This document shows positions 1 to 64,000 of a DNA stretch of 64,000 nt, one piece after another. The position numbers were made by a program, and so were the translations under genes. How positions within the stretch are numbered: the stretch's first letter is position 1; each line of letters begins with the position of its first letter. The notes beneath the pieces were generated by a model. It was not told the origin of the DNA. It saw only the letters and a list, made by a program, of their open reading frames with translations, and made no database searches. Source of the DNA: Nitrospiraceae bacterium (GTDB lineage Bacteria > Nitrospirota > Nitrospiria > Nitrospirales > Nitrospiraceae); the NCBI GenBank assembly GCA_050246315.1, contig JBFWWG010000009.1, positions 20,001 to 84,000 on the forward strand, read 5' to 3'.

Positions 1-9182: not shown

Positions 9183-9502
9183 CCAACCTTCGGTTGAACC
9201 GGCGGCTCATCGGGCGAAGCCCTTCTTCATTGTTGCCGCCGGGGACACACCGCCAGTGATTGAGTTGTTTCTGCTTTAACCAACCTTCGGTTGAACCGGC
9301 GGCTCATCGGGCGAAGTCCCTCTATACCAAGCTACGCTTGAACCGCGGGCTCTTCAGGCGCAGCCTTCTTCATCGACGCCCGCGGAGAAATTCCTCCAGT
9401 GATTCGCTGCTCTTCGTTTCTTGAAACCAAGCTACGCTTGAACCGCGCGCTCTTCATCGGTGTATCGAATCTGACGCGCGCGGAGAAACGCCACCAGTGA
9501 TT
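9183..9502 (-). repeat. Tandem array B of the same structured element (4 units, one truncated)
   Basis: Units start at 9183, 9280 (truncated), 9327 and 9427; same conserved blocks as array A. Confidence 0.9.
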
Positions 9503-9907
9503 CTTCTCCCCCACTTCTCCGAATCGAGCCGCGACCGCCGGAATATCCCGCCTTGCGGTAGAGTCCTTCGGTCAAGATCAGCAAGGCCCGTGCCAATAGG
9601 GTTATGGATGCCAGACTGGAAAAGCCGGAGGAGGCGGCCTGTTCAAATGGCCTGATGACGGCGAACGATGACATAAGCACCTCTCGGCACTCGTTCACTG
9701 TATCCGATTGGATACCGACCGTATCTTTCTGTACCGGACAACATGAGATTCGGCACGTGGTCGCCGGCATGTGGGAGAGGCGATGTTATGCCGGAGGACA
9801 GGAAGCGTCAATCAAAAGTATTGGGAGAGGGGTCAGGAGAAACAGAGGACTGGGTGCTGGTCGATGGAATTGTCGCTCAAAGCAGGGAAACAAGGGGGAA
9901 GGCCGAG

Positions 9908-10178
9908 CCCGCATTATTCATGACGGTTCGTCGCGAAATCGTGAAGTCACCAAGCGAGATGGGCAAGCATGGCCGCGAGGGATCGAAGCGTACTTGAAAT
10001 AGTACGTCGAGGGACTAAGCGGCGAGCACACCCGCCATACCGCACTTCGTGTGAGCAGGTGGCCCGTCGGGCCGAGCCCCTCTTCATTGTCACCGCCGGT
10101 GAAATCGCTTCGACTGGTCAGGCCCTGTCGCAGCGGCGATTTCGCGATTGCAGCTGAGGCGTTCATGAATAATGCGGC
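9908..10178. mobile_element. MITE-like element of about 270 bp
   Basis: Terminal inverted repeats CCGCATTATTCATGA / TCATGAATAATGCGG, plus an inner inverted pair TCGCGAAATCG / CGATTTCGCGA. CGAG on the left and CTAG on the right. Confidence 0.65.
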
Positions 10179-10182
10179 CTAG

Positions 10183-10312
10183 TAGGATGCGGAAAAACTC
10201 TCCGTTCATCCTTCGAGGGCCTCAGGACGAACGGAGCAGGCATTGAATATACTGGTATTTTCCGATCATGCTGAGCCTGTCGAAGCACAAAATCGAGTTT
10301 TTCCGCAGCCTG
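10183..10312. mobile_element. MITE-like element (130 bp) flanked by CTAG direct repeats
   Basis: TAGGATGCGGAAAAACTC ... GAGTTTTTCCGCAGCCTG (16/18 inverted match); CTAG at 10179-10182 and 10313-10316. Confidence 0.7.
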
Positions 10313-10318
10313 CTAGTG

Positions 10319-12127
10319 TCAGGAACCTTTCGTTGCTTGCCTGAGCGCCTCCACGGTCTTGGAGGCAAGTCCCGCCTCGCGTAATTCCTCGTCCGTGGCC
10401 TGTGTCACCGCGTCGGCGCTGCCGAACTGCCCCAGCAGCCGGTTGCGGGTGATCTCGCCGATGCCGATGACCTGATCAAGCTTCGACGAGGTCAAGGTCT
10501 TGCTGCGGAGTGTCCGGTGGTACTTGACGGCGAAGCGATGGGCCTCATCCCTGATGCGCTGGACCAAGTGCGTGGCGGGCGAGGTCGGGTGGAGGATGAT
10601 CGGATTCTTCCGTCCTGGGAGAAAGATGCGCTCCTCCTTGTCGCCGCGCGCCTTGGCCAAACCGACGATCGGTAGGTGAGACTGGCCGACCTGTCTGAGC
10701 CCGTCAATGGCGGCTGCCAGTTGCGCGAGGCCGCCGTCGATCAGGATCAAGTCCGGTCTCGACAGATCTTCCGCCTGGCTGTACCGGCGCATCACGACCT
10801 CCTGAATGCTGGCAAAGTCGTTCGCGCCCTCGACCGTTTTGATCCGGAACTTGCGGTAGTCCGACTTTTTCATCGCGCCCTGCTCCCAGACCACCATCGA
10901 ACCGACGGACTGGTTGCCGAGGAGGTTGGAAATATCGAACCCTTCGATCCGGTTCGGGATGGAATTCAGCCGGAGCAATCGCTTCAGCTCCGCGGTGGCC
11001 TGCCGGTTGGTCTCCTCATCTCGTAGATGATCGATCAATGCCGCCAGCGCGTTCTCCTCCGCCAATTGGATAAGCTGGTGTTTCGTGCCTCGCTCCGGCG
11101 CCACGATGCAGACGGTGTCCCCTCGCTTCTCCGAGAGCCAGGTCTGAAGCAGCACAGCTTCGGGCAGGGAACAAGGGATCAGCAGTTCCTTCGGAGGTTG
11201 GCCGTCCTTGTTATAGAACTGCTCGATGGTCGAGACCACCAGCTCTTCATCGGCCGTGTCGGCACCGGTCGGCCAATAGAAGTCCTTCCGGCCGATCAAC
11301 AGGCCTCCACGTACGAAGAGCAGTTGCAGGTCCACCGCGGTACCGCGGCGCGCGAATCCGATGACATCCTGATCCACGGATGCGATTTGGGTGATCCGTT
11401 GTTTCTCCAACGTCCGTTGGATCTTGAACAGGCGGTCGCGGAGCCTGGCCGCTTCCTCGAATGCCTCCCACTCGGCGGCCGTCTCCATCTGTGCGCGGAG
11501 ATCATCCAACAGTTCGTGATCCCGGCCCTCGAGAAATTGACGAACCTGCTTTACGATCTTGTGATAGTCATCCTTGGACTGGTTGCCCGTGCAAGGCGCC
11601 ATGCAGCGTTTGATCTCGAACTCGATGCAGGCGCGCTCGGCGGTCCCGTCGATGTCGATCTTGCAGGTCGCCAGCGGAAAGGCCCGTTTGATGATCTTCA
11701 GGGTTTCGCGAAGCGCTCCGGCCGGGGTGTAGGGACCGTAGTAGAGCGCGCCGTCTTTTTGGACGCGTCGGACGATCGAAAAGCGCGGGAAGTCCTCTTT
11801 GATCGGCAGTCGGAGATAGGGATACTGTTTGTCGTCGCGCAGCACGACGTTGAAGCGGGGGCGATGTCGCTTGATCAGATTGCTTTCGAGGATCAGTGCT
11901 TCCAGCTCCGACCGGGTGACGATGGTTTCGACCTCCGCCACCTGATCGATCAGCAGGACGGTCTTCGGGTTGTGGTCGGCGGCGCGTTGGAAATAGGACC
12001 TGACACGATGGGCCAGGACGGCGGCCTTGCCGATGTAGAGGATGTCCCCCTTGGCATTCTTGAACAGATAGACGCCGGGCTGAGCCGGCAGGTGGTCAAG
12101 TTTGGATTGCAGGACATCGGTCGTCAT
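10319..12127 (-). CDS. uvrC: Excinuclease ABC subunit C
   Basis: GIY-YIG LPAQPGVYLFK..ILYIGKA, RIEGFDISN, PDLILIDGG, IRDEAHRFA and a C-terminal HhH. Confidence 0.98.
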   Translation of the reverse strand: MTTDVLQSKLDHLPAQPGVYLFKNAKGDILYIGKAAVLAHRVRSYFQRAADHNPKTVLLIDQVAEVETIVTRSELEALILESNLIKRHRPRFNVVLRDDKQYPYLRLPIKEDFPRFSIVRRVQKDGALYYGPYTPAGALRETLKIIKRAFPLATCKIDIDGTAERACIEFEIKRCMAPCTGNQSKDDYHKIVKQVRQFLEGRDHELLDDLRAQMETAAEWEAFEEAARLRDRLFKIQRTLEKQRITQIASVDQDVIGFARRGTAVDLQLLFVRGGLLIGRKDFYWPTGADTADEELVVSTIEQFYNKDGQPPKELLIPCSLPEAVLLQTWLSEKRGDTVCIVAPERGTKHQLIQLAEENALAALIDHLRDEETNRQATAELKRLLRLNSIPNRIEGFDISNLLGNQSVGSMVVWEQGAMKKSDYRKFRIKTVEGANDFASIQEVVMRRYSQAEDLSRPDLILIDGGLAQLAAAIDGLRQVGQSHLPIVGLAKARGDKEERIFLPGRKNPIILHPTSPATHLVQRIRDEAHRFAVKYHRTLRSKTLTSSKLDQVIGIGEITRNRLLGQFGSADAVTQATDEELREAGLASKTVEALRQATKGS

Positions 12128-12216
12128 CTGTCAACCGTCATTGGTCAACCGTAAGAATAACAGGAACAGGGCGTCGATTGCTTCGGTTGACGTCTGACGA
12201 ATGACGGTTGACGACG
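12121..12216. repeat. Heptamer-periodic inverted repeat (GTCAnnn)n ... (nnnTGAC)n
   Basis: TCAACCG TCATTGG TCAACCG ... GGTTGAC GTCTGAC GAATGAC GGTTGAC between dapF and uvrC. Confidence 0.75.
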
Positions 12217-12219
12217 GCG

Positions 12220-13089
12220 CTATTTGAGCCCGCGCACGAACGAGGGGCTGAGCGTTCCCCGCGCCACTTCCGCCACGGGGCCCTTCATCGTGAGGGCAAA
12301 ATCCTTGTCCACGTCGATGCGCAGGGTGCCTCCCGGCATGTTCACGGTCACAGGACTTTGAACAAGCCCGAGCTTCACCGCGGCGCTGGCTGCGGCACAG
12401 GAGGACGAGCCGGAGGCTTGCGTCTCGCCGGCGCCTCGTTCCCAGATCAGAATGAAGATCTCGCGCGGACCGGTGGGCACCGCGAGCTGCACGTTGGTCC
12501 GTCGCGGAAACAATGTGTGGTTCTCCAGCGCCGGTCCCAGCGCCAACAGTTCCGCTCGGCTCCATGGTGATCCTGCCGGCTTGAAAACCACGCAGTGGGG
12601 GTTCCCGACGCTGACACCGGTGAAGACGAGACGTTGCCCGGCCGCCTCGATCGGCTGATTCACCAGCTCACTCACGGCTAGAGTGCAAGGCAGGGAGGCA
12701 GGTGAGAAGGTCGCCCGGCCCATCTCGACGGTGACGGAGGTGGCATCGCCTTGTCGATCCACATGCAGGGTACAGGTCACCAGGCCGCCGATGGTGTCGA
12801 CTGTGAATTGGGTCTTGCGCGTCTTCTTCGTGGCGTGGAGGTACCGGGCGAAAATGCGGAGGCCGTTGCCGGACTTTTCCGCTTCGCTGCCGTCGGGATT
12901 GAAAATTCTCAGGCCGAAATCGGCTTTCTTGGATGGGACCAGCGTCAGGATGCCATCGCTGCCGAGTCCCCAGTGCCGATCGCAGATGGCGCGGATGGCC
13001 TTTGAGGTCAGCTTAAAGCCAAGGTCTTTGGGGTCCATCACCAGATAGTCGTTGCCCAGCCCATGCCCGCGGAAAAACCCGTTCTTCAT
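12220..13089 (-). CDS. dapF: Diaminopimelate epimerase
   Basis: HGLGNDY, AEKSGNGLR, SVGNPHCVVF, WERGAGETQASGSSSCA. Ser rather than Cys occupies both usual catalytic motif positions (SGNG, ASGS). Start at the ATG at 13089. Confidence 0.9.
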   Translation of the reverse strand: MKNGFFRGHGLGNDYLVMDPKDLGFKLTSKAIRAICDRHWGLGSDGILTLVPSKKADFGLRIFNPDGSEAEKSGNGLRIFARYLHATKKTRKTQFTVDTIGGLVTCTLHVDRQGDATSVTVEMGRATFSPASLPCTLAVSELVNQPIEAAGQRLVFTGVSVGNPHCVVFKPAGSPWSRAELLALGPALENHTLFPRRTNVQLAVPTGPREIFILIWERGAGETQASGSSSCAAASAAVKLGLVQSPVTVNMPGGTLRIDVDKDFALTMKGPVAEVARGTLSPSFVRGLK

Positions 13090-13254
13090 CTGCGCTCTCC
13101 TTGTCAAATAGCGTCAGTCGCCAAACGTCAACCGGGATGAAGAACCTACTTTGTCGATCTACGCAAGGTCAACGGGGAAGATAAGGTGTGGTGCCTCAAT
13201 GCGGGCATTGCGGGGAGTGCACTTGACGAGTGACGGATGACGCGTGACGAGGCT

Positions 13255-13653
13255 CTACACCAGCGCGACGCCCGGCGGCCGCTCGATCAGCTCGACTTCG
13301 TAGCCGTCCGGCGCATTGATGAAGATGAAGCGGCTTCCGGAGGAGGTGCGTGTCGGTCCGTCGGTGATGGGGATGCCCATGGAATTGAGTGTGGCGATCG
13401 TGTCGTCCAGATTCTCGACCTGGAAGGCGAGATGGACCAAATCCTCCTGCACGGTCACGGGTCCGCTTGGAGGGAAACTACAGAGTTCGATCAATTCTTC
13501 GCTGTTGGGAACTTTCAAGAACGCCAGGTGAGACCCGCGCGGCGAGACCTTGCGCTCCGACACCTCAAGGCCAAGGACCTTGGTATAGAACGAAATGGTT
13601 TCGTCCATGTCGCTCACTCGCATCCGGGTGTGGAGTAGTTTGGTGACCTTCAT
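13255..13653 (-). CDS. VOC/glyoxalase I family protein
   Basis: LLHTRMRVSDMDETISFYTKVLGL...HLAF...FINAPDGYEVELIE. ATG at 13653. Confidence 0.9.
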   Translation of the reverse strand: MKVTKLLHTRMRVSDMDETISFYTKVLGLEVSERKVSPRGSHLAFLKVPNSEELIELCSFPPSGPVTVQEDLVHLAFQVENLDDTIATLNSMGIPITDGPTRTSSGSRFIFINAPDGYEVELIERPPGVALV

Positions 13654-13663
13654 CGGACCCCCT

Positions 13664-13855
13664 TCATGAGTCACTAGTCAACGGTCATTGGTCATTCGCA
13701 TGGCAGAGGGTCGTCGGTCATGAGTCATCGCTGAAGAGTCCTCCTCCCCAACCAATGGGCGTTCACCAGTAACCAATGACATCCTCTGCTCCATTGACCA
13801 ATGACCAGTGACGAATGACCTGTTGTTGCCACCAATGACGGTTGACGCCTGACGA
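13664..13855. repeat. Heptamer-periodic inverted repeat
   Basis: GTCACTA GTCAACG GTCATTG GTCATTC ... CCATTGAC CAATGAC CAGTGAC GAATGAC ... GGTTGAC. Confidence 0.75.
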
Positions 13856-13856
13856 G

Positions 13857-14348
13857 CTATCTCACTCTGGCCGGTCCCACCGTCTTGCGCACCAGGATTT
13901 CAGCGCTGCCGGGGATGAGGAAATCTTTGATGGCGCCGACCTCCTGGTAGCCGTGCTTCTTGTAGAACTGCCGCGCGCTCAGGTTGAAGTCCGACACGCA
14001 GGCGAACAGATTCGTGCCACGCGAAAAGGTCACCGACTCCAGATGGGTGAGGAGCTGGCTGCCGAGCTGCTGCCCGCGCGCCCAGCCGGCGACGCCGAAC
14101 AGTTCGAGATAGTCGCCGAACAGAAATCGGGGCCGCAGCACGGCGAACCCCGCCACCCTTCCGTCGAGCTCCAGCACATAGCCCTCTCGGCCGTGGGTCA
14201 GGGCGGAGAAATAGGTGTCCCAATCCGCTGCTTCGTAACCCAGGCGCTTCCACGGATCGGAGGACAGGAGGATGTCAAGCACGGCCTGCCGGTCTTGCTC
14301 GGCAAACGGCCGGACGCGGGATCGATCTATCGAGTTGGGTTGTGACAT
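13857..14348 (-). CDS. GNAT family N-acetyltransferase
   Basis: Acetyl-CoA motif WARGQQLGSQLL, and ARQFYKKHGYQEVG. Confidence 0.9.
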   Translation of the reverse strand: MSQPNSIDRSRVRPFAEQDRQAVLDILLSSDPWKRLGYEAADWDTYFSALTHGREGYVLELDGRVAGFAVLRPRFLFGDYLELFGVAGWARGQQLGSQLLTHLESVTFSRGTNLFACVSDFNLSARQFYKKHGYQEVGAIKDFLIPGSAEILVRKTVGPARVR

Positions 14349-15052
14349 GCCAGCAGGTCCGTGACGGTCACGGGACGCAATTGCGCGTGGGACAGCACGG
14401 TCTCGTCCAAGGCTTGGATGACTTCGCGGGTGTGCTTGCCCTTGCCATTGGCATGGAACACGACGATGCTGCCCGGGCGAAGTCGCCGCACCACGCGGTC
14501 GAGGATGGCGTTGGCGGTGAGCGTGGGATCAGGATCGCCCGAGACAAGGTTCCACAGGATGAACTGGAGTCCCAGCGATTTGACCACCTGCACCGTGACG
14601 TCGTCGTATTCTCCGTATGGAGGCCTGAATAACCCGGCGGAGAGGTGATAGCGAGAGCGCATCAAGGAGACTGCCCGGAAGATTTCCGCTCGCTGGCCCG
14701 ATTCATCCAACAGCGGGAGATGGGCATGGTCCTCGCCATGCGTACCGATCTCGAAGAACGGTACGGCCTGCAGCGCGCGCACATCGTCCTGATGCTGTTC
14801 CGCCCAACGGCCGGACACGAAGAAGGTCGCCGGAATCTCGCGAGCCTGGAGGTAGTCGATCAGGGCCGCATCGAAACCGGGCTTGGCGCGCACCGGACAG
14901 AGGTCGAACGTCAGCGCGATGTTCCGGCAGGCGGAGGGACCGGCCGTGATCACGTCTGCGTGGCCCGCGTGGATTGGACGTACCGCTGGGGGCGCGCCGA
15001 TGAGGATGAGGAGGACGAAGAGACCAAGACGAGCCCAGGTGGCGGATCGCAT
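14327..15052 (-). CDS. Polysaccharide deacetylase (NodB homology)
   Basis: IALTFDLC, IPATFFVSG, EIGTHGEDH, LFRPPYG, GSIVVFH; signal peptide. Confidence 0.92.
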   Translation of the reverse strand: MRSATWARLGLFVLLILIGAPPAVRPIHAGHADVITAGPSACRNIALTFDLCPVRAKPGFDAALIDYLQAREIPATFFVSGRWAEQHQDDVRALQAVPFFEIGTHGEDHAHLPLLDESGQRAEIFRAVSLMRSRYHLSAGLFRPPYGEYDDVTVQVVKSLGLQFILWNLVSGDPDPTLTANAILDRVVRRLRPGSIVVFHANGKGKHTREVIQALDETVLSHAQLRPVTVTDLLACHNPTR

Positions 15053-15201
15053 CAGGCGCAGTATACCTGAAGGTCAGTCCTGCCACACCTGCGGAATCGA
15101 ATCTCGCGGCAATGTCCGATCGGTTGACTGGTCCTTTCGACGCCTGCTAGGTTGATAAGAACGGCCGGTCTCCGGCGGTTCGCAACGGGAGAACAGGACA
15201 G

Positions 15202-16404
15202 ATGTTTCATTTCACGAGCAGGCAGGGTTGGCAGATCGGCCGGATCTTAGGTATCCCCATCGTCATCCACGTGTCCTGGCTGTTGGTCTTTGCGTTCGTG
15301 ACCTGGACATTGGCCACCACGTACCTGCCCGCGGCGCTTCCCGGCCAATCGATCCCTCGCTATTGGGCCATGGGAGGCATGGCCGCTCTGTTACTGTTCC
15401 TCTCGGTCCTGCTGCATGAGTTGGGACACTGTTGGGTCGCGCTGCGTTACCACGTACCGATCGGCCAGATTACGCTCTTCGTGTTCGGCGGCGTCGCGCA
15501 TATGAAGAAGGAACCGCCGACCCCGAAGGCGGAGTTCCTCATCGCTATTGCCGGCCCGATCGTGAGCTTCGGCTTGGGCGCGGCCTGCCTGGGGTTCGGT
15601 ATCGTGAACGATCTTGCCGTCCTTCGTCCAGATCTGCATGGCCTCACGGTTCTGGGGTGGCTCCTCGGCACCGTCAATCTGCAAATCGGATTATTCAACC
15701 TTATTCCCGGCTTCCCGTTGGATGGGGGGCGAGCCCTGCGGGCCGGGCTCTGGGCCTGGTCCAAGGACTTTTACGCCGCGACTCGTCGATCGGCCGTGGC
15801 GGGCCTCGCCTTCGGGGTGCTGCTCAGTTGTCTGGGTGGGTCGCTGATGATCGGCGCGGGGTTGCACCTGTTGGAAGCGTCCTTGATCACGACCGGCATG
15901 TGGGTGGCGATGATCGGGTTGTTTTTGTTTGCCACCGCGAAGGGTACGCGCCAACAGGCCGTGTTCCGCGAAACCCTTGCCCACGTTACCGTGTCTGAGC
16001 TGGTCACGCAGTCGGTGATTTCGGTGCCGGCGACCCTGACGATCGAATCGGCGGTCAAGGGCTATTTCCTCCCGCACGGCTTCTCAGGGTTTCCGGTCGT
16101 CGAACAAGATCAGTTGGTCGGTCTGGTGACTGTGCAAGATCTGCAACGCGTTCCTCAAGGGCTCTGGCCCTGGCGAGAGGTTCGGGAGGTGATGCGGCCT
16201 TGGTCGGCGGAGATGGAGATTTCGTCTGGTGCGACCGTCCTACACGCGCTGGAGCAGATGGGGATCGCGAACCTTGATCGGCTGATCGTCAGACAGGAGG
16301 GACGGATCGTCGGTGTGCTCACCCGTTCGGCCGTGTGGCGCTATCTGAACTTGCGATCGCAAGGCCGTGCTTCGTCCAAGGTTGACCCACCGCAAGCCGC
16401 GTAG
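15202..16404 (+). CDS. Site-2 protease (M50) with tandem CBS domains
   Basis: LLHELGHC (HExxH), FNLIPGFPLDGG (NPDG), and C-terminal CBS pair. Confidence 0.95.
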   Translation: MFHFTSRQGWQIGRILGIPIVIHVSWLLVFAFVTWTLATTYLPAALPGQSIPRYWAMGGMAALLLFLSVLLHELGHCWVALRYHVPIGQITLFVFGGVAHMKKEPPTPKAEFLIAIAGPIVSFGLGAACLGFGIVNDLAVLRPDLHGLTVLGWLLGTVNLQIGLFNLIPGFPLDGGRALRAGLWAWSKDFYAATRRSAVAGLAFGVLLSCLGGSLMIGAGLHLLEASLITTGMWVAMIGLFLFATAKGTRQQAVFRETLAHVTVSELVTQSVISVPATLTIESAVKGYFLPHGFSGFPVVEQDQLVGLVTVQDLQRVPQGLWPWREVREVMRPWSAEMEISSGATVLHALEQMGIANLDRLIVRQEGRIVGVLTRSAVWRYLNLRSQGRASSKVDPPQAA

Positions 16405-16569
16405 CGGGGTGTCGAAAAAACCTATCAGTCTGTACTCCCGAGTGGATGGTCGTTGCCTGCCAAATTGCCGTCAAGCGTCATGCGTCAAGCGTGTGGGAAG
16501 AGAAAGGTCCGTGGAAGATGTTGCGCATCTTCCCGATTGACGAGTGACGGATCACGATCGGCCTTGTTG

Positions 16570-18003
16570 CTAGGCGGCGCTGGCCCGCCGCTTTCCCCGC
16601 CTGGATGCCTGGCCTCGTTCGTCCGCCATGGTCACGAAAAGTATCGCTAGGTTCTGTGCGATGCTGACTCGGATGAGTGTCAAACAGAGGATCGCGCCGT
16701 AGATGACGCAAAAGAAGTTGAACGCCACAGTCGAATATTCGGCCAGGATCAGCGGCATGAACAGCACGAAGATCGAGCTGGCGATCAGGAGGCCGAACAA
16801 CAAGCGTTGGCAGAAATGAAACGCCGGCTGTTCATGGATCGGCGACAGGTCGGCCCGGTACCGGGCGGCGCGGGTTTCCCTCGCCGCCCGGATCGATTCG
16901 TCCGCAGGACCCTTCGCGCGGGTATAGAGGTAGCCGGCCAGCATGACCGCCCAGGGAGCCGACCATAGGGGCCAGTACTCGCGCCCCAGATAGGTCTCGG
17001 AGGAAACCAGCACGGCAAAGGACGGTGCATAGAAGAGCGCCAGCACCAACGGCGCCACGCGATTGTCCTTCGGCGGTCCCTCTTCGTCCTGCCCGAGAAC
17101 CAGTTCCTGTTCGAACAGGGGGTAGCCCCGCTTGACGAGAACTAAGGCGACGGCGGCGCTGACCACCTTGTCGGGAATGTAGAGCAGACAGGTCTGGAGC
17201 CAAGCGAGCACCCCTTCGCCCCAGCGCAGATCCCCCGCGCTTTCGACCAGCGAGTCGAACCGATTCGCGAGGGCGTCTCCCCAGAGGGCCACGCCTTCCT
17301 GAAGCGTGCTGAGCAACATGGCGTTGAGCGTCACGCCGGAGGACTGATCGACCACGGACTGGACGATGGCACCGGGGACGCTCATCACGCAGGCCCCCAA
17401 GACGCCGAACGTCAACAGGAATTGCAGATGGGACAGGACCGACGCATGACCGGTCCGCAGGTACGTCCGGAACTGGTCGGTGCGGGCCAAGGATCCCCAC
17501 ACGAAGGCGCCGGTCATGTTTACCAGCGACCAGGGAAAAATCAGAAGATCGGGATCGTCGTGAGGATACAGCAGCCAGTTGACCAGCGAGTTGGTGAGCA
17601 ACGCCACTCCGGCGCCCCACCAGGGACCAAGCAGGATGGCCGCGAACGCGGTGCCCACCATGTCGAAGAACAGGATGCTTTCCAGTCTCAAGCTGAGAAG
17701 CATCCCCACATAGTTCAAGAGAATCCCCGCGCCGAAGATGAACGCCAATTCTGACGGCACGAGATAGACGGGGGCCGGTCCCAACCAGGTAGGCCACCGG
17801 ATCGTCCAGAACCGGTCGGTGGGGTCCTCCTCCTCCGGTGTGATGGAAGACCGAGGGTCTGCTTTGTCGCCGGCTCGTTCGGCGGCCCTGGCTTTGGCTG
17901 CGGCAGCTCGCTCGGTCCAGCCGATCACTCGCTCGATGATGGTCAGTACCGCGGCGATGAGCCCTGCGAGGGCTCCAGCCATGGCGATCGTTTCTCGTTC
18001 CAT
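16570..18003 (-). CDS. Polytopic membrane protein with ECF S-component-like N-terminal region
   Basis: GILLNYVG...LFFDMVGTAFAAILLGPWWGAGVALLTN pattern; about 10 hydrophobic segments. Confidence 0.55.
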   Translation of the reverse strand: MERETIAMAGALAGLIAAVLTIIERVIGWTERAAAAKARAAERAGDKADPRSSITPEEEDPTDRFWTIRWPTWLGPAPVYLVPSELAFIFGAGILLNYVGMLLSLRLESILFFDMVGTAFAAILLGPWWGAGVALLTNSLVNWLLYPHDDPDLLIFPWSLVNMTGAFVWGSLARTDQFRTYLRTGHASVLSHLQFLLTFGVLGACVMSVPGAIVQSVVDQSSGVTLNAMLLSTLQEGVALWGDALANRFDSLVESAGDLRWGEGVLAWLQTCLLYIPDKVVSAAVALVLVKRGYPLFEQELVLGQDEEGPPKDNRVAPLVLALFYAPSFAVLVSSETYLGREYWPLWSAPWAVMLAGYLYTRAKGPADESIRAARETRAARYRADLSPIHEQPAFHFCQRLLFGLLIASSIFVLFMPLILAEYSTVAFNFFCVIYGAILCLTLIRVSIAQNLAILFVTMADERGQASRRGKRRASAA

Positions 18004-18136
18004 GTTGGGTCAGAGGTTCCAGCGACGAGGCTGTCTGGAAAGGCGGAGCCATTCTATCGTGGGATCGAAAGCCCGCCTAGGGAATCGCCAAAACCTGCGC
18101 AGCCGTTCGCCGCACGAAAAGGACGCCCTGAGGAAA

Positions 18137-19612
18137 CTAAGGAAGCGGGAGCAAGGAAGAGGTCGTGAGGGAGATCAAGGGACCGGGGAACAGGCCGAAG
18201 ACAATGACCCCGACGATCGCGCTGACCAAGACGATGGTGAGCGCCGGGGACGGTGCCAGCATGGAAACAGCCGCAATCTGTGGGTCCGATTCGCGCATGT
18301 ACATCACCATGACGACCCGGAGGTAATAATAGGCCGAGATGGCCGCAAAGATCACAGCGGCCACCGCAAGCCACGTCAGTCCGCTATGGACTGCCGCCAT
18401 GAAGAGATAGAATTTGCCGATGAACCCGGCAGTGGGCGGAATTCCGGCGAGGGAGATCATGAACACCAACATGAGCAATGCCGCCGCCGGTTGGCGTTTG
18501 GCCAATCCGGTGAAAGATTCGATCTCCTCGCTTTCCAGTCCATTCCTGCGGAGCAGCGCGACGACCGCAAACGCGCCGATCGTCATGAAGGCATACACCG
18601 CCATATAGAACATCACGCTGGAAAGCCCCTGCGCAGCCTCGGAAGCCCGGCTGGAGCCGGCCGCCACCACGCCGATCAAGGCATAGCCCGCATGGGCGAT
18701 GCTGGAATAGGCCAGCATACGCTTCATGTTCGTTTGAACGATCGCGACCAGATTGCCGATCAGCAGAGTGGCGAGGCAAACCGCGATCAGGAGGCCCGAC
18801 CAGTCGCCCTTGAGGCCTTGAAGTCCTTCCAGAAAAACGCGCAAGAACGCCGCGAAGCTCGCCGCCTTGGAGGCCACCGCCATAAAGGCCGTGACGCTCG
18901 TCGGCGAACCTTCATACACATCGGGCGTCCACATGTGGAACGGCACGACGGCGAGCTTGAAACCGAATCCGACAACGAGGAGCACCATTGCGAACAACGA
19001 CATGGGATTGTCGAGCCCGGTTTGGCCGATCCCGGAGGCGATCGCGTTCAACTTGGTGCTGCCGGTCACGCCGAAGAGCAGAGAGATGCCATAGAGAAGA
19101 ATGCCGGACGAGAAGGCGCCCAGGACAAAATATTTCGCGGCGGCCTCGAGCGAGCGGGTTTCGTATCGCTTGATTCCGGCCAGAATGTACAGGGAGAGCG
19201 ACATCAGTTCCGTGCCCAGATAAATGGTCAGGAGGTCGTTGGCCGAGACCATGACCATCATGCCGAACAGCGAGAGCAAGAGAAAGCCGTAGTATTCGCC
19301 CAGGACCAGACGCTCCTCCTTCATATAAGCGAGGGAGAGCAGGATCGTCAGGCCTGTGACCACATAGAGCAACAGCTTCCAAAACCCTCCATAGGCGTCG
19401 ATGATGACCAGGTCGCTGAACAGGAGTGTTCGTCCTTCCAGGTGGGCCGCCGTGATGCCGCAGCAGATGGCGAGGGCCGCGAGGCTCAGCCAGGCCAAGG
19501 TGTCTTTGCGCGCAGGGGCGGTGATCGGGTCCAGCACTAAAACCAGACAGGCTGCTGCCACGACGATCAATTCAGGAAGCACGCCGAGCAGATCTGCCAT
19601 CGACGGCATCAT
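18137..19612 (-). CDS. nuoN: NADH-quinone oxidoreductase subunit N
   Basis: SLEAAAKYFVLGAFSS, GFKLAVVPFHMWTPDVYEG, MKRMLAYSSIAH. Confidence 0.97.
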   Translation of the reverse strand: MMPSMADLLGVLPELIVVAAACLVLVLDPITAPARKDTLAWLSLAALAICCGITAAHLEGRTLLFSDLVIIDAYGGFWKLLLYVVTGLTILLSLAYMKEERLVLGEYYGFLLLSLFGMMVMVSANDLLTIYLGTELMSLSLYILAGIKRYETRSLEAAAKYFVLGAFSSGILLYGISLLFGVTGSTKLNAIASGIGQTGLDNPMSLFAMVLLVVGFGFKLAVVPFHMWTPDVYEGSPTSVTAFMAVASKAASFAAFLRVFLEGLQGLKGDWSGLLIAVCLATLLIGNLVAIVQTNMKRMLAYSSIAHAGYALIGVVAAGSSRASEAAQGLSSVMFYMAVYAFMTIGAFAVVALLRRNGLESEEIESFTGLAKRQPAAALLMLVFMISLAGIPPTAGFIGKFYLFMAAVHSGLTWLAVAAVIFAAISAYYYLRVVMVMYMRESDPQIAAVSMLAPSPALTIVLVSAIVGVIVFGLFPGPLISLTTSSLLPLP

Positions 19613-21192
19613 GGGGTGTCATCCTCTGCCAGGGAAGCAAGTTGCCCGGCCGTCTTATCCTCCGCGCCGTCCAAACCGCGGTCCGAACTGCGTCCCGGCC
19701 GGTCCGCGTGGGCCGGCGGCGCGTCGGTCTCGCCCGAAGTGTCGCCGCCGAATTCCAGGAGATGGTTAACGGAACTGTGCATCGGGCTCAAGAGGACGTT
19801 CGGAAAGAAGCCGAGCCAAAACACGAAGACGATCAACGGCACGAAGGTCGCCATCTCGCGCAGGCTCAGGTCGGACAGGTGGCCGTGTCCCGGAGGGGTT
19901 CCGAATACCACCCGCTGCACCATCCAGAGGAGGTAGGCGGCGGCGAGAATCACTCCGAGTGCGGCGATCGCCGTGATGATCTTGCTGACCAGAAAGGTCC
20001 CGACCAGCACCAGAAACTCGCCCACGAAACTGTTGGTGCCGGGCAATCCCAACGAGGATAGAGCGAAGATCACCAGAAAGGTCGCGTAGCGGGGCATCGG
20101 GCCGGCGAGGCCTGTGTTGTCGGCGATCATCCGGCTGTGTGTCCGTTCGTAGATGGCGCCGACGCAGAGAAAGAGTCCGCCGGTGGTGATGCCGTGATTC
20201 ACCATCTGCATGACGGCTCCTTCGATCCCTTGCTGGGTAAACGTGAAGATGCCCAACGTGACGAAGCCCATATGGCTCACGCTGGAATAGGCGATCAATT
20301 TTTTCAAGTCGGCCTGGGCCAGGGCCATGTAGGCGCCATAGATGATGGCGATCACGGACAGGAGAATCATGGCCGGCGCAAACCGTTCGCTGGCGTCCGG
20401 CAGGATCGGCAGGCTCAACCGCAGGAACCCGTAGGTGCCCATTTTCAGCAGAATGCTGGCCAAAATGACGCTTCCGGCCGTCGGTGCCTCCACGTGCGCG
20501 TCGGGCAACCAGGTGTGGAACGGGAACATTGGCACCTTCACCGCGAAGGCGGCGAAGAAGGCCAAGAACAACCAGGTCTGCATGGTCGGGCTCAGGTGCA
20601 GCCGTGTGAGGGCGAGGATGTCGAAGGTTTGCCCTCCCTGGAAATACAACACCAGAATCGCAATCAGCAGCAGGAAGCTCCCGGCCAGGGTGTAGAGAAA
20701 GAACTTGATCGCCGCGTAGAGTCGGTTCGGTCCTCCCCAGACGCCGATCAGGAGGTACATGGGAATCAGCATGGCCTCCCAAAACACGTAGAAGAGGACG
20801 AAATCCAACGCGAGAAACACGCCAACCGTGGCCGCCTCCATGAGCAGCAGCGTGATCATGAAGCTCTTCAGCCGCGTCTGGATCGCATGCCAAGAAATGA
20901 GCACGCAGAAGGGCATGAGAAATGTCGTCATCAGGACCAACGGAAGACTGATGCCGTCGATGCCAAGCCGGTAGACGATCGGCGGTGACGGGATCCAGAC
21001 CGCTTCCTCGACGAACTGCATGCCGGTTGTCATGTGATCGAAACCGAACCAGACGGGGAGCGAGAACACAAACTCCAAAATCGTCACGACGAGCGCGGTG
21101 ATCCTCAAAGACTGCTCGCGCGAGAAGGCGAGTGCGAGCGCCCCTGCGACGGGGAAAAAAATCAAGAGGGTGAGCCAGGGAATGCTCGTCAT
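19609..21192 (-). CDS. nuoM: NADH-quinone oxidoreductase subunit M
   Basis: FWEAMLIPMY, AVKVPMFPFHTWLPDAHVEAP, LLKMGTYG. Confidence 0.97.
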   Translation of the reverse strand: MTSIPWLTLLIFFPVAGALALAFSREQSLRITALVVTILEFVFSLPVWFGFDHMTTGMQFVEEAVWIPSPPIVYRLGIDGISLPLVLMTTFLMPFCVLISWHAIQTRLKSFMITLLLMEAATVGVFLALDFVLFYVFWEAMLIPMYLLIGVWGGPNRLYAAIKFFLYTLAGSFLLLIAILVLYFQGGQTFDILALTRLHLSPTMQTWLFLAFFAAFAVKVPMFPFHTWLPDAHVEAPTAGSVILASILLKMGTYGFLRLSLPILPDASERFAPAMILLSVIAIIYGAYMALAQADLKKLIAYSSVSHMGFVTLGIFTFTQQGIEGAVMQMVNHGITTGGLFLCVGAIYERTHSRMIADNTGLAGPMPRYATFLVIFALSSLGLPGTNSFVGEFLVLVGTFLVSKIITAIAALGVILAAAYLLWMVQRVVFGTPPGHGHLSDLSLREMATFVPLIVFVFWLGFFPNVLLSPMHSSVNHLLEFGGDTSGETDAPPAHADRPGRSSDRGLDGAEDKTAGQLASLAEDDTP

Positions 21193-21294
21193 GCTAGCTC
21201 CAACCGGATGCTGAAAGGGTCCGCCCGCCGGGCACCCGCCCGGCGGGTGAGAATGGTGACCTTGTGGCGCATCCTCCGATGAACCCTCAACTCC

Positions 21295-23190
21295 TTACCA
21301 CCATAAATACAGGGCGGCGATGATCGCCGTGCCCAACGTCATGCCCAAGGCATAATGCTGCGTTTGCCCGCTTTGAATCAGCCGCAGGACGGCGCTAGCC
21401 GCCCCGATCGTCCGGGCGACGCCGTTAACGGCGCCGTCGATCACCGCCACATCGACCCGGCGCCAGAGGGAATCGGCGGCCTCAAACGTCGGACCGACCA
21501 CGGTCCGGTCGTAAATCTCATCCACAAACCATTTGTTCAACGACAGGCGGTAGAGCGTGCGCCATCGCTGCGCCAGACGATCCGGCAACCCGGGCGCCTG
21601 GACGTAGAGGTAGTAGGCCGCAGCGATTCCGATCAGCCCAAGCAGACTCGCAGTCGCCATGATGCCGACCGCTGCGGGCCCGTGATGGGGTGCTGCGGCT
21701 GTCTGCGCAAAGACCGGCGCCAGAAATTCCGGAATGCCGAGATAGCCGGCAGCGATACTGAGAATTGCCAGGACCACGAGTGGAATCGTCATCGTGCCGT
21801 CCGGTTCATGGACGTGTCCGGCGTGATGCGGATCCACATGACTCGATCCCCAAAATGTCACAAAGACCAGACGGAAACTGTAAAAGGCCGTCATCATTGC
21901 GGTCAGAAGGCCGAGGACGGTCAGGAATTGCCCGAGCGGCCCCGAGGCCCAGGCCCCGACCAACAGCTCATCCTTGCTGAAAAATCCCGCGGTCAGCGGA
22001 AAACCCGCGAGCGCCAGCGAGCCGATCACAAAGGTCCAGTAGGTGACCGGCAGCTTGTCGCGCAGGCCGCCCATGCGTCGCATGTCCTGTTCGTGGTGCA
22101 GGGCGATGATGACGGACCCGCACCCGAGGAACAGCAGCGCCTTGAACGCGCCGTGGGTCAGTAGGTGATAGATGCCCGCGCCGAAGGCGCCGAGTCCGCA
22201 GGCCATGATCATGTAGCCCAGTTGACTCATGGTCGAATAGGCCACGACTCGTTTGATGTCGGTCTGAGTCAGCGCGATCGTGGCCCCCATGACCATCGTG
22301 GCGGCCCCGACAAGCGCGACCACCTCCATCGCGGCGGGCGACAGCACGTACAAAGGGGCGAGCCTGGCCACCATGAATACCCCGGCCGTCACCATCGTGG
22401 CGGCATGGATCAGGGCGGAGATCGGCGTCGGACCCTCCATGGCGTCGGGCAGCCAGACGTGCAGCGGCACCTGAGCGGACTTGCCGATCGCGCCGACGAA
22501 GAGAAGCAGGCAGATCAAGGTCATCACCGAGATGTCCCATGTGCCGCCGAAGGGTCCGAGCAGGTTGATCATCTCCGATGCCTTGCTTCCGGCTTCCATC
22601 AGGACCGGTTGATAAGCCATCGTCCCGAAGGTGTACCAGACGAGCAGAACGCCGAGGATGAACCCGAAGTCTCCGATCCGATTGACGATAAAGGCCTTGG
22701 TAGCCGCCGAGCAGGCGGAAGGCCGTTCGTACCAATGGCCGATGAGCAGATAGGAGCAGAGGCCGACGGCTTCCCAGAAGATGAAGAGTTGCAGAAAATT
22801 GTTCGAGAGGACGAGCATCAGCATCGAGAACGTGAAGAGCGCAATGTACGCGAAGAAGCGCGCATAGCCCTTTTCGCCCTTCATGTAGCCGATCGTATAG
22901 ATGTGCACGAGCGAACTGACGATCGTGACCAGCAGCAACATGGCGACCGTCAATCGGTCGAAGTACAGACCCAATTCCACAGTGAGACTGCCGGAGGTCA
23001 TCCAGTTGTACAGCGGGATCTCGATGTTCCGGCCTCCCGCCACCTCGCCGAGGACGAGAAACGAGAGCAGGCAGGACGTCAGGACCGCCGGCACCGCCAC
23101 CAGGTGCGCCCGGTCCTTGAGCCAATGGCCGAAGAGCCCGACCACGAGGAAGGCCAGAAACGGCAGCAGCGGGATCAGGACCAGATACAC
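21295..23190 (-). CDS. nuoL: NADH-quinone oxidoreductase subunit L
   Basis: GKSAQVPLHVWLPDAMEGPTPISALIHAATMV, THGAFKALLFL. Confidence 0.97.
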   Translation of the reverse strand: MYLVLIPLLPFLAFLVVGLFGHWLKDRAHLVAVPAVLTSCLLSFLVLGEVAGGRNIEIPLYNWMTSGSLTVELGLYFDRLTVAMLLLVTIVSSLVHIYTIGYMKGEKGYARFFAYIALFTFSMLMLVLSNNFLQLFIFWEAVGLCSYLLIGHWYERPSACSAATKAFIVNRIGDFGFILGVLLVWYTFGTMAYQPVLMEAGSKASEMINLLGPFGGTWDISVMTLICLLLFVGAIGKSAQVPLHVWLPDAMEGPTPISALIHAATMVTAGVFMVARLAPLYVLSPAAMEVVALVGAATMVMGATIALTQTDIKRVVAYSTMSQLGYMIMACGLGAFGAGIYHLLTHGAFKALLFLGCGSVIIALHHEQDMRRMGGLRDKLPVTYWTFVIGSLALAGFPLTAGFFSKDELLVGAWASGPLGQFLTVLGLLTAMMTAFYSFRLVFVTFWGSSHVDPHHAGHVHEPDGTMTIPLVVLAILSIAAGYLGIPEFLAPVFAQTAAAPHHGPAAVGIMATASLLGLIGIAAAYYLYVQAPGLPDRLAQRWRTLYRLSLNKWFVDEIYDRTVVGPTFEAADSLWRRVDVAVIDGAVNGVARTIGAASAVLRLIQSGQTQHYALGMTLGTAIIAALYLWW

Positions 23191-23194
23191 GAGG

Positions 23195-23497
23195 TCAGCC
23201 TTTCAAGAGGTTGAATTCATCCACGTTGATCGTGGATTTTGCGCGGTAGAGCGCGATGATGATGGCGAGTCCTACCGCCACTTCCGCGGCCGCGACGGTC
23301 AGCGCGAAGAACACGAACACCTGCCCGGCCATGTTGTGGAGGTAATGGGAGAAGGCCACGAAATTGATATTTGTCGCGTTCAGCATCAGCTCGACCGAGA
23401 GCAAAATGATGATGATATTCCGGCGGATCAGGACACCGACCAGCCCGGTCACGAAGACGATCGCGCTCAGCGCGACATAGTAGGAGAGCGGAATCAT
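23195..23497 (-). CDS. nuoK: NADH-quinone oxidoreductase subunit K
   Basis: [26 protein letters not shown]. Confidence 0.97.
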
Positions 23498-24030
23498 CTC
23501 GGCAGCGACTCCTGCTGAGACCGGTCCGGCGGCGCAACGATCAGATCCCGTTTCGCCAGGATGATGGCGCCGACCATCGCGACCAGCAGCAACAACGAGG
23601 CAATTTCGAACGGATAGAGGTACTGGGTGAACAGCAGTTCTCCCACCGCTTCGGTATTGCCTTCCGTTTGGGACGCCAGGGCGGACGCATCGACGCCGGC
23701 GAAGCGCGGTGCGGCGATGATCAGCAACGCTTCGGTGGCCAGCATCAAGCCAAGAAACGCCGCCAGGGGTCCCTGCGAGTGATATCGCTCCTCCCGTTTC
23801 ACGTTCAAGAGCATGACGACGAAGAGATACAGGACGAGAATGGCCCCTGCGTAGACGATCACCTGCACGGCCGCGAGAAACTCAGCGTGGAGCGTGACAT
23901 AGAGACCGGCGACATGGAAGAACAGGATCAACAGCGACAGCGCGCTATAGACAGGGTTCTTCAGCAGCACGACCAGCACGGACGTCACGACGATGACGCC
24001 CGCGAGATAAAAGAAGACAAACTGGCTCAT
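23494..24030 (-). CDS. nuoJ: NADH-quinone oxidoreductase subunit J
   Basis: [45 protein letters not shown]. Confidence 0.96.
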
Positions 24031-24189
24031 TTCGGCACGGTCCTTCCCACGATCATGCCGCTCGTGGCGGCCCTCGACCCCATGTACGCAGGATGCCCCG
24101 GCGACCGGGGCGCGTCCTGCTCGATGCTCTCCGGTCTGACCTCGGTCGCCGTCTGTCTGGAGTCCACGAGGCGAGGAGGCGCGGACGGA

Positions 24190-24765
24190 TCAACTCGGCT
24201 TCTGCGGAAGACCCTTGAACGACACGTTGAAGAACGCCACGTTCCGGTGTTGCAGCTCCAACCGCTTCTCGCGGACCGGGAACGAACGGTCGCCGATTGC
24301 GAGGAGCTGTTGCTTGTTCAACTGCAAATCGCGCTTGTCGTAGACGGCCCATTCGAACTCGCGGGTCATCCCCAGGGCGTCCACCGGACAAGCGTCTACG
24401 CAGAGGCCGCAAAAAAGGCAGCGCGTCATGTCCATGTAATATTCTTTCGAATACCGTTTGGTCGGCTCCCCGGGCACTTCCGCGCTGACCACTCGGATCA
24501 CCCGAGACGGGCAGGCGGCCTCGCACAGGTCGCAGCCCACGCATTTTTCCGTGCCGTCGTCGTACCGCAGCAGCGCCAACATGCCTCGGTAGCTGTCCGG
24601 CAGCGTCCGCTTTTCGTGCGGATACTGGAGCGTGATCGGGCGATAGCGCAGGAGGTGCGACATCGTCGCCTTCATGCCGACCAGCAGCTCATAGAAGGTG
24701 ATGGTCTTGACCCAACTCTTCAGCCGGTCGAGCGAAGAAGGCGCTGTAGAGCCGGTCGGCTGCAT
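24190..24765 (-). CDS. nuoI: NADH-quinone oxidoreductase subunit I
   Basis: C-terminal part of the 512-aa track ORF, starting at the ATG at 24765; two [4Fe-4S] motifs CVGCDLCEAACP and CLFCGLCVDACP. Confidence 0.95.
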   Translation of the reverse strand: MQPTGSTAPSSLDRLKSWVKTITFYELLVGMKATMSHLLRYRPITLQYPHEKRTLPDSYRGMLALLRYDDGTEKCVGCDLCEAACPSRVIRVVSAEVPGEPTKRYSKEYYMDMTRCLFCGLCVDACPVDALGMTREFEWAVYDKRDLQLNKQQLLAIGDRSFPVREKRLELQHRNVAFFNVSFKGLPQKPS

Positions 24766-24773
24766 GGGTCTCC

Positions 24774-25841
24774 TTACGACTTCACACCCGGAAAGAAATA
24801 GGCGGCCAGAGAGGTCACCACGATATTGCCCAGCGCGATTGGCAACATGACCTTCCAGCCGAAGCGCATGAGCTGGTCGTACCGGAGCCTCGGCAGCGTC
24901 GCGCGGAGCCAAAAAAACAGAAACAGGAAGAAATAGACCTTCACCGTAAACCAGGCGATGTTTTCGATCCAGCCGATGTTGGCGGGGAGGATCGTGCCGG
25001 GATAGGGCGCGTTCCAACCGCCAAGAAATAGAATGGCCGCAATGCAGGACACCAGAATCATGTTGGCATATTCGGCAAGGAAGTAGAATGCGAACCGCAT
25101 CCCGCTGTATTCGGTGAAGAAGCCCGCCACCAATTCGCTCTCGGCCTCCGGGAGGTCGAAGGGCACCCGGTTGGTCTCGGCGACCGAGGAGATGACGTAG
25201 ACGACAAAGGCGAAGACCTGCGGAAAGGGCGCCGCCAGCACAAACCAGTTCCAGAACCAGCCGCTCTGCGCCTCCGTGATCTTGACCAGGCTGAGCGAGC
25301 CGGCCAGCAAGACGACGCCGACGATCGCCAATCCGACGTTCAGCTCGTAACTGATGATCTGAGCGGCCGATCGCAAGCCTCCCAACAGCGAATATTTGCT
25401 GTTGGAAGCCCAGCCTCCCAGGATGATCCCGTAGGCGCCGATTGAGGCGAAGGCCAGGATGTAGAGAATGCCGATGTTGATGTCGCTGATGACGAACGGC
25501 TTGAACTGATGGCCGAACAATTCCACCGTCTGGGACGGTCCGAAGGGGATCACCGCGAATCCGATCAGCGCGGGCACCAAGGCAAGGATCGGCGCCATGC
25601 TGAACATCAGCTTGTTGGCGCCGGCCGGCACGATGTCTTCCTTGAAGAAAAGCTTCAGGCCGTCTGCGATCGGTTGCAGCACCCCGTAGGGACCGACTTC
25701 CATGGGTCCCATACGATCCTGCATCCACCCAAGCACTTTCCGCTCAGCCAGGGTCAGAAACATCACGGTCAGCAAGACGACTCCCAGCACGACCGCGATT
25801 TGCCCAAGCGCAAACGCGACTTTCACACCAAGTTCGGTCAC
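24774..25841 (-). CDS. nuoH: NADH-quinone oxidoreductase subunit H
   Basis: [44 protein letters not shown]. Confidence 0.97.
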
Positions 25842-25845
25842 GACG

Positions 25846-28512
25846 TTACTCCTTTACGACCTCCACGGTCGCGCAATGGAACGACGGCACCTTTGTGACG
25901 GGATCGAGGGTACAGTCCAACAGTCCGATCATTTCTTGAGCAAAATGATCCGGGAACCAAGCCGTTCCTTGCGGGATACGCTCCGACAGGTGCACGGTGG
26001 TTCTCGCCTCCCCCCGCTCGTTTCGCACGAGTACCCGGTCACCTTCGGCAAGCGATCGACCGACCGCATCGGTCGGATTGAGCGACAGGGCGCCGGCCGG
26101 TTGAACTTGCAGCAGACCTTTGGAACGAGTCGAGAGTTTCCCGGAATGGAACAAGCTTTGTCCCAGCAGCAGCCGTAGATGCGGCTTGGGCGGTGCGGGC
26201 GATACTGCCGGTGTGTAACGGCTTGACAGATTGGACCGGAATCCCTCCTTCAGGTATTGCTCGACGACGCCGGGGACCGGCTTCGGCGGAATCGGAGTCG
26301 GGCCCAGCAGTCCGTGTCCTGGGATCACCGTGCGGAGTTCCTTGGAGATCTCCTGCGCGTCGTCATATTCGAGCGGATAACCCATCAACGTCGCGATGCC
26401 GCACAGGATTTCCCAGTCGGGCCTACTGTCGCCGACAGGGTTGATGGCTCGGCGGACCTTCTGCACATAGCCTTCCGTATTGGTGAACGATCCGTTCTTC
26501 TCGGCATAGGAGCAGGCGGGAAGCACCACATGGGCCAGCTTGGCCGTTTCGGTCAGGAACAGTTCCTGACAAACCAGCAGATCCAGCCCTTCCAGGGCTT
26601 CGCGGACCTTGACGCTTGGGGGGAGCGTGCCGACAGGATTCTCCCCCACGATAAACATCACTTTGACCGCTCCTTGGCGGGCCTGATCGAGCAACTCCAT
26701 CATCGTGAACGCCTGTCCCTGGGTCAGGTCATCCTTCCAATGGTTGGTCACCGAATCGCGGGCGTTGCGATCTTGAACGGGGAGACTGCCGGGCAAGTAG
26801 CCGGCCACGGCGCCCACGTCGATCGCTCCCTGTTCGTTGTTCTCTTCTGCTAGCGGCGCGAGGCCGCACCCTGGCTGGTCATGCCGTCCGAGGAGAATCA
26901 GCAGATCCAGCAAGGCGAGCGAGGCCGTATGGCCGGAAGGAGAACGGAGGAGGGCTTGTCCGACAAGGATCACGGTCCGCTTGCCCCTGGCGAGCGCCGC
27001 CGCCATGTCTTGCATCGCCTTGGCTCCGGTGCCTGAGGCCGTTTCGAGTGCCGGCCACGTCAGGTTCGCCGTCAATTCGGCGATGGCACGCACATAATCG
27101 GGAGCCTTCTGAGCCAGATTTGCATCGACAGCTCCCTGTTCGATGACCGCCTTGATCAGCCCGAGGATCACGGCTTGGAACTGATCCGGACGCGCGGTGA
27201 TATGAAGGTGGGCCAAGTTGGTAATGTTGCTGATCTTCTCGACGGCCGGTTGGACGGGTTCCACGGTCAACAAGGTGGCGCGACGCTTCTTCACCGCCTC
27301 CTTCACGCGCAACCCGGTGACCGGGTTGGTCTCGGTGATGTTCGTGCCGACAAGCAGCAGTATGTCCGCGGCGACCACGTCTTCCATCGCAACCGTCCAC
27401 CGAGTGACGCCGAGCACCAATCTCAGTGCACGAATCGCGTTGATGTAGCCGTACCGGACGCTACTGTCGAGCTTGTTGGTGCCGATGGCCAGACGCATGA
27501 ATTTTTGGAAAAGATAGAGATCTTCGTTGGTGCAGCGCGTGCCGATCAGGCCGGCGAAAGCATCCGCCCCATGCGAGAGCTTGAGTCGGACCGACGTTTC
27601 CGCCACATATCCCAACGCTTCCTCCCAGGTGGCCGGGACCAGCCGCCCCTCCTGCCGGATCAACGGGGTGGTGAGCCGGTCCGGGTGGGTGGTGACATGG
27701 TAGCCGAAGAACCCGCGTGCGCAGAGATCGCCGTTGTTGCGGCCGGCGCCGTAGGCGGAATTCACTTCGATCGGCTCGTTATTTTTGGCTTGGATCGTGA
27801 TTTGGCAGCCATCGCCGCAGAAGGTGCAGATCGTATCGGCTCGCTTCAGCATCCAAGGGCGGTATTCGTACATGGAGAGTCGGCTCGTGATGGCACCGAC
27901 CGGGCAGATCTGGACGCAGCCACCGCAAAATTCGCAATCGAGCTGATGGGAGGTGAAGTGCTTGATTTCCGTCATCGTGCCGCGCCCGCTGGGGGCCAGG
28001 GCCTTCACGTCCATCACCTCATCGCAGTACCGAACACACCGGAGGCACTGAACGCAGCGGTTCATCTGGGTTTCAATGAGCGGGCTGAAATAGTCTTTCT
28101 GGAAGAGACGCTTGACCTCGATGAACCGGCTGGTCGTGGGGGTGTATTCGTGCGAAAAGTCCTGGAGGTCGCACCGACCGCCCTGGTCGCAGACGGGACA
28201 GTCGAGCGGATGGTTCGCGAGGATGAATTCCAACACGGATTTGTGGGCATTGTTGACGACGGTCGTGGCGGTCCGGACCGTCATGCCCTCGGTCACCGGC
28301 GTGCTGCACGAGGTCTGGAGTTTCGGCATTTTCTCGATCTCGACCAGGCACATCCGGCAATTGGCGTCCGGCTTCAGCTTGGGGTGATAGCAAAAATGCG
28401 GAATCATCACCCCGACACGACGCGCGGCTTCGATCACCAAGGTGCCCTTGGGTACCGTGACGGGGATGCCGTCGATCGTCAGGTGAACCAGCTCGGTTGC
28501 CGTATTGGTCAT
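25846..28512 (-). CDS. nuoG: NADH-quinone oxidoreductase subunit G
   Basis: [46 protein letters not shown] (N7-type cluster), and a molybdopterin-oxidoreductase-like body. Confidence 0.95.
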
Positions 28513-28608
28513 GGGTCAATAGTCATCGGTCAATGGGTAGAGAGCGTTCGCAACGGGCAACGGCTGCATGAATGCATCGTCGGCTCGAATGACGAATGAC
28601 CATTGACG
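28508..28608. repeat. Heptamer-periodic inverted repeat between nuoF and nuoG
   Basis: GTCATGG GTCAATA GTCATCG GTCAATG ... GAATGAC GAATGAC CATTGAC. Confidence 0.75.
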
Positions 28609-28613
28609 ATCTC

Positions 28614-29930
28614 TTAATGTCTCGCCGCCGGCATGACCAATTCGGGGATGCCGGAAAGCCCCAGCGATTTCGCCTCCCGGATCAGGTCCTCATACTCCTG
28701 CCGCCAGTACTTCAACGTGCTCAGGATGGGAGACACCTCCGCGTCGCCGAACGCGCAGACTGTTCGCCCGGCGATGTTCTTGCACAGATCCGCCAGGGTT
28801 TCAAGGTCCTCCAGGCGCCCCCGCTTGTCCAGGATGCGGCGCAGGGTCTGGGTGAGCCAGGAGCTGCCCTCTCGACAGGGCGTACACTTGCCGCAGGACT
28901 CGTGATAGAAAAATTCCATCAATCGCAAGGCCGCCCACACCATGCTCGTTCCCTCTTCCATGACCGTGACGCCGCCGGACCCCAGCATCGATCCGGCCTG
29001 GGCGACCGATTCAAAATCCATCTTCACGTCCAGGTGATCAGGGGTCAAAAAGGGCGCCGAGGCCCCGCCGGGGATGAAGGCCTTGAGCGGCTTGTCCGAT
29101 CGCATCCCGCCGGCCTGCCCATAGATCAACTCGCGAAACGTGATGCCCATCGGCACTTCATAGTTGCCTGGCCGCTGGACGTGCCCGCTCACACAGAAAA
29201 TCCTGGTACCGGTGCTTTTGGGCGGAGAACCGATGGAGGCAAACCATTCGGGCCCTCGGGTGATGATATGCGGAAGGTTCGCCAGCGTCTCCACGTTATT
29301 GACCACCGTCGGCTTGCCATAGAGGCCGTGTGTGGCAGGAAAGGGAGGTTTGACGCGGGGCAAGCCGCGCTTGCCTTCCAGGGATTCGAGCAGAGCCGTC
29401 TCCTCCCCGCAGATATAGGCGCCGGCGCCGCGGTGGACGTAGATCTCGATGGTGATGCCGCTCCCCCAGATATTCTTTCCCAGATAACCGGCCGCCCTGG
29501 CTGCTGCGATCGCGCGCTCCAGGATCGAGGCACCCAACGCGAATTCTCCGCGGATATAGATGTAGGAGGTTTCCGATCCGATCGCGTAACTGGCGATGGC
29601 GATGCCTTCCAGAACCTGATGGGGATCTCGCTCCATCAACTGCCGGTCCTTGAAGGTGCCCGGCTCGCTTTCGTCGGCGTTGCAGCAGAGGTAGCGAGGC
29701 CCTTGGTAATCCTTGGGTAGGAACCCCCATTTGATGCCCGTGGGAAACCCGGCGCCGCCCCGTCCCCGCAGGCCGGACTTCGTCACGATCGCCGCGACTT
29801 CGGCTGGGGCGACCTTGCCCAGGACCTGGCGCAGGGCTTGATAGCCTCCGGTCCGCTCGTAGTCCGTTAGGGAGCCGCTATAGCCCGGCTGCATCATGTT
29901 CTTGAGGAGGATCGGTTCGTGTGTATGCAT
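28614..29930 (-). CDS. nuoF: NADH-quinone oxidoreductase subunit F
   Basis: SGLRGRGGAGFPTG, NADESEPGTFKDR, GAGAYICGEETAL, CGKCTPCREG. Start moved to 29930 because the track start lies inside a repeat. Confidence 0.97.
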   Translation of the reverse strand: MHTHEPILLKNMMQPGYSGSLTDYERTGGYQALRQVLGKVAPAEVAAIVTKSGLRGRGGAGFPTGIKWGFLPKDYQGPRYLCCNADESEPGTFKDRQLMERDPHQVLEGIAIASYAIGSETSYIYIRGEFALGASILERAIAAARAAGYLGKNIWGSGITIEIYVHRGAGAYICGEETALLESLEGKRGLPRVKPPFPATHGLYGKPTVVNNVETLANLPHIITRGPEWFASIGSPPKSTGTRIFCVSGHVQRPGNYEVPMGITFRELIYGQAGGMRSDKPLKAFIPGGASAPFLTPDHLDVKMDFESVAQAGSMLGSGGVTVMEEGTSMVWAALRLMEFFYHESCGKCTPCREGSSWLTQTLRRILDKRGRLEDLETLADLCKNIAGRTVCAFGDAEVSPILSTLKYWRQEYEDLIREAKSLGLSGIPELVMPAARH

Positions 29931-29933
29931 GCT

Positions 29934-30025
29934 CGTCGTTTCGTCAAACGTCAACGGTCATTCGTCAATCGGAGGCGAGGACGACTTCCCACCATGATCT
30001 TCCGAATGACAAGTGACGATTGACG
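29934..30025. repeat. Heptamer-periodic inverted repeat between nuoE and nuoF
   Basis: CGTCAAA CGTCAAC GGTCATT CGTCAAT ... GAATGAC AAGTGAC GATTGAC. Confidence 0.75.
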
Positions 30026-30027
30026 GG

Positions 30028-30558
30028 TTACGTCTCCTGCTTCGCCGGTTCAGGCCACATGAACGGCCCGCTCTTCAAGGGCGATGTGCCGGCCCGTTTG
30101 AGATCGGCCAGAACCTGATCAAGCTTCTGCTCTGTGAGGTGCTCATAGTAGTCGTCGTTGATCTGCATCATGGGACCGGTACCACAAGCGGCCAGGCATT
30201 CCACCGCGCTCACGGTGAAGAGTTTGTCCGGCGTTGTCTCCCCGGGGCCGATCCCCAGTTTTGCCTTGAGCCAGCCCAGGACGGTGTCCGAGCCCACCAG
30301 GGCGCACATGAGGGATTTGCACACCTGAATGTGAAACTTGCCGACCGGCTTTAAGTTCAACATCGTGTAGAAGGTCACCACCTCGTAGACCTGAGGAGGC
30401 GTCAGGCGTAACAATCCTGCGATCTCGATCATGGCCTGCTCGCTGATGTAGCCCTCTTCTTGCTGCGCCAGGTAGAGCAACGGAATCAGTGCCGAACGTC
30501 GTTCCGGATACCGTCCCAGAATCTCGTCGATCTCTTTTCCGTACTGTTCTCTTAACAT
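30028..30558 (-). CDS. nuoE: NADH-quinone oxidoreductase subunit E
   Basis: RSALIPLLYLAQQEEGYIS, QVCKSLMC, VECLAACGTGP. ATG at 30558. Confidence 0.96.
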   Translation of the reverse strand: MLREQYGKEIDEILGRYPERRSALIPLLYLAQQEEGYISEQAMIEIAGLLRLTPPQVYEVVTFYTMLNLKPVGKFHIQVCKSLMCALVGSDTVLGWLKAKLGIGPGETTPDKLFTVSAVECLAACGTGPMMQINDDYYEHLTEQKLDQVLADLKRAGTSPLKSGPFMWPEPAKQET

Positions 30559-30642
30559 GCAGTCTACTCTTCGATCGAGGCTGTCGAGATCTCCCCAAGT
30601 GCGCGCCTTCTTGTATTCACCCTGGCCCCAGCCACTCGCAGC

Positions 30643-30773
30643 GTGAGGTGCAGATGTGTTAGGCCAATTGCGGCCGTCACGACCCGTTGCGCTAAGGAGG
30701 GCGCAACGGGTCCCCCGGCACATTCTGATTGTGCGCGCTCCGGGAGCACAGGGCTAACACATCTGCGCCTCAC
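30643..30773. repeat. 131-bp MITE/REP-like element with 20-bp terminal inverted repeats, inside the nuo operon
   Basis: GTGAGGTGCAGATGTGTTAG / CTAACACATCTGCGCCTCAC (19/20) and an inner hairpin GACCCGTTGCGC...GCGCAACGGGTC. The right arm contains the nuoCD stop codon. Confidence 0.7.
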
Positions 30774-32521
30774 CGATCACATTCCCCCATGACGATATCG
30801 TACGTGCCGAAAATCGTGATGATGTCCGAGATCAGATAGCCGCGAGCCATATGGTCGAACGCCCCCATGTGGATGAAGGAAGGGGCGCGAATTTTCATTC
30901 GGTACGGGCGTGGGCTCCCGTCGCTGATCAGAAAGAATCCCAGTTCGCCCTTGGGCGCCTCGGTGGCGCAGTAGGTTTCGCCCTTGGGCGGCTTGAATCC
31001 CTGGGTAAAGATAATGAAGTGGTGGATCAGACTTTCCATGTCCCGCATGACCTTTTCCTTGGGCGGAGGAATCACGGTCGGGCTGTCGGCCATGATCGGC
31101 CCTTGAGGCATCTGGTCCAGACATTGGCGGATGATCCGGCAGCTCTGGTGCATCTCCTCCATCCGGATCCAATAGCGGTCGTAGGTATCGCCGTTCTTGC
31201 CGACCGGCACCTCCCAATCCACCTTGTCGTAAGCGCCGTACGGTTCGTACTTGCGGACGTCGTAATCCACGCCTGATCCGCGCAACGTCGGTCCGGTGAG
31301 GCCGAAACTGATCGCGTCCTCTGCCGAAATGACGGCGACCCCCTTCGTGCGGCCGAGCCAGATCCGATTATTCATGATCAAGCTGTCGTATTCGCGGATA
31401 TGCTCGGGAAACGTCTCGAGAAAGGCCTTGAGGCGCGCGATGAGGTCCGGGGTGAGATCGGCGTCCACTCCGCCGATCCGGTAATAGTTCAGCGTCAGGC
31501 GCGCCCCGCAGAGCTTTTCGAACATGTCGAGCAGCACCTCACGCTCCCGGAAGGTCCAGAAAAAAACGGTCATAGCACCGATGTCCAACGCCTGCGTGCC
31601 CAGCCAGAATAGATGACCGATGATGCGCTGCATCTCGGCCACGATCGTGCGGACGTACTCGGCCCGCTCCGGCACGGTGATCCCGACCAGCTTTTCCACC
31701 GCTCGAACATAGGCGTAGTTGTTGGTCATCGAGCAGACGTAGTCCAGCCGGTCGGTATGCGGGATGACCTGCATATAATGGAGACCTTCGGCCAACTTTT
31801 CGACGCCACGATGCAGGTACCCCAGGTCCGGCGTGGCCTTTACGATCCGCTCCCCGTCCAGTTCGAGCACGACGCGCAAGACTCCGTGGGTGCTGGGGTG
31901 CTGAGGGCCCATGTTCAACAGCAGCTCTTCGGTCCGTTGCGAGGAGGCCGGCGGGCCTCCATTCGCAAGAAAAGCCTGCTTGTCCGCGACAGAGATCTCT
32001 CCGGCCAGTTCGGCCGGCGGTTCGTCCAGGCGTGGAATGAACGGGAATGACCCGCGCCATCCACGGCCCTCCGCCGGAAAGTCCTTTCGGAGCGGATAGC
32101 CCTCGTCGTAATCCTCCGGCATGAGGATGCGGCGCAAATCCGGATGTTGTTCGAAGACGATGCCCATGAGGTCGTAGACCTCCCGCTCCATGAACTCGGC
32201 TCCGCGCCAGATCCCTGTCACCGAGGGCAGCGAAGGACGGTCCTCTGTCAGCCGGGCCTTGATGCGGATCCGGTGCCGGTGCGGCAGTGAAAGGAAATGG
32301 TAGATCACCTCGAATCGTTCGGGCGCGTCCGGATAATCCGCGGAGCAGATGTCGGTGATATGATCGAACGACAACGCCGGCTCGTCGTGGAGAAAGTGGC
32401 CGATGTCCAGAAGCCGATCGGCCCGCACGTGCGCCGAGAGATCTCCACGAGACAGATCCTCGTGGAGCTCCAGCACCGTGTCGGGAAACTTGGCCTTGAG
32501 TCGTTCGAGCACCGGATGCAT
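30770..32521 (-). CDS. nuoCD: NADH-quinone oxidoreductase fused subunit C/D
   Basis: NuoC EREVYDLMGIVFEQHPDLRRIL..YPLRKDFP fused to NuoD NMGPQHPSTHGVLR...EAPKGELG...DIVMGECDR. Start moved to 32521. Confidence 0.96.
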   Translation of the reverse strand: MHPVLERLKAKFPDTVLELHEDLSRGDLSAHVRADRLLDIGHFLHDEPALSFDHITDICSADYPDAPERFEVIYHFLSLPHRHRIRIKARLTEDRPSLPSVTGIWRGAEFMEREVYDLMGIVFEQHPDLRRILMPEDYDEGYPLRKDFPAEGRGWRGSFPFIPRLDEPPAELAGEISVADKQAFLANGGPPASSQRTEELLLNMGPQHPSTHGVLRVVLELDGERIVKATPDLGYLHRGVEKLAEGLHYMQVIPHTDRLDYVCSMTNNYAYVRAVEKLVGITVPERAEYVRTIVAEMQRIIGHLFWLGTQALDIGAMTVFFWTFREREVLLDMFEKLCGARLTLNYYRIGGVDADLTPDLIARLKAFLETFPEHIREYDSLIMNNRIWLGRTKGVAVISAEDAISFGLTGPTLRGSGVDYDVRKYEPYGAYDKVDWEVPVGKNGDTYDRYWIRMEEMHQSCRIIRQCLDQMPQGPIMADSPTVIPPPKEKVMRDMESLIHHFIIFTQGFKPPKGETYCATEAPKGELGFFLISDGSPRPYRMKIRAPSFIHMGAFDHMARGYLISDIITIFGTYDIVMGECDR

Positions 32522-32607
32522 CGTCGTCCATGCGTCAACCGTCATGGGTCAAGCGTCATGGGAATCCACGATCCCCTCGATTGACGAATGACCATTGACG
32601 AATGACC
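32522..32607. repeat. Heptamer-periodic inverted repeat between nuoB and nuoCD
   Basis: GTCAACC GTCATGG GTCAAGC GTCATGG ... GATTGAC GAATGAC CATTGAC GAATGAC. Confidence 0.75.
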
Positions 32608-32609
32608 AC

Positions 32610-33089
32610 CTATTTCACGAACACCTTCTCGCGCTGGATTTTCTCCTGCAATTTCATCAGCCCGTCCAGCAGGGCCTCGGGCCGCGGCGGACAACCGGGG
32701 ATATAGACATCCACCGGCACGATTTGATCCACCCCCTGCACCACACTGTAACTGTTGTAATGGTTGCCTGAGGTGGCGCAGGATCCCATGGAGATCACGT
32801 AGCGCGGCTCGGGCATCTGGTCGTAAATCCGGCGGATGACCGGAGCCATCTTGCGCGTCACCGTGCCCGCGACGATCATGAGGTCGGATTGACGCGGAGA
32901 AGCGCGGAAGACGCCGGCGCCGAACCGGTCGATGTCGTAACGCGACGAGACGGCCGCAATCATTTCGATCGCGCAGCAGGCCAACCCGAACGTCATCGGC
33001 CAGAGCGCGGACTTGCGGGCCCACCCGACCAACGCATCCAGGTTCGTGGTGATGATGTTCGGCTCGAATTGCCGCTCGAGAACGCTCAC
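32610..33089 (-). CDS. nuoB: NADH-quinone oxidoreductase subunit B
   Basis: [38 protein letters not shown]. Confidence 0.97.
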
Positions 33090-33134
33090 GTCATTCGCTC
33101 CAGTGCTGAGTGCTGACCTATTGGAATCATCCTG

Positions 33135-33506
33135 CTAATCCCACTCCAGGGCGCCCTTTTTCCACGCATACCATAAGCCCACGACCAGGATGGCGATGAA
33201 CAGCATCATTTCAAGCAGCCCGACCAGTCCGATCTTCTGAAAGACCACGGCCCAGGGAAACAGAAACACGACTTCGATATCGAAAATCACGAAGAGCATC
33301 GCGATGACGTAATACCGCATCGGGAACTGCACCCGCGCATCCTGAAACAGCGGGCTTCCGCTCTCGTAGGGGACCAGTTTGGCCTTGTAGGGCCGATGTG
33401 GACGTACGATCTTACCGGCTACCAGCGACACCAGCCCGAACGCCAGCGCGATGCCGATGAACAGCAGGATCGGAATATAATTGAGGGGCGTTGCCTCGGT
33501 AGCCAT
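33135..33506 (-). CDS. nuoA: NADH-quinone oxidoreductase subunit A
   Basis: KLVPYESG, YYVIAMLFVIFDIEVVFLFPWA, YAWKKGALEWD. Confidence 0.97.
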   Translation of the reverse strand: MATEATPLNYIPILLFIGIALAFGLVSLVAGKIVRPHRPYKAKLVPYESGSPLFQDARVQFPMRYYVIAMLFVIFDIEVVFLFPWAVVFQKIGLVGLLEMMLFIAILVVGLWYAWKKGALEWD

Positions 33507-33510
33507 CGCG

Positions 33511-34764
33511 CTATTGCACCTCGAACCCGGTGGACGGTTGAAGGATGGAGCCGAAGAAGGGCTGGTGGTTCAACCCTTCCAACCCCTGCCCGCTCGTCGC
33601 CGCCAAGCCCTTTTGCTGGATCAGGAGCTTGAAGGTCCGCCCCATGCCTTCTGGCCGCAACAATTGGACGATTGCCTGAAATTCCGGCGAGCCAGGCTCC
33701 AGCGATTCGAGAAACGATTCCACGCCCAAACTGATGAGGAAGCTCATCTGGTTGGTGAAGCCCGTCAGGTCCAGCCCGACTTCCCGACCAACCTGGGCCA
33801 GGGTCGTGAAATCCACGTGGCTGGTCAAGTCCTGTTCACCGACCCGGATCAACGGATTCTCCGCGATCATGTGCCGGTAGTATCCCAGCAATGTGCCTTG
33901 CCGACGATCCGGTCCATAGAGGTCATGGGCGGCATGGCCGTAGTCGATCGTGATCACGTAACCTCGAGCAAGGGTGCGGGCGATCTCCCGCATCCAACCC
34001 ACGGCGGCGAGATTCACCTCGGCGCAGGCGTCTTCCGGCAGTGTGATGCCCGCGCGGGAAAAATAGTCGGACAGGGCCGGTGTGGATAGAGGCCCCGGAG
34101 TTTCTTGAAATTGGTCTTGCGAGAGGCTCACGTAGAGTTCCTCCAGCCGGCCCTGCCTCATCCGGACTCGATGGACTGGAAAGGCATCCACCAATTCATT
34201 GGACAGCAGCACCCCGGTGACGCTCTCCTCGCCCAACGAGGTCAAGTCCTCCGCCCACACCACCTTTCCCGGAATCGAGACCCACTCGGCCAGGTTCTCC
34301 TGTTGGACGCGCCGATGCACCGGACTCCGGTCCACCAACACGTAGCTCCCCCGGGCAAACAGATCTTTGTATCGCTCGGACCAACAGGTCAGGATGTCCC
34401 TAGCCAAGAGGCCCTTCCCGGCCCCCATTTCGACGACGGTGAACGGCGACGGATGGCCAAGGACTTCATCCATTTGAGCCAGTTGCTTGGCGAGCGCCCA
34501 TCCGATGGCTCCATGCACGTCTGAACTGGTGTAGTAGTCTCCGTTCCATCCGATACGCTCGCCGATGTCTCCATGATCCGGGTCGGAAGGTAACCGGGTG
34601 TAGTATCCGTACGTTGGATGATACAGCGCCAAGTCCATGAAATGAGCAAAGGTGATCGGACCGGCCTGCTCGATTTCATCACGGATCAGACAGAGCAACT
34701 CTGGCACACCCTCGCTTGGAGACTCTCGTTTTGTCGAGTGAGTATCAGTCGATGCCAGCTTCAA
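33511..34764 (-). CDS. MidA/NDUFAF7-family SAM-dependent methyltransferase
   Basis: GPITFAHFMDLALYHPTYGYY, DYYTS, VVEMGAGKG, SNELVDAFP, TIDYG, QDLTSHVDF. Confidence 0.92.
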   Translation of the reverse strand: MKLASTDTHSTKRESPSEGVPELLCLIRDEIEQAGPITFAHFMDLALYHPTYGYYTRLPSDPDHGDIGERIGWNGDYYTSSDVHGAIGWALAKQLAQMDEVLGHPSPFTVVEMGAGKGLLARDILTCWSERYKDLFARGSYVLVDRSPVHRRVQQENLAEWVSIPGKVVWAEDLTSLGEESVTGVLLSNELVDAFPVHRVRMRQGRLEELYVSLSQDQFQETPGPLSTPALSDYFSRAGITLPEDACAEVNLAAVGWMREIARTLARGYVITIDYGHAAHDLYGPDRRQGTLLGYYRHMIAENPLIRVGEQDLTSHVDFTTLAQVGREVGLDLTGFTNQMSFLISLGVESFLESLEPGSPEFQAIVQLLRPEGMGRTFKLLIQQKGLAATSGQGLEGLNHQPFFGSILQPSTGFEVQ

Positions 34765-35048
34765 GAGACACCAAGAGCCCCGAGACTTTTGTCCGGAAAA
34801 AGAGGGGCTTAGGGTAGCGGTTCGGCGCGCGCAAAGTCAATCGCGAGAGAGGAAGAAGGAAAACCGAAGAAGGACCTTCTGCGAGGTGTAGCAGCCAGTC
34901 ATAGCTTCCGTGCAGAGGATCTCGTGTAGTAGAGTCCGAAACGTCGCCCAATGATGAGTCTGGCCACCAGAGTGAGTCGAGCGTCGCTTTCGTGGTGATC
35001 GGACCGAGTCGGCCAATGTCCGAAAAATGAAATCCTGAGTATGACACG

Positions 35049-36578
35049 ATGTTCCCACCTCGCTGTAGGCGGTCACGCGCACCGGCTGTGGCCTTGATCG
35101 CCGTTTTAACGTTGAACGGTTGCGGCGGTGGAGACAGCACCGGTACGCCGCCGGTGATACAAGCCCCAACCGGATTATCGTATCCAACGCCTCCGACCTA
35201 TTTTGTGGGGGCGGCGATCGATACGCTGACGCCGACTGTCACGGGCATGCCCACAGCATACAGCGTGTCGCCGGCGCTCCCGCTCGGGCTGACCTTGAAT
35301 CCGACTCACGGCTGGATCACCGGCACGCCAGCCGTGCCGATACCGGCGGCAAGCTATGTCATCCGGGCGGAGAATGCGGGTGGCGCGGCGAGTACATCCC
35401 TTCTCATCACCGTTGATCCGCCCGCTCCGGTGCTCCGACTGGAACCGATCAGCGGGACGACCATCGGCATCGGGCAAGCCCTGGACCTCCACGTGGCCTA
35501 TAGGAGCCTGAGCACGGACCCCTATCCGGCCTATGTCGACAAAGATCAGGTCGCGTGGAATTCCTCGCAGCCTGCGATTGCGACCGTCGGACCAGATGGA
35601 GTGGTGTCTGGGGTGAGTCAGGGGACGACCATGATCACGGCATCGTACCGATCCCTCTCGAAGCAAGTTCCGATTGGAGTCGGTGGCACCTATCTCAACA
35701 GAGAGGTGACCGTACCCGGTCAAGGAAGCCGACGGTACGCCATACTGTCTCCCTCCGGGGTGGCTGCCGGCAAGCCGCTACCGGTGCTGGTGACCATGCA
35801 TGGCGGTGGTGGAACGGCTCGCATCCAAGCATCCACGTCTCTGCTCAGCGCGCTCGCCCAAACGCGGAAGGTACTGGTGGTCTACCTCGAAGGCAGCGGA
35901 GTCATCCAGACGTTTAACGCCGGAAGCTGCTGTGGATATGCCCAAACCAACCAGGTTGACGATGTGACCTACGTGCGTGCCGTGTTGGACGATCTTGCGG
36001 TGCGTGACGTGATCGATCCCGCCCGTATCTATGCTACAGGGTTTTCAAACGGCGGCATGATGGCGCATCGTCTTGCCTGCGCGCTGGCCGATCGACTGGC
36101 GGGCATTGCGGCGATCGCAGGGGCGTCGGGACAGTTTGACAAGGATCTTAACCAGTTCTATGCCTGCAATCCCGCACGTCCCATCCCCGTTCTCCACGTG
36201 CACGCCACGAACGATCGCAATTACCCGTTCACCGGAGGCGTGGGAAGCGGGATCTCCAGTACAAATTTCTATCCCGTCGCCTCGACGGTCTCCGATTGGA
36301 TTGTCCGCAACAATGTTACGGCACAGGCCGTGACAGAATTCCTCGCACCGACCACGATCTGTGTGCGATATGCCAGTCCGGCGGATGCGGCGAAGCCGAG
36401 TGCCCCCGTAACCCTGTGCACCGTCGATCCGCCGGATGTGTACGACCCTACGACCGAAGTCGTATTCGGAGGCGGGCATTCCTGGCCAGGCGGGAACCGC
36501 TCGCCCTCTCCTTCCAGCGATGTGCCGGTGACGGATTTCAGCGCCAATGACTACATGTGGCGCTACTTCGGCAACTGA
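35049..36578 (+). CDS. Lipoprotein: Ig-like domains plus LpqC/PHB-depolymerase-type serine esterase
   Basis: Lipobox LNGC; Ig-like segments (LPLGLTLNPTHGWITGTP; WNSSQPAIATVGPDGVV); HGGGG, NAGSCCG, GFSNGG nucleophile elbow, GGGHSWPG. Confidence 0.85.
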   Translation: MFPPRCRRSRAPAVALIAVLTLNGCGGGDSTGTPPVIQAPTGLSYPTPPTYFVGAAIDTLTPTVTGMPTAYSVSPALPLGLTLNPTHGWITGTPAVPIPAASYVIRAENAGGAASTSLLITVDPPAPVLRLEPISGTTIGIGQALDLHVAYRSLSTDPYPAYVDKDQVAWNSSQPAIATVGPDGVVSGVSQGTTMITASYRSLSKQVPIGVGGTYLNREVTVPGQGSRRYAILSPSGVAAGKPLPVLVTMHGGGGTARIQASTSLLSALAQTRKVLVVYLEGSGVIQTFNAGSCCGYAQTNQVDDVTYVRAVLDDLAVRDVIDPARIYATGFSNGGMMAHRLACALADRLAGIAAIAGASGQFDKDLNQFYACNPARPIPVLHVHATNDRNYPFTGGVGSGISSTNFYPVASTVSDWIVRNNVTAQAVTEFLAPTTICVRYASPADAAKPSAPVTLCTVDPPDVYDPTTEVVFGGGHSWPGGNRSPSPSSDVPVTDFSANDYMWRYFGN

Positions 36579-36757
36579 GATGGCGTCGGGAAGGTGGCGC
36601 CGCGCCTGCCCAGTGCCGGCTCTCGTCATGCATGCGGAACGTTTTTCTCAGGGATCGAGGTGGGGGCGTGCTCTCATCGCGGCCGCCGAGCGAGAGACTT
36701 CTTAAGCGCGGGCTCCGGGAGCACCAGAGTCACGCCCAACCCAGGTCCCCCTCCCCA

Positions 36758-39460
<2,703 letters not shown>

Positions 39461-39587
39461 AGTGGCTCTGTCATCTCGTCGGGGAATTCATCCTGTTTGC
39501 CTCAGGCGGGAGACCAGGCGTAATGGCCGGAGTATACAGCAAACGAAAGAACGAATCATACCAAGAAAGACGATCGGACTGCCAGAC

Positions 39588-39617
39588 TTGACAGGAGGCC
39601 GCCGAAATTCTTAGCAT
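39588..39617 (+). promoter_or_regulatory. Putative sigma70 promoter ahead of the His/Cys-rich leader ORF
   Basis: Perfect TTGACA followed by an 18-nt spacer and TAGCAT. Confidence 0.55.
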
Positions 39618-39625
39618 CAGGGCGG

Positions 39626-39982
39626 ATGTTTACGTACCTCTCGTCGAGATCCATTGCGATGGCCGCCAGCCGGTCGATCACCGGTGCGCGCCCTGTGGTT
39701 GCGCTCGTTCTCGTCGTCCTGCTGATCGGGCTCTCCGCAATGCTCTACCCGGCCAGCGTGCCCCATCTGATGCACCACGCGCAGCACCAGACGGGCACGC
39801 ACGGGACGGCTCTCTGTTCCTGGGAGTGTGCCGCGGGGCAGGTGGCGGACCACGGCGCCCTCAATCTGCCTTTTGTATCGCTCGCCTCAGAGCGCGCGTT
39901 TCTCTTGCAGGGCCGCGTCTCCCCCTCTCTGCTTGCGGTCGAAGGATCTTCCCGTTCCCCGCCATCCGTTCATACCGCCTAG
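39626..39982 (+). CDS. DUF2946/CruR/CutF-like leader protein ending in RSPP
   Basis: Hydrophobic N-terminal helix, HLMHHAQHQTGTHG, CSWEC, and C-terminal SSRSPPSVHTA. The start may be the ATG at 39659. Confidence 0.65.
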   Translation: MFTYLSSRSIAMAASRSITGARPVVALVLVVLLIGLSAMLYPASVPHLMHHAQHQTGTHGTALCSWECAAGQVADHGALNLPFVSLASERAFLLQGRVSPSLLAVEGSSRSPPSVHTA

Positions 39983-40099
39983 CTCTCCAAACCTGACATC
40001 CGTCGTTACGTTTCACGCGTAGACATGAAGGATGGTGAGGCGTCCCGCGCCGCCCGAGTGGGCGGGGGAAGGACCCATCCGTAAAGAAGGGAAAGGCAC

Positions 40100-41377
40100 A
40101 TGCGATCCGTCTCGATCGCCCGTTGCGCATTCGCATTATTGGTTGGCGCCATCGGCTCGTTCTTGGAAGCCGGGGCGGTGGATGGGGCGCCGACCCTGGA
40201 TGCGCTGATTCTTGATTCGCCGAAAACGCTGGTGGAAACCCCCGGGCAACTGTCGCCGCCGGCGCTCCAATTCAACCAGGAGGGCCATCTCTACGTGGCG
40301 TGGTTTGAAAAACAGGAGGGGGGAGCGAACGTTAAGGTGGCGCGGGTCGAGGGCGAAGCGGTCTCCAGAGCGATTCAGGTCAACCGCGACGGGGAGGGGC
40401 CTGGCGCCGTGCATCAATCCCCCGGTGTGGCGGTCGGAGCCGGCGGTAGCCTGTACGTGACGTGGTCGTCGGCCAATCAGACGCCGGGAGCGATGTTCGC
40501 GTCGGACCTGCGGCTCGCCCGATCAAGCGACGGCGGCCGCACCTTCGCATCTCCAGTTCCGGTCAATGACGATGGCCTGCCGATCTCGCACTCCTTTGAA
40601 GATATCACGGTCGTTCCCGAAGGAGATGTCTACCTGGCTTGGTTGGACGGACGAAACAAGGAACGGAGCGGAGCGGGAATTCTCTTTGCCCGATCCACGG
40701 ATCATGGCCGCTCGATCGAGCGCAATCTCCAGATCGACGGCATGGCCTGTCCCTGCTGCCGTCCCATGCTGGCGAAGGCCCCGGACGGCCACCTCTGGGT
40801 CGCGTGGCGAAAGGTGTTGGACGGGAACGTGCGCGACATTGTCATTGCCAAATCCGCCGATCGCGGCCGTTCCTTTGATCCCCCGAGGCTTGTGCGGAAG
40901 GACAACTGGGTCTTCACAGCCTGTCCGCACCGAGGGCCCTCGCTGGCGTTCGATCGGTTCGGGCGGATGTATGTCGGATGGTATACGGAAGGGACGGATG
41001 AGCAGCCGCGTCTCTTTGTGGCCACGTCCGACGACCAAGGAAACACGTTTACGGAGCCTGTTCCTCTGCATGTCTCCACGACGTCCGTGCCCGATCAGTT
41101 GCGGATGGCCGTGCATCCCGACGGAGCAATCGTTGCCGTGTGGGAAGAGCTGACCGGGGTCCGAAAGGAAACCGTGATGCGCCTCTCCATGGATCGAGGC
41201 CGATCATTCGGTCCGGTCAAGAAGCTGAGCGCCGCCGCCAAGGCCGAACACCCGACTGTGGCCATCGATCGGAGCGGTCGTGTCGCGCTCAGTTGGTCGG
41301 AACATACATTCCCGATGAACCGACTGTTGGTGCAACAGGGACAACTTGATTTGAACGAGATCACCGGAAAGCCATGA
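40100..41377 (+). CDS. Exported BNR/Asp-box repeat beta-propeller (sialidase-like fold) with CPCC and CPH motifs
   Basis: Repeated SxDxGxTF/SF Asp boxes (SSDGGRTF, STDHGRS, SADRGRSF, SDDQGNTF, SMDRGRSF); MACPCCRP; TACPHRGP. Confidence 0.8.
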   Translation: MRSVSIARCAFALLVGAIGSFLEAGAVDGAPTLDALILDSPKTLVETPGQLSPPALQFNQEGHLYVAWFEKQEGGANVKVARVEGEAVSRAIQVNRDGEGPGAVHQSPGVAVGAGGSLYVTWSSANQTPGAMFASDLRLARSSDGGRTFASPVPVNDDGLPISHSFEDITVVPEGDVYLAWLDGRNKERSGAGILFARSTDHGRSIERNLQIDGMACPCCRPMLAKAPDGHLWVAWRKVLDGNVRDIVIAKSADRGRSFDPPRLVRKDNWVFTACPHRGPSLAFDRFGRMYVGWYTEGTDEQPRLFVATSDDQGNTFTEPVPLHVSTTSVPDQLRMAVHPDGAIVAVWEELTGVRKETVMRLSMDRGRSFGPVKKLSAAAKAEHPTVAIDRSGRVALSWSEHTFPMNRLLVQQGQLDLNEITGKP

Positions 41378-42648
41378 CTCAAACGGGTGTGCTCATGACC
41401 TATGATGTTCGATGCCGGATATCGGGATGGGTAGCGTCCTCGGTGCTCCATTTGTGCGCCGTCGGCCTGGCCGTCATACTTGTCGAGGAAATGAAGCCTC
41501 CGGCCGATCCCTCTCCCTTTCAGTGGGAGGTCGCGCTGATTGAAGCCGTCAACAGGTCCGATTCTCCGCAAGCGGCGGCATCGCCAGCCGACCCGGCGCC
41601 CTCGCCTCCTAAGGTTGATCAGAGCGTTCCTCCAACACCCACAGTGGTGACCAGGCAGGTCCATACGAGGGTTGAGACAAGGGTGGCGCAGGGCCGGCCA
41701 GATCGAATCGATCGCCAGGTCCAGCCGGTTAAACAGCGAGAAGAAGCCGTTCAGGAACCGACGACGCAGGCCGTCCAACCCGTGATAGAAACCGCGATGG
41801 CCGACGAGCAGCAGCCCATCCAGGAGCGAGCTGCGATCCTGTCGGCGAATGCCGCGAAGACTGCCGTGGAATCCGTTCCGGTGGAGTCGCCTACGACGAT
41901 CGATCGAATCGAATCGACACCGGCCGTCGTCTCGACGGCAACGACTGACGTGGCTCGTACGGTCGCGGCCAATCACGCCGAGGAGTCTGTGAGTGCGCCT
42001 GTCGTTGAGCGCGGCGCACCGGTCGAGAGCGCCGCGCCTATCGTCGAGTCGAGGCAACCGCTGGTCGCCCAGGCCGTGACGAGCGGGGCGGAATCGGTCG
42101 TGCCGAAGGAGGAGCGCACCGCGGTCGTGACGGCACAGGAGATTTACGAGACGCCCGTACCGGCCACCGTGACGCAACAGGTGGCGGCCCTGCCTCCCGC
42201 GGCTGAGGCCGGATCGGTCAAGACGGCGCCGGAATCTCCACCGTCGGATGCGGCGCCGGAGGCCGTTCGGTCGCCCATTAGTGAGCAGAAGGAAGCGGTT
42301 GGACGCGAGACAGATCAGGTCGTTGCCAAATCGTCGAGACAGACACCCGGGACGAAGGCGGATTACCGTTGGTTGGCTGAATCGCTCTACCACCGCATTG
42401 CGGAGTTGAAGCGCTATCCGAGCGCTGCACGGCTGAACGGATGGGAAGGGAAGGTCGTGCTTCGCGCCGTGATCAAAGCCGATGGCAATCTGGCCGATCT
42501 GCGGGTTCAGAAGAGTTCCGGGTTCGATGCCTTGGATCAGGCCGCGCTCGACACGGTCCGCCAAGCCTGTCCGCTGCATCTGAAGCATGAGCTGGGCCGA
42601 CCCGAGGTGGTGGTGAGTTTGCCGATCGTCTACAGCTTGTCGAACTGA
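41374..42648 (+). CDS. TonB-family energy transducer with a long Pro/Ala/Glu/Val linker
   Basis: N-terminal SxxLH anchor (SSVLHLCAV) and TonB_C domain YPSAARLNGWEGKVVLRAVIKADG...SSGFDALDQAA. Confidence 0.88.
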   Translation: MTQTGVLMTYDVRCRISGWVASSVLHLCAVGLAVILVEEMKPPADPSPFQWEVALIEAVNRSDSPQAAASPADPAPSPPKVDQSVPPTPTVVTRQVHTRVETRVAQGRPDRIDRQVQPVKQREEAVQEPTTQAVQPVIETAMADEQQPIQERAAILSANAAKTAVESVPVESPTTIDRIESTPAVVSTATTDVARTVAANHAEESVSAPVVERGAPVESAAPIVESRQPLVAQAVTSGAESVVPKEERTAVVTAQEIYETPVPATVTQQVAALPPAAEAGSVKTAPESPPSDAAPEAVRSPISEQKEAVGRETDQVVAKSSRQTPGTKADYRWLAESLYHRIAELKRYPSAARLNGWEGKVVLRAVIKADGNLADLRVQKSSGFDALDQAALDTVRQACPLHLKHELGRPEVVVSLPIVYSLSN

Positions 42649-42664
42649 TGCAACGCGAGGGCTT

Positions 42665-43237
42665 GTGATGCGCGCGAACAGACTGAGCGGCGGAAGGATC
42701 AGAGCCCGGACCCTGTGGGGGCTGTGCCTGGCCGGTCTCATCCTCTGGATGCCGGGATGGCCGGCGCACGCGGATGATCCGATGACGGCCATGAAAATGG
42801 CGCGCGTCCCTCCGGGGACGACCGCGGTGTCATTCGAGCTGCCTTCCTTGGACGGTGGCAGGATGCGGTTGCAAGACTTTGCGGGGAAGGTCGTGCTGCT
42901 CAACTTCTGGGCCACCTGGTGCGGGCCATGCAGGGACGAAATGCCGTCGCTGGGACGATTGCGGGAGCGGCTCGATCCGAAGTCATTTGCGGTCGTCACG
43001 ATGACGACCGATGTGCAGAAGGAAGGGATTCGACAGTTCTTGGCGCAACTTCGAGTGATGTTGCCCGTCCTCTTCGACGAGCAGCAGGACGTGTCGCGCG
43101 CGTTCATGGTGCGTGGGCTGCCGACGACGGTGCTGATCGGGGCGGACGGCGCGCTGCTCGCTCGTGCCGTCGGACCGAGAGAATGGGACAGCGCGCCGGC
43201 CTTGGCAGTCATGCGACAGGCCTTAGCCCGGGAATAA
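42665..43237 (+). CDS. TlpA-like thiol:disulfide oxidoreductase
   Basis: KVVLLNFWATWCGPCRDEMPSL, VRGLPTTVLIG. Confidence 0.93.
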   Translation: MMRANRLSGGRIRARTLWGLCLAGLILWMPGWPAHADDPMTAMKMARVPPGTTAVSFELPSLDGGRMRLQDFAGKVVLLNFWATWCGPCRDEMPSLGRLRERLDPKSFAVVTMTTDVQKEGIRQFLAQLRVMLPVLFDEQQDVSRAFMVRGLPTTVLIGADGALLARAVGPREWDSAPALAVMRQALARE

Positions 43238-43303
43238 AGAGGGAACGGTGATCCGGGAGTGGAGCAGGCTCTCGCGAAGCCGCGCCATAGGTGGATGGAC
43301 GCT

Positions 43304-43431
43304 ATGCACAAGGTTCTCGAGCGCGTCAACGAGGCTGCGGAGGTGTTGAGCGTCAGCCGCTGGACGGTTTCCGGTGGCTGGAAGAAGGGAACCTGAGGGG
43401 AAGCAATCGACAGGGGAAGTCGCGGGTATAG
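43304..43431 (+). pseudogene. Frameshifted excisionase/HTH_17-like DNA-binding protein remnant
   Basis: RVNEAAEVLSVSRWTV in one frame continues as RWLEEGNLRGS in the next frame; a single-base loss at about 43371 explains it. Confidence 0.6.
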
Positions 43432-43492
43432 GCATCCGTCGGTCGGCCACCAGGGATGAAGGCGGACACCGCATCGGGCTGACAACACCTCC

Positions 43493-43813
43493 ATGGCACA
43501 GCGCACCTTCCGAATCCACATCTGGACGGCCGGTTACCTGGCGGCGACCTATGCTGTCCTGTTGCTGCTCGTGGCGGTCTGTTCCGCCGAGCCGCATCCG
43601 GCCTTCACCCATGCACACCACGGCCCGCAAGCCGTGCATTCGCTCCTCTGCGTTTGGGCCTGCCAAGCGGCCTCTGGGGAACAGATCGGCGCCGCCGAAG
43701 CGGTCGTGGCATACCAGCCCTTGATCTTCCTCGTCGCTCCATCTCACCTGACCTCTCTCCCTTCAATCGATCCAACCGGCTGTTCCAGCCGGGCTCCGCC
43801 ACAATCCGCGTAA
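43493..43813 (+). CDS. Second DUF2946/CruR/CutF-like leader protein ending in RAPP
   Basis: Hydrophobic helix YAVLLLLVAVC, HPAFTHAHHG, HSLLCVWAC, and C-terminal SSRAPPQSA; paralogous to 39626-39982. Confidence 0.68.
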   Translation: MAQRTFRIHIWTAGYLAATYAVLLLLVAVCSAEPHPAFTHAHHGPQAVHSLLCVWACQAASGEQIGAAEAVVAYQPLIFLVAPSHLTSLPSIDPTGCSSRAPPQSA

Positions 43814-44329
43814 CAAGCTCGGCGTATCCGGCGTTCGGGGAGTGCCGCATCCTGTCTCTGAAGCAGGCGCCTGGCCATCAACCCGTTGTCATCAGTCGCT
43901 ATTCAACATCCTGGTTTGCCGTGAAGGGCCATTCTGGCGCGTGTGCGTGGCGTCAGTGACAGGGGAACGATTGAGAGTGGGTCCGAGACGCCGGGCTGCC
44001 TCCTTGGCCTGGACTGACACAGGGAAGCGACGCTCATTCCCAAGGGTCCCTTCCTCCCCTCTCCCTTGGGGCGAGATGGAGATGGTTCATGAAGCCTGAC
44101 TTTCAGATCGACCTCGCGCGGATCGTATTGGCGACGGCGGTACGATGGGTCGCCGACCCTGCGACAGGGACGCTTTCACATCCCTATCTTCAGTGCGGTC
44201 TCCGAATGTGTGACGGCAAACGGCGGCGGGCAGCTTGTCGTCCAGATCGTGGGTCGGGTGTGCCACGACCAGCGGCATCACATCAAGGCGACCTAGTGAC
44301 GGTGCACGTAGAGACCGCGAAAGATTTTC

Positions 44330-44526
44330 GTCTAGCCGTACAGGCGGAGGCGGATGAAATCGCCCACCTGCCCGGCTGGATCGTGAGCAACGCGGAGGAT
44401 GGCGCCCTTCCCGGCAATCCGCTCGACGACTTCGAGGCCGTGCAGGCGATCCGCCTTCGAGTCAAGCAAGGCCGCCTGGTCCACGACTCAAACCGGCTCA
44501 AACCTGATGAAAGGATGCGTGGATGA
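44330..44526 (+). pseudogene. Possible degenerate amidohydrolase C-terminal remnant
   Basis: LPGNPLDDFEAVQAIRLRVKQGRLV resembles the amidohydrolase C-terminal GNPLxD...IxxVxKxGRxV pattern; no recognisable N-terminal domain. Confidence 0.35.
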
Positions 44527-46793
44527 TGAACGGGACATGGAGTCGAAGGTGTCGATGGCTGTTGTTCGCTGTCGCCGTCATCGCTGCGTGGGCGCCGCTC
44601 TCGCCCGAGGCGTGGAGCGCGGACGAAGAGACCGATGAGGAAACGCCGTTGATCGAGGTTGCGCCCGTGGAGGTGAGGGGGCAACGGATCGAAAACGTCA
44701 ACGACGTGAAGAAGGAGTTTGCGCGACGGCCGGCCAGCAATATCCTGATCGAAGAAAAGCAGATTACGGAGACTCGCGCGTTGAATCTGCAGGATGTCCT
44801 GCAATTCGCCCCGGGGGTGCGGTTTCAGTCCCGGTTCGGCGCGGATGAGGGCCAGTTTCAAATACGCGGCACCTCGCTTCGGAACAATTTTCACCATCGA
44901 GGGGTCAACATCCTGATCAACGGGATTTACTTCGGCGACGCGGACGGATTTTCGGATTTCGAGTCGATCGATCTGTTGGCGTACGAACGCATTGAAGTCT
45001 ACAAGGGTGCCAATGCCCTGCGGTACGGAGCCAATGCGATCGGCGGCGCGATCAATTTCGTGCCGCGGACCGGATACAGCGCCTCGCTGTTGCAAATGCG
45101 GTTGATCGGCGGCAGTTTCGGCATGGTGAGCGGGCAGGTCTCCAGCGGTAAGGTCACGCAACCTTTCAAAGTGGGGCACATGGACGCGACGATGGATTAC
45201 TACGTCAGCGTGAGCGCCAACCGCCAAGACGGGTTTCAGAGCAACAGCCAGCAGTCGCGGGAGCGTGTCAACGCCAATATCGGTCTGCAATTGGGATCTC
45301 ATCAGGAAATCCGGGCCTATTTTCTTCAGACGAACGTGGCCGAACGGATTCCCGGGGCTCTCACCACGGCTCAAATGTTCGCCGATCGACGACAAGCCGG
45401 AGGACAAACTCCCCCGCCGCTTCCGCCGCCCTTCTTCGCCTGTGTCCAGAACAACCAAACCTGCAACTATGGACGCTACTACAACTTGCAGCGGATCGGG
45501 CTGGCCTATCGGAATGAATTTTCGACGAACCAGTTCTTGGAAATCATTCCCTACTACTCCTACCAGTATCTCGACCATCCGATCTTTCAGACGATCAAAC
45601 AGGACAATAACAACGTCGGCGGCGAGATCCGCTACCGGAACGCGAACCACCTATTCGGCCGGCCGAACGTCTTCGTGGCAGGCGTTCAACCGCGCTACGG
45701 CGCTCAAGCACAATCGCGGTTCGTGAATATCAACGGCAACAACGGCGCGATGACCCAAAACGCGCATCTCAAAACGACCTACTTCGGGGCGTATGCCGAA
45801 GATCAGTTCGATGCTACGGAGGCGCTGACCCTGGTCGCGGGCGGCCGGTGGGACTACAGTGGGCGGCAGGGCACGATCCAGAACTTTGGGCCGGCGGGCA
45901 ATCCGTTCAATCCCAACACCCCGTCCGTCCCCACCACCCTGCAACAGCCACTTCACGATTTTGACGCCCTCAGCCCCAAGCTCGGGTTCGTGTACCGGAC
46001 GTCGCCGCATGCCCAACTCTATTTCAACGCCAGCCGGGCCTATGAGGCGCCGATCAATGTGGAGCTGACATCGGCCTTCAATCCGGACGGCAGCCCTAAC
46101 ACCGGCTTCCTAAACCTGGACGCCCAACGGGCCTGGCAGTTCGAAATCGGACATCGCGGCAAGGCCGCCGATGGACGGTACTTCTGGGACCTCACGGTCT
46201 ACGATCTCGAAATGCAGAAAGAGATCATCACCAACGTGATCAACAACACCAATACGTTCCGTAACGCCAATGCGACGAGACACACGGGAGTGGAAGTCGG
46301 CGGTGCCATCGTGGTGGCGAAGGGGCTGTGGGAAAAGGGACCCGGGCAGGAGGCGGATCAGGTCACCATGCGGGCGGCCTATACCTGGTCGCTGTTCCAA
46401 TTTACCGACGACGTATTTGGAGCGATGACGACCGGAGGGCCCAATGTCCTCATCGCCAAGAGCGGAAATCGCATTGCCGGGGCGCCGGAGCACAATTTGG
46501 CCTACGAGGTCCGCTACGATCATCCGAGGGGCTGGTGGGTGGCACCCAGCTTCGAGTGGGTTCCGAGCGGGTTCTACGTGGACTATCTGAACACGGTGAA
46601 GAATCCCTCCTACTTCGTGCTTCATCTGAGGTCGGGCTGGAACCTGACCCAGCACCTGACCTTCTATGCGGAGGCACGAAATCTGACGGATAAAACCTAT
46701 GCCGGCGCCGTAGTCGTCAACGATCCGTTGTTCCGCTATGCCAACGTGGCGCAAGGGATCAGCGGCTATGCGGGGCTCGAATATAAGTTCTAG
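44523..46793 (+). CDS. TonB-dependent outer-membrane receptor (YncD-like plug motif)
   Basis: Signal peptide; plug QIRGTSLRNNFHHRGVNILINGIYFGDADGFSDFESID..RIEVYKGANALRYGANAIGGAINF; C-terminal aromatic GLEYKF. Confidence 0.93.
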   Translation: MMNGTWSRRCRWLLFAVAVIAAWAPLSPEAWSADEETDEETPLIEVAPVEVRGQRIENVNDVKKEFARRPASNILIEEKQITETRALNLQDVLQFAPGVRFQSRFGADEGQFQIRGTSLRNNFHHRGVNILINGIYFGDADGFSDFESIDLLAYERIEVYKGANALRYGANAIGGAINFVPRTGYSASLLQMRLIGGSFGMVSGQVSSGKVTQPFKVGHMDATMDYYVSVSANRQDGFQSNSQQSRERVNANIGLQLGSHQEIRAYFLQTNVAERIPGALTTAQMFADRRQAGGQTPPPLPPPFFACVQNNQTCNYGRYYNLQRIGLAYRNEFSTNQFLEIIPYYSYQYLDHPIFQTIKQDNNNVGGEIRYRNANHLFGRPNVFVAGVQPRYGAQAQSRFVNINGNNGAMTQNAHLKTTYFGAYAEDQFDATEALTLVAGGRWDYSGRQGTIQNFGPAGNPFNPNTPSVPTTLQQPLHDFDALSPKLGFVYRTSPHAQLYFNASRAYEAPINVELTSAFNPDGSPNTGFLNLDAQRAWQFEIGHRGKAADGRYFWDLTVYDLEMQKEIITNVINNTNTFRNANATRHTGVEVGGAIVVAKGLWEKGPGQEADQVTMRAAYTWSLFQFTDDVFGAMTTGGPNVLIAKSGNRIAGAPEHNLAYEVRYDHPRGWWVAPSFEWVPSGFYVDYLNTVKNPSYFVLHLRSGWNLTQHLTFYAEARNLTDKTYAGAVVVNDPLFRYANVAQGISGYAGLEYKF

Positions 46794-46959
46794 CCGAATA
46801 GCCCACCGAAGAGCCGGGCGGACGGCCACATCACCACTGGCTCGTGCGTGAATCGTGCACGGAGCGTGTCATCTGGAGACAGACGCGCGGCCCTTGCGCG
46901 TCGCTCATTGATTTCGCGGTACCCCGCCATTATAGTCAGCCGATCATGCGGGGACGGCT

Positions 46960-48069
46960 GTGATCAACCGGTGGTCGGGGGAAGAGGTCCGTGCGGACAT
47001 TCGAGCCGTGGCCGTTCCGCCGGTCAAGAGAGTACGGGGCCGGCTGATGGCGGGACTCCTGCCGGCGATCCTCGTCGCGCTTTCAGCGACTGCCGAAGCC
47101 GTTCCATCCGAGAGCGCGACTCGTCAATATGAGCGCGGCCTTCAATTGGTGAAGGAGCGGCAGATCGACGGGGCGATCGAAGCCTTCACCCGGGCGACCG
47201 AAGCGGACCCTCGATTCGCAGAGGCCCACTATCAGTTGGGACTCGCGTTGCTGACGGGCAAGAAACAGCGGCAGGAGGCGGCGGATGCGTTTCGCCGGGC
47301 GCTGTCCGCCTCTCCCAAACATGTCGAGGCGCGATATGAGTTGTCGATCTTGGCGCTGCAGGACGGACAGACGCGGGAGGCCGAGCAGGGTTTCCTCCGC
47401 GTGATCGAGCTGGCCCCCCAACATGAGCAGGCCTATCTGGAACTCGGTCAACTCTACGAACGCCGACCCGCACCGGAGTTGGCGATCAAGACATATCGAG
47501 CCTTGCTCACGGTCGATCGGGATCACCCGGAGGCGCTCTATCGGCTGGCCGGTCTTGCGGACGCCTCGGGAGACGCCGCCGGGGCCACGCGCTATCTGGA
47601 CCGGCTGTTGAAAGCGCGCCCGAGGCATGCCGACGGCTGGTATCTCAAAGGCCGCATCGCCGAAAGGCACAACGATCTGGTGGAAGCGGCCTACGCCTAT
47701 CGCCAGGCCATTCAAGCCAAACCGGGATTCATCGACGCACGCTACAACCTGGCCTTTATTCTCCGGAGTCAGGGGCAGACAGCGGAGGCCGCCGAACAAT
47801 TATCGGATATCATCCGACTGAAGCCGGAGCATGCCGATGCCCATATGAATCTCGGGTTGGTCTATACAAGTCTCAACCGCCTCGATGATGCCGAGCGAGA
47901 GTACGAAGCGGCGGTCACCTTCAACCCGGACCTCGCCGAAGCTCATTACAATTTCGGCGTGTTTTTGGAACTGCATCGCAAGGACATGGTTCGCGCCCTC
48001 GCGCAATATCGGAAGTATCACGAACTGGGAGGGCGGGATGATCGGGTCGAGCGCATCCTCGGCCCCTAA
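46960..48069 (+). CDS. Tetratricopeptide repeat protein, probably exported
   Basis: About 8 TPR-like repeats (AEAHYQLGLALL, ADAHMNLGLVY, AEAHYNFGVFL); signal-like MAGLLPAILVALSATAEA. Confidence 0.88.
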   Translation: MINRWSGEEVRADIRAVAVPPVKRVRGRLMAGLLPAILVALSATAEAVPSESATRQYERGLQLVKERQIDGAIEAFTRATEADPRFAEAHYQLGLALLTGKKQRQEAADAFRRALSASPKHVEARYELSILALQDGQTREAEQGFLRVIELAPQHEQAYLELGQLYERRPAPELAIKTYRALLTVDRDHPEALYRLAGLADASGDAAGATRYLDRLLKARPRHADGWYLKGRIAERHNDLVEAAYAYRQAIQAKPGFIDARYNLAFILRSQGQTAEAAEQLSDIIRLKPEHADAHMNLGLVYTSLNRLDDAEREYEAAVTFNPDLAEAHYNFGVFLELHRKDMVRALAQYRKYHELGGRDDRVERILGP

Positions 48070-48332
48070 CATGTGTGCCATCAGGCCGCCGTCTCACGCG
48101 CCCGACTCGGATGGCAAGACGCGCCGTTCCATGGTCGCGGCTGCAGTCAGCAGGACGTTGGATTTCCGGAACGTGTCATTCGTCAATCGTGCGGGATTGC
48201 CAGGCTCTGGCGACCTGTCTGCTTCCGCGTTGGTCGAGTGCCTGGTGATATTTGACGCATGACGGTCCAGCCAATCGGCGAGAACAAGGTTGGCGCGCGG
48301 TTTCAAGCGGTTTCATTTGCGGCCAGCAGCCG

Positions 48333-48872
48333 CTACCACCACCAGGGATAGCGGCCATAGGGTCCCCAGAAATTATAATAGCCCGGGTAGACCGGCTGAT
48401 TGAGGTAACGGACCTCCGTCGGCGGGCTCCAGACGCGGATCTGGCGGATGGTGAGGAGGGGATAGACATACTCGATCTCATCGAGCGGGAGCGTGGTGCT
48501 GCCGCTGGCTTCTCCCACGACCGTGACGCGGGTCCCCGGTGGCAAGGCGGCCGGGTCCACCGGCTTGGTCTCCAGAGCAAAAAAGCGGCCTTGCGTCGCC
48601 ATGCGATCCGGTGAAGGTTCATAACGGTCGCCCAGTGGGAGTTGCAGGACTTCGACTCTGGTTCCTGTCTTGAGGCGTTTGGCGGAAAGCACTTCTCCTC
48701 CAAACATGACGACATGCCCACGATAACTGTCGGGCATCTCAATGAGCTGTGGAAAGGTGATGGTCCGGTCGATCTCTTCAGCTTGAGTGATCTCTGCGGT
48801 CCAGGGAGATTTCGTACAGCCCGCGGCGACGAGGCACAGAGGCAGGACGGTGATCGGCATCCATCGGATCAT
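48333..48872 (-). CDS. Slp-family outer-membrane lipoprotein
   Basis: Lipobox VAAGC; GHVVMFGGEVL, VEVLQLPL, QGRFFA, VDPAALPPGTRVTVVG. Confidence 0.88.
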   Translation of the reverse strand: MIRWMPITVLPLCLVAAGCTKSPWTAEITQAEEIDRTITFPQLIEMPDSYRGHVVMFGGEVLSAKRLKTGTRVEVLQLPLGDRYEPSPDRMATQGRFFALETKPVDPAALPPGTRVTVVGEASGSTTLPLDEIEYVYPLLTIRQIRVWSPPTEVRYLNQPVYPGYYNFWGPYGRYPWWW

Positions 48873-48962
48873 AGCCGGAGTAGAGCAAGCGCATGTTCGT
48901 GGTTCATGGACTATAATGAATCAGCCGTCCGGGAACGGGTGGAGAAAAGAAAGGAGCGTCCG

Positions 48963-49622
48963 GTGAATCGTGGTGGACAGATCTGGAGAGTGGTCGTGTT
49001 GGCGGTGGCGGCTGGTCTGTGGTCCGTGTCCAGCGGACTGTCGGCCGGTGCGGCGGGCAAAGGCGACAAGGTCGAATTGAAAGGCAAGTACGAATTGGTC
49101 AACGAGCCCTCGACCCACGTCAAAGGCAAAGTGAAGCTGGTTGAGTTTGCCGATTTTTACTGTCCGCATTGCCATCACTTCGAGGAGGCCGGGCTGCCGG
49201 TCCTGAAAAAGGAATTCGGCGATAAGCTGGACGCAACCATGGTGGGTTTCCCGGTCTTTCGGCAGATGTTGCCGACGCCGTTCGAAATGTATGAGCAGGC
49301 GAAGACCATGGGGAAGGGCGAAGAAATGAAAAAAGTCCTCTTCCGCACCATCCATACCGATAAGGTCAAGATCTTTGATAAATCGCTCCGCGCCGTTCTG
49401 ATCAAGGAGGTCGGCCTGGACCCCGTGGCCTTCGAGCAGGGATTGGAGAGCGGGAAGCCCATCAAAGCGCTCGAGGAAGGCAAGCGATGGGGCGAACGCA
49501 TCAATCTGCAGCAAACGCCCACCTTGTTGCTCGACGGGTACGTCAAAGTCACCGACATCAACCCTGATAACGTCAAAGTTGTCATCCAGAGCATCCTGGA
49601 TCAGGAGGCGAAGAAGCGGTAG
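48963..49622 (+). CDS. DsbA-family thiol:disulfide oxidoreductase
   Basis: [14 protein letters not shown] and cis-Pro loop [10 protein letters not shown]; GTG start at 48963 with SD AAGGAG. Confidence 0.88.
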
Positions 49623-49657
49623 CGGTTCCGCTACCTATCCCTGGAGAGGAGACACCC

Positions 49658-52327
49658 GTGGCGTCCGATCCGATCTGTGGGATGACCGTCGAGCCTGTCA
49701 CGGCGGCAGGCCGTTACGACTACGAGGGCACGACCTACTATTTTTGCAGCCAGCATTGCCTGCATACCTTCCAGGCAAACCCTGTCCGTTACGCCAACGC
49801 GTCCTCCACCAGGTCCTCTGCAACCGCGACCTCGCCTCTGATGATGCCGAGTCTCTCCAAGAAGGGTCTTGTCATGGTCGAGCCTCCTTCTGCTCCGGCC
49901 GGTCCCACGGCCAAAGATCCGGTCTGTGGGATGACAGTCGTGCAGGCCTCGGCGGCCGCCACCCTCCTGCATGAAGGGACGACCTATTATTTTTGCTGTA
50001 CAGGCTGCCGCGACAGGTTCCAGGCCGATCCCGATCGTTATCTCCATCCGGAGCGGGCCAAGCCTGCCGCTCCGGCCACGGGTACCGTCCAGCGTTACGT
50101 GTGCCCGATGTGTCCGGAAGTCGAATCCAAAACACCGGCCCCCTGCCCGAAGTGCGGCATGGCGCTCGAACCGGCGACTGTGCAGCCCTTGACCGGTACG
50201 GAGTACGTCTGCCCGATGCATCCGGAAGTGCGGCAGGCCGAGCCGGGCTCCTGCCCGATCTGCGGGATGGCGCTGGAGGCCAGGACGGTCGCCAAACAGC
50301 AAGAGGACAACCCCGAGCTCAGCATGATGAGCCGGCGATTCTGGCTCTGCCTGCCGTTGGCGGCGGTGGTTCTGGTTACGGCGATGTCGGACATGATTCC
50401 CGGGCAACCCTTGCAGCAAATCGCCTCCCGAACGCAGCTCAACTGGCTGGAGTTCGTGCTCGCCACGCCGGTGGTCCTCTGGGGAGGCTGGCCGTTCTTC
50501 GAACGGGGTTGGCATTCGGTCACGTCGCGCCATTTCAACATGTTTACCTTGATCGCGATGGGGACGGGCGCCGCCTACGGCTATAGTGTCGTAGCGACGT
50601 TGTTTCCGGACTGGCTGCCGGCCTCGTTCAAACATGCCGGTGGCGCGGTCGCGGTCTATTTTGAGGCGGGAGCCGTGATCACCGTCCTCGTCCTTCTGGG
50701 GCAGGTGCTCGAGCTGCGCGCCCGGAGTCAAACCGGCAGCGCCATACGTTCGCTGTTGCAACTGGCTCCGTCCATCGCTCACCGTCTTCGGGGTCCCGGA
50801 CAGGAGGAAGAGGATATCTCGCTGGAACTGGTCCATCCCGGAGATCGGTTGCGCGTGAGGCCCGGCGAGCACGTTCCGGTGGACGGCCTCGTCATTGAGG
50901 GCAGCAGTGCGGTCGATGAATCGATGCTGACCGGTGAATCGCTGCCGGTGGAGAAGACGGATGGGTCACCTGTAACAGCCGGCACGCTCAACGGGACCGG
51001 TTCCTTCGTGATGCGGGCGGAAAAAGTCGGCGCGGAGACGCTGCTGGCCCGTATCGTGGCGATGGTCAGCGAGGCTCAACGAAGCCGGGCGCCGATTCAA
51101 CGATTGGCCGATGTCGTCTCGGGCTACTTCGTACCGGTCGTGGTGGCGGTCGCGCTGATGGCTGGCCTGGCCTGGTGGTGGTGGGGACCGGAACCTCGCA
51201 TGGCCTTTGCGCTGCTGAACGCGGTCGCGGTGTTGATCATCGCCTGTCCCTGCGCTCTGGGGTTGGCCACGCCGATGTCGATCATGGTGGGAACCGGTCG
51301 AGGAGCGACCGCAGGCGTGCTGGTCAAACATGCCGAGGCGTTGGAGAGGCTGGAGAAGGTCGATACTTTGATTTTCGACAAGACCGGCACCTTGACGGAA
51401 GGAAAGCCGACTTTGAAAAGTTTCCGGTTCGTCCCTCCTTGGGATCAGAACGAACTCCTGCGGTTGGTGGCCAGCCTGGAGCAGGCCAGCGAACACCCGT
51501 TGGCGTCAGCCATCGTGAGGGCGGCGGATCATCAGGGTGTGAAGCGTAGTGAGACGACGCATTTTCAGGCGGTCACCGGCAAGGGGGTCAGAGGGATCGT
51601 CGAGGGAAAGCAGGTGGCGGTCGGGTCGGTCGCATTTCTCAGGGATGAGCTACGAGTGCCGGCGCTGGAATTGCGGGCCTTGGCCGACGAGGGGGAACGA
51701 TTGCGACAGGACGGGCAAACCGTCGTGTTCGTCGCGGTGGAGGGGCATGCGGTGGGGCTGATCGGTGTGGCGGATCAGATCAAGGAGACCACGCCGGAAG
51801 CCGTCCGATTGCTCAGAGAGGACGGATTACGTTTGATCATCGTGACCGGCGACAATCGCACCACCGCCGAGTCCGTCGCCTCCAGGCTGGGAATCACGGA
51901 GGTGCGGGCCGAGGTGCTCCCCGATCACAAGGGGGCCATCGTCAAGCAGTTGCAGGCGGAAGGGCGGATCGTGGCGATGGCCGGAGATGGCGTCAACGAT
52001 GCCCCGGCGCTGGCTCAGGCCGATGTCGGCATCGCCATGGGCACCGGCACCGCCGTCGCCATGGAGAGCGCGGGTATGACCCTGCTCAAGGGGGACCTTC
52101 GCGGTCTCGTCCGAGCTCGGCGATTGAGTCGGGCCACCATGCGGAACATTCGCCAGAATCTGGTGTTCGCCTTCCTTTATAATGCGGTCGGCGTGCCGAT
52201 CGCGGCCGGTGTGCTCTATCCGGTTTGGGGACAGTTGCTAAGTCCGATGCTCGCCAGCGCGGCCATGACGTTCAGCTCGGTGTCGGTCATCGGTAATGCG
52301 CTCAGGTTGCGACGGGTTCTCCTGTAA
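49658..52327 (+). CDS. copA: Cu(I)-translocating P1B-type ATPase with two YHS domains and two CPM(C/H)P metal-binding repeats
   Basis: [80 protein letters not shown]. Confidence 0.95.
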
Positions 52328-52334
52328 AGAAGAC

Positions 52335-53759
52335 ATGCGAAACAGGATGCGACACCGGCTGCCCGTCCAACTCTGCCTCTGTTTCCTCGCCGCGTTGGGG
52401 GGGCAGGCTCCCTGGGCGTCGGGAGCTGATCGGAGCAATGGCCTCGCGTCCGCGATCGATCTGCAAACTCAGATCAAGACCACCGCCTCCAAGGTCACGC
52501 CCGCCGTGGTCAGCATCTCCGCTACCGTGTTTGTGCCCGATCAAGCGCTGAGCGACGAGAACCTGCCCTTTGGATTGTTTCGAGACCAGCCGCAGCTTCG
52601 TCGACAATATGGCCAGGGCTCGGGCGTCATTGTGTCCTCGGACGGGTATATCATCACGAACAACCATGTCGTGGCCGATGCGGTTGATGTGGAAGTCTTG
52701 TTGACCGACCGCCGCCAGTTCAAGGGACGGGTAGTGGCGACCGACCCGAGGACAGATGTGGCCGTTGTCAAGATTCAGGCGGCCACACTCCCGACGGTAC
52801 CATGGGGGGATTCGAGCAAGTTGTCGGTCGGGGATTTTGTGCTGGCGATCGGGAATCCCTTGGGGTTGAGCCGGACCGTGACCTTCGGCATCGTCAGCGC
52901 GGTGGGCCGAGCCGATGTCGGCGTGGCGGATTATGAGGACTTCATCCAGACGGATGCGCCGATTAACCCGGGCAATTCCGGCGGCGCGTTGGTGAATATC
53001 TGGGGCGAATTGGTGGGGATTAACACCGCCATTGCGAGCCCGACCGGTGGCAGCGTCGGCGTTGGGTTTGCCGTGCCGAGCAACATGGCGCGGACGGTGA
53101 TGCAAAGCTTGCTGAAGACGGGCCGGGTGGTACGAGGATTTCTGGGAGCGTCAACTCAAGACGTCACCCCGCTGCTCAGCAAGGTCTTCAAACTTCCGGA
53201 TGTGAAGGGCGCCATTATCACCGATTTGCAGGCCAAGGGGTCGGCCGAGCGGGCGGGCCTTCGCCGCGGCGACGTCGTTGTGCGATTCGACGGGCGTGAG
53301 ATCCCTGACGGGGGACATCTACGCAATGTGATCGCCGCCGCACCGATCGGCAGCCGGCACAAGGTGGAGATCGTGCGCGACGGACGCCTGTTCCAAGCGG
53401 ATTTGGCCGTCCAGGAGGCGCCGCGGGAACGTGCGAGAAAGGCCGAAGCACTCGATTTGGAAAGCCAGCGCACCCATCCGCTGGCGGGGCTGATGATTGA
53501 TGAACTGACCCCGATGATGGCCAAGCAAATGGGGGCGCCGAGTCACACCGGGATCGTCGTGACGGATCTCGAAGAGGGCAGTCTCGCCGAAGCGGCCGGC
53601 ATGCAGCCTGGCGATGTCATCCTCGAAGTCAATCGCCAGCCTGTGCCGAATTTGCTCGCCTACCAACAGGTAGTCGAGCCTATCAAGCCCACTGACCTGA
53701 CTCTCCTCCTCATCAATCGACAGGGAACGGTGCTCTACGTCCCGATCCAGAGCGAATAG
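52335..53759 (+). CDS. DegP/HtrA (Do) serine protease with two PDZ domains
   Basis: GSGVIVSSDGYIITNNHVV, TDVAVVKI, FIQTDAPINPGNSGGALVN. Confidence 0.96.
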   Translation: MRNRMRHRLPVQLCLCFLAALGGQAPWASGADRSNGLASAIDLQTQIKTTASKVTPAVVSISATVFVPDQALSDENLPFGLFRDQPQLRRQYGQGSGVIVSSDGYIITNNHVVADAVDVEVLLTDRRQFKGRVVATDPRTDVAVVKIQAATLPTVPWGDSSKLSVGDFVLAIGNPLGLSRTVTFGIVSAVGRADVGVADYEDFIQTDAPINPGNSGGALVNIWGELVGINTAIASPTGGSVGVGFAVPSNMARTVMQSLLKTGRVVRGFLGASTQDVTPLLSKVFKLPDVKGAIITDLQAKGSAERAGLRRGDVVVRFDGREIPDGGHLRNVIAAAPIGSRHKVEIVRDGRLFQADLAVQEAPRERARKAEALDLESQRTHPLAGLMIDELTPMMAKQMGAPSHTGIVVTDLEEGSLAEAAGMQPGDVILEVNRQPVPNLLAYQQVVEPIKPTDLTLLLINRQGTVLYVPIQSE

Positions 53760-54365
53760 GAGCTGTGACCGCCCTCCTCTCGCTCGTATCCGATTCGATA
53801 CCGATCTGTATCTCTTCGGATACGGCACGAGTGCTTGCCAGACGCTCGGCGTTCAGTAGGGACTCTAACCCGTGCGATTCATGAACGATTCTACGGCAAT
53901 GACGGATTCGCTGCTGCGACGAACCGGGACAGTCGAAGGTGTTTTTCCGGCGGCGTATCAAACAGTGAGGGAGGAACACGCCCGTAGGGTGCTTCTCCGC
54001 AGGCGCTGTTACGGAAATACGATGAATAGCCGACGGTTCAAGCGAAGGTTGGTAGAGAGAGGCTTCGCCTGACAAGCTGCCGGTTCACACGAAGTGTGGT
54101 ATGGCGGGCGGGCTCGCCGCTCAGTCTCTCAACATGCTGTTTCACTTATGCTTCGGGCTATTCACGTCTCCGGGCGTCCGTCTCACGACGTGATTCCATC
54201 ATTTCGTCACGAATCATCATGAATCATGCGGGTTCGGCCACCATACCCACGAGTCGGCTGCTAGGCTGAAGCAGTTGCAGGACCTAGCCGGTACCCAACT
54301 TGCCTCCTTTGTGATCTGAACGGGCACCTGGCTCGCGCTGAGATCCTTGCGGAAGGAGACGGCTC

Positions 54366-54938
54366 ATGAATAAACGACTGGTCACGGGACTTGGAGTTCT
54401 GGGCATGATGATCTGGCTGGCTTTGTTTTCCGCCGGTCTGCTTCTGGATTCGGCGCCCTATCGGAAGGCGATTGCGGCGGCGATGAAGGCCAATCAGTCT
54501 GTACTCCTGGAAGATGTGATCCTGGCTTCGCTGCTTTTTACTCCGACGAACGTGGCCTTCCTCAGCGTCCTGGCCGGATTTCTGGGCGGGTGCACCAGTG
54601 TCCTGAACGATCGCCATCTCTTGCAGGAGGAGATCCATCGGGCGCAGGAGGTGGGGGACCAGGGGCGGGTTTCACGACTGGAGCGCCGGATCAGATTCAT
54701 GGGAGAGTCCCCCATTGTGTCGATGATGCGGGGGTTCGTGGTCTATCTGGCCATCATCTCGGGCATCTTTCTCGTGATCTCCAATCCATTTGATAATCCA
54801 AGCATGGATCAATTCATCCGATTGGCCGGCTTGTTCTCGGTCGTGGCCTTCATGATGGGGTATGATCCGACCCGGTTCGAGGACCTGTTGGAAAAAGTGT
54901 CTTCGCTCAGCCAGAAGCCACCACCGCGCAATCCGTGA
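54366..54938 (+). CDS. Hypothetical membrane protein (about 4 TM helices)
   Basis: Four hydrophobic segments around a charged helix; SD GGAG upstream. Confidence 0.7.
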   Translation: MNKRLVTGLGVLGMMIWLALFSAGLLLDSAPYRKAIAAAMKANQSVLLEDVILASLLFTPTNVAFLSVLAGFLGGCTSVLNDRHLLQEEIHRAQEVGDQGRVSRLERRIRFMGESPIVSMMRGFVVYLAIISGIFLVISNPFDNPSMDQFIRLAGLFSVVAFMMGYDPTRFEDLLEKVSSLSQKPPPRNP

Positions 54939-54972
54939 CGGTCTCTGGAGGCGGGGAGAGGCTCTCGGGCGA

Positions 54973-55665
54973 CTACGTCCGGCGGGAGAAGAAGCGTGAA
55001 AGCCGGGTGAAGAACGAGGCGAGACTGAAAATCAATCCAGCCACGCTTGGGTACAGGCGGGAAGGGGTCGTTCCCACCGTTTCGTTGAAGGGTGAAAACG
55101 TGATCAGCAACAGGCAGCCGTCGTCGGTGGACGTTTCGCGGTGCAGACTGCCCGCTGCCGACCGGTGGTAATCGCCGGGGAAGAGAGCTTGTCCTTCGCA
55201 GACGCACCCGCCCTCCAACACGAACAACTCCTCCACCGCCGCATGCCGATGCGGGGTATGCCGAGTGCCGGGAGCGAATCGGACCAGCGCCGTCGTCCGC
55301 TGCGTGACCGGATCGTTGTAGAGCACCTTCATCTTCGTGCCGGCCGAGACGTCCAACCAGGTCCCTTCCGAGGCCCTGATGTAGGTGAACTCACGGCCGG
55401 CGGAAGCCTCCCGCTGCGGTTCAGCCTGAATGCGGGTCATGAGTTTGGCTCTGAGATCGGTCGGCGGCGGGACGGGGTCGATCAACGTCGCCAAGCGGGC
55501 GGCCGTCTGCCGGAACTCCGCCACTTCCGCCCTGGCCGTTTGCGCGTCGGCGCCTTCATCCTCGATGAGCCGTTCGAACTCACTCAGCTCCTGTCCGTCA
55601 AGGGCGTTCAGCGCAAGTAACGGAGCTTGGTCCTGTCGATCATCCGGTCGTGCCGGCGTCATCAT
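54973..55665 (-). CDS. Anti-sigma factor with ChrR-like cupin domain
   Basis: RskA-like N-terminus (LALNALD..E..EFE...PVPPPTDLRAKLMTRI); cupin HTPHRHAAVEELFVLEG...GDYHRSAAGSLH; overlaps the sigma stop codon. Confidence 0.85.
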   Translation of the reverse strand: MMTPARPDDRQDQAPLLALNALDGQELSEFERLIEDEGADAQTARAEVAEFRQTAARLATLIDPVPPPTDLRAKLMTRIQAEPQREASAGREFTYIRASEGTWLDVSAGTKMKVLYNDPVTQRTTALVRFAPGTRHTPHRHAAVEELFVLEGGCVCEGQALFPGDYHRSAAGSLHRETSTDDGCLLLITFSPFNETVGTTPSRLYPSVAGLIFSLASFFTRLSRFFSRRT

Positions 55666-56255
55666 ACGAGTCCTTTTCCATAGGGAGCGAGAAGATCGCG
55701 CAATTTGATCATGCCCAATCGCATGCGCGTTTTGATGGTTCCCAGAGGAATGCCGAGCCGTTCCGCGATTTCACTCTGACTGTACCCGCCGAAGTACGCC
55801 ATCAGAATCGGCTGCCGCTGTTCCGATGATAGAGCCTTCAGCGCCTGCTGCACGATCCGCCGTTGTTGCTCTTCGGCGGACTGAGCCTCGGGCGTTGCTT
55901 GATTCGATGGAAGCCACTCCGCCTCTTCCATCCGCGTAAATGTGGCCCGTTCGGTGCGCCCGGCCCTGATACGGTCGATGGCGCGGGTGCGGGCGAGGGT
56001 CATGAGCCAGCCTCCGGCGGTGCCCCGTTGTCGATCGTAGGTATGGGCCTGCTTCCAGACTTGCGTGAAGACGTCCAGCATGACCTCCTCAGCCGTATGA
56101 GTATTCCCCACGAGACGGAGGATCAGTCCATAGACTTGCGGGCTGGATTGATCATACAGCACGCCAAAGGCGGTTTGATCGCCCTGTGCCGTCTTGGCGA
56201 TGAGGCCGATCCATTCCTGCTCTTTCGCCGATTGCTCAGCCAGCACGCCAACCAT
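55662..56255 (-). CDS. ECF (sigma-70 group 4) RNA polymerase sigma factor, SigK/RpoE-like
   Basis: GDQTAFGVLYD, AEEVMLDVFTQVW, WLMTLARTRAID, GYSQSEIAERLGIPLGTIKTRMRLG. Confidence 0.95.
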   Translation of the reverse strand: MVGVLAEQSAKEQEWIGLIAKTAQGDQTAFGVLYDQSSPQVYGLILRLVGNTHTAEEVMLDVFTQVWKQAHTYDRQRGTAGGWLMTLARTRAIDRIRAGRTERATFTRMEEAEWLPSNQATPEAQSAEEQQRRIVQQALKALSSEQRQPILMAYFGGYSQSEIAERLGIPLGTIKTRMRLGMIKLRDLLAPYGKGLV

Positions 56256-56274
56256 CCGTTCGGTCTCCTCACAT

Positions 56275-56303
56275 CTCTACGAGATGAGCGGAGGTATTGG
56301 ATT
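56275..56303 (-). promoter_or_regulatory. Putative ECF-sigma promoter driving the sigma/anti-sigma operon
   Basis: Minus strand AATCC-aatacctccgctcatct (17 nt)-CGTAGAG, 19 bp upstream of the start. Confidence 0.6.
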
Positions 56304-56440
56304 CATGGCGATCCATGGTCTGTCCGGACAAAAGATCCGGTAAGGTGGGACCCAAAGGATAGCACTCGGCAATCGGTCGTTCAACCACCCGTCCCAATCG
56401 TCCGAAATTGTAAATGTGAATAATGAAAGTCGAAATCTGA

Positions 56441-56469
56441 AATCCAAACGCTCCGCCGCTCCCGTAGAG
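56441..56469 (+). promoter_or_regulatory. Putative ECF-sigma promoter driving the globin/DUF4331 cluster
   Basis: AATCC-aaacgctccgccgctcc (17 nt)-CGTAGAG; same boxes and spacing as the divergent copy. Confidence 0.6.
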
Positions 56470-56548
56470 GCAAACAGGAATTCATGCAACGGAGTTGAGA
56501 AAGAGGAGCACTTCAAGGTCGGTACTCATTTGACAGGAGGGAGCAACG

Positions 56549-57058
56549 ATGAAGATAGGGAAGGCAGGATGGACCTCGTGGATGGTGATCGGGTTGCTGG
56601 CGATCGCGATCCCGGGCTGCAACATGATGGAGTCATCGTCGGGTGGGAGGACGGCGGATCGGTCGCTCTATGAACGGTTGGGAGGCAAGCCGGCGATCAC
56701 CGCGGTGGTGGACGATTTCGTGGCTCGGGTGGCGGCCGACAACCGGATCAACGGGAAATTCGCCAATGCCGACATCCCTCGACTCAAGATGATGTTGGTC
56801 GATCAAGTTTGTGAAGCGTCCGGGGGACCGTGCAAGTACACGGGGCGCGACATGAAGGCGACCCATGCCGGGATGCAGATCACCGGCGGTGAATTCGATG
56901 CCTTGGTCGAGGATCTGGTGGCCACACTACAGAAGTATAAGGTCGGCGATCGCGAGAAGAAGGAGTTGCTCGGCGCGCTTGGCCCGATGAAGGGGGACAT
57001 TGTCTCCTCCCCCGCCGCCATGGGGCCAAAAGAGGACGACCTGAGGCAATCCAATTGA
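56549..57058 (+). CDS. Group I truncated (2/2) hemoglobin with lipoprotein signal
   Basis: Lipobox-like AIPGC; SLYERLGG, VDDFVARV, ASGGPCKYTG, and proximal His in MKATHAGM. Confidence 0.92.
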   Translation: MKIGKAGWTSWMVIGLLAIAIPGCNMMESSSGGRTADRSLYERLGGKPAITAVVDDFVARVAADNRINGKFANADIPRLKMMLVDQVCEASGGPCKYTGRDMKATHAGMQITGGEFDALVEDLVATLQKYKVGDREKKELLGALGPMKGDIVSSPAAMGPKEDDLRQSN

Positions 57059-57162
57059 TGAGCAGTTCTGAATCCAAAGAGTATTTCCATCAACGGTCGG
57101 CCATGTAGCCGGCTGGCGCTTCTATCACTAGTGGCGCTTACTCCAACAAGGAGAGACAGACC

Positions 57163-58710
57163 ATGACACAACCAGCCATCGTGCGAAGACCCACGAGGAT
57201 GAAACGGAGACTCCGGACGACGGTCCGGCTGGCGACGCTCGCCGTCGGCGCTATCGGCGCAATCGGCGCAATCGGATTGACGGCTGGGGCGGTGATGGCG
57301 TCCAGCCACCGCGAGGCCCCGTTCATCACGGAATTGCCCAAGGTGGATGGCACGGATTTCTACATGTTCCGGAGCTATGAGCCTGGCCGACAGGATTATG
57401 TGACCATCATTGCCAACTATCTGCCTCTGCAGGCGCCATACGGAGGGCCCAATTACTTTCAATTGGACCCCGAGGCCATCTATGAGATTCACATCGACAA
57501 CAACGGAGACGCGAGGGAAGACTTGACCTTCCAATTCCGGTTCAGGAACAGCCTGCAAGATCTGACTGTGCCGGTCGGACCGAGCGGCCAAACGAAAGAT
57601 ATCTCGATACCGTTGATCAATATCGGCCCGATTTCGTCGGGGAATGTGCAGGCCCAGAACATCATCGAGACCTACACGCTCGATGTTGTGAGGGGGCATC
57701 GCCGGACCGGGAACCGGCAACCGGTTGTCAATGCCGGCAACGGCTCGACGACCTTCAGCAAGCCGCTCGATAACATCGGCAGCAAGTCCATTCCGAACTA
57801 CGAGCAGTACGCGGACAGTTTCATCCACACCATTGCCATCCCCGGCTGCGGGTCGCCCGGTAAGGTGTTCGTCGGACAGCGCACCGAACCCTTTGTCGTG
57901 AATCTCGGCGAGGTGTTCGACCTGATCAACCTGAATCCCCTCGGACCGCCGGATGGCCGGCGCAACATCCTCGACGACGCGAACATCACCTCGTTGATCC
58001 TGGAAGTGCCGATCGCTTGTCTCACATCCGGCACCGAGAAGGTCATTGGCGGATGGACCACGGCGAGCTTGCGGCAGGCGCGCCTGTTGCGGACCAGCGC
58101 CACCTTCGATCGTCCGGCGTTGGAGGGCGGAGCCTGGACACAGGTCTCGCGTCTCGCCATGCCGCTTGTCAACGAACTCGTGATCGGATTGAAGGACAAG
58201 AACCTGTTCAATGGTTCCAAGCCGGAGCATGACGGGCAATTTGCGGATTACGTCACGAACCCTTCGTTTCCATTCTTGATCCAAGCCCTGTTCCCAAGCG
58301 CGCCGGCGCCGACTCTCTTCCCGAGGGCGGATCTGGTCGCGGCGTTTCTTACCGGGATCAACACATCGGTGACCGGCAATCTCAATCAGCCGGCCAACGT
58401 GGTGGCATCCGAAATGATGCGGCTCAATACCGGCATTGCCCCCACCCCGAAGGTGGCTCAGAACAATCTTGGTGTGGCCGGGGGGGACCTGGCGGGATAT
58501 CCGAACGGGCGTCGTCCCGGCGACGATGTGGTCGATATCACCTTGCGCGTGGCCATGGGGAAGCTCATTTCCGCGGGGTTATTCGGCAACCCGAGCCAGG
58601 CGCCGGCCGGCGAAGCGCCCCTCACCGACGGGGCTCTGGTGAACGCCTCCTTCTTCGACGAGGCGTTTCCTTATCTGAAGACGCCCATTCCCGGCGCGCC
58701 GATTCAGTGA
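57163..58710 (+). CDS. DUF4331-family exported protein
   Basis: ASSHREAP, DGTDFYMFRSYEPG, VFVGQRTEPF, QVSRLAMPLVNE, YPNGRRPGDDVVDI, FPYL. Confidence 0.88.
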   Translation: MTQPAIVRRPTRMKRRLRTTVRLATLAVGAIGAIGAIGLTAGAVMASSHREAPFITELPKVDGTDFYMFRSYEPGRQDYVTIIANYLPLQAPYGGPNYFQLDPEAIYEIHIDNNGDAREDLTFQFRFRNSLQDLTVPVGPSGQTKDISIPLINIGPISSGNVQAQNIIETYTLDVVRGHRRTGNRQPVVNAGNGSTTFSKPLDNIGSKSIPNYEQYADSFIHTIAIPGCGSPGKVFVGQRTEPFVVNLGEVFDLINLNPLGPPDGRRNILDDANITSLILEVPIACLTSGTEKVIGGWTTASLRQARLLRTSATFDRPALEGGAWTQVSRLAMPLVNELVIGLKDKNLFNGSKPEHDGQFADYVTNPSFPFLIQALFPSAPAPTLFPRADLVAAFLTGINTSVTGNLNQPANVVASEMMRLNTGIAPTPKVAQNNLGVAGGDLAGYPNGRRPGDDVVDITLRVAMGKLISAGLFGNPSQAPAGEAPLTDGALVNASFFDEAFPYLKTPIPGAPIQ

Positions 58711-58740
58711 GTTGGCGTGCAGAATCACAAGGGGGACAAC

Positions 58741-58977
58741 ATGATTCGACTCTCATTCAGAGCATTGGCCATCGGTTGCCTCTTGGCGCTGGCCGGCTGC
58801 GGCGGTGATGACGGGGGAGGGCCGGATGGCCAAGCTGGCGGAAGCGGTGGGTCCGCCGACTCGTTCACGACGATGGTGTCTCAGATCGCCTCCACATCGC
58901 TTGAAGATGTCGAGCCGGCCGACGTGGATCGGCTTGCACCTTCTCAACCGGAGGCGACCGAACCGGCCGCACTGTGA
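58741..58977 (+). CDS. Small acidic lipoprotein
   Basis: Lipobox LALAGC; GGDDGGG...SFTTMVSQIAS..EDVEPADVD. Confidence 0.7.
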   Translation: MIRLSFRALAIGCLLALAGCGGDDGGGPDGQAGGSGGSADSFTTMVSQIASTSLEDVEPADVDRLAPSQPEATEPAAL

Positions 58978-59040
58978 GACGAACGGACGGGCGGGGAGGG
59001 ACAGGCCTCTCCGCACCCCAACCGGACAGGATGGTGAGAG

Positions 59041-60231
59041 ATGCATGGGTATGAGTTGAGGATGACGGTCTTGGCCGCCGCGCTGCTTCTGATCCCCCTG
59101 GCCCCATGGGTCGGCGCTGCCGCCCCGTTCGTTCCCTCGGACGACAAGCAAGCGCTGGAGCGGGTCAGGGAGCGGCCCCTTGATCCCACCTGGCAAGAAC
59201 TGCGACGGCTCCGGGAGGCGGTGAAGCGAAATCCGGGCGACGTGCAGCCGGCCGTGCGATTGGCCGCGCGCTATGTCGAACGGAGCCGGAGCGAGGCCGA
59301 TCCCCGGTATCTTGGGTATGCAGAGGCTGTCCTTGCGCCATGGTTGGCACGAGAGCAGCCTCCGGCGGAAGCGTTACTACTGAGGGCGACGATCCGGCAG
59401 AGCCTGCATCAGTTCGACGAGGCGTTGGCTGATCTTCAGACTGTACTGAAACGACGTCCTGACTCGGCACAGGGCTGGCTGACGGCGGCGTTGATCCATC
59501 AAGTCCAAGGCGACTATGACCAGGCTCGACGCCACTGTGCGCCGCTGATTCGATTGGCCGGAGAATTTGTCGCGGGAGCTTGTCTCGCCTCGGTCGGAAG
59601 CCTCACCGGTCAAGCGGCGGTCAGCTACGATCTGCTTGATCGGGTCTCTCGACGCGGGGCAACCGTGAGTCCTGGAGAACGCCAATGGGTGGCGACGTTG
59701 TTGGCCGAAATGGCGGAGCGACGCGGAGCTGCGGCGGAGGCGGAAGGCCATTATCGAGCGGCCCTGCGGATTGGCCTCCATGATCCCTACCTGTTGGCGG
59801 CCTATGGAGATTTTCTGCTCGATCAGGGCCGCGCCGAGGAGGTGATCGGACTGCTCCAGCAGGACCGTAAGGCGGATGCGCTGCTTCTCAGGCTGGCTCT
59901 CGCAGAGCGGGCGGCGAATCACCCCAACGCGGCGGCGGATCGGGAGATCCTGCGGGCACGGTTCGAGGCGGCCCGGCGCCGAGGGGATCGCACCCATCTC
60001 CGAGAAGAAGCAAGATATGCGCAGCATATGTTGGAGAATGCCGGCCAAGCGTTGCGCCTGGCCCGAGAGAATTGGGCCATCCAGAAGGAGCCGGCCGACG
60101 CCAGAATCTTGTTGGAAGCAGCTACGGCGGCTCAGGACCCCGCGGCAGCCCGTCTCGCCACAGATTGGATCGAGGCGAACCATCTTGAGGACGTGCGTCT
60201 GAACGGGCTCGTCACCCGGAGCAAGGAGTAA
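59041..60231 (+). CDS. Exported TPR-like protein of the DUF4331 cluster
   Basis: Signal peptide; DPRYLGYAEAVL, QSLHQFDEA, LAAYGDFLLDQGR, LLLRLALAE, HLREEARY, NWAIQKEPADA. Confidence 0.8.
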   Translation: MHGYELRMTVLAAALLLIPLAPWVGAAAPFVPSDDKQALERVRERPLDPTWQELRRLREAVKRNPGDVQPAVRLAARYVERSRSEADPRYLGYAEAVLAPWLAREQPPAEALLLRATIRQSLHQFDEALADLQTVLKRRPDSAQGWLTAALIHQVQGDYDQARRHCAPLIRLAGEFVAGACLASVGSLTGQAAVSYDLLDRVSRRGATVSPGERQWVATLLAEMAERRGAAAEAEGHYRAALRIGLHDPYLLAAYGDFLLDQGRAEEVIGLLQQDRKADALLLRLALAERAANHPNAAADREILRARFEAARRRGDRTHLREEARYAQHMLENAGQALRLARENWAIQKEPADARILLEAATAAQDPAAARLATDWIEANHLEDVRLNGLVTRSKE

Positions 60232-60234
60232 GGT

Positions 60235-61374
60235 ATGGCGCGCGTCGCCACCCATCTCGGTGCACTGATGTTGTGGATCATCATGCCGACTCTGCCGGCT
60301 TTCGCGCACAAACTCAGCGATAGTTACCTCACCCTGTCGGTCGAGACGAATCGGATCGACGGACGATGGGATATCGCCCTGCGCGACCTGGACTATGCCA
60401 TCGGTTTGGATGCCGACGATGACGGACAGTTGACTTGGGGGGAGGTCCGGTCGCGCCTGCCGGCGATTCACGACTATGTGTTCTCTCGGCTCGCCGTGAG
60501 CATGGGCGAGGCGACCTGTGCCGGCCGTCCGACGGCCGACCTCCTGGATCACCACACGGACGGCACCTATGCCGTGCTGAAGTTCTCCCTCGATTGCCCG
60601 CACCCGACGCTTCGAATGGACATAAACTACAACCTCTTGTTCGATGTGGATCCTCAGCATCGCGGGTTGGCTCAGATCGTGAGCGGGGAAGGCGTTACCG
60701 GCGTCATATTTTCACCCGAGCACGCGCAACAGTCCGTGAGGGTCGGCGCGAGCCGTCCGTGGGGCACGTTGCTGTCGTACGCACATGAAGGTGTGCATCA
60801 CATCTGGAGCGGGATCGATCATCTGCTGTTTCTGATGGCGCTGCTCCTCCCGTCCGTGTTGCGTCGTCGCGACGGGGTCTGGGAGGCGGTGCCGGCCTTT
60901 CGCCCGGCACTGATTCAAACGGCGGCCGTCGTCACGGCCTTCACGGTGGCCCATTCCATCACGCTCACGCTTGCCGCGCTGGACCTGGTCCGGCTCCCTG
61001 CTCGTCTCGTCGAGTCTGCGATCGCCGCCTCGGTCGTGCTGGCTGCGCTCAATAATATGGTGCCCTTGGTGTCCGAGCGACGGTGGGTCGTGGCCTTAGG
61101 GTTCGGCCTGCTGCACGGGTTCGGATTTGCCGGCGCGCTGGCCGATCTGGGGCTTCCACCGAACGCCACCGTGGCAGCGCTCGCCGGGTTCAATCTCGGC
61201 GTCGAGGCGGGACAACTGTTGATCGTCGCCCTGTTCCTCCCGATCGCCTACGGTTTCCGCCGCATGCGGATCTATCAGCGCGGAGTGGTCGCCGCCGGCT
61301 CCTGTTCCATCGCGGCCTTGGCCCTCTGTTGGCTGATCGAGCGCGCCTTTGATGTCAGCCTCTTCCCGTCCTGA
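60235..61374 (+). CDS. HupE/UreJ-family protein with N-terminal periplasmic domain
   Basis: AFAHKLSDSY; EGVHHIWSGIDHLLF; TAFTVAHSITL; FGLLHGFGFA; FNLGVEAGQL. Confidence 0.9.
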   Translation: MARVATHLGALMLWIIMPTLPAFAHKLSDSYLTLSVETNRIDGRWDIALRDLDYAIGLDADDDGQLTWGEVRSRLPAIHDYVFSRLAVSMGEATCAGRPTADLLDHHTDGTYAVLKFSLDCPHPTLRMDINYNLLFDVDPQHRGLAQIVSGEGVTGVIFSPEHAQQSVRVGASRPWGTLLSYAHEGVHHIWSGIDHLLFLMALLLPSVLRRRDGVWEAVPAFRPALIQTAAVVTAFTVAHSITLTLAALDLVRLPARLVESAIAASVVLAALNNMVPLVSERRWVVALGFGLLHGFGFAGALADLGLPPNATVAALAGFNLGVEAGQLLIVALFLPIAYGFRRMRIYQRGVVAAGSCSIAALALCWLIERAFDVSLFPS

Positions 61375-61443
61375 GAACAGGGCCGGTGCTGAGTCGAGAC
61401 GGCGACGACGGAGATTGACGACGCAAGAGCAAGGTGATACATA

Positions 61444-61470
61444 GTCACACGAATTACAAATTCGTAATAC
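61444..61470 (+). promoter_or_regulatory. Possible NikR operator (imperfect dyad) in the AT-rich nikR leader
   Basis: GTCACAC-N13-GTAATAC with an inner GAATT/AATTC palindrome; TTGACG at 61415. The left half-site matches weakly. Confidence 0.3.
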
Positions 61471-61487
61471 TGGTACGGGAGTGTGCT

Positions 61488-61904
61488 ATGAAAAAACTTG
61501 TCCGGTTCGGCGTGTCGCTGGATCATCACCTGCTCGACGACTTCGATGACCTGATCAGCAGGAAGAACTACGCCACCCGCTCCGAAGCGCTTCGCGATTT
61601 GATCCGTGCCAATCTGGTCGAGCAGGAGTGGACGAACGATCAGGAAACGGTGGGGACCGTCACCATGGTCTATGACCACCACGTCCATGAGCTGACCGAC
61701 CGCCTGACAGACCTCCAGCATCGCTATCATCGGCTGATCCTGTCCGGCCTCCACGTGCACCTGGATCACGACCACTGCCTGGAGGTCCTGGTCATGCGCG
61801 GTAGGGGCAGTGAGATCAAGAAGGTCGCGGATCTGCTGATCGGGACGAAAGGGGTGAAGCACGGGAAATTGACGATGACCACGACGGGAAAGGGGGTGAG
61901 CTGA
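61488..61904 (+). CDS. nikR: Nickel-responsive transcriptional regulator
   Basis: RFGVSL ribbon, [26 protein letters not shown] Ni site, GVKHGKL. Start at the ATG at 61488. Confidence 0.95.
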
Positions 61905-61906
61905 CC

Positions 61907-62332
61907 GTGCGCGTCTGTGTCGTCGATGGACAAGGCGGAGGCCTCGGACGTTGTCTGGTGGAGCGATTGCGTCCGCTGACCTTCGACGGGCACGAGGTCG
62001 TGGGAGTCGGGATCAATGCCGCCGCAGCCCGCACGATGCTGGCCGCTGGAGTCGGGCGGGTGGTCGCGGGCGAAGCCGCCATGCGGCAGGTGCTTCCTCA
62101 GGCCGACCTCATTCTCGGTCCGCTGAGCATTGTCTTCCCCGGCTCGATGTCGGGGGACGTGACGTCGGGAATGGCGTCGCTCGTCTTACGCGCGCGGGCG
62201 AAGAAGGTGCTCTTGCCGCTGAATCCGTATGAAGTGGAAGTGGTAGGAGTGGAGGGACGAACCCTCGATACCTTGATCGCCGGGGCCGTCCGGAGGGTCC
62301 GCTCGGTTCTTGAGACGATGCCGGCTCTCTGA
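61907..62332 (+). CDS. DUF3842-family protein
   Basis: VVDGQGGGLG..., ADLILGPLSIV..SMSGDVT..MA, KKVLLPLN. Confidence 0.75.
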   Translation: MRVCVVDGQGGGLGRCLVERLRPLTFDGHEVVGVGINAAAARTMLAAGVGRVVAGEAAMRQVLPQADLILGPLSIVFPGSMSGDVTSGMASLVLRARAKKVLLPLNPYEVEVVGVEGRTLDTLIAGAVRRVRSVLETMPAL

Positions 62333-62463
62333 TCGACGAGCTTCTCCTCACATTGTCATGCCGGGCCACGAAGGTCTGGAAGGCTGCGTCGCAGCCGACA
62401 CTGGGTCTTCGTGGGCGTCGTCTGTCGCGCCCATGGATTCCCGGTGATGGGAGTCCAGGCGCG

Positions 62464-64000
62464 ATGACATATCGGCTGACCATTCTCATGGTCGGGCTGT
62501 TCCTCCCGGCCCTTCTGGCTCCGTGCCATGAGAGCCATGCCCATGACCCCGACGCTCCGGAGGTGGAAGCGCCCGAGGTCGCGGTTCTGGCGGACCGTCC
62601 TGTCGCCGCCTCCTCGCAGCAATTTATTCCCGACAAGGAGTACCTCCTTCAGCCTCAAGGTCGGCCTGCCCAGGTGTTGCGCCTGATTCCCGGCTTCATT
62701 GCGGTAGAGCATTCCGGCGGAGCGGGCAAGGCCGACCAATATTTTGTACGCGGATTCGATGCCGACCACGGCACCGACGTCGCGTTCTTTACCGACGGCA
62801 TGCCGATCAACTTTCGCTCGCATGCTCATGGCCAGGGCTACACGGATCTCAACTTCATCATTCCGGAGACGATCGGGGGTGTCGAGGCCACCAAAGGGGC
62901 CTATCTGCCGGAGTACGGTGACTTCAACACGGCTGCGGCGGTCAACTTTCGGACCCGCGAGGTCGTCGAGGAAGGAATCGTTCAGGCGGCTGGCGGACAG
63001 TTCGACACGCAGCGGTACCTTTTGATGTTCTCTCCGACGAAGGATAAGGTCCGCACGTTATTTGCCGGAGAGGCCTACTACACGAACGGACCCTTTCTCA
63101 ACGACAATCGGTACTTCCGGGCCAATTTGCTCGGAAAAATGACGACGAATTTTACCAGCCGCGATGAATTTGCGCTGACCGGCAGCTTTCAGAAAGGCCA
63201 ATGGAATGCATCAGGGGAAATTCCCCAGCGAGCCGTCAACGACGGCTCGCTGGACCGATTCGGCGCCATCGATCCTTCCGAGGGAGGAAACACTACGCGG
63301 GCGACACTCCGTATGAATTATCACTACGACACGCCGTTCGACGGGACATTTTTCGCGAACGCCTACGGACAGTACTACAAGTTCGATCTGTTCACGAACT
63401 TCACGTTCTTTTTGAATGACCCCATCAACGGAGACGGCATTCAGCAATCGGACCGACGAGGCATCTATGGGGGCGACCTTGGATACAAGCAGCGGGCGGA
63501 GCTATTCGGCATTCCCAGCTTGGGGACAATCGGATTTCAAACCCGTGTCGATGACATCCATGGGAGATTGGGAACCCAAACCACACGCGTGCCGACCGGC
63601 ATCACGACGGACAGCAATATCTTCGAAGCCTCGTACGAACCTTATGTCAAAGCCGAAATGCAGCCGGCATCCTGGATGAGATTGTCGGGGGGACTTCGTG
63701 CGCCGATCTTCACGTTTGATGTGAACAATCGATGCAGCACCTGTGTCGAACAGCCGGTCGGACGGAAATCATCCACGATGGTCCTGCCCAAGGCCAATCT
63801 CGTGTTGGGCCCTTGGTTCAAGACGGAGTTCTTTGCCAACTACGGCCAAGGGTACCACAGCAACGATGCGCGGTCGGCTGTGGCGATAGACTCGGTCCCG
63901 CTCGCTCGCGCGCAAACCTATGAGGTCGGTCTGCGCGCCCAACCCTGGGGACCGGACGGACTGATGCTGACCGCTTCCCTTTGGGCGATTGATCTCCAAT
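62464..64000 (+). CDS. TonB-dependent receptor (probable Ni/Co type), partial, runs off the window
   Basis: Manual translation gives MTYRLTILMVGLFLP...CHESHAHD...HSGGAGKADQYFVRGFDADHGTD...GMPINFRSHAHGQGYTDLNFIIPE...KGAYLPEYGDFNTAAAV. No stop before the window end. Confidence 0.9.
   Translation, partial: MTYRLTILMVGLFLPALLAPCHESHAHDPDAPEVEAPEVAVLADRPVAASSQQFIPDKEYLLQPQGRPAQVLRLIPGFIAVEHSGGAGKADQYFVRGFDADHGTDVAFFTDGMPINFRSHAHGQGYTDLNFIIPETIGGVEATKGAYLPEYGDFNTAAAVNFRTREVVEEGIVQAAGGQFDTQRYLLMFSPTKDKVRTLFAGEAYYTNGPFLNDNRYFRANLLGKMTTNFTSRDEFALTGSFQKGQWNASGEIPQRAVNDGSLDRFGAIDPSEGGNTTRATLRMNYHYDTPFDGTFFANAYGQYYKFDLFTNFTFFLNDPINGDGIQQSDRRGIYGGDLGYKQRAELFGIPSLGTIGFQTRVDDIHGRLGTQTTRVPTGITTDSNIFEASYEPYVKAEMQPASWMRLSGGLRAPIFTFDVNNRCSTCVEQPVGRKSSTMVLPKANLVLGPWFKTEFFANYGQGYHSNDARSAVAIDSVPLARAQTYEVGLRAQPWGPDGLMLTASLWAIDLQ

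Follow-up and report, generated by a model that had tools for sequence, protein, structure and literature searches.

A cysteine-bearing seven-bladed propeller encoded with a TonB paralogue and a TlpA-like thioredoxin in a Nitrospiraceae bacterium: a candidate periplasmic copper handler

Bacterial copper acquisition is poorly understood, and the first TonB-dependent copper importer with a leader peptide and a reductase was resolved between 2022 and 2026, only for organisms with haem-copper oxidases. The locus described here, in a 64,000-nucleotide stretch of Nitrospiraceae DNA (the window), raises the question of what a beta-propeller protein, from a large family mis-named 'sialidase' in the databases, does beside a TonB and a thioredoxin-like protein. 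Hosts of this family include organisms that rely on copper enzymes, such as Nitrospira (NirK, multicopper oxidases and an amine oxidase), and the family is also found in the crop pathogen Ralstonia. A preliminary description of the sequence had regarded the propeller as an uncharacterised protein that receives Cu(I) or a copper chelate. A literature search, which was not exhaustive, found no paper describing the propeller family. The features of the locus are as follows.

39588–39617, forward strand: promoter-like site TTGACA-18-TAGCAT, from a consensus scan, just 5' of leader ORF 1
39626–39982, forward strand: leader ORF 1, CruR/CutF-like by its translation (small, exported, His-rich, with CSWEC and a C-terminal RSPP)
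40100–41377, forward strand: propeller P0001, 425 aa, an exported seven-bladed BNR/Asp-box protein with a Cys cluster (Pfam BNR_2, AlphaFold2)
40589–40603, forward strand: HSFED, residues 164–168, in blade 3, where its innermost strand starts
40745–40765, forward strand: ACPCCRP, residues 216–222, in blade 4, in the loop directly ahead of its innermost strand
40919–40939, forward strand: ACPHRGP, residues 274–280, in blade 5, in the loop directly ahead of its innermost strand
41374–42648, forward strand: TonB paralogue P0002, 424 aa (TonB_C match), its start overlapping the propeller stop
42665–43237, forward strand: P0003, an exported TlpA/ResA-type thioredoxin-like protein of 190 aa with WATWCGPC (Pfam, NCBIfam and PDB matches)
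43493–43813, forward strand: leader ORF 2 (HAHH, CVWAC, RAPP), heading the receptor unit (sequence; tblastn to relatives)
43814–44522, forward strand: decayed spacer with a fragment of an amidohydrolase gene (matches in relatives)
44523–46793, forward strand: TonB-dependent receptor P0005, 756 aa, with plug and barrel domains
46960–48069, forward strand: TPR protein (domain match), syntenic with the module in relatives
48642–49622, forward strand: DsbA-like thioredoxin-fold protein, 326 aa (domain match), syntenic in locus L027
49658–52327, forward strand: copper-type P1B ATPase carrying YHS and HMBD domains at its N-terminus (Pfam/NCBIfam), syntenic in locus L027

The propeller, TonB and thioredoxin features that had been read at 40100–43237 are all present there, and the module does lie, as described, under a candidate copper leader and near a TonB-dependent receptor and a CopA-type ATPase, the last scoring 599.6 bits against TIGR01511 (cut-off 397). 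The promoter-like site is weak, with one occurrence found against 0.7 expected in shuffled sequences. The same 64-kb window also holds a NikR/HupE-UreJ cluster.

The database names 'exo-alpha-sialidase' and 'glycoside hydrolase' would make P0001 a true exo-alpha-sialidase or another glycoside hydrolase. The protein matches Pfam BNR_2 (E 8.5e-15; 55.3 bits against a cut-off of 31.4) and carries five Asp-boxes (S-x-D-x-G-x-x-[FW], at residues 142, 199, 252, 310 and 363), sharing these repeats and the beta-propeller fold with the GH33 sialidases and other BNR/Asp-box propellers, and sialidases are present among the Foldseek matches to its AlphaFold2 model. However, sialidases are six-bladed propellers, whereas the model (pLDDT 94.4, pTM 0.90) displays seven A-B-C strand sets by DSSP and hence seven blades. 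Its top whole-fold matches are seven-bladed propellers that are not sialidases, namely CylK (Z 35.8), GH145, the PLL lectins and PL42. The FRIP motif is absent from P0001 (no match to [FYW]?R[ILV]P), and the family profile aligns with solved sialidases over the Asp-box segments only, in a register that is ambiguous for the Arg triad, the Tyr/Glu pair and the acid/base Asp; a Cys cluster is found where the active-site loops lie. No informative relative was found in the PDB by sequence, with either P0001 or the family profile as the query, and P0001 matched BNR-type families only in Pfam and NCBIfam, with no match to the Sco, PCuAC, CopC or CusF families. Carbohydrate genes were absent from all of the gene contexts examined. 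A glycosidase is therefore extremely improbable: the model and the sequence comparisons indicate that P0001 is not a sialidase, in agreement with the earlier view that its motifs do not reflect glycosidase chemistry. At its N-terminus P0001 has a signal-like helix; a Tat-exported Fe–S protein was considered and rejected, as the signal lacks a twin arginine.

The preliminary description had drawn attention to the paired Cys/His motifs HSFED, ACPCCRP and ACPHRGP, all of which occur in P0001, and had taken them as a metal-ligand set. The P0001 family is very large, with 417 representatives at E≤1e-30 and hundreds of 50%-identity clusters. Residues C217, C219, C220, R237, R245, C275, P276 and W294 are invariant across it, likewise D268 and W270, while H277 is conserved in 81% and H164 in 61%; at position 167, the Glu of HSFED, 50% of the family has His and 27% has Glu. 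Of these motifs, the cysteines of ACPCCRP and the C275–P276 pair hold throughout the family, but HSFED is only partly conserved. For motif counts we used the 98 full-length proteins (385–470 aa), unselected, among the 150 best cluster representatives. C-x-C-C followed 50–72 residues on by C-P is found in 97 of the 98 and C-P-H in 78, and in 60 of the 97 motif-bearing proteins the motif cysteines are the sole cysteines beyond residue 30. The Cys motifs of the family are far beyond chance. The model and the alignment place the four invariant cysteines and the frequent His in the loops that run from strand D to strand A on successive blades. In propellers, the opening of the central tunnel, usually the active site, is lined by these loops. 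By this topology, H164, C217/C219/C220 and C275/H277 would cluster at the hub.

Such conservation may have a purely structural origin. The four invariant cysteines of a Sec-exported protein could form two structural disulfides, which are common as invariant features of exported proteins; the propeller would then bind or process an organic ligand, for example a metallophore backbone, and its TlpA-like partner would act as a folding isomerase. The invariant R237, R245, D268, W270 and W294 could form a pocket for such a ligand, the propeller is closest in fold to lyases, lectins and an alkylating enzyme, and a DsbA-like gene is nearby. We nevertheless regard this explanation as improbable, because a C-x-C-C motif is unable to provide ordinary unstrained internal disulfides for all three of its cysteines, the motifs lie in active-site loops instead of the blade core, the copper-island contexts described below include no receptor at all, and a covalently fused reductase-type thioredoxin would be unusual for a pure folding aid.

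The thioredoxin partner bears directly on the state of these cysteines. The P0003 gene begins 17 nt beyond the TonB ORF, and its product has an N-terminal hydrophobic segment, the motif WATWCGPC at residues 82–89 and matches to AhpC-TSA (8.5e-23), Redoxin (4e-21) and Thioredoxin_8, consistent with the thiol reductase predicted 3' of TonB. Its best NCBIfam match is TlpA, at 113.9 bits and under the equivalog cut-off of 230, which makes it a relative and not an equivalog, and it matches the TlpA structure 1jfu with an E-value of 1.2e-23. In Bradyrhizobium, TlpA (PDB 1jfu, 4txo) has ScoI and CoxB as its clients and keeps their copper-binding cysteines reduced. P0003 may likewise be a periplasmic reductase that keeps client cysteines reduced, although the client proposed here is a seven-bladed propeller in place of a thioredoxin-fold Sco protein. 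In this 100%-complete genome, Sco, PCuAC, COX1, COX2 (CoxB) and PepSY_TM gave no match, while a CcdA/DsbD_TM gene is present. With the known TlpA clients missing, the propeller is the likeliest client of P0003.

The tie between reductase and propeller extends beyond the window. In the Gemmatimonadota loci L075, L086, L074 and L032, the propeller continues at its C-terminus into a fused TlpA-type domain (WATWCxxC), and P0052 is a Nitrospira-like propeller–thioredoxin fusion. Across the Gemmatimonadota, a thioredoxin is fused to the propeller or lies directly downstream of it in 29 of 74 loci; the other 45 lack an adjacent thioredoxin, which counts against the proposed copper role. A search for longer fused forms returned one possibly artefactual BNR–Redoxin–NmrA protein, the rest being unrelated multi-domain BNR proteins.

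On its other side the propeller is coupled to the TonB gene, as had been noticed from the sequence: the propeller stop overlaps the TonB start in ccATGAct (41374–41377). P0002 comprises an N-terminal membrane anchor and an Ala/Val/Pro-rich linker of about 290 aa, both read from its sequence, and a C-terminal TonB_C domain (E 1.7e-16; 60.8 bits against a cut-off of 24.6; TIGR01352, 61.7 bits against 27.1). The genome contains at least six TonB_C frames, this one included. A TonB gene within the module was observed solely in the Nitrospirota.

Receptor and leader genes recur with the propeller more widely. In 62 of 69 Gemmatimonadota loci, a co-oriented receptor gene immediately precedes the propeller; distant Nitrospirota have the order TonB–receptor–propeller–thioredoxin, and the Ralstonia operon the order DUF2946–receptor–propeller–CxxC protein. 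Leader ORF 1 has a signal-like segment together with CSWEC and RSPP, and ORFs equivalent to the window leaders head the module in relatives (tblastn). The Gemmatimonadota leaders are His-rich and exported, with CxxC-type motifs and a C-terminal [RT]APP, and are the only DUF2946 matches there, albeit weak ones (E 0.012 to 1.5). The Ralstonia leader is annotated as DUF2946 and carries CxxC and RAPP. Neither leader ORF of the window matches Pfam, including DUF2946, even at E 10. The link to TonB-dependent import and a CruR-type leader thus recurs in Nitrospirota, Gemmatimonadota and Ralstonia, and the neighbourhood check that had been suggested ties receptor, reductase and leader to the propeller across phyla. 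The Gemmatimonadota loci came from a narrower family alignment that returned relatives from this phylum only; therefore, the cross-phylum breadth rests on few lineages.

An independent connection to copper comes from Roseobacter plasmids, where propeller homologues reside within copper-resistance islands beside genes for multicopper oxidases, CopG/DUF411, Cus-type RND pumps, cupredoxin and P-type ATPases. A Pfam tally of 137 further Gemmatimonadota neighbours contained no recurrent copper chaperone, a point against the copper role, and only scattered amidohydrolase, MsrP/MsrQ-like and thioredoxin matches. Since the family forms a large unstudied group that occurs in copper-sensing import operons or copper-resistance islands in several phyla, comparison of these sequences suggests that the propeller most likely handles copper rather than sugars.

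The nearest characterised system is cruR-crtA-crpH of Bordetella pertussis (PMC9426467, PMC12914433, PMC13038864), a copper-import operon in which the uORF CruR has been proven to sense copper (PMC9426467) and CrtA takes up copper in chelated form (PMC12914433). There, as apparently in the propeller operons, an exported leader with a Cys motif and a C-terminal stalling motif of the xAPP type comes first, followed by a TonB-dependent importer and a redox partner that faces the periplasm, and the Ralstonia propeller operon is likewise headed by an annotated DUF2946 gene. Roy et al. found AhpC_TSA genes among the members of DUF2946 operons. The propeller is mentioned neither in the cruR-crtA-crpH papers nor in the supplements of Roy et al. 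The two systems differ in that PepSY_TM (CrpH; PF03929) is absent from this operon and from the whole genome, and the redox partner here would be a soluble Cys-propeller with a thioredoxin instead of a haem membrane reductase. Moreover, no haem-copper oxidase is detectable in this Nitrospira, and the destination of the copper must therefore differ. The receptor also sets the locus apart. By sequence it resembles YncD and PqqU, its closest solved relatives (E ~1e-27), rather than CrtA or OprC; one other 'TonB-dependent receptor' PDB entry matches over the plug only, no CrtA-named chain is among the PDB matches listed, and TIGR01778 gave 28.9 bits against a cut-off of 472.

These differences leave room for another cargo in the same architecture, such as Zn, Ni, Co, thio-species of Mo or W, or a sulfur- or disulfide-containing organic nutrient taken up through the receptor. 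The propeller-adjacent receptors are heterogeneous (22–31% identity across lineages) and do not form one orthologous group, the one in the window is closest to YncD/PqqU, and the NikR/HupE-UreJ cluster is in the window; in Caulobacter, a zinc-responsive data set likewise includes DUF2946 genes (PMC4176598). Conversely, copper is the metal sensed by every leader of the CruR/CutF kind that has been characterised experimentally (PMC9426467, PMC9973294), the gene contexts on the Roseobacter plasmids point to copper in particular (multicopper oxidase, cupredoxin, CopG), and synteny with the module extends to the copper-type P1B ATPase. On this evidence we consider a cargo other than copper unlikely.

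We therefore favour, at about an even chance, the reading of the propeller as a periplasmic copper handler in copper-responsive TonB-dependent import, and not a glycosidase. The gene order and coupling, the fold, the invariant residues and the cross-phylum links to receptor, reductase, leader and copper genes are observed; from these we infer that the cargo is copper, that the cysteines bind or reduce it, and which way the metal is passed. The leader peptide would act like CruR and CutF, gating expression by the copper level of the periplasm, and the TonB paralogue of the operon would energise the outer-membrane receptor that imports copper or a copper chelate. The propeller may then take the metal at a hub site provided by the loops of three neighbouring blades (H164; C217, C219 and C220; C275 and H277), while the TlpA-like protein, reduced via CcdA/DsbD, would keep the propeller cysteines in the thiol state or return them to it. 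As thiols, the cysteines could either bind Cu(I) or supply the electrons that reduce an imported Cu(II) chelate, thereby freeing the metal, and copper would finally be handed to periplasmic copper enzymes. Against this reading, H277 and H164 are not invariant in the family alignment, so a His ligand would not be universal, and the receptor diversity, the YncD/PqqU-like receptor and the lack of a DUF2946 match for the window leaders, described above, also count against it.

A more specific proposal, possible rather than probable in our judgement, is that the hub forms a Cys4(His) copper-thiolate site and that, with the TlpA-type reductase, the propeller constitutes a thiol-driven cupric-chelate reductase and Cu(I) acceptor. 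Such a new class of copper-trafficking protein would replace PepSY_TM/CrpH and the Sco-type chaperones in nitrifiers, Gemmatimonadota and Ralstonia, and would also serve plasmid copper-resistance islands. The CuZ cluster of NosZ, a His-ligated catalytic centre at the hub of a seven-bladed propeller, provides a precedent for copper in the hub loops of a periplasmic protein of this fold. The proposed site differs in its cysteines, and among the matches listed for P0001 NosZ appears neither by sequence nor in the structural ranking.

Should the family prove to bind or reduce copper, this would define the missing periplasmic step between an outer-membrane importer and the copper enzymes, identify a new client for TlpA-like reductases and correct a widespread annotation error. 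The hypothesis is open to direct testing, since both Ralstonia and the Roseobacter strains can be cultured and Ralstonia is amenable to genetics.

Finally, the spacer that separates leader ORF 2 from the receptor gene is decayed. An ORF at 44089–44526 is 59–60% identical over about 45 aa to part of an amidohydrolase gene at the equivalent place in relatives, one of which, at L023:16385-17806, matches Amidohydro_1.

The names of its homologues place the window in a Nitrospira genome. From secA, which borders the locus upstream, to the P1B ATPase, every gene of the module lies on the plus strand, in the following order:

36758-39460, minus strand: secA, the upstream border of the locus
39626-39982, plus strand: small ORF (leader ORF 1)
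40100-41377, plus strand: BNR protein of 425 aa (P0001, the propeller)
41374-42648, plus strand: TonB of 424 aa, its start overlapping the BNR stop as ATGA
42665-43237, plus strand: TlpA-like thioredoxin of 190 aa, 17 nt past the TonB stop
43493-43813, plus strand: second small ORF (leader ORF 2)
43814-44522: decayed DNA, about 700 nt
44523-46793, plus strand: TonB-dependent receptor
between the receptor and the P1B ATPase, plus strand: TPR protein and DsbA-like protein
49658-52327, plus strand: copper-type P1B ATPase

The preliminary description had read P0001 as a copper-receiving protein, on grounds that included three motifs, which are indeed present at residues 164–168 (HSFED), 216–222 (ACPCCRP) and 274–280 (ACPHRGP). 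The coupling of the propeller to TonB is seen in the ATGA overlap, the TlpA-like gene follows after a gap of only 17 nt (42649-42664), and the receptor and the copper-type ATPase do lie nearby. Since motifs and genes are where they were described, the underlying observation is confirmed. A near-consensus promoter-like site (39588-39617, TTGACA-18-TAGCAT) ends 8 nt ahead of the first ATG of leader ORF 1, which would therefore be nearly leaderless or start at its second ATG (39659, MAASRS...). The P1B ATPase has an unusual N-terminus of two YHS/TRASH-type and two HMBD domains, and the synteny of the ATPase, DsbA-like and TPR genes with the module is kept in another genus.

The AlphaFold2 model of P0001, built from a 100-sequence alignment, is confident (pLDDT 94.4, pTM 0.90) and contains seven inner-strand sets, with five Asp-boxes. 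In an exhaustive structural comparison, the top ranks were seven-bladed propellers of unrelated functions, namely CylK (Z 35.8), GH145, PLL lectins, PL42 lyase, integrins and hydrazine synthase, and the Foldseek matches reached a TM of only ~0.6 at ~15% identity. The family profile aligned with solved sialidases in the Asp-box segments only, and the sequence of P0001 has no FRIP motif. Together with the seven blades, these results speak strongly against a sialidase identity; the propeller is a distinct family, and we consider a true glycosidase extremely improbable. That databases call it 'exo-alpha-sialidase' or 'glycoside hydrolase' is thus a transfer from the repeat, not functional evidence. 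In the ESM Atlas, P0001 comes structurally close (TM 0.85) to a 255-member BNR/Asp-box cluster from ammonia-oxidising archaea (Nitrososphaerota).

What defines the family is its cysteines. At E≤1e-30, an exhaustive search without a profile returned 417 cluster representatives, and at E≤1e-10 it returned 4679. Among the best 150, 97 of the 98 full-length proteins carry C-x-C-C and then C-P ~54 residues on, with C-P-H in 78 of the 98, and 60 of the 97 motif carriers have no other cysteines in the mature protein. Across the 100 aligned sequences (26–61% identity to P0001), C217, C219, C220, C275, P276, R237, R245 and W294 are invariant, W270 (99%), D268 (96%), H277 (81%) and H164 (61%) are conserved to varying extents, and position 167 has His in 50% of the sequences and Glu in 27%. 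In the model, both Cys motifs occupy equivalent places in consecutive blades, each in the loop that connects a blade's outer strand with the innermost strand of the blade after it; H164 begins the innermost strand of the blade preceding them. By established propeller topology, such loops surround the opening of the central tunnel, where sialidases also have their catalytic residues. The four cysteines might alternatively form structural disulfides in a protein that binds an organic ligand, a reading that we regard as improbable.

The module is found well beyond the window. Six other Nitrospiraceae genomes have, at the same secA-side locus, two propeller paralogues (~60% and ~42% identity to P0001), leader ORFs, two receptors, a TonB and either one or two genes of TlpA-like type; in L022-L027, the relatives compared, the leader and the TlpA-like gene often occur in a second copy. 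Compared with these relatives, the genome containing the window lacks the second propeller, the second receptor and the amidohydrolase, of which a remnant of ~45 aa persists at 44089-44526. Its locus is a trimmed version from which genes were lost, and its TlpA-like gene is orthologous to that following the second propeller paralogue in the relatives (60% vs 36%). In the phylum sample of 201 genomes, this one included, 25 gave matches; 17 of them belong to its own family, for which 28 were sampled. Two distant Nitrospirota share the order TonB, receptor, propeller, thioredoxin, and a TonB gene within the module has been seen in Nitrospirota only.

A pattern scan yielded 80 loci in Gemmatimonadota. 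Of the 69 that are flanked by sufficient sequence, 62 have the receptor directly upstream on the same strand, and a TlpA-type domain is fused to or abuts the propeller in 29 of 74, counts that are descriptive because related genomes are not independent. The fusions show that propeller and reductase either work on one another or share a substrate. Ahead of the receptor lie small ORFs:

L059, 4135-4485: leader ORF
L091, 3943-4392: leader ORF
L069, 4136-4510: leader ORF
L056, 3941-4393: leader ORF
L094, 4036-4422: leader ORF

These encode exported, His-rich proteins with C-H-C-x-x-x-C-type motifs, here CHC(I/V)GxC(C), and [AT]APP-type ends (...LPFATAPP..., ...ATAPPLS or ...STAPPKFA). Their sole Pfam match is a weak one to DUF2946 (E 0.012 to 1.5), and they look like a Gemmatimonadota offshoot of the CruR/CutF leader type, one that Pfam DUF2946 almost misses.

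On the Ralstonia solanacearum megaplasmid, a leader annotated as DUF2946 by PGAP, with CxxC and RAPP, is followed by a TonB-dependent receptor, an 'exo-alpha-sialidase' with TCECCRI and ACPHHGP, and a 167-aa CSYC protein, the starts overlapping the stops of the genes before. Homologues of 27–30% identity on three Roseobacter-group plasmids (L111, Sulfitobacter plasmid P2; L113, Marinovum pMaD4; L114, Pseudosulfitobacter pDSM107133_f) have no TonB-dependent receptor beside them and sit in plasmid-borne copper-resistance islands, among multicopper oxidases, DUF411/CopG, cupredoxin, 'copper-binding protein', Cus-type RND pumps, FixH and P-type ATPases. The Sulfitobacter protein, the only one translated, keeps C-x-C-C and C-P, with Val replacing His. 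Typing marks two of these three plasmids as conjugative; the family is thus able to move together with genes for copper resistance. Propeller-linked receptors share only 22–31% identity between lineages; the constant partners are therefore propeller and reductase, not one particular transporter.

In Bordetella pertussis, the exported, copper-sensing upstream ORF CruR (DUF2946) controls the crtA-crpH operon (PMC9426467). Chelated copper enters through CrtA to supply haem-copper oxidases (PMC12914433), which are also supported by CrpH, a PepSY_TM protein from a family that has periplasmic metal-chelate reductases among its members (PMC13038864). Roy et al. list AhpC_TSA genes among DUF2946 operon members; neither they nor the later cruR-crtA-crpH papers mention the propeller, and our literature search found no paper on it. 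The family is real and widespread, and is uncharacterised within the literature searched. The genome containing the window, 100% complete by marker genes, has no Pfam match to PepSY_TM, SCO1/SenC, PCuAC, COX1 or COX2. With known TlpA clients missing, the reductase of the operon has its most plausible client in the propeller. Without COX1 and COX2, the destination of copper in Nitrospira, in contrast to Bordetella, cannot be canonical haem-copper oxidases. The genome does encode a CcdA/DsbD membrane domain and three Cu-oxidase_3 matches of multicopper-oxidase type (one in a 352-aa frame on contig C3, two in a 1635-aa frame on contig C4).

Our preferred reading makes the propeller a new periplasmic component in copper-responsive uptake of the TonB-dependent kind. 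By analogy, the leader would control expression by periplasmic copper, and the receptor, from family knowledge, would be energised by TonB. Copper or a copper chelate would then arrive at the propeller hub, where four thiols may serve as Cu(I) ligands or, alternatively, reduce Cu(II) and free it from the chelator, and the TlpA-like protein, supplied by CcdA, would regenerate them. We infer the metal-related parts from gene context, and give this mechanism as a whole roughly even chances; that the cargo is another thiophilic species seems to us rather unlikely.

A metagenome protein of 805 aa (P0294, JGI) combines BNR_2, Redoxin/AhpC-TSA and NmrA/NAD(P)-binding domains, and is either an artefact of gene calling or a three-way fusion, in which the pair would gain a nucleotide-dependent reductase. 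Downstream of the module, 52296-62332 forms a second metal-related cluster of nickel or cobalt type, with a DegP/HtrA-type protease, an ECF sigma factor with ChrR-type anti-sigma, DUF4331, a TPR protein, a HupE/UreJ protein, NikR and DUF3842.

Follow-up and report, generated by a model that had tools for sequence, protein, structure and literature searches.

Among the closest described systems is CruR (Bp2923) of Bordetella pertussis, a Pfam DUF2946 protein and the leader of cruR-bfrG(crtA)-bp2921 (Roy et al. 2022, PMC9426467). From C93 to R139 of CruR the distance is 46 (45 intervening residues), a spacing that stays within 1-2 across its family, and regulation was impaired when the Cys-RAPP spacing was altered by 5 residues (PMC9426467). 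A second leader of this type, CutF, heads cutFOG in Rhodobacter capsulatus (Ozturk et al., bioRxiv 10.1101/2025.02.05.636593). CruR/CutF leaders carry an export signal at the N-terminus, either a signal peptide or an N-in/C-out transmembrane segment, and head operons that include metal-homeostasis genes such as those for TonB-dependent receptors, AhpC/TSA and Sco. Arrest at RAPP and RGPP was described for the "RQH" peptides, such as ApdA and ApdP (Fujiwara et al. 2024, PMC10987492). Their defining feature is (R/Q/H)-(A/G/D)-(P/G/S)-(P/G) close to the C-terminal end of a small secretory or membrane protein whose gene lies ahead of one that is regulated, and the same study reported that most RAPP-containing proteins do not stall ribosomes (PMC10987492). 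The arrest at both motifs is robust and not relieved by EF-P; in Gram-negative phyla, RAPP/RGPP are over-represented at the C-terminus of small secreted proteins whose genes precede those for TonB-dependent receptors and thioredoxin-domain proteins (Fujiwara et al. 2025, PMC12992588).

We analyzed a 64,000-nt stretch of a Nitrospiraceae genome (the window), in which a short open reading frame, L2, lies ahead of a gene for a TonB-dependent receptor. Members of Nitrospira have key roles in nitrite oxidation and complete ammonia oxidation, with enzymes that need copper and iron, and, to our knowledge, the regulation of metal uptake in Nitrospira is largely unknown. An earlier note on this DNA had claimed that the arrangement mirrors cruR-bfrG, and the order of elements indeed agrees: a small, putatively exported Cys/His ORF with RAPP, a spacer and a TonB-dependent receptor, as in PMC9426467.

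The likeness to CruR extends beyond this order, although the operon status of the L2 locus is putative. In both systems the linker behind the Cys motif is variable but fixed in length (Cys-to-Arg distance 46 in CruR, 47 in L2, and 46 as the mode of the L2 family), in both the 3' part of the ORF carries a C>G bubble with a long spacer behind it, and neither leader has a predicted fold. However, CruR has CXXC whereas the L2 family has CxWxC after an extended His box (HxxHHAHH..TH). L2 also falls outside the Pfam model, belongs to a phylum (Nitrospirota) not listed by Roy et al., and has a family with up to 9 copies per genome. Its receptor is not of the CrtA type and has no PepSY_TM gene behind it, the ancestral cargo would have been cytochrome P460-like genes, a small gene and an amidohydrolase, and 709 nt of pseudogene DNA stand in place of the 162-nt spacer of CruR. 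With CutF, L2 shares CXXXC, an export signal (Sec in CutF) and a C-terminal proline-based arrest motif, as well as a place in the same superfamily of metal-sensing leaders. [quoted passage not shown] L2 fits the RQH definition as well (RAPP 3 residues before the stop, 106 aa, export segment), and its family resembles the RQH peptides in carrying R-[A/G/S]-P-P close to the C-terminal end, in being small and secreted or membrane-bound, and in being encoded ahead of another gene. The Fujiwara studies, in contrast, treat Sec/YidC monitors and Streptomyces examples, without a His/CxWxC box or a 46-residue ruler.

Results

The leader and its family

L2 occupies positions 43493..43813 on the + strand, the strand of all features given below, and encodes 106 aa with the translation MAQRTF...HAHH...CVWAC...SSRAPPQSA*. 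Reading the sequence, we found Arg7 followed by hydrophobic residues 12-30 (43526..43582), a predicted export signal or membrane anchor. AlphaFold2 returned a confident helix over residues 3-31 (pLDDT about 90) and pLDDT values of 46-64 for the remainder. The putative metal-binding box spans 43595..43663 and comprises H35, H40-A-H-H43, H49 and C53-V-W-A-C57, with HAHH (residues 40-43) at 43610-43621 and CVWAC (residues 53-57, with CXXXC spacing) at 43649-43663. The RAPP codons (cgg gct ccg cca; residues 100-103; 43790..43801) form the predicted arrest site and are followed by only Q-S-A and the stop. From C53 to R100 the distance is 47, with 46 residues in between (42 counted from C57). No obvious Shine-Dalgarno sequence precedes L2.

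The L2 sequence was identical in four assemblies, and the copy in the closest relative (89% identity) has all motifs. Orthologs with 59-100% identity retain every motif, and alignment of the homologs bore out the exact RAPP reported in the earlier note: it is intact in 5/5 orthologs, down to 59% identity, and invariant in protein and in DNA. A paralogous leader, L1 (39626..39982, + strand), heads BNR, TonB and TlpA-like redoxin genes. It was said to share the architecture of L2, which we could verify, as the two align at 30% identity (tblastn, E=0.005, within the 64,000-nt window) and have their features in the same order, with HHAQH, CSWEC and RSPP in L1. The source genome holds 5 copies of the leader family, of which the contig-8 copy precedes a second TonB-dependent receptor and the contig-1 copy a CusB/CusA-like efflux pump. 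The suggestion that the regulatory device is reused thus extends well beyond this locus: 1-9 copies occur in each of 117/121 Nitrospiraceae genomes, including 85/85 high-quality genomes.

A family profile detected 274 cluster representatives at E<=1e-3, the best 150 of which were used for all motif statistics. Their consensus is HxxHHAHHxAxTHxxxLCxWxC ... SR[A/G]PP. The first Cys of the box is invariant, conservation of the Trp and of the second Cys is 90% or more (n=150), and the complete CxWxC is present in 135/150 members. R-x-P-P is found in 144/150, and in 143 of these it lies 1-10 residues from the C-terminus (RAPP 73, RGPP 62, RSPP 8). Both motifs were locatable in 140/150 members, with a Cys-to-Arg distance of 46 in 114, 47 in 24 and 49 in 2. 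The linker itself is hypervariable, with a mean column identity of just 11% (n=150). Because only the motifs and the linker length are conserved and no confident fold was predicted, we interpret the family pattern as a ruler and not as a domain. The combination of motifs in L2 is far beyond chance, given RAPP in all five orthologs and a Cys-to-Arg distance of 46-47 in 138/140 members. Family loci were gathered with an alignment tighter than the 150-sequence one; the median distance to the downstream gene was 99 nt (110 loci), and the downstream genes encode the outer-membrane barrel Phenol_MetA_deg (44/150), TlpA/Sco-like redoxins (29) and TonB proteins (17).

Scans with Pfam and NCBIfam gave no match for L2, L1 or the ORF in the gap. 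Against DUF2946 (PF11162; gathering score 23.7 bits) in particular, L2 and L1 had no match even at E<=10, and a six-frame scan of the source genome with this model found nothing at the L1 or L2 loci. One own-genome paralog reached 15.5 bits (below the gathering score), 9/150 family members match DUF2946 at E<=0.01, and PF11162 matches occur in just 2/151 Nitrospirota genomes. Two DUF2946-positive Nitrospirota proteins also have a Cys-to-Arg distance of 46 by manual count. When the family profile was aligned to these two proteins with hhalign, only the C-terminal SRxPP aligned, with a probability of 2-6%, and the homology between CruR and L2 is therefore architectural and not demonstrated. The Pfam model misses this branch of CruR/CutF leaders, and genome annotations therefore overlook it. 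Among the papers searched, none names both DUF2946 and Nitrospira. By analogy with the described systems, the L2 family is to be regarded as a pervasive, unannotated and lineage-specific branch of CruR/CutF arrest-peptide sensors, the mechanism itself not being new.

The gap between leader and receptor

The earlier note described about 700 bp of decayed DNA between L2 and the receptor, with an amidohydrolase-like remnant ending at the receptor start and one gene lost. We determined the distance from the leader stop to the receptor ATG as 709 nt, a mosaic of gene remnants that is shared by three other independent assemblies, and an assembly artefact as the origin of the short gap was rejected on this ground. 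This distance is far above the family median spacer of 99 nt. The comparison with relatives, which the note had proposed, resolved the mosaic as follows. Next to the leader lies an untranslated spacer (43814..44004) with 83-85% identity to the closest relative (L002:6322-6516). The next piece (43981..44111; blastn 72.5% over 131 nt, E=6e-15) is left from a 135-aa gene and covers its first codons and the DNA ahead of them. This gene is intact in a same-genus genome (L020:6435-6842), and the N-termini of remnant and intact gene agree (MKPDFQIDLARIVLA and VKPGFLIDRARIALA). A second remnant of the 135-aa gene (44227..44294; blastn 70.6%, E=0.002) now lies in another frame than the ORF running across the region, and the frame at 44210-44293 encodes GQLVVQIVGRVCHDQRHHIKA, which corresponds to residues 46-66 of the intact 135-aa protein (E=5e-8). 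The 290-nt "filler" at 44005-44294, at first taken for unrelated DNA, was thereby recognized as remnants of the 135-aa gene on comparison with the more distant relative.

The remainder of the gap derives from an amidohydrolase gene. At this position the closest relative encodes a complete 468-aa amidohydrolase, of which just two pieces are left in the window. Fragment 1 (44295..44415; about residues 252-293) has 90% identity to L002:7370-7491 and, at the protein level, 75% identity over 52 aa, while fragment 2 (44403..44520; about residues 430-468) has 83-86% identity to L002:7901-8018 and a protein-level E=4e-15. Between them, about 410 nt were deleted in frame. A mosaic ORF of 145 codons (44089..44526) runs from the start codon of the 135-aa gene through an out-of-frame middle and the two in-frame amidohydrolase fragments to CGT GGA TGA, where its stop forms an ATGA overlap with the receptor ATG, in agreement with the earlier note. 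We rejected this ORF as a maintained gene and classified it as a pseudogene: its central part is read in a different frame from the ancestral gene, and a 1-nt deletion breaks it in one population variant. An amidohydrolase gene was thus indeed lost, as had been suggested, but the gap holds the remnants of two genes and not of one, both of them intact in relatives.

The receptor and a putative ancestral operon

The receptor gene (44523..46793) is intact and encodes 756 aa with Plug and TonB barrel domains. Its product is 98% and 88% identical over the full length to orthologs in two same-genus genomes. Its matches to the solved structures YncD (6v81) and PqqU (9c4o) reached ~1e-27 over the full length, compared with 4e-12 over the plug only for CrtA of B. 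pertussis (9rvq). CrtA (BfrG)-type copper transporters, for which CrtA structures are available (PDB 9RVQ/9RVX), usually have a PepSY_TM gene next to them. We rejected an assignment to this type, YncD/PqqU being the nearest solved structures and the downstream gene encoding a TPR protein and not PepSY_TM. This TPR gene (46960..48069) is syntenic downstream of the receptor in relatives.

The gene order in relatives is leader, P460 genes, amidohydrolase and receptor, and that in the window is leader, remnant, TonB-dependent receptor and TPR gene. Judged from this comparison, the gap DNA is the residue of a longer ancestral operon that would have comprised the leader, two cytochrome P460-like genes, small genes, the amidohydrolase, the receptor and the TPR gene, and the genes between leader and receptor have evidently been lost in this lineage by several deletions. 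The leader, the proximal spacer and the stop/start overlap were spared by these deletions, and control of the receptor by the leader was therefore probably retained.

RNA signals

A C-rich, G-poor stretch of 78 nt (43713..43790; C 45%, G 13%) ends at the Arg codon of RAPP and is a candidate Rho-loading (rut) region. Among all windows of this size across the genome it ranks at the 99.96th percentile, and a C>G bubble was present at the 3' end of 5/5 own-genome paralogs (97.9th to 99.96th percentile). The rut site of CruR sits in the equivalent bubble (PMC9426467). The genome contains a gene for Rho (711 bits). The C-richness of leader 3' ends may partly stem from codons for Pro, Ser, Leu and Thr.

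The spacer at 43814..44004 folds no better than its shuffles (z=+1.97). A stable regulatory hairpin after the leader was rejected, since the spacer folds worse than 199/200 shuffles, and a three-sequence alignment of the spacer gave no convincing covariation. Searches of 43100-44700 found no consensus promoters or intrinsic terminators, with the reservation that the promoters of Nitrospira may not conform to the consensus applied. Within 39400-44700, we also discarded a riboswitch or another known RNA, the single Rfam match being at chance level.

Discussion

Our analysis points to L2 as a probable metal-sensing arrest leader that controls the genes downstream of it. The best explanation of its features would be a CruR/CutF-like sensor peptide that acts in cis, and not an enzyme or structural protein. 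From toeprints of RAPP-type peptides (PMC10987492) we infer a stall in which Pro102 occupies the P site and Pro103 the A site. On reaching these prolines the ribosome would stall as on other RAPP and RGPP peptides, which would place the His/Cys box just outside the exit tunnel, at 45-67 residues from the peptidyl-transferase centre. Metal on this box could alter the pull on the nascent chain and with it the length of the stall; copper would be the most likely metal, and we consider it a rather likely one. Without metal, the stalled ribosome would shield the C-rich 3' end of the leader RNA and the polymerase from Rho, and the receptor would be transcribed. With metal, the stall would be relieved, and Rho would load and terminate transcription in the untranslated spacer of about 275 nt, turning the receptor off. 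CruR-like Rho gating appears the likeliest mechanism because C-rich, G-poor 3' ends occur in all five copies and Rho is present, and we chose the CruR-type polarity in view of the target, an uptake receptor. Which way control runs is nonetheless a guess, since CutF, of the same superfamily, has the opposite polarity, and we put forward this Rho-based repression by metal tentatively, at a little under an even chance.

Metal might instead prolong the RAPP stall and thereby unmask a downstream ribosome-binding site or block termination, which would result in induction, as in CutF. CutF has a CXXXC like the CVWAC of L2 and requires its signal peptide (bioRxiv 10.1101/2025.02.05.636593), and the paralog ahead of the CusB/CusA-like efflux pump would need metal induction. 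For L2, however, with an uptake receptor as target, repression by metal is the expected logic. Moreover, the spacer is less structured than its shuffles, no hairpin over a ribosome-binding site was found, and the next start codon, 275 nt away, is beyond the reach of local helix melting by a stalled ribosome, so that we regard such a positive switch as quite improbable here. The conserved His/Cys box, the export signal and the periplasmic redox and metal proteins encoded nearby would also suit a small metal-binding protein that acts on its own in the periplasm or anchored to the membrane, as a chaperone or buffer, and in which RAPP has no regulatory role. Such a protein is hard to reconcile with a family that conserves only its motifs and linker length, that keeps R-x-P-P within 10 residues of the stop almost throughout, and whose gene consistently comes first, with a short spacer to the next genes; we consider it very improbable.

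According to the earlier note, gene loss may have uncoupled the regulation, in which case the receptor would depend on its own signals in the gap or be constitutive, and L2 would be a decaying relic. Both genes adjoining the leader are destroyed, the 709 nt are an atypical distance for the family, and the mosaic ORF has its own GGAG and ATG at 44089. We do not favour this suggestion and judge it improbable: L2 is unchanged among the assemblies and has its motifs intact in the relative's copy, the C-rich 3' end is retained along with the initial 190 nt of the spacer, the deletions begin only past this conserved spacer, and the receptor is 98% identical to that of a relative. The absence of a consensus promoter from the gap argues in the same direction, if weakly, given that promoters in Nitrospira may depart from that consensus.

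The analysis provides a family profile, together with natural operon variants in which the same leader stands at very different distances from the same receptor. It also yields an annotation rule for such leaders, namely CxWxC, with R-x-P-P 46-47 residues further on and 1-10 residues ahead of the stop. A wider and more speculative idea, which we think unlikely as a whole, is that the family acts as nascent-chain sensors throughout the Nitrospiraceae and as their main layer of metal-homeostasis control, with opposite outputs according to the downstream RNA: uptake receptors would be turned off (L2 and the contig-8 copy) and the CusBA-like efflux pump turned on (contig-1 copy). If this were true, the natural deletion series (leader with six genes, leader with two, and leader with remnant and receptor) would show the downstream reach of the leader, and the polarity of CruR versus that of CutF would become testable inside one organism.

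Two paralogous leaders with putative C-terminal arrest motifs

The source genome (4.39 Mb, 59.7% G+C; the window is bases 20001-84000 of its contig 9) has a MAG labelled 'Nitrospiraceae bacterium' as its closest public relative. Leader 2 (43493-43813, + strand) encodes 106 residues, MAQRTFRIHIWTAGYLAATYAVLLLLVAVCSAEPHPAFTHAHHGPQAVHSLLCVWACQAASGEQIGAAEAVVAYQPLIFLVAPSHLTSLPSIDPTGCSSRAPPQSA, with HAHH at positions 40-43, CVWAC at 53-57 and RAPP at 100-103, three residues short of the stop codon, and a TonB-dependent receptor with Plug and barrel domains lies downstream (44523-46793), its ATG 709 nt from the stop of leader 2. All elements on which the earlier note had built, namely HAHH, CVWAC, an exact RAPP, the downstream TonB receptor and a gap of about 700 bp, were located in the sequence. 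Leader 1 (39626-39982) is 118 aa long and carries HHAQH, CSWEC and RSPP plus five residues. The architecture claimed to be common to both leaders was indeed found, since they align at 30% identity over 82 residues with their features in the same order. Pfam and NCBIfam scans of the two leaders gave no match. In leader 2 orthologs the stretches HSLLCxWACQAAS and SIDPTGCxxRAPP are kept down to 59% identity, which bears out the proposed conservation of RAPP, and leader 1 orthologs, that of Nitrospira tepida included, have either RAPP or RSPP.

Just upstream of leader 2 there is a truncated remnant of an HTH_17 (excisionase/MerR-like) gene (43304-43396, +). Its sequence, MHKVLERVNEAAEVLSVSRWTV, aligns with residues 1-22 of an HTH_17 protein that is intact on a related contig (77 aa; L005:2540-2773; E=2e-10) and whose gene immediately precedes leader 2 orthologs in relatives; in the closest relative the remnant region is conserved without a gene being called there. 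The HTH_17 gene may be a former transcription factor of the operon.

A leader family in the Nitrospiraceae

A motif scan of the source genome recovered three further leader copies. One (C8:102445-102768, -) precedes a second TonB-dependent receptor (CarboxypepD_reg-type) and a TonB gene; another, which is His-rich and without CxW (C1:145054-145530, +), precedes a CusB/CusA-like RND efflux pair; and the third (C2:348934-349245, -) precedes an unknown 453-aa gene followed by genes for a DedA/VTT protein, a pyridine-nucleotide-disulphide oxidoreductase and a DUF3047 protein. With five copies and differing cargos in one genome, the suggestion that the device is reused per operon held up. The presence of both uptake and efflux cargos within one sensor family implies opposite regulatory polarities.

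A family profile built from 15 sequences and searched among 1.84 billion (cut-off E<=1e-3) retrieved 274 cluster representatives. The best 150 of these have a median length of 103 aa and the consensus HxxHHAHHxAxTHxxxLCxWxCAAGQ ... SR[A/G]PP, although mean column identity in their alignment is only 11%. Within this set, R-x-P-P stands near the C-terminus in 144 members, with 1-10 residues after the motif in 143, mostly as RAPP (73) or RGPP (62); RSPP, the form seen in leader 1, is a minority (8). CxWxC is present in 135 of the 150. The Arg follows the first Cys at a distance of 46 residues in 114 members, of 47 in 24 and of 49 in 2.

The leader profile matched 117 of 121 Nitrospiraceae genomes, including all 85 of high quality; the matches span 38 of 39 genera, and each matched genome has 1-9 copies. 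Scanning 185,579 species for the pattern yielded 201 confirmed leader loci, and the best 80 of these, N. moscoviensis, N. defluvii and N. lenta among them, are essentially all labelled Nitrospira, Nitrospiraceae or Nitrospirota, the exceptions being one 'uncultured bacterium' and one 'Nitrosospira' label. Several leaders per locus are common (176 ORFs in 110 loci), and in these 110 loci a median of 99 nt separates a leader from the next ORF encoding 130 aa or more. The first downstream genes encode Phenol_MetA_deg-type outer-membrane barrels (44 of 150), AhpC/TSA-redoxins (29, most of which also match SCO1/SenC) and TonB (17). Tandem leaders spaced by about 1 kb are frequent in relatives' genomes (G102:C6:50395 and 51371; G091:C1:675577 and 676567; G059:C3:128685, 129694 and 131422), each then followed by a short gene, commonly for a Phenol_MetA_deg-type outer-membrane barrel or a TlpA/Sco-like redoxin.

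The gap is a decaying mosaic of gene remnants

The locus of the closest relative (L002) has the same gene order as the window (SecA, leader 1, BNR protein, TonB, TlpA-like redoxin, leader 2), and there an amidohydrolase gene, intact at 468 aa, lies between leader 2 and its receptor. In local alignment the window matched this locus piecewise: the end of leader 2 and the first 190 nt of spacer (43782-44004) at 83-85% identity, codons of about 252-293 of the amidohydrolase at 90% (44295-44415), and codons of about 430-468 at 83-86% (44403-44520). The protein of the 145-codon mosaic ORF in the gap (44089-44526, +) matches the amidohydrolase in those two segments only (E=3e-20 and 4e-15). It lacks the N-terminal 245 residues, which presumably include the metal-binding His motif of this enzyme family, and the source genome has no intact amidohydrolase of this type elsewhere.

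Pieces of a second gene are also present. In G001, a complete same-genus genome, a 135-aa gene directly precedes the amidohydrolase (locus L020), and its upstream region, start and interior are matched by 43981-44111 and 44227-44294, the latter piece in a frame that differs from that of the mosaic ORF running through it. The possibility that 44005-44294 is random filler was rejected by these matches. The earlier note had proposed a lost gene; an amidohydrolase remnant does reach the receptor start, where the end of the mosaic ORF overlaps the receptor ATG as ATGA, but the loss was not of a single gene.

The order in G001 is receptor, spacer, leader 2 ortholog, cytochrome P460-like, 100 aa, cytochrome P460, 135 aa, amidohydrolase, receptor and TPR, and in related contigs (L005/L006) a small HTH gene occupies the position of its receptor/leader 2 spacer. 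At L020:4527-6842 two genes for cytochrome P460-like haem proteins, the 100-aa gene and the 135-aa gene, which encodes a GRFCEYQ motif, stand after the leader and before the amidohydrolase and receptor. The locus has three natural layouts: an N. tepida-like one in which six genes come after the leader, one in which the amidohydrolase is intact, and the remnant form of the window. Part of the 135-aa gene survives in the window but not in the closest relative, and for the intact amidohydrolase the reverse applies; since each keeps what the other lacks, genes were lost independently in the two lineages.

The 709-nt gap recurs in three other assemblies from different samples, in two of them with identical sequence. 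The third, a population variant (L135:1197-1633, Logan SRR11577119), carries a 1-nt deletion and three substitutions in an otherwise identical gap; these split the mosaic ORF into ORFs of 68 and 76 aa and are direct evidence that it is free of coding constraint. The gap is a real, fixed, decaying pseudogene mosaic.

Coupling of leader 2 to the receptor and the proposed mechanism

It had been suggested that these deletions uncoupled leader 2 from the receptor. We lean against this, because leader 2 is identical in four assemblies with all motifs intact, because the deletions start only beyond the conserved 190-nt proximal spacer, and because the mosaic ORF still begins at the 135-aa gene's start codon and ends at the amidohydrolase stop overlapping the receptor ATG; a similar overlap, apparently TGATG, is present in the closest relative. 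The receptor, with full-length identities of 98% to the closest relative and 88% to G001, is also strongly constrained, which argues in the same direction.

RAPP and RGPP are the strongest core arrest motifs known, are refractory to EF-P and avoided in proteomes, and are overrepresented at the C-terminal ends of small secreted proteins whose genes lie upstream of those for TonB-dependent receptors and thioredoxin-domain proteins (PMC12992588). Toeprints put the third residue of RAPP-type motifs in the P site (PMC10987492). Arrest on leader 2 would place Pro102 (43796-43798) there, with Cys53 at 49 and Cys57 at 45 residues from the peptidyl-transferase centre. The ribosome exit tunnel holds about 30-40 residues; both cysteines would then lie just past it, and the His box just outside them. 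AlphaFold2 was confident for the N-terminal helix of leader 2 only (pTM 0.29), and confident prediction is likewise limited for CruR, as reported.

When the 78-nt C>G window of Roy et al. (PMC9426467) was ranked genome-wide, the strongest stretch near all five source-genome leaders was the 3' end of the ORF. For leader 2 this is 43713-43790 (C 45%, G 13%, 99.96th percentile), a position equivalent to that of the rut site of CruR, and the genome has a Rho gene. The spacer after leader 2 contains no consensus promoter, a consensus that may not fit Nitrospira promoters, and no intrinsic terminator or Rfam family. In CutF, a hairpin covers the ribosome-binding site that comes next and is opened by the stall; this logic is disfavoured here, since the spacer has less structure than its shuffled versions (z=+1.97) and the target is an uptake receptor. 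Together with the C>G stretch and the Rho gene, these features favour a CruR-like logic, in which the stall on leader 2 would shield from Rho and metal would relieve the stall, so that transcription would be terminated.

Relation to CruR

CruR is defined by an export signal, a Cys motif and RAPP three residues from the end, with 45 residues between the two motifs, a number that varies by no more than one or two; its gene stands first in metal-related operons and is followed by a long spacer (Roy et al., PMC9426467). The Nitrospiraceae family has all of these architectural features, and to this extent the parallel with cruR-bfrG stands; sequence homology, however, is only hinted at. PF11162 (DUF2946) matches only 9 of the best 150 family members at E<=0.01, and only 2 of 151 Nitrospirota genomes. 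The two positive proteins, from other Nitrospirota families (L132:1486-1884, -; L133:1441-1842, +), end in SRGPP and ARGPP with a Cys 46 residues before the Arg (our count) and have a single Cys or CxC in place of CxWxC. Using hhalign, only their C-terminal motif aligned with the family profile, at low probability.

Altogether, the interpretation of the locus in the earlier note is largely supported, and leader 2 is predicted to belong to the known class of RAPP arrest leaders that sense metals, as a lineage-specific member that Pfam does not detect. Since leaders of this class have been characterised in both Bordetella and Rhodobacter, and a survey has covered several phyla, the finding is mechanistically not new; what is added here is the definition of the leader family, the inventory of five copies whose cargos contrast, and a reconstruction of the spacer and its decay.
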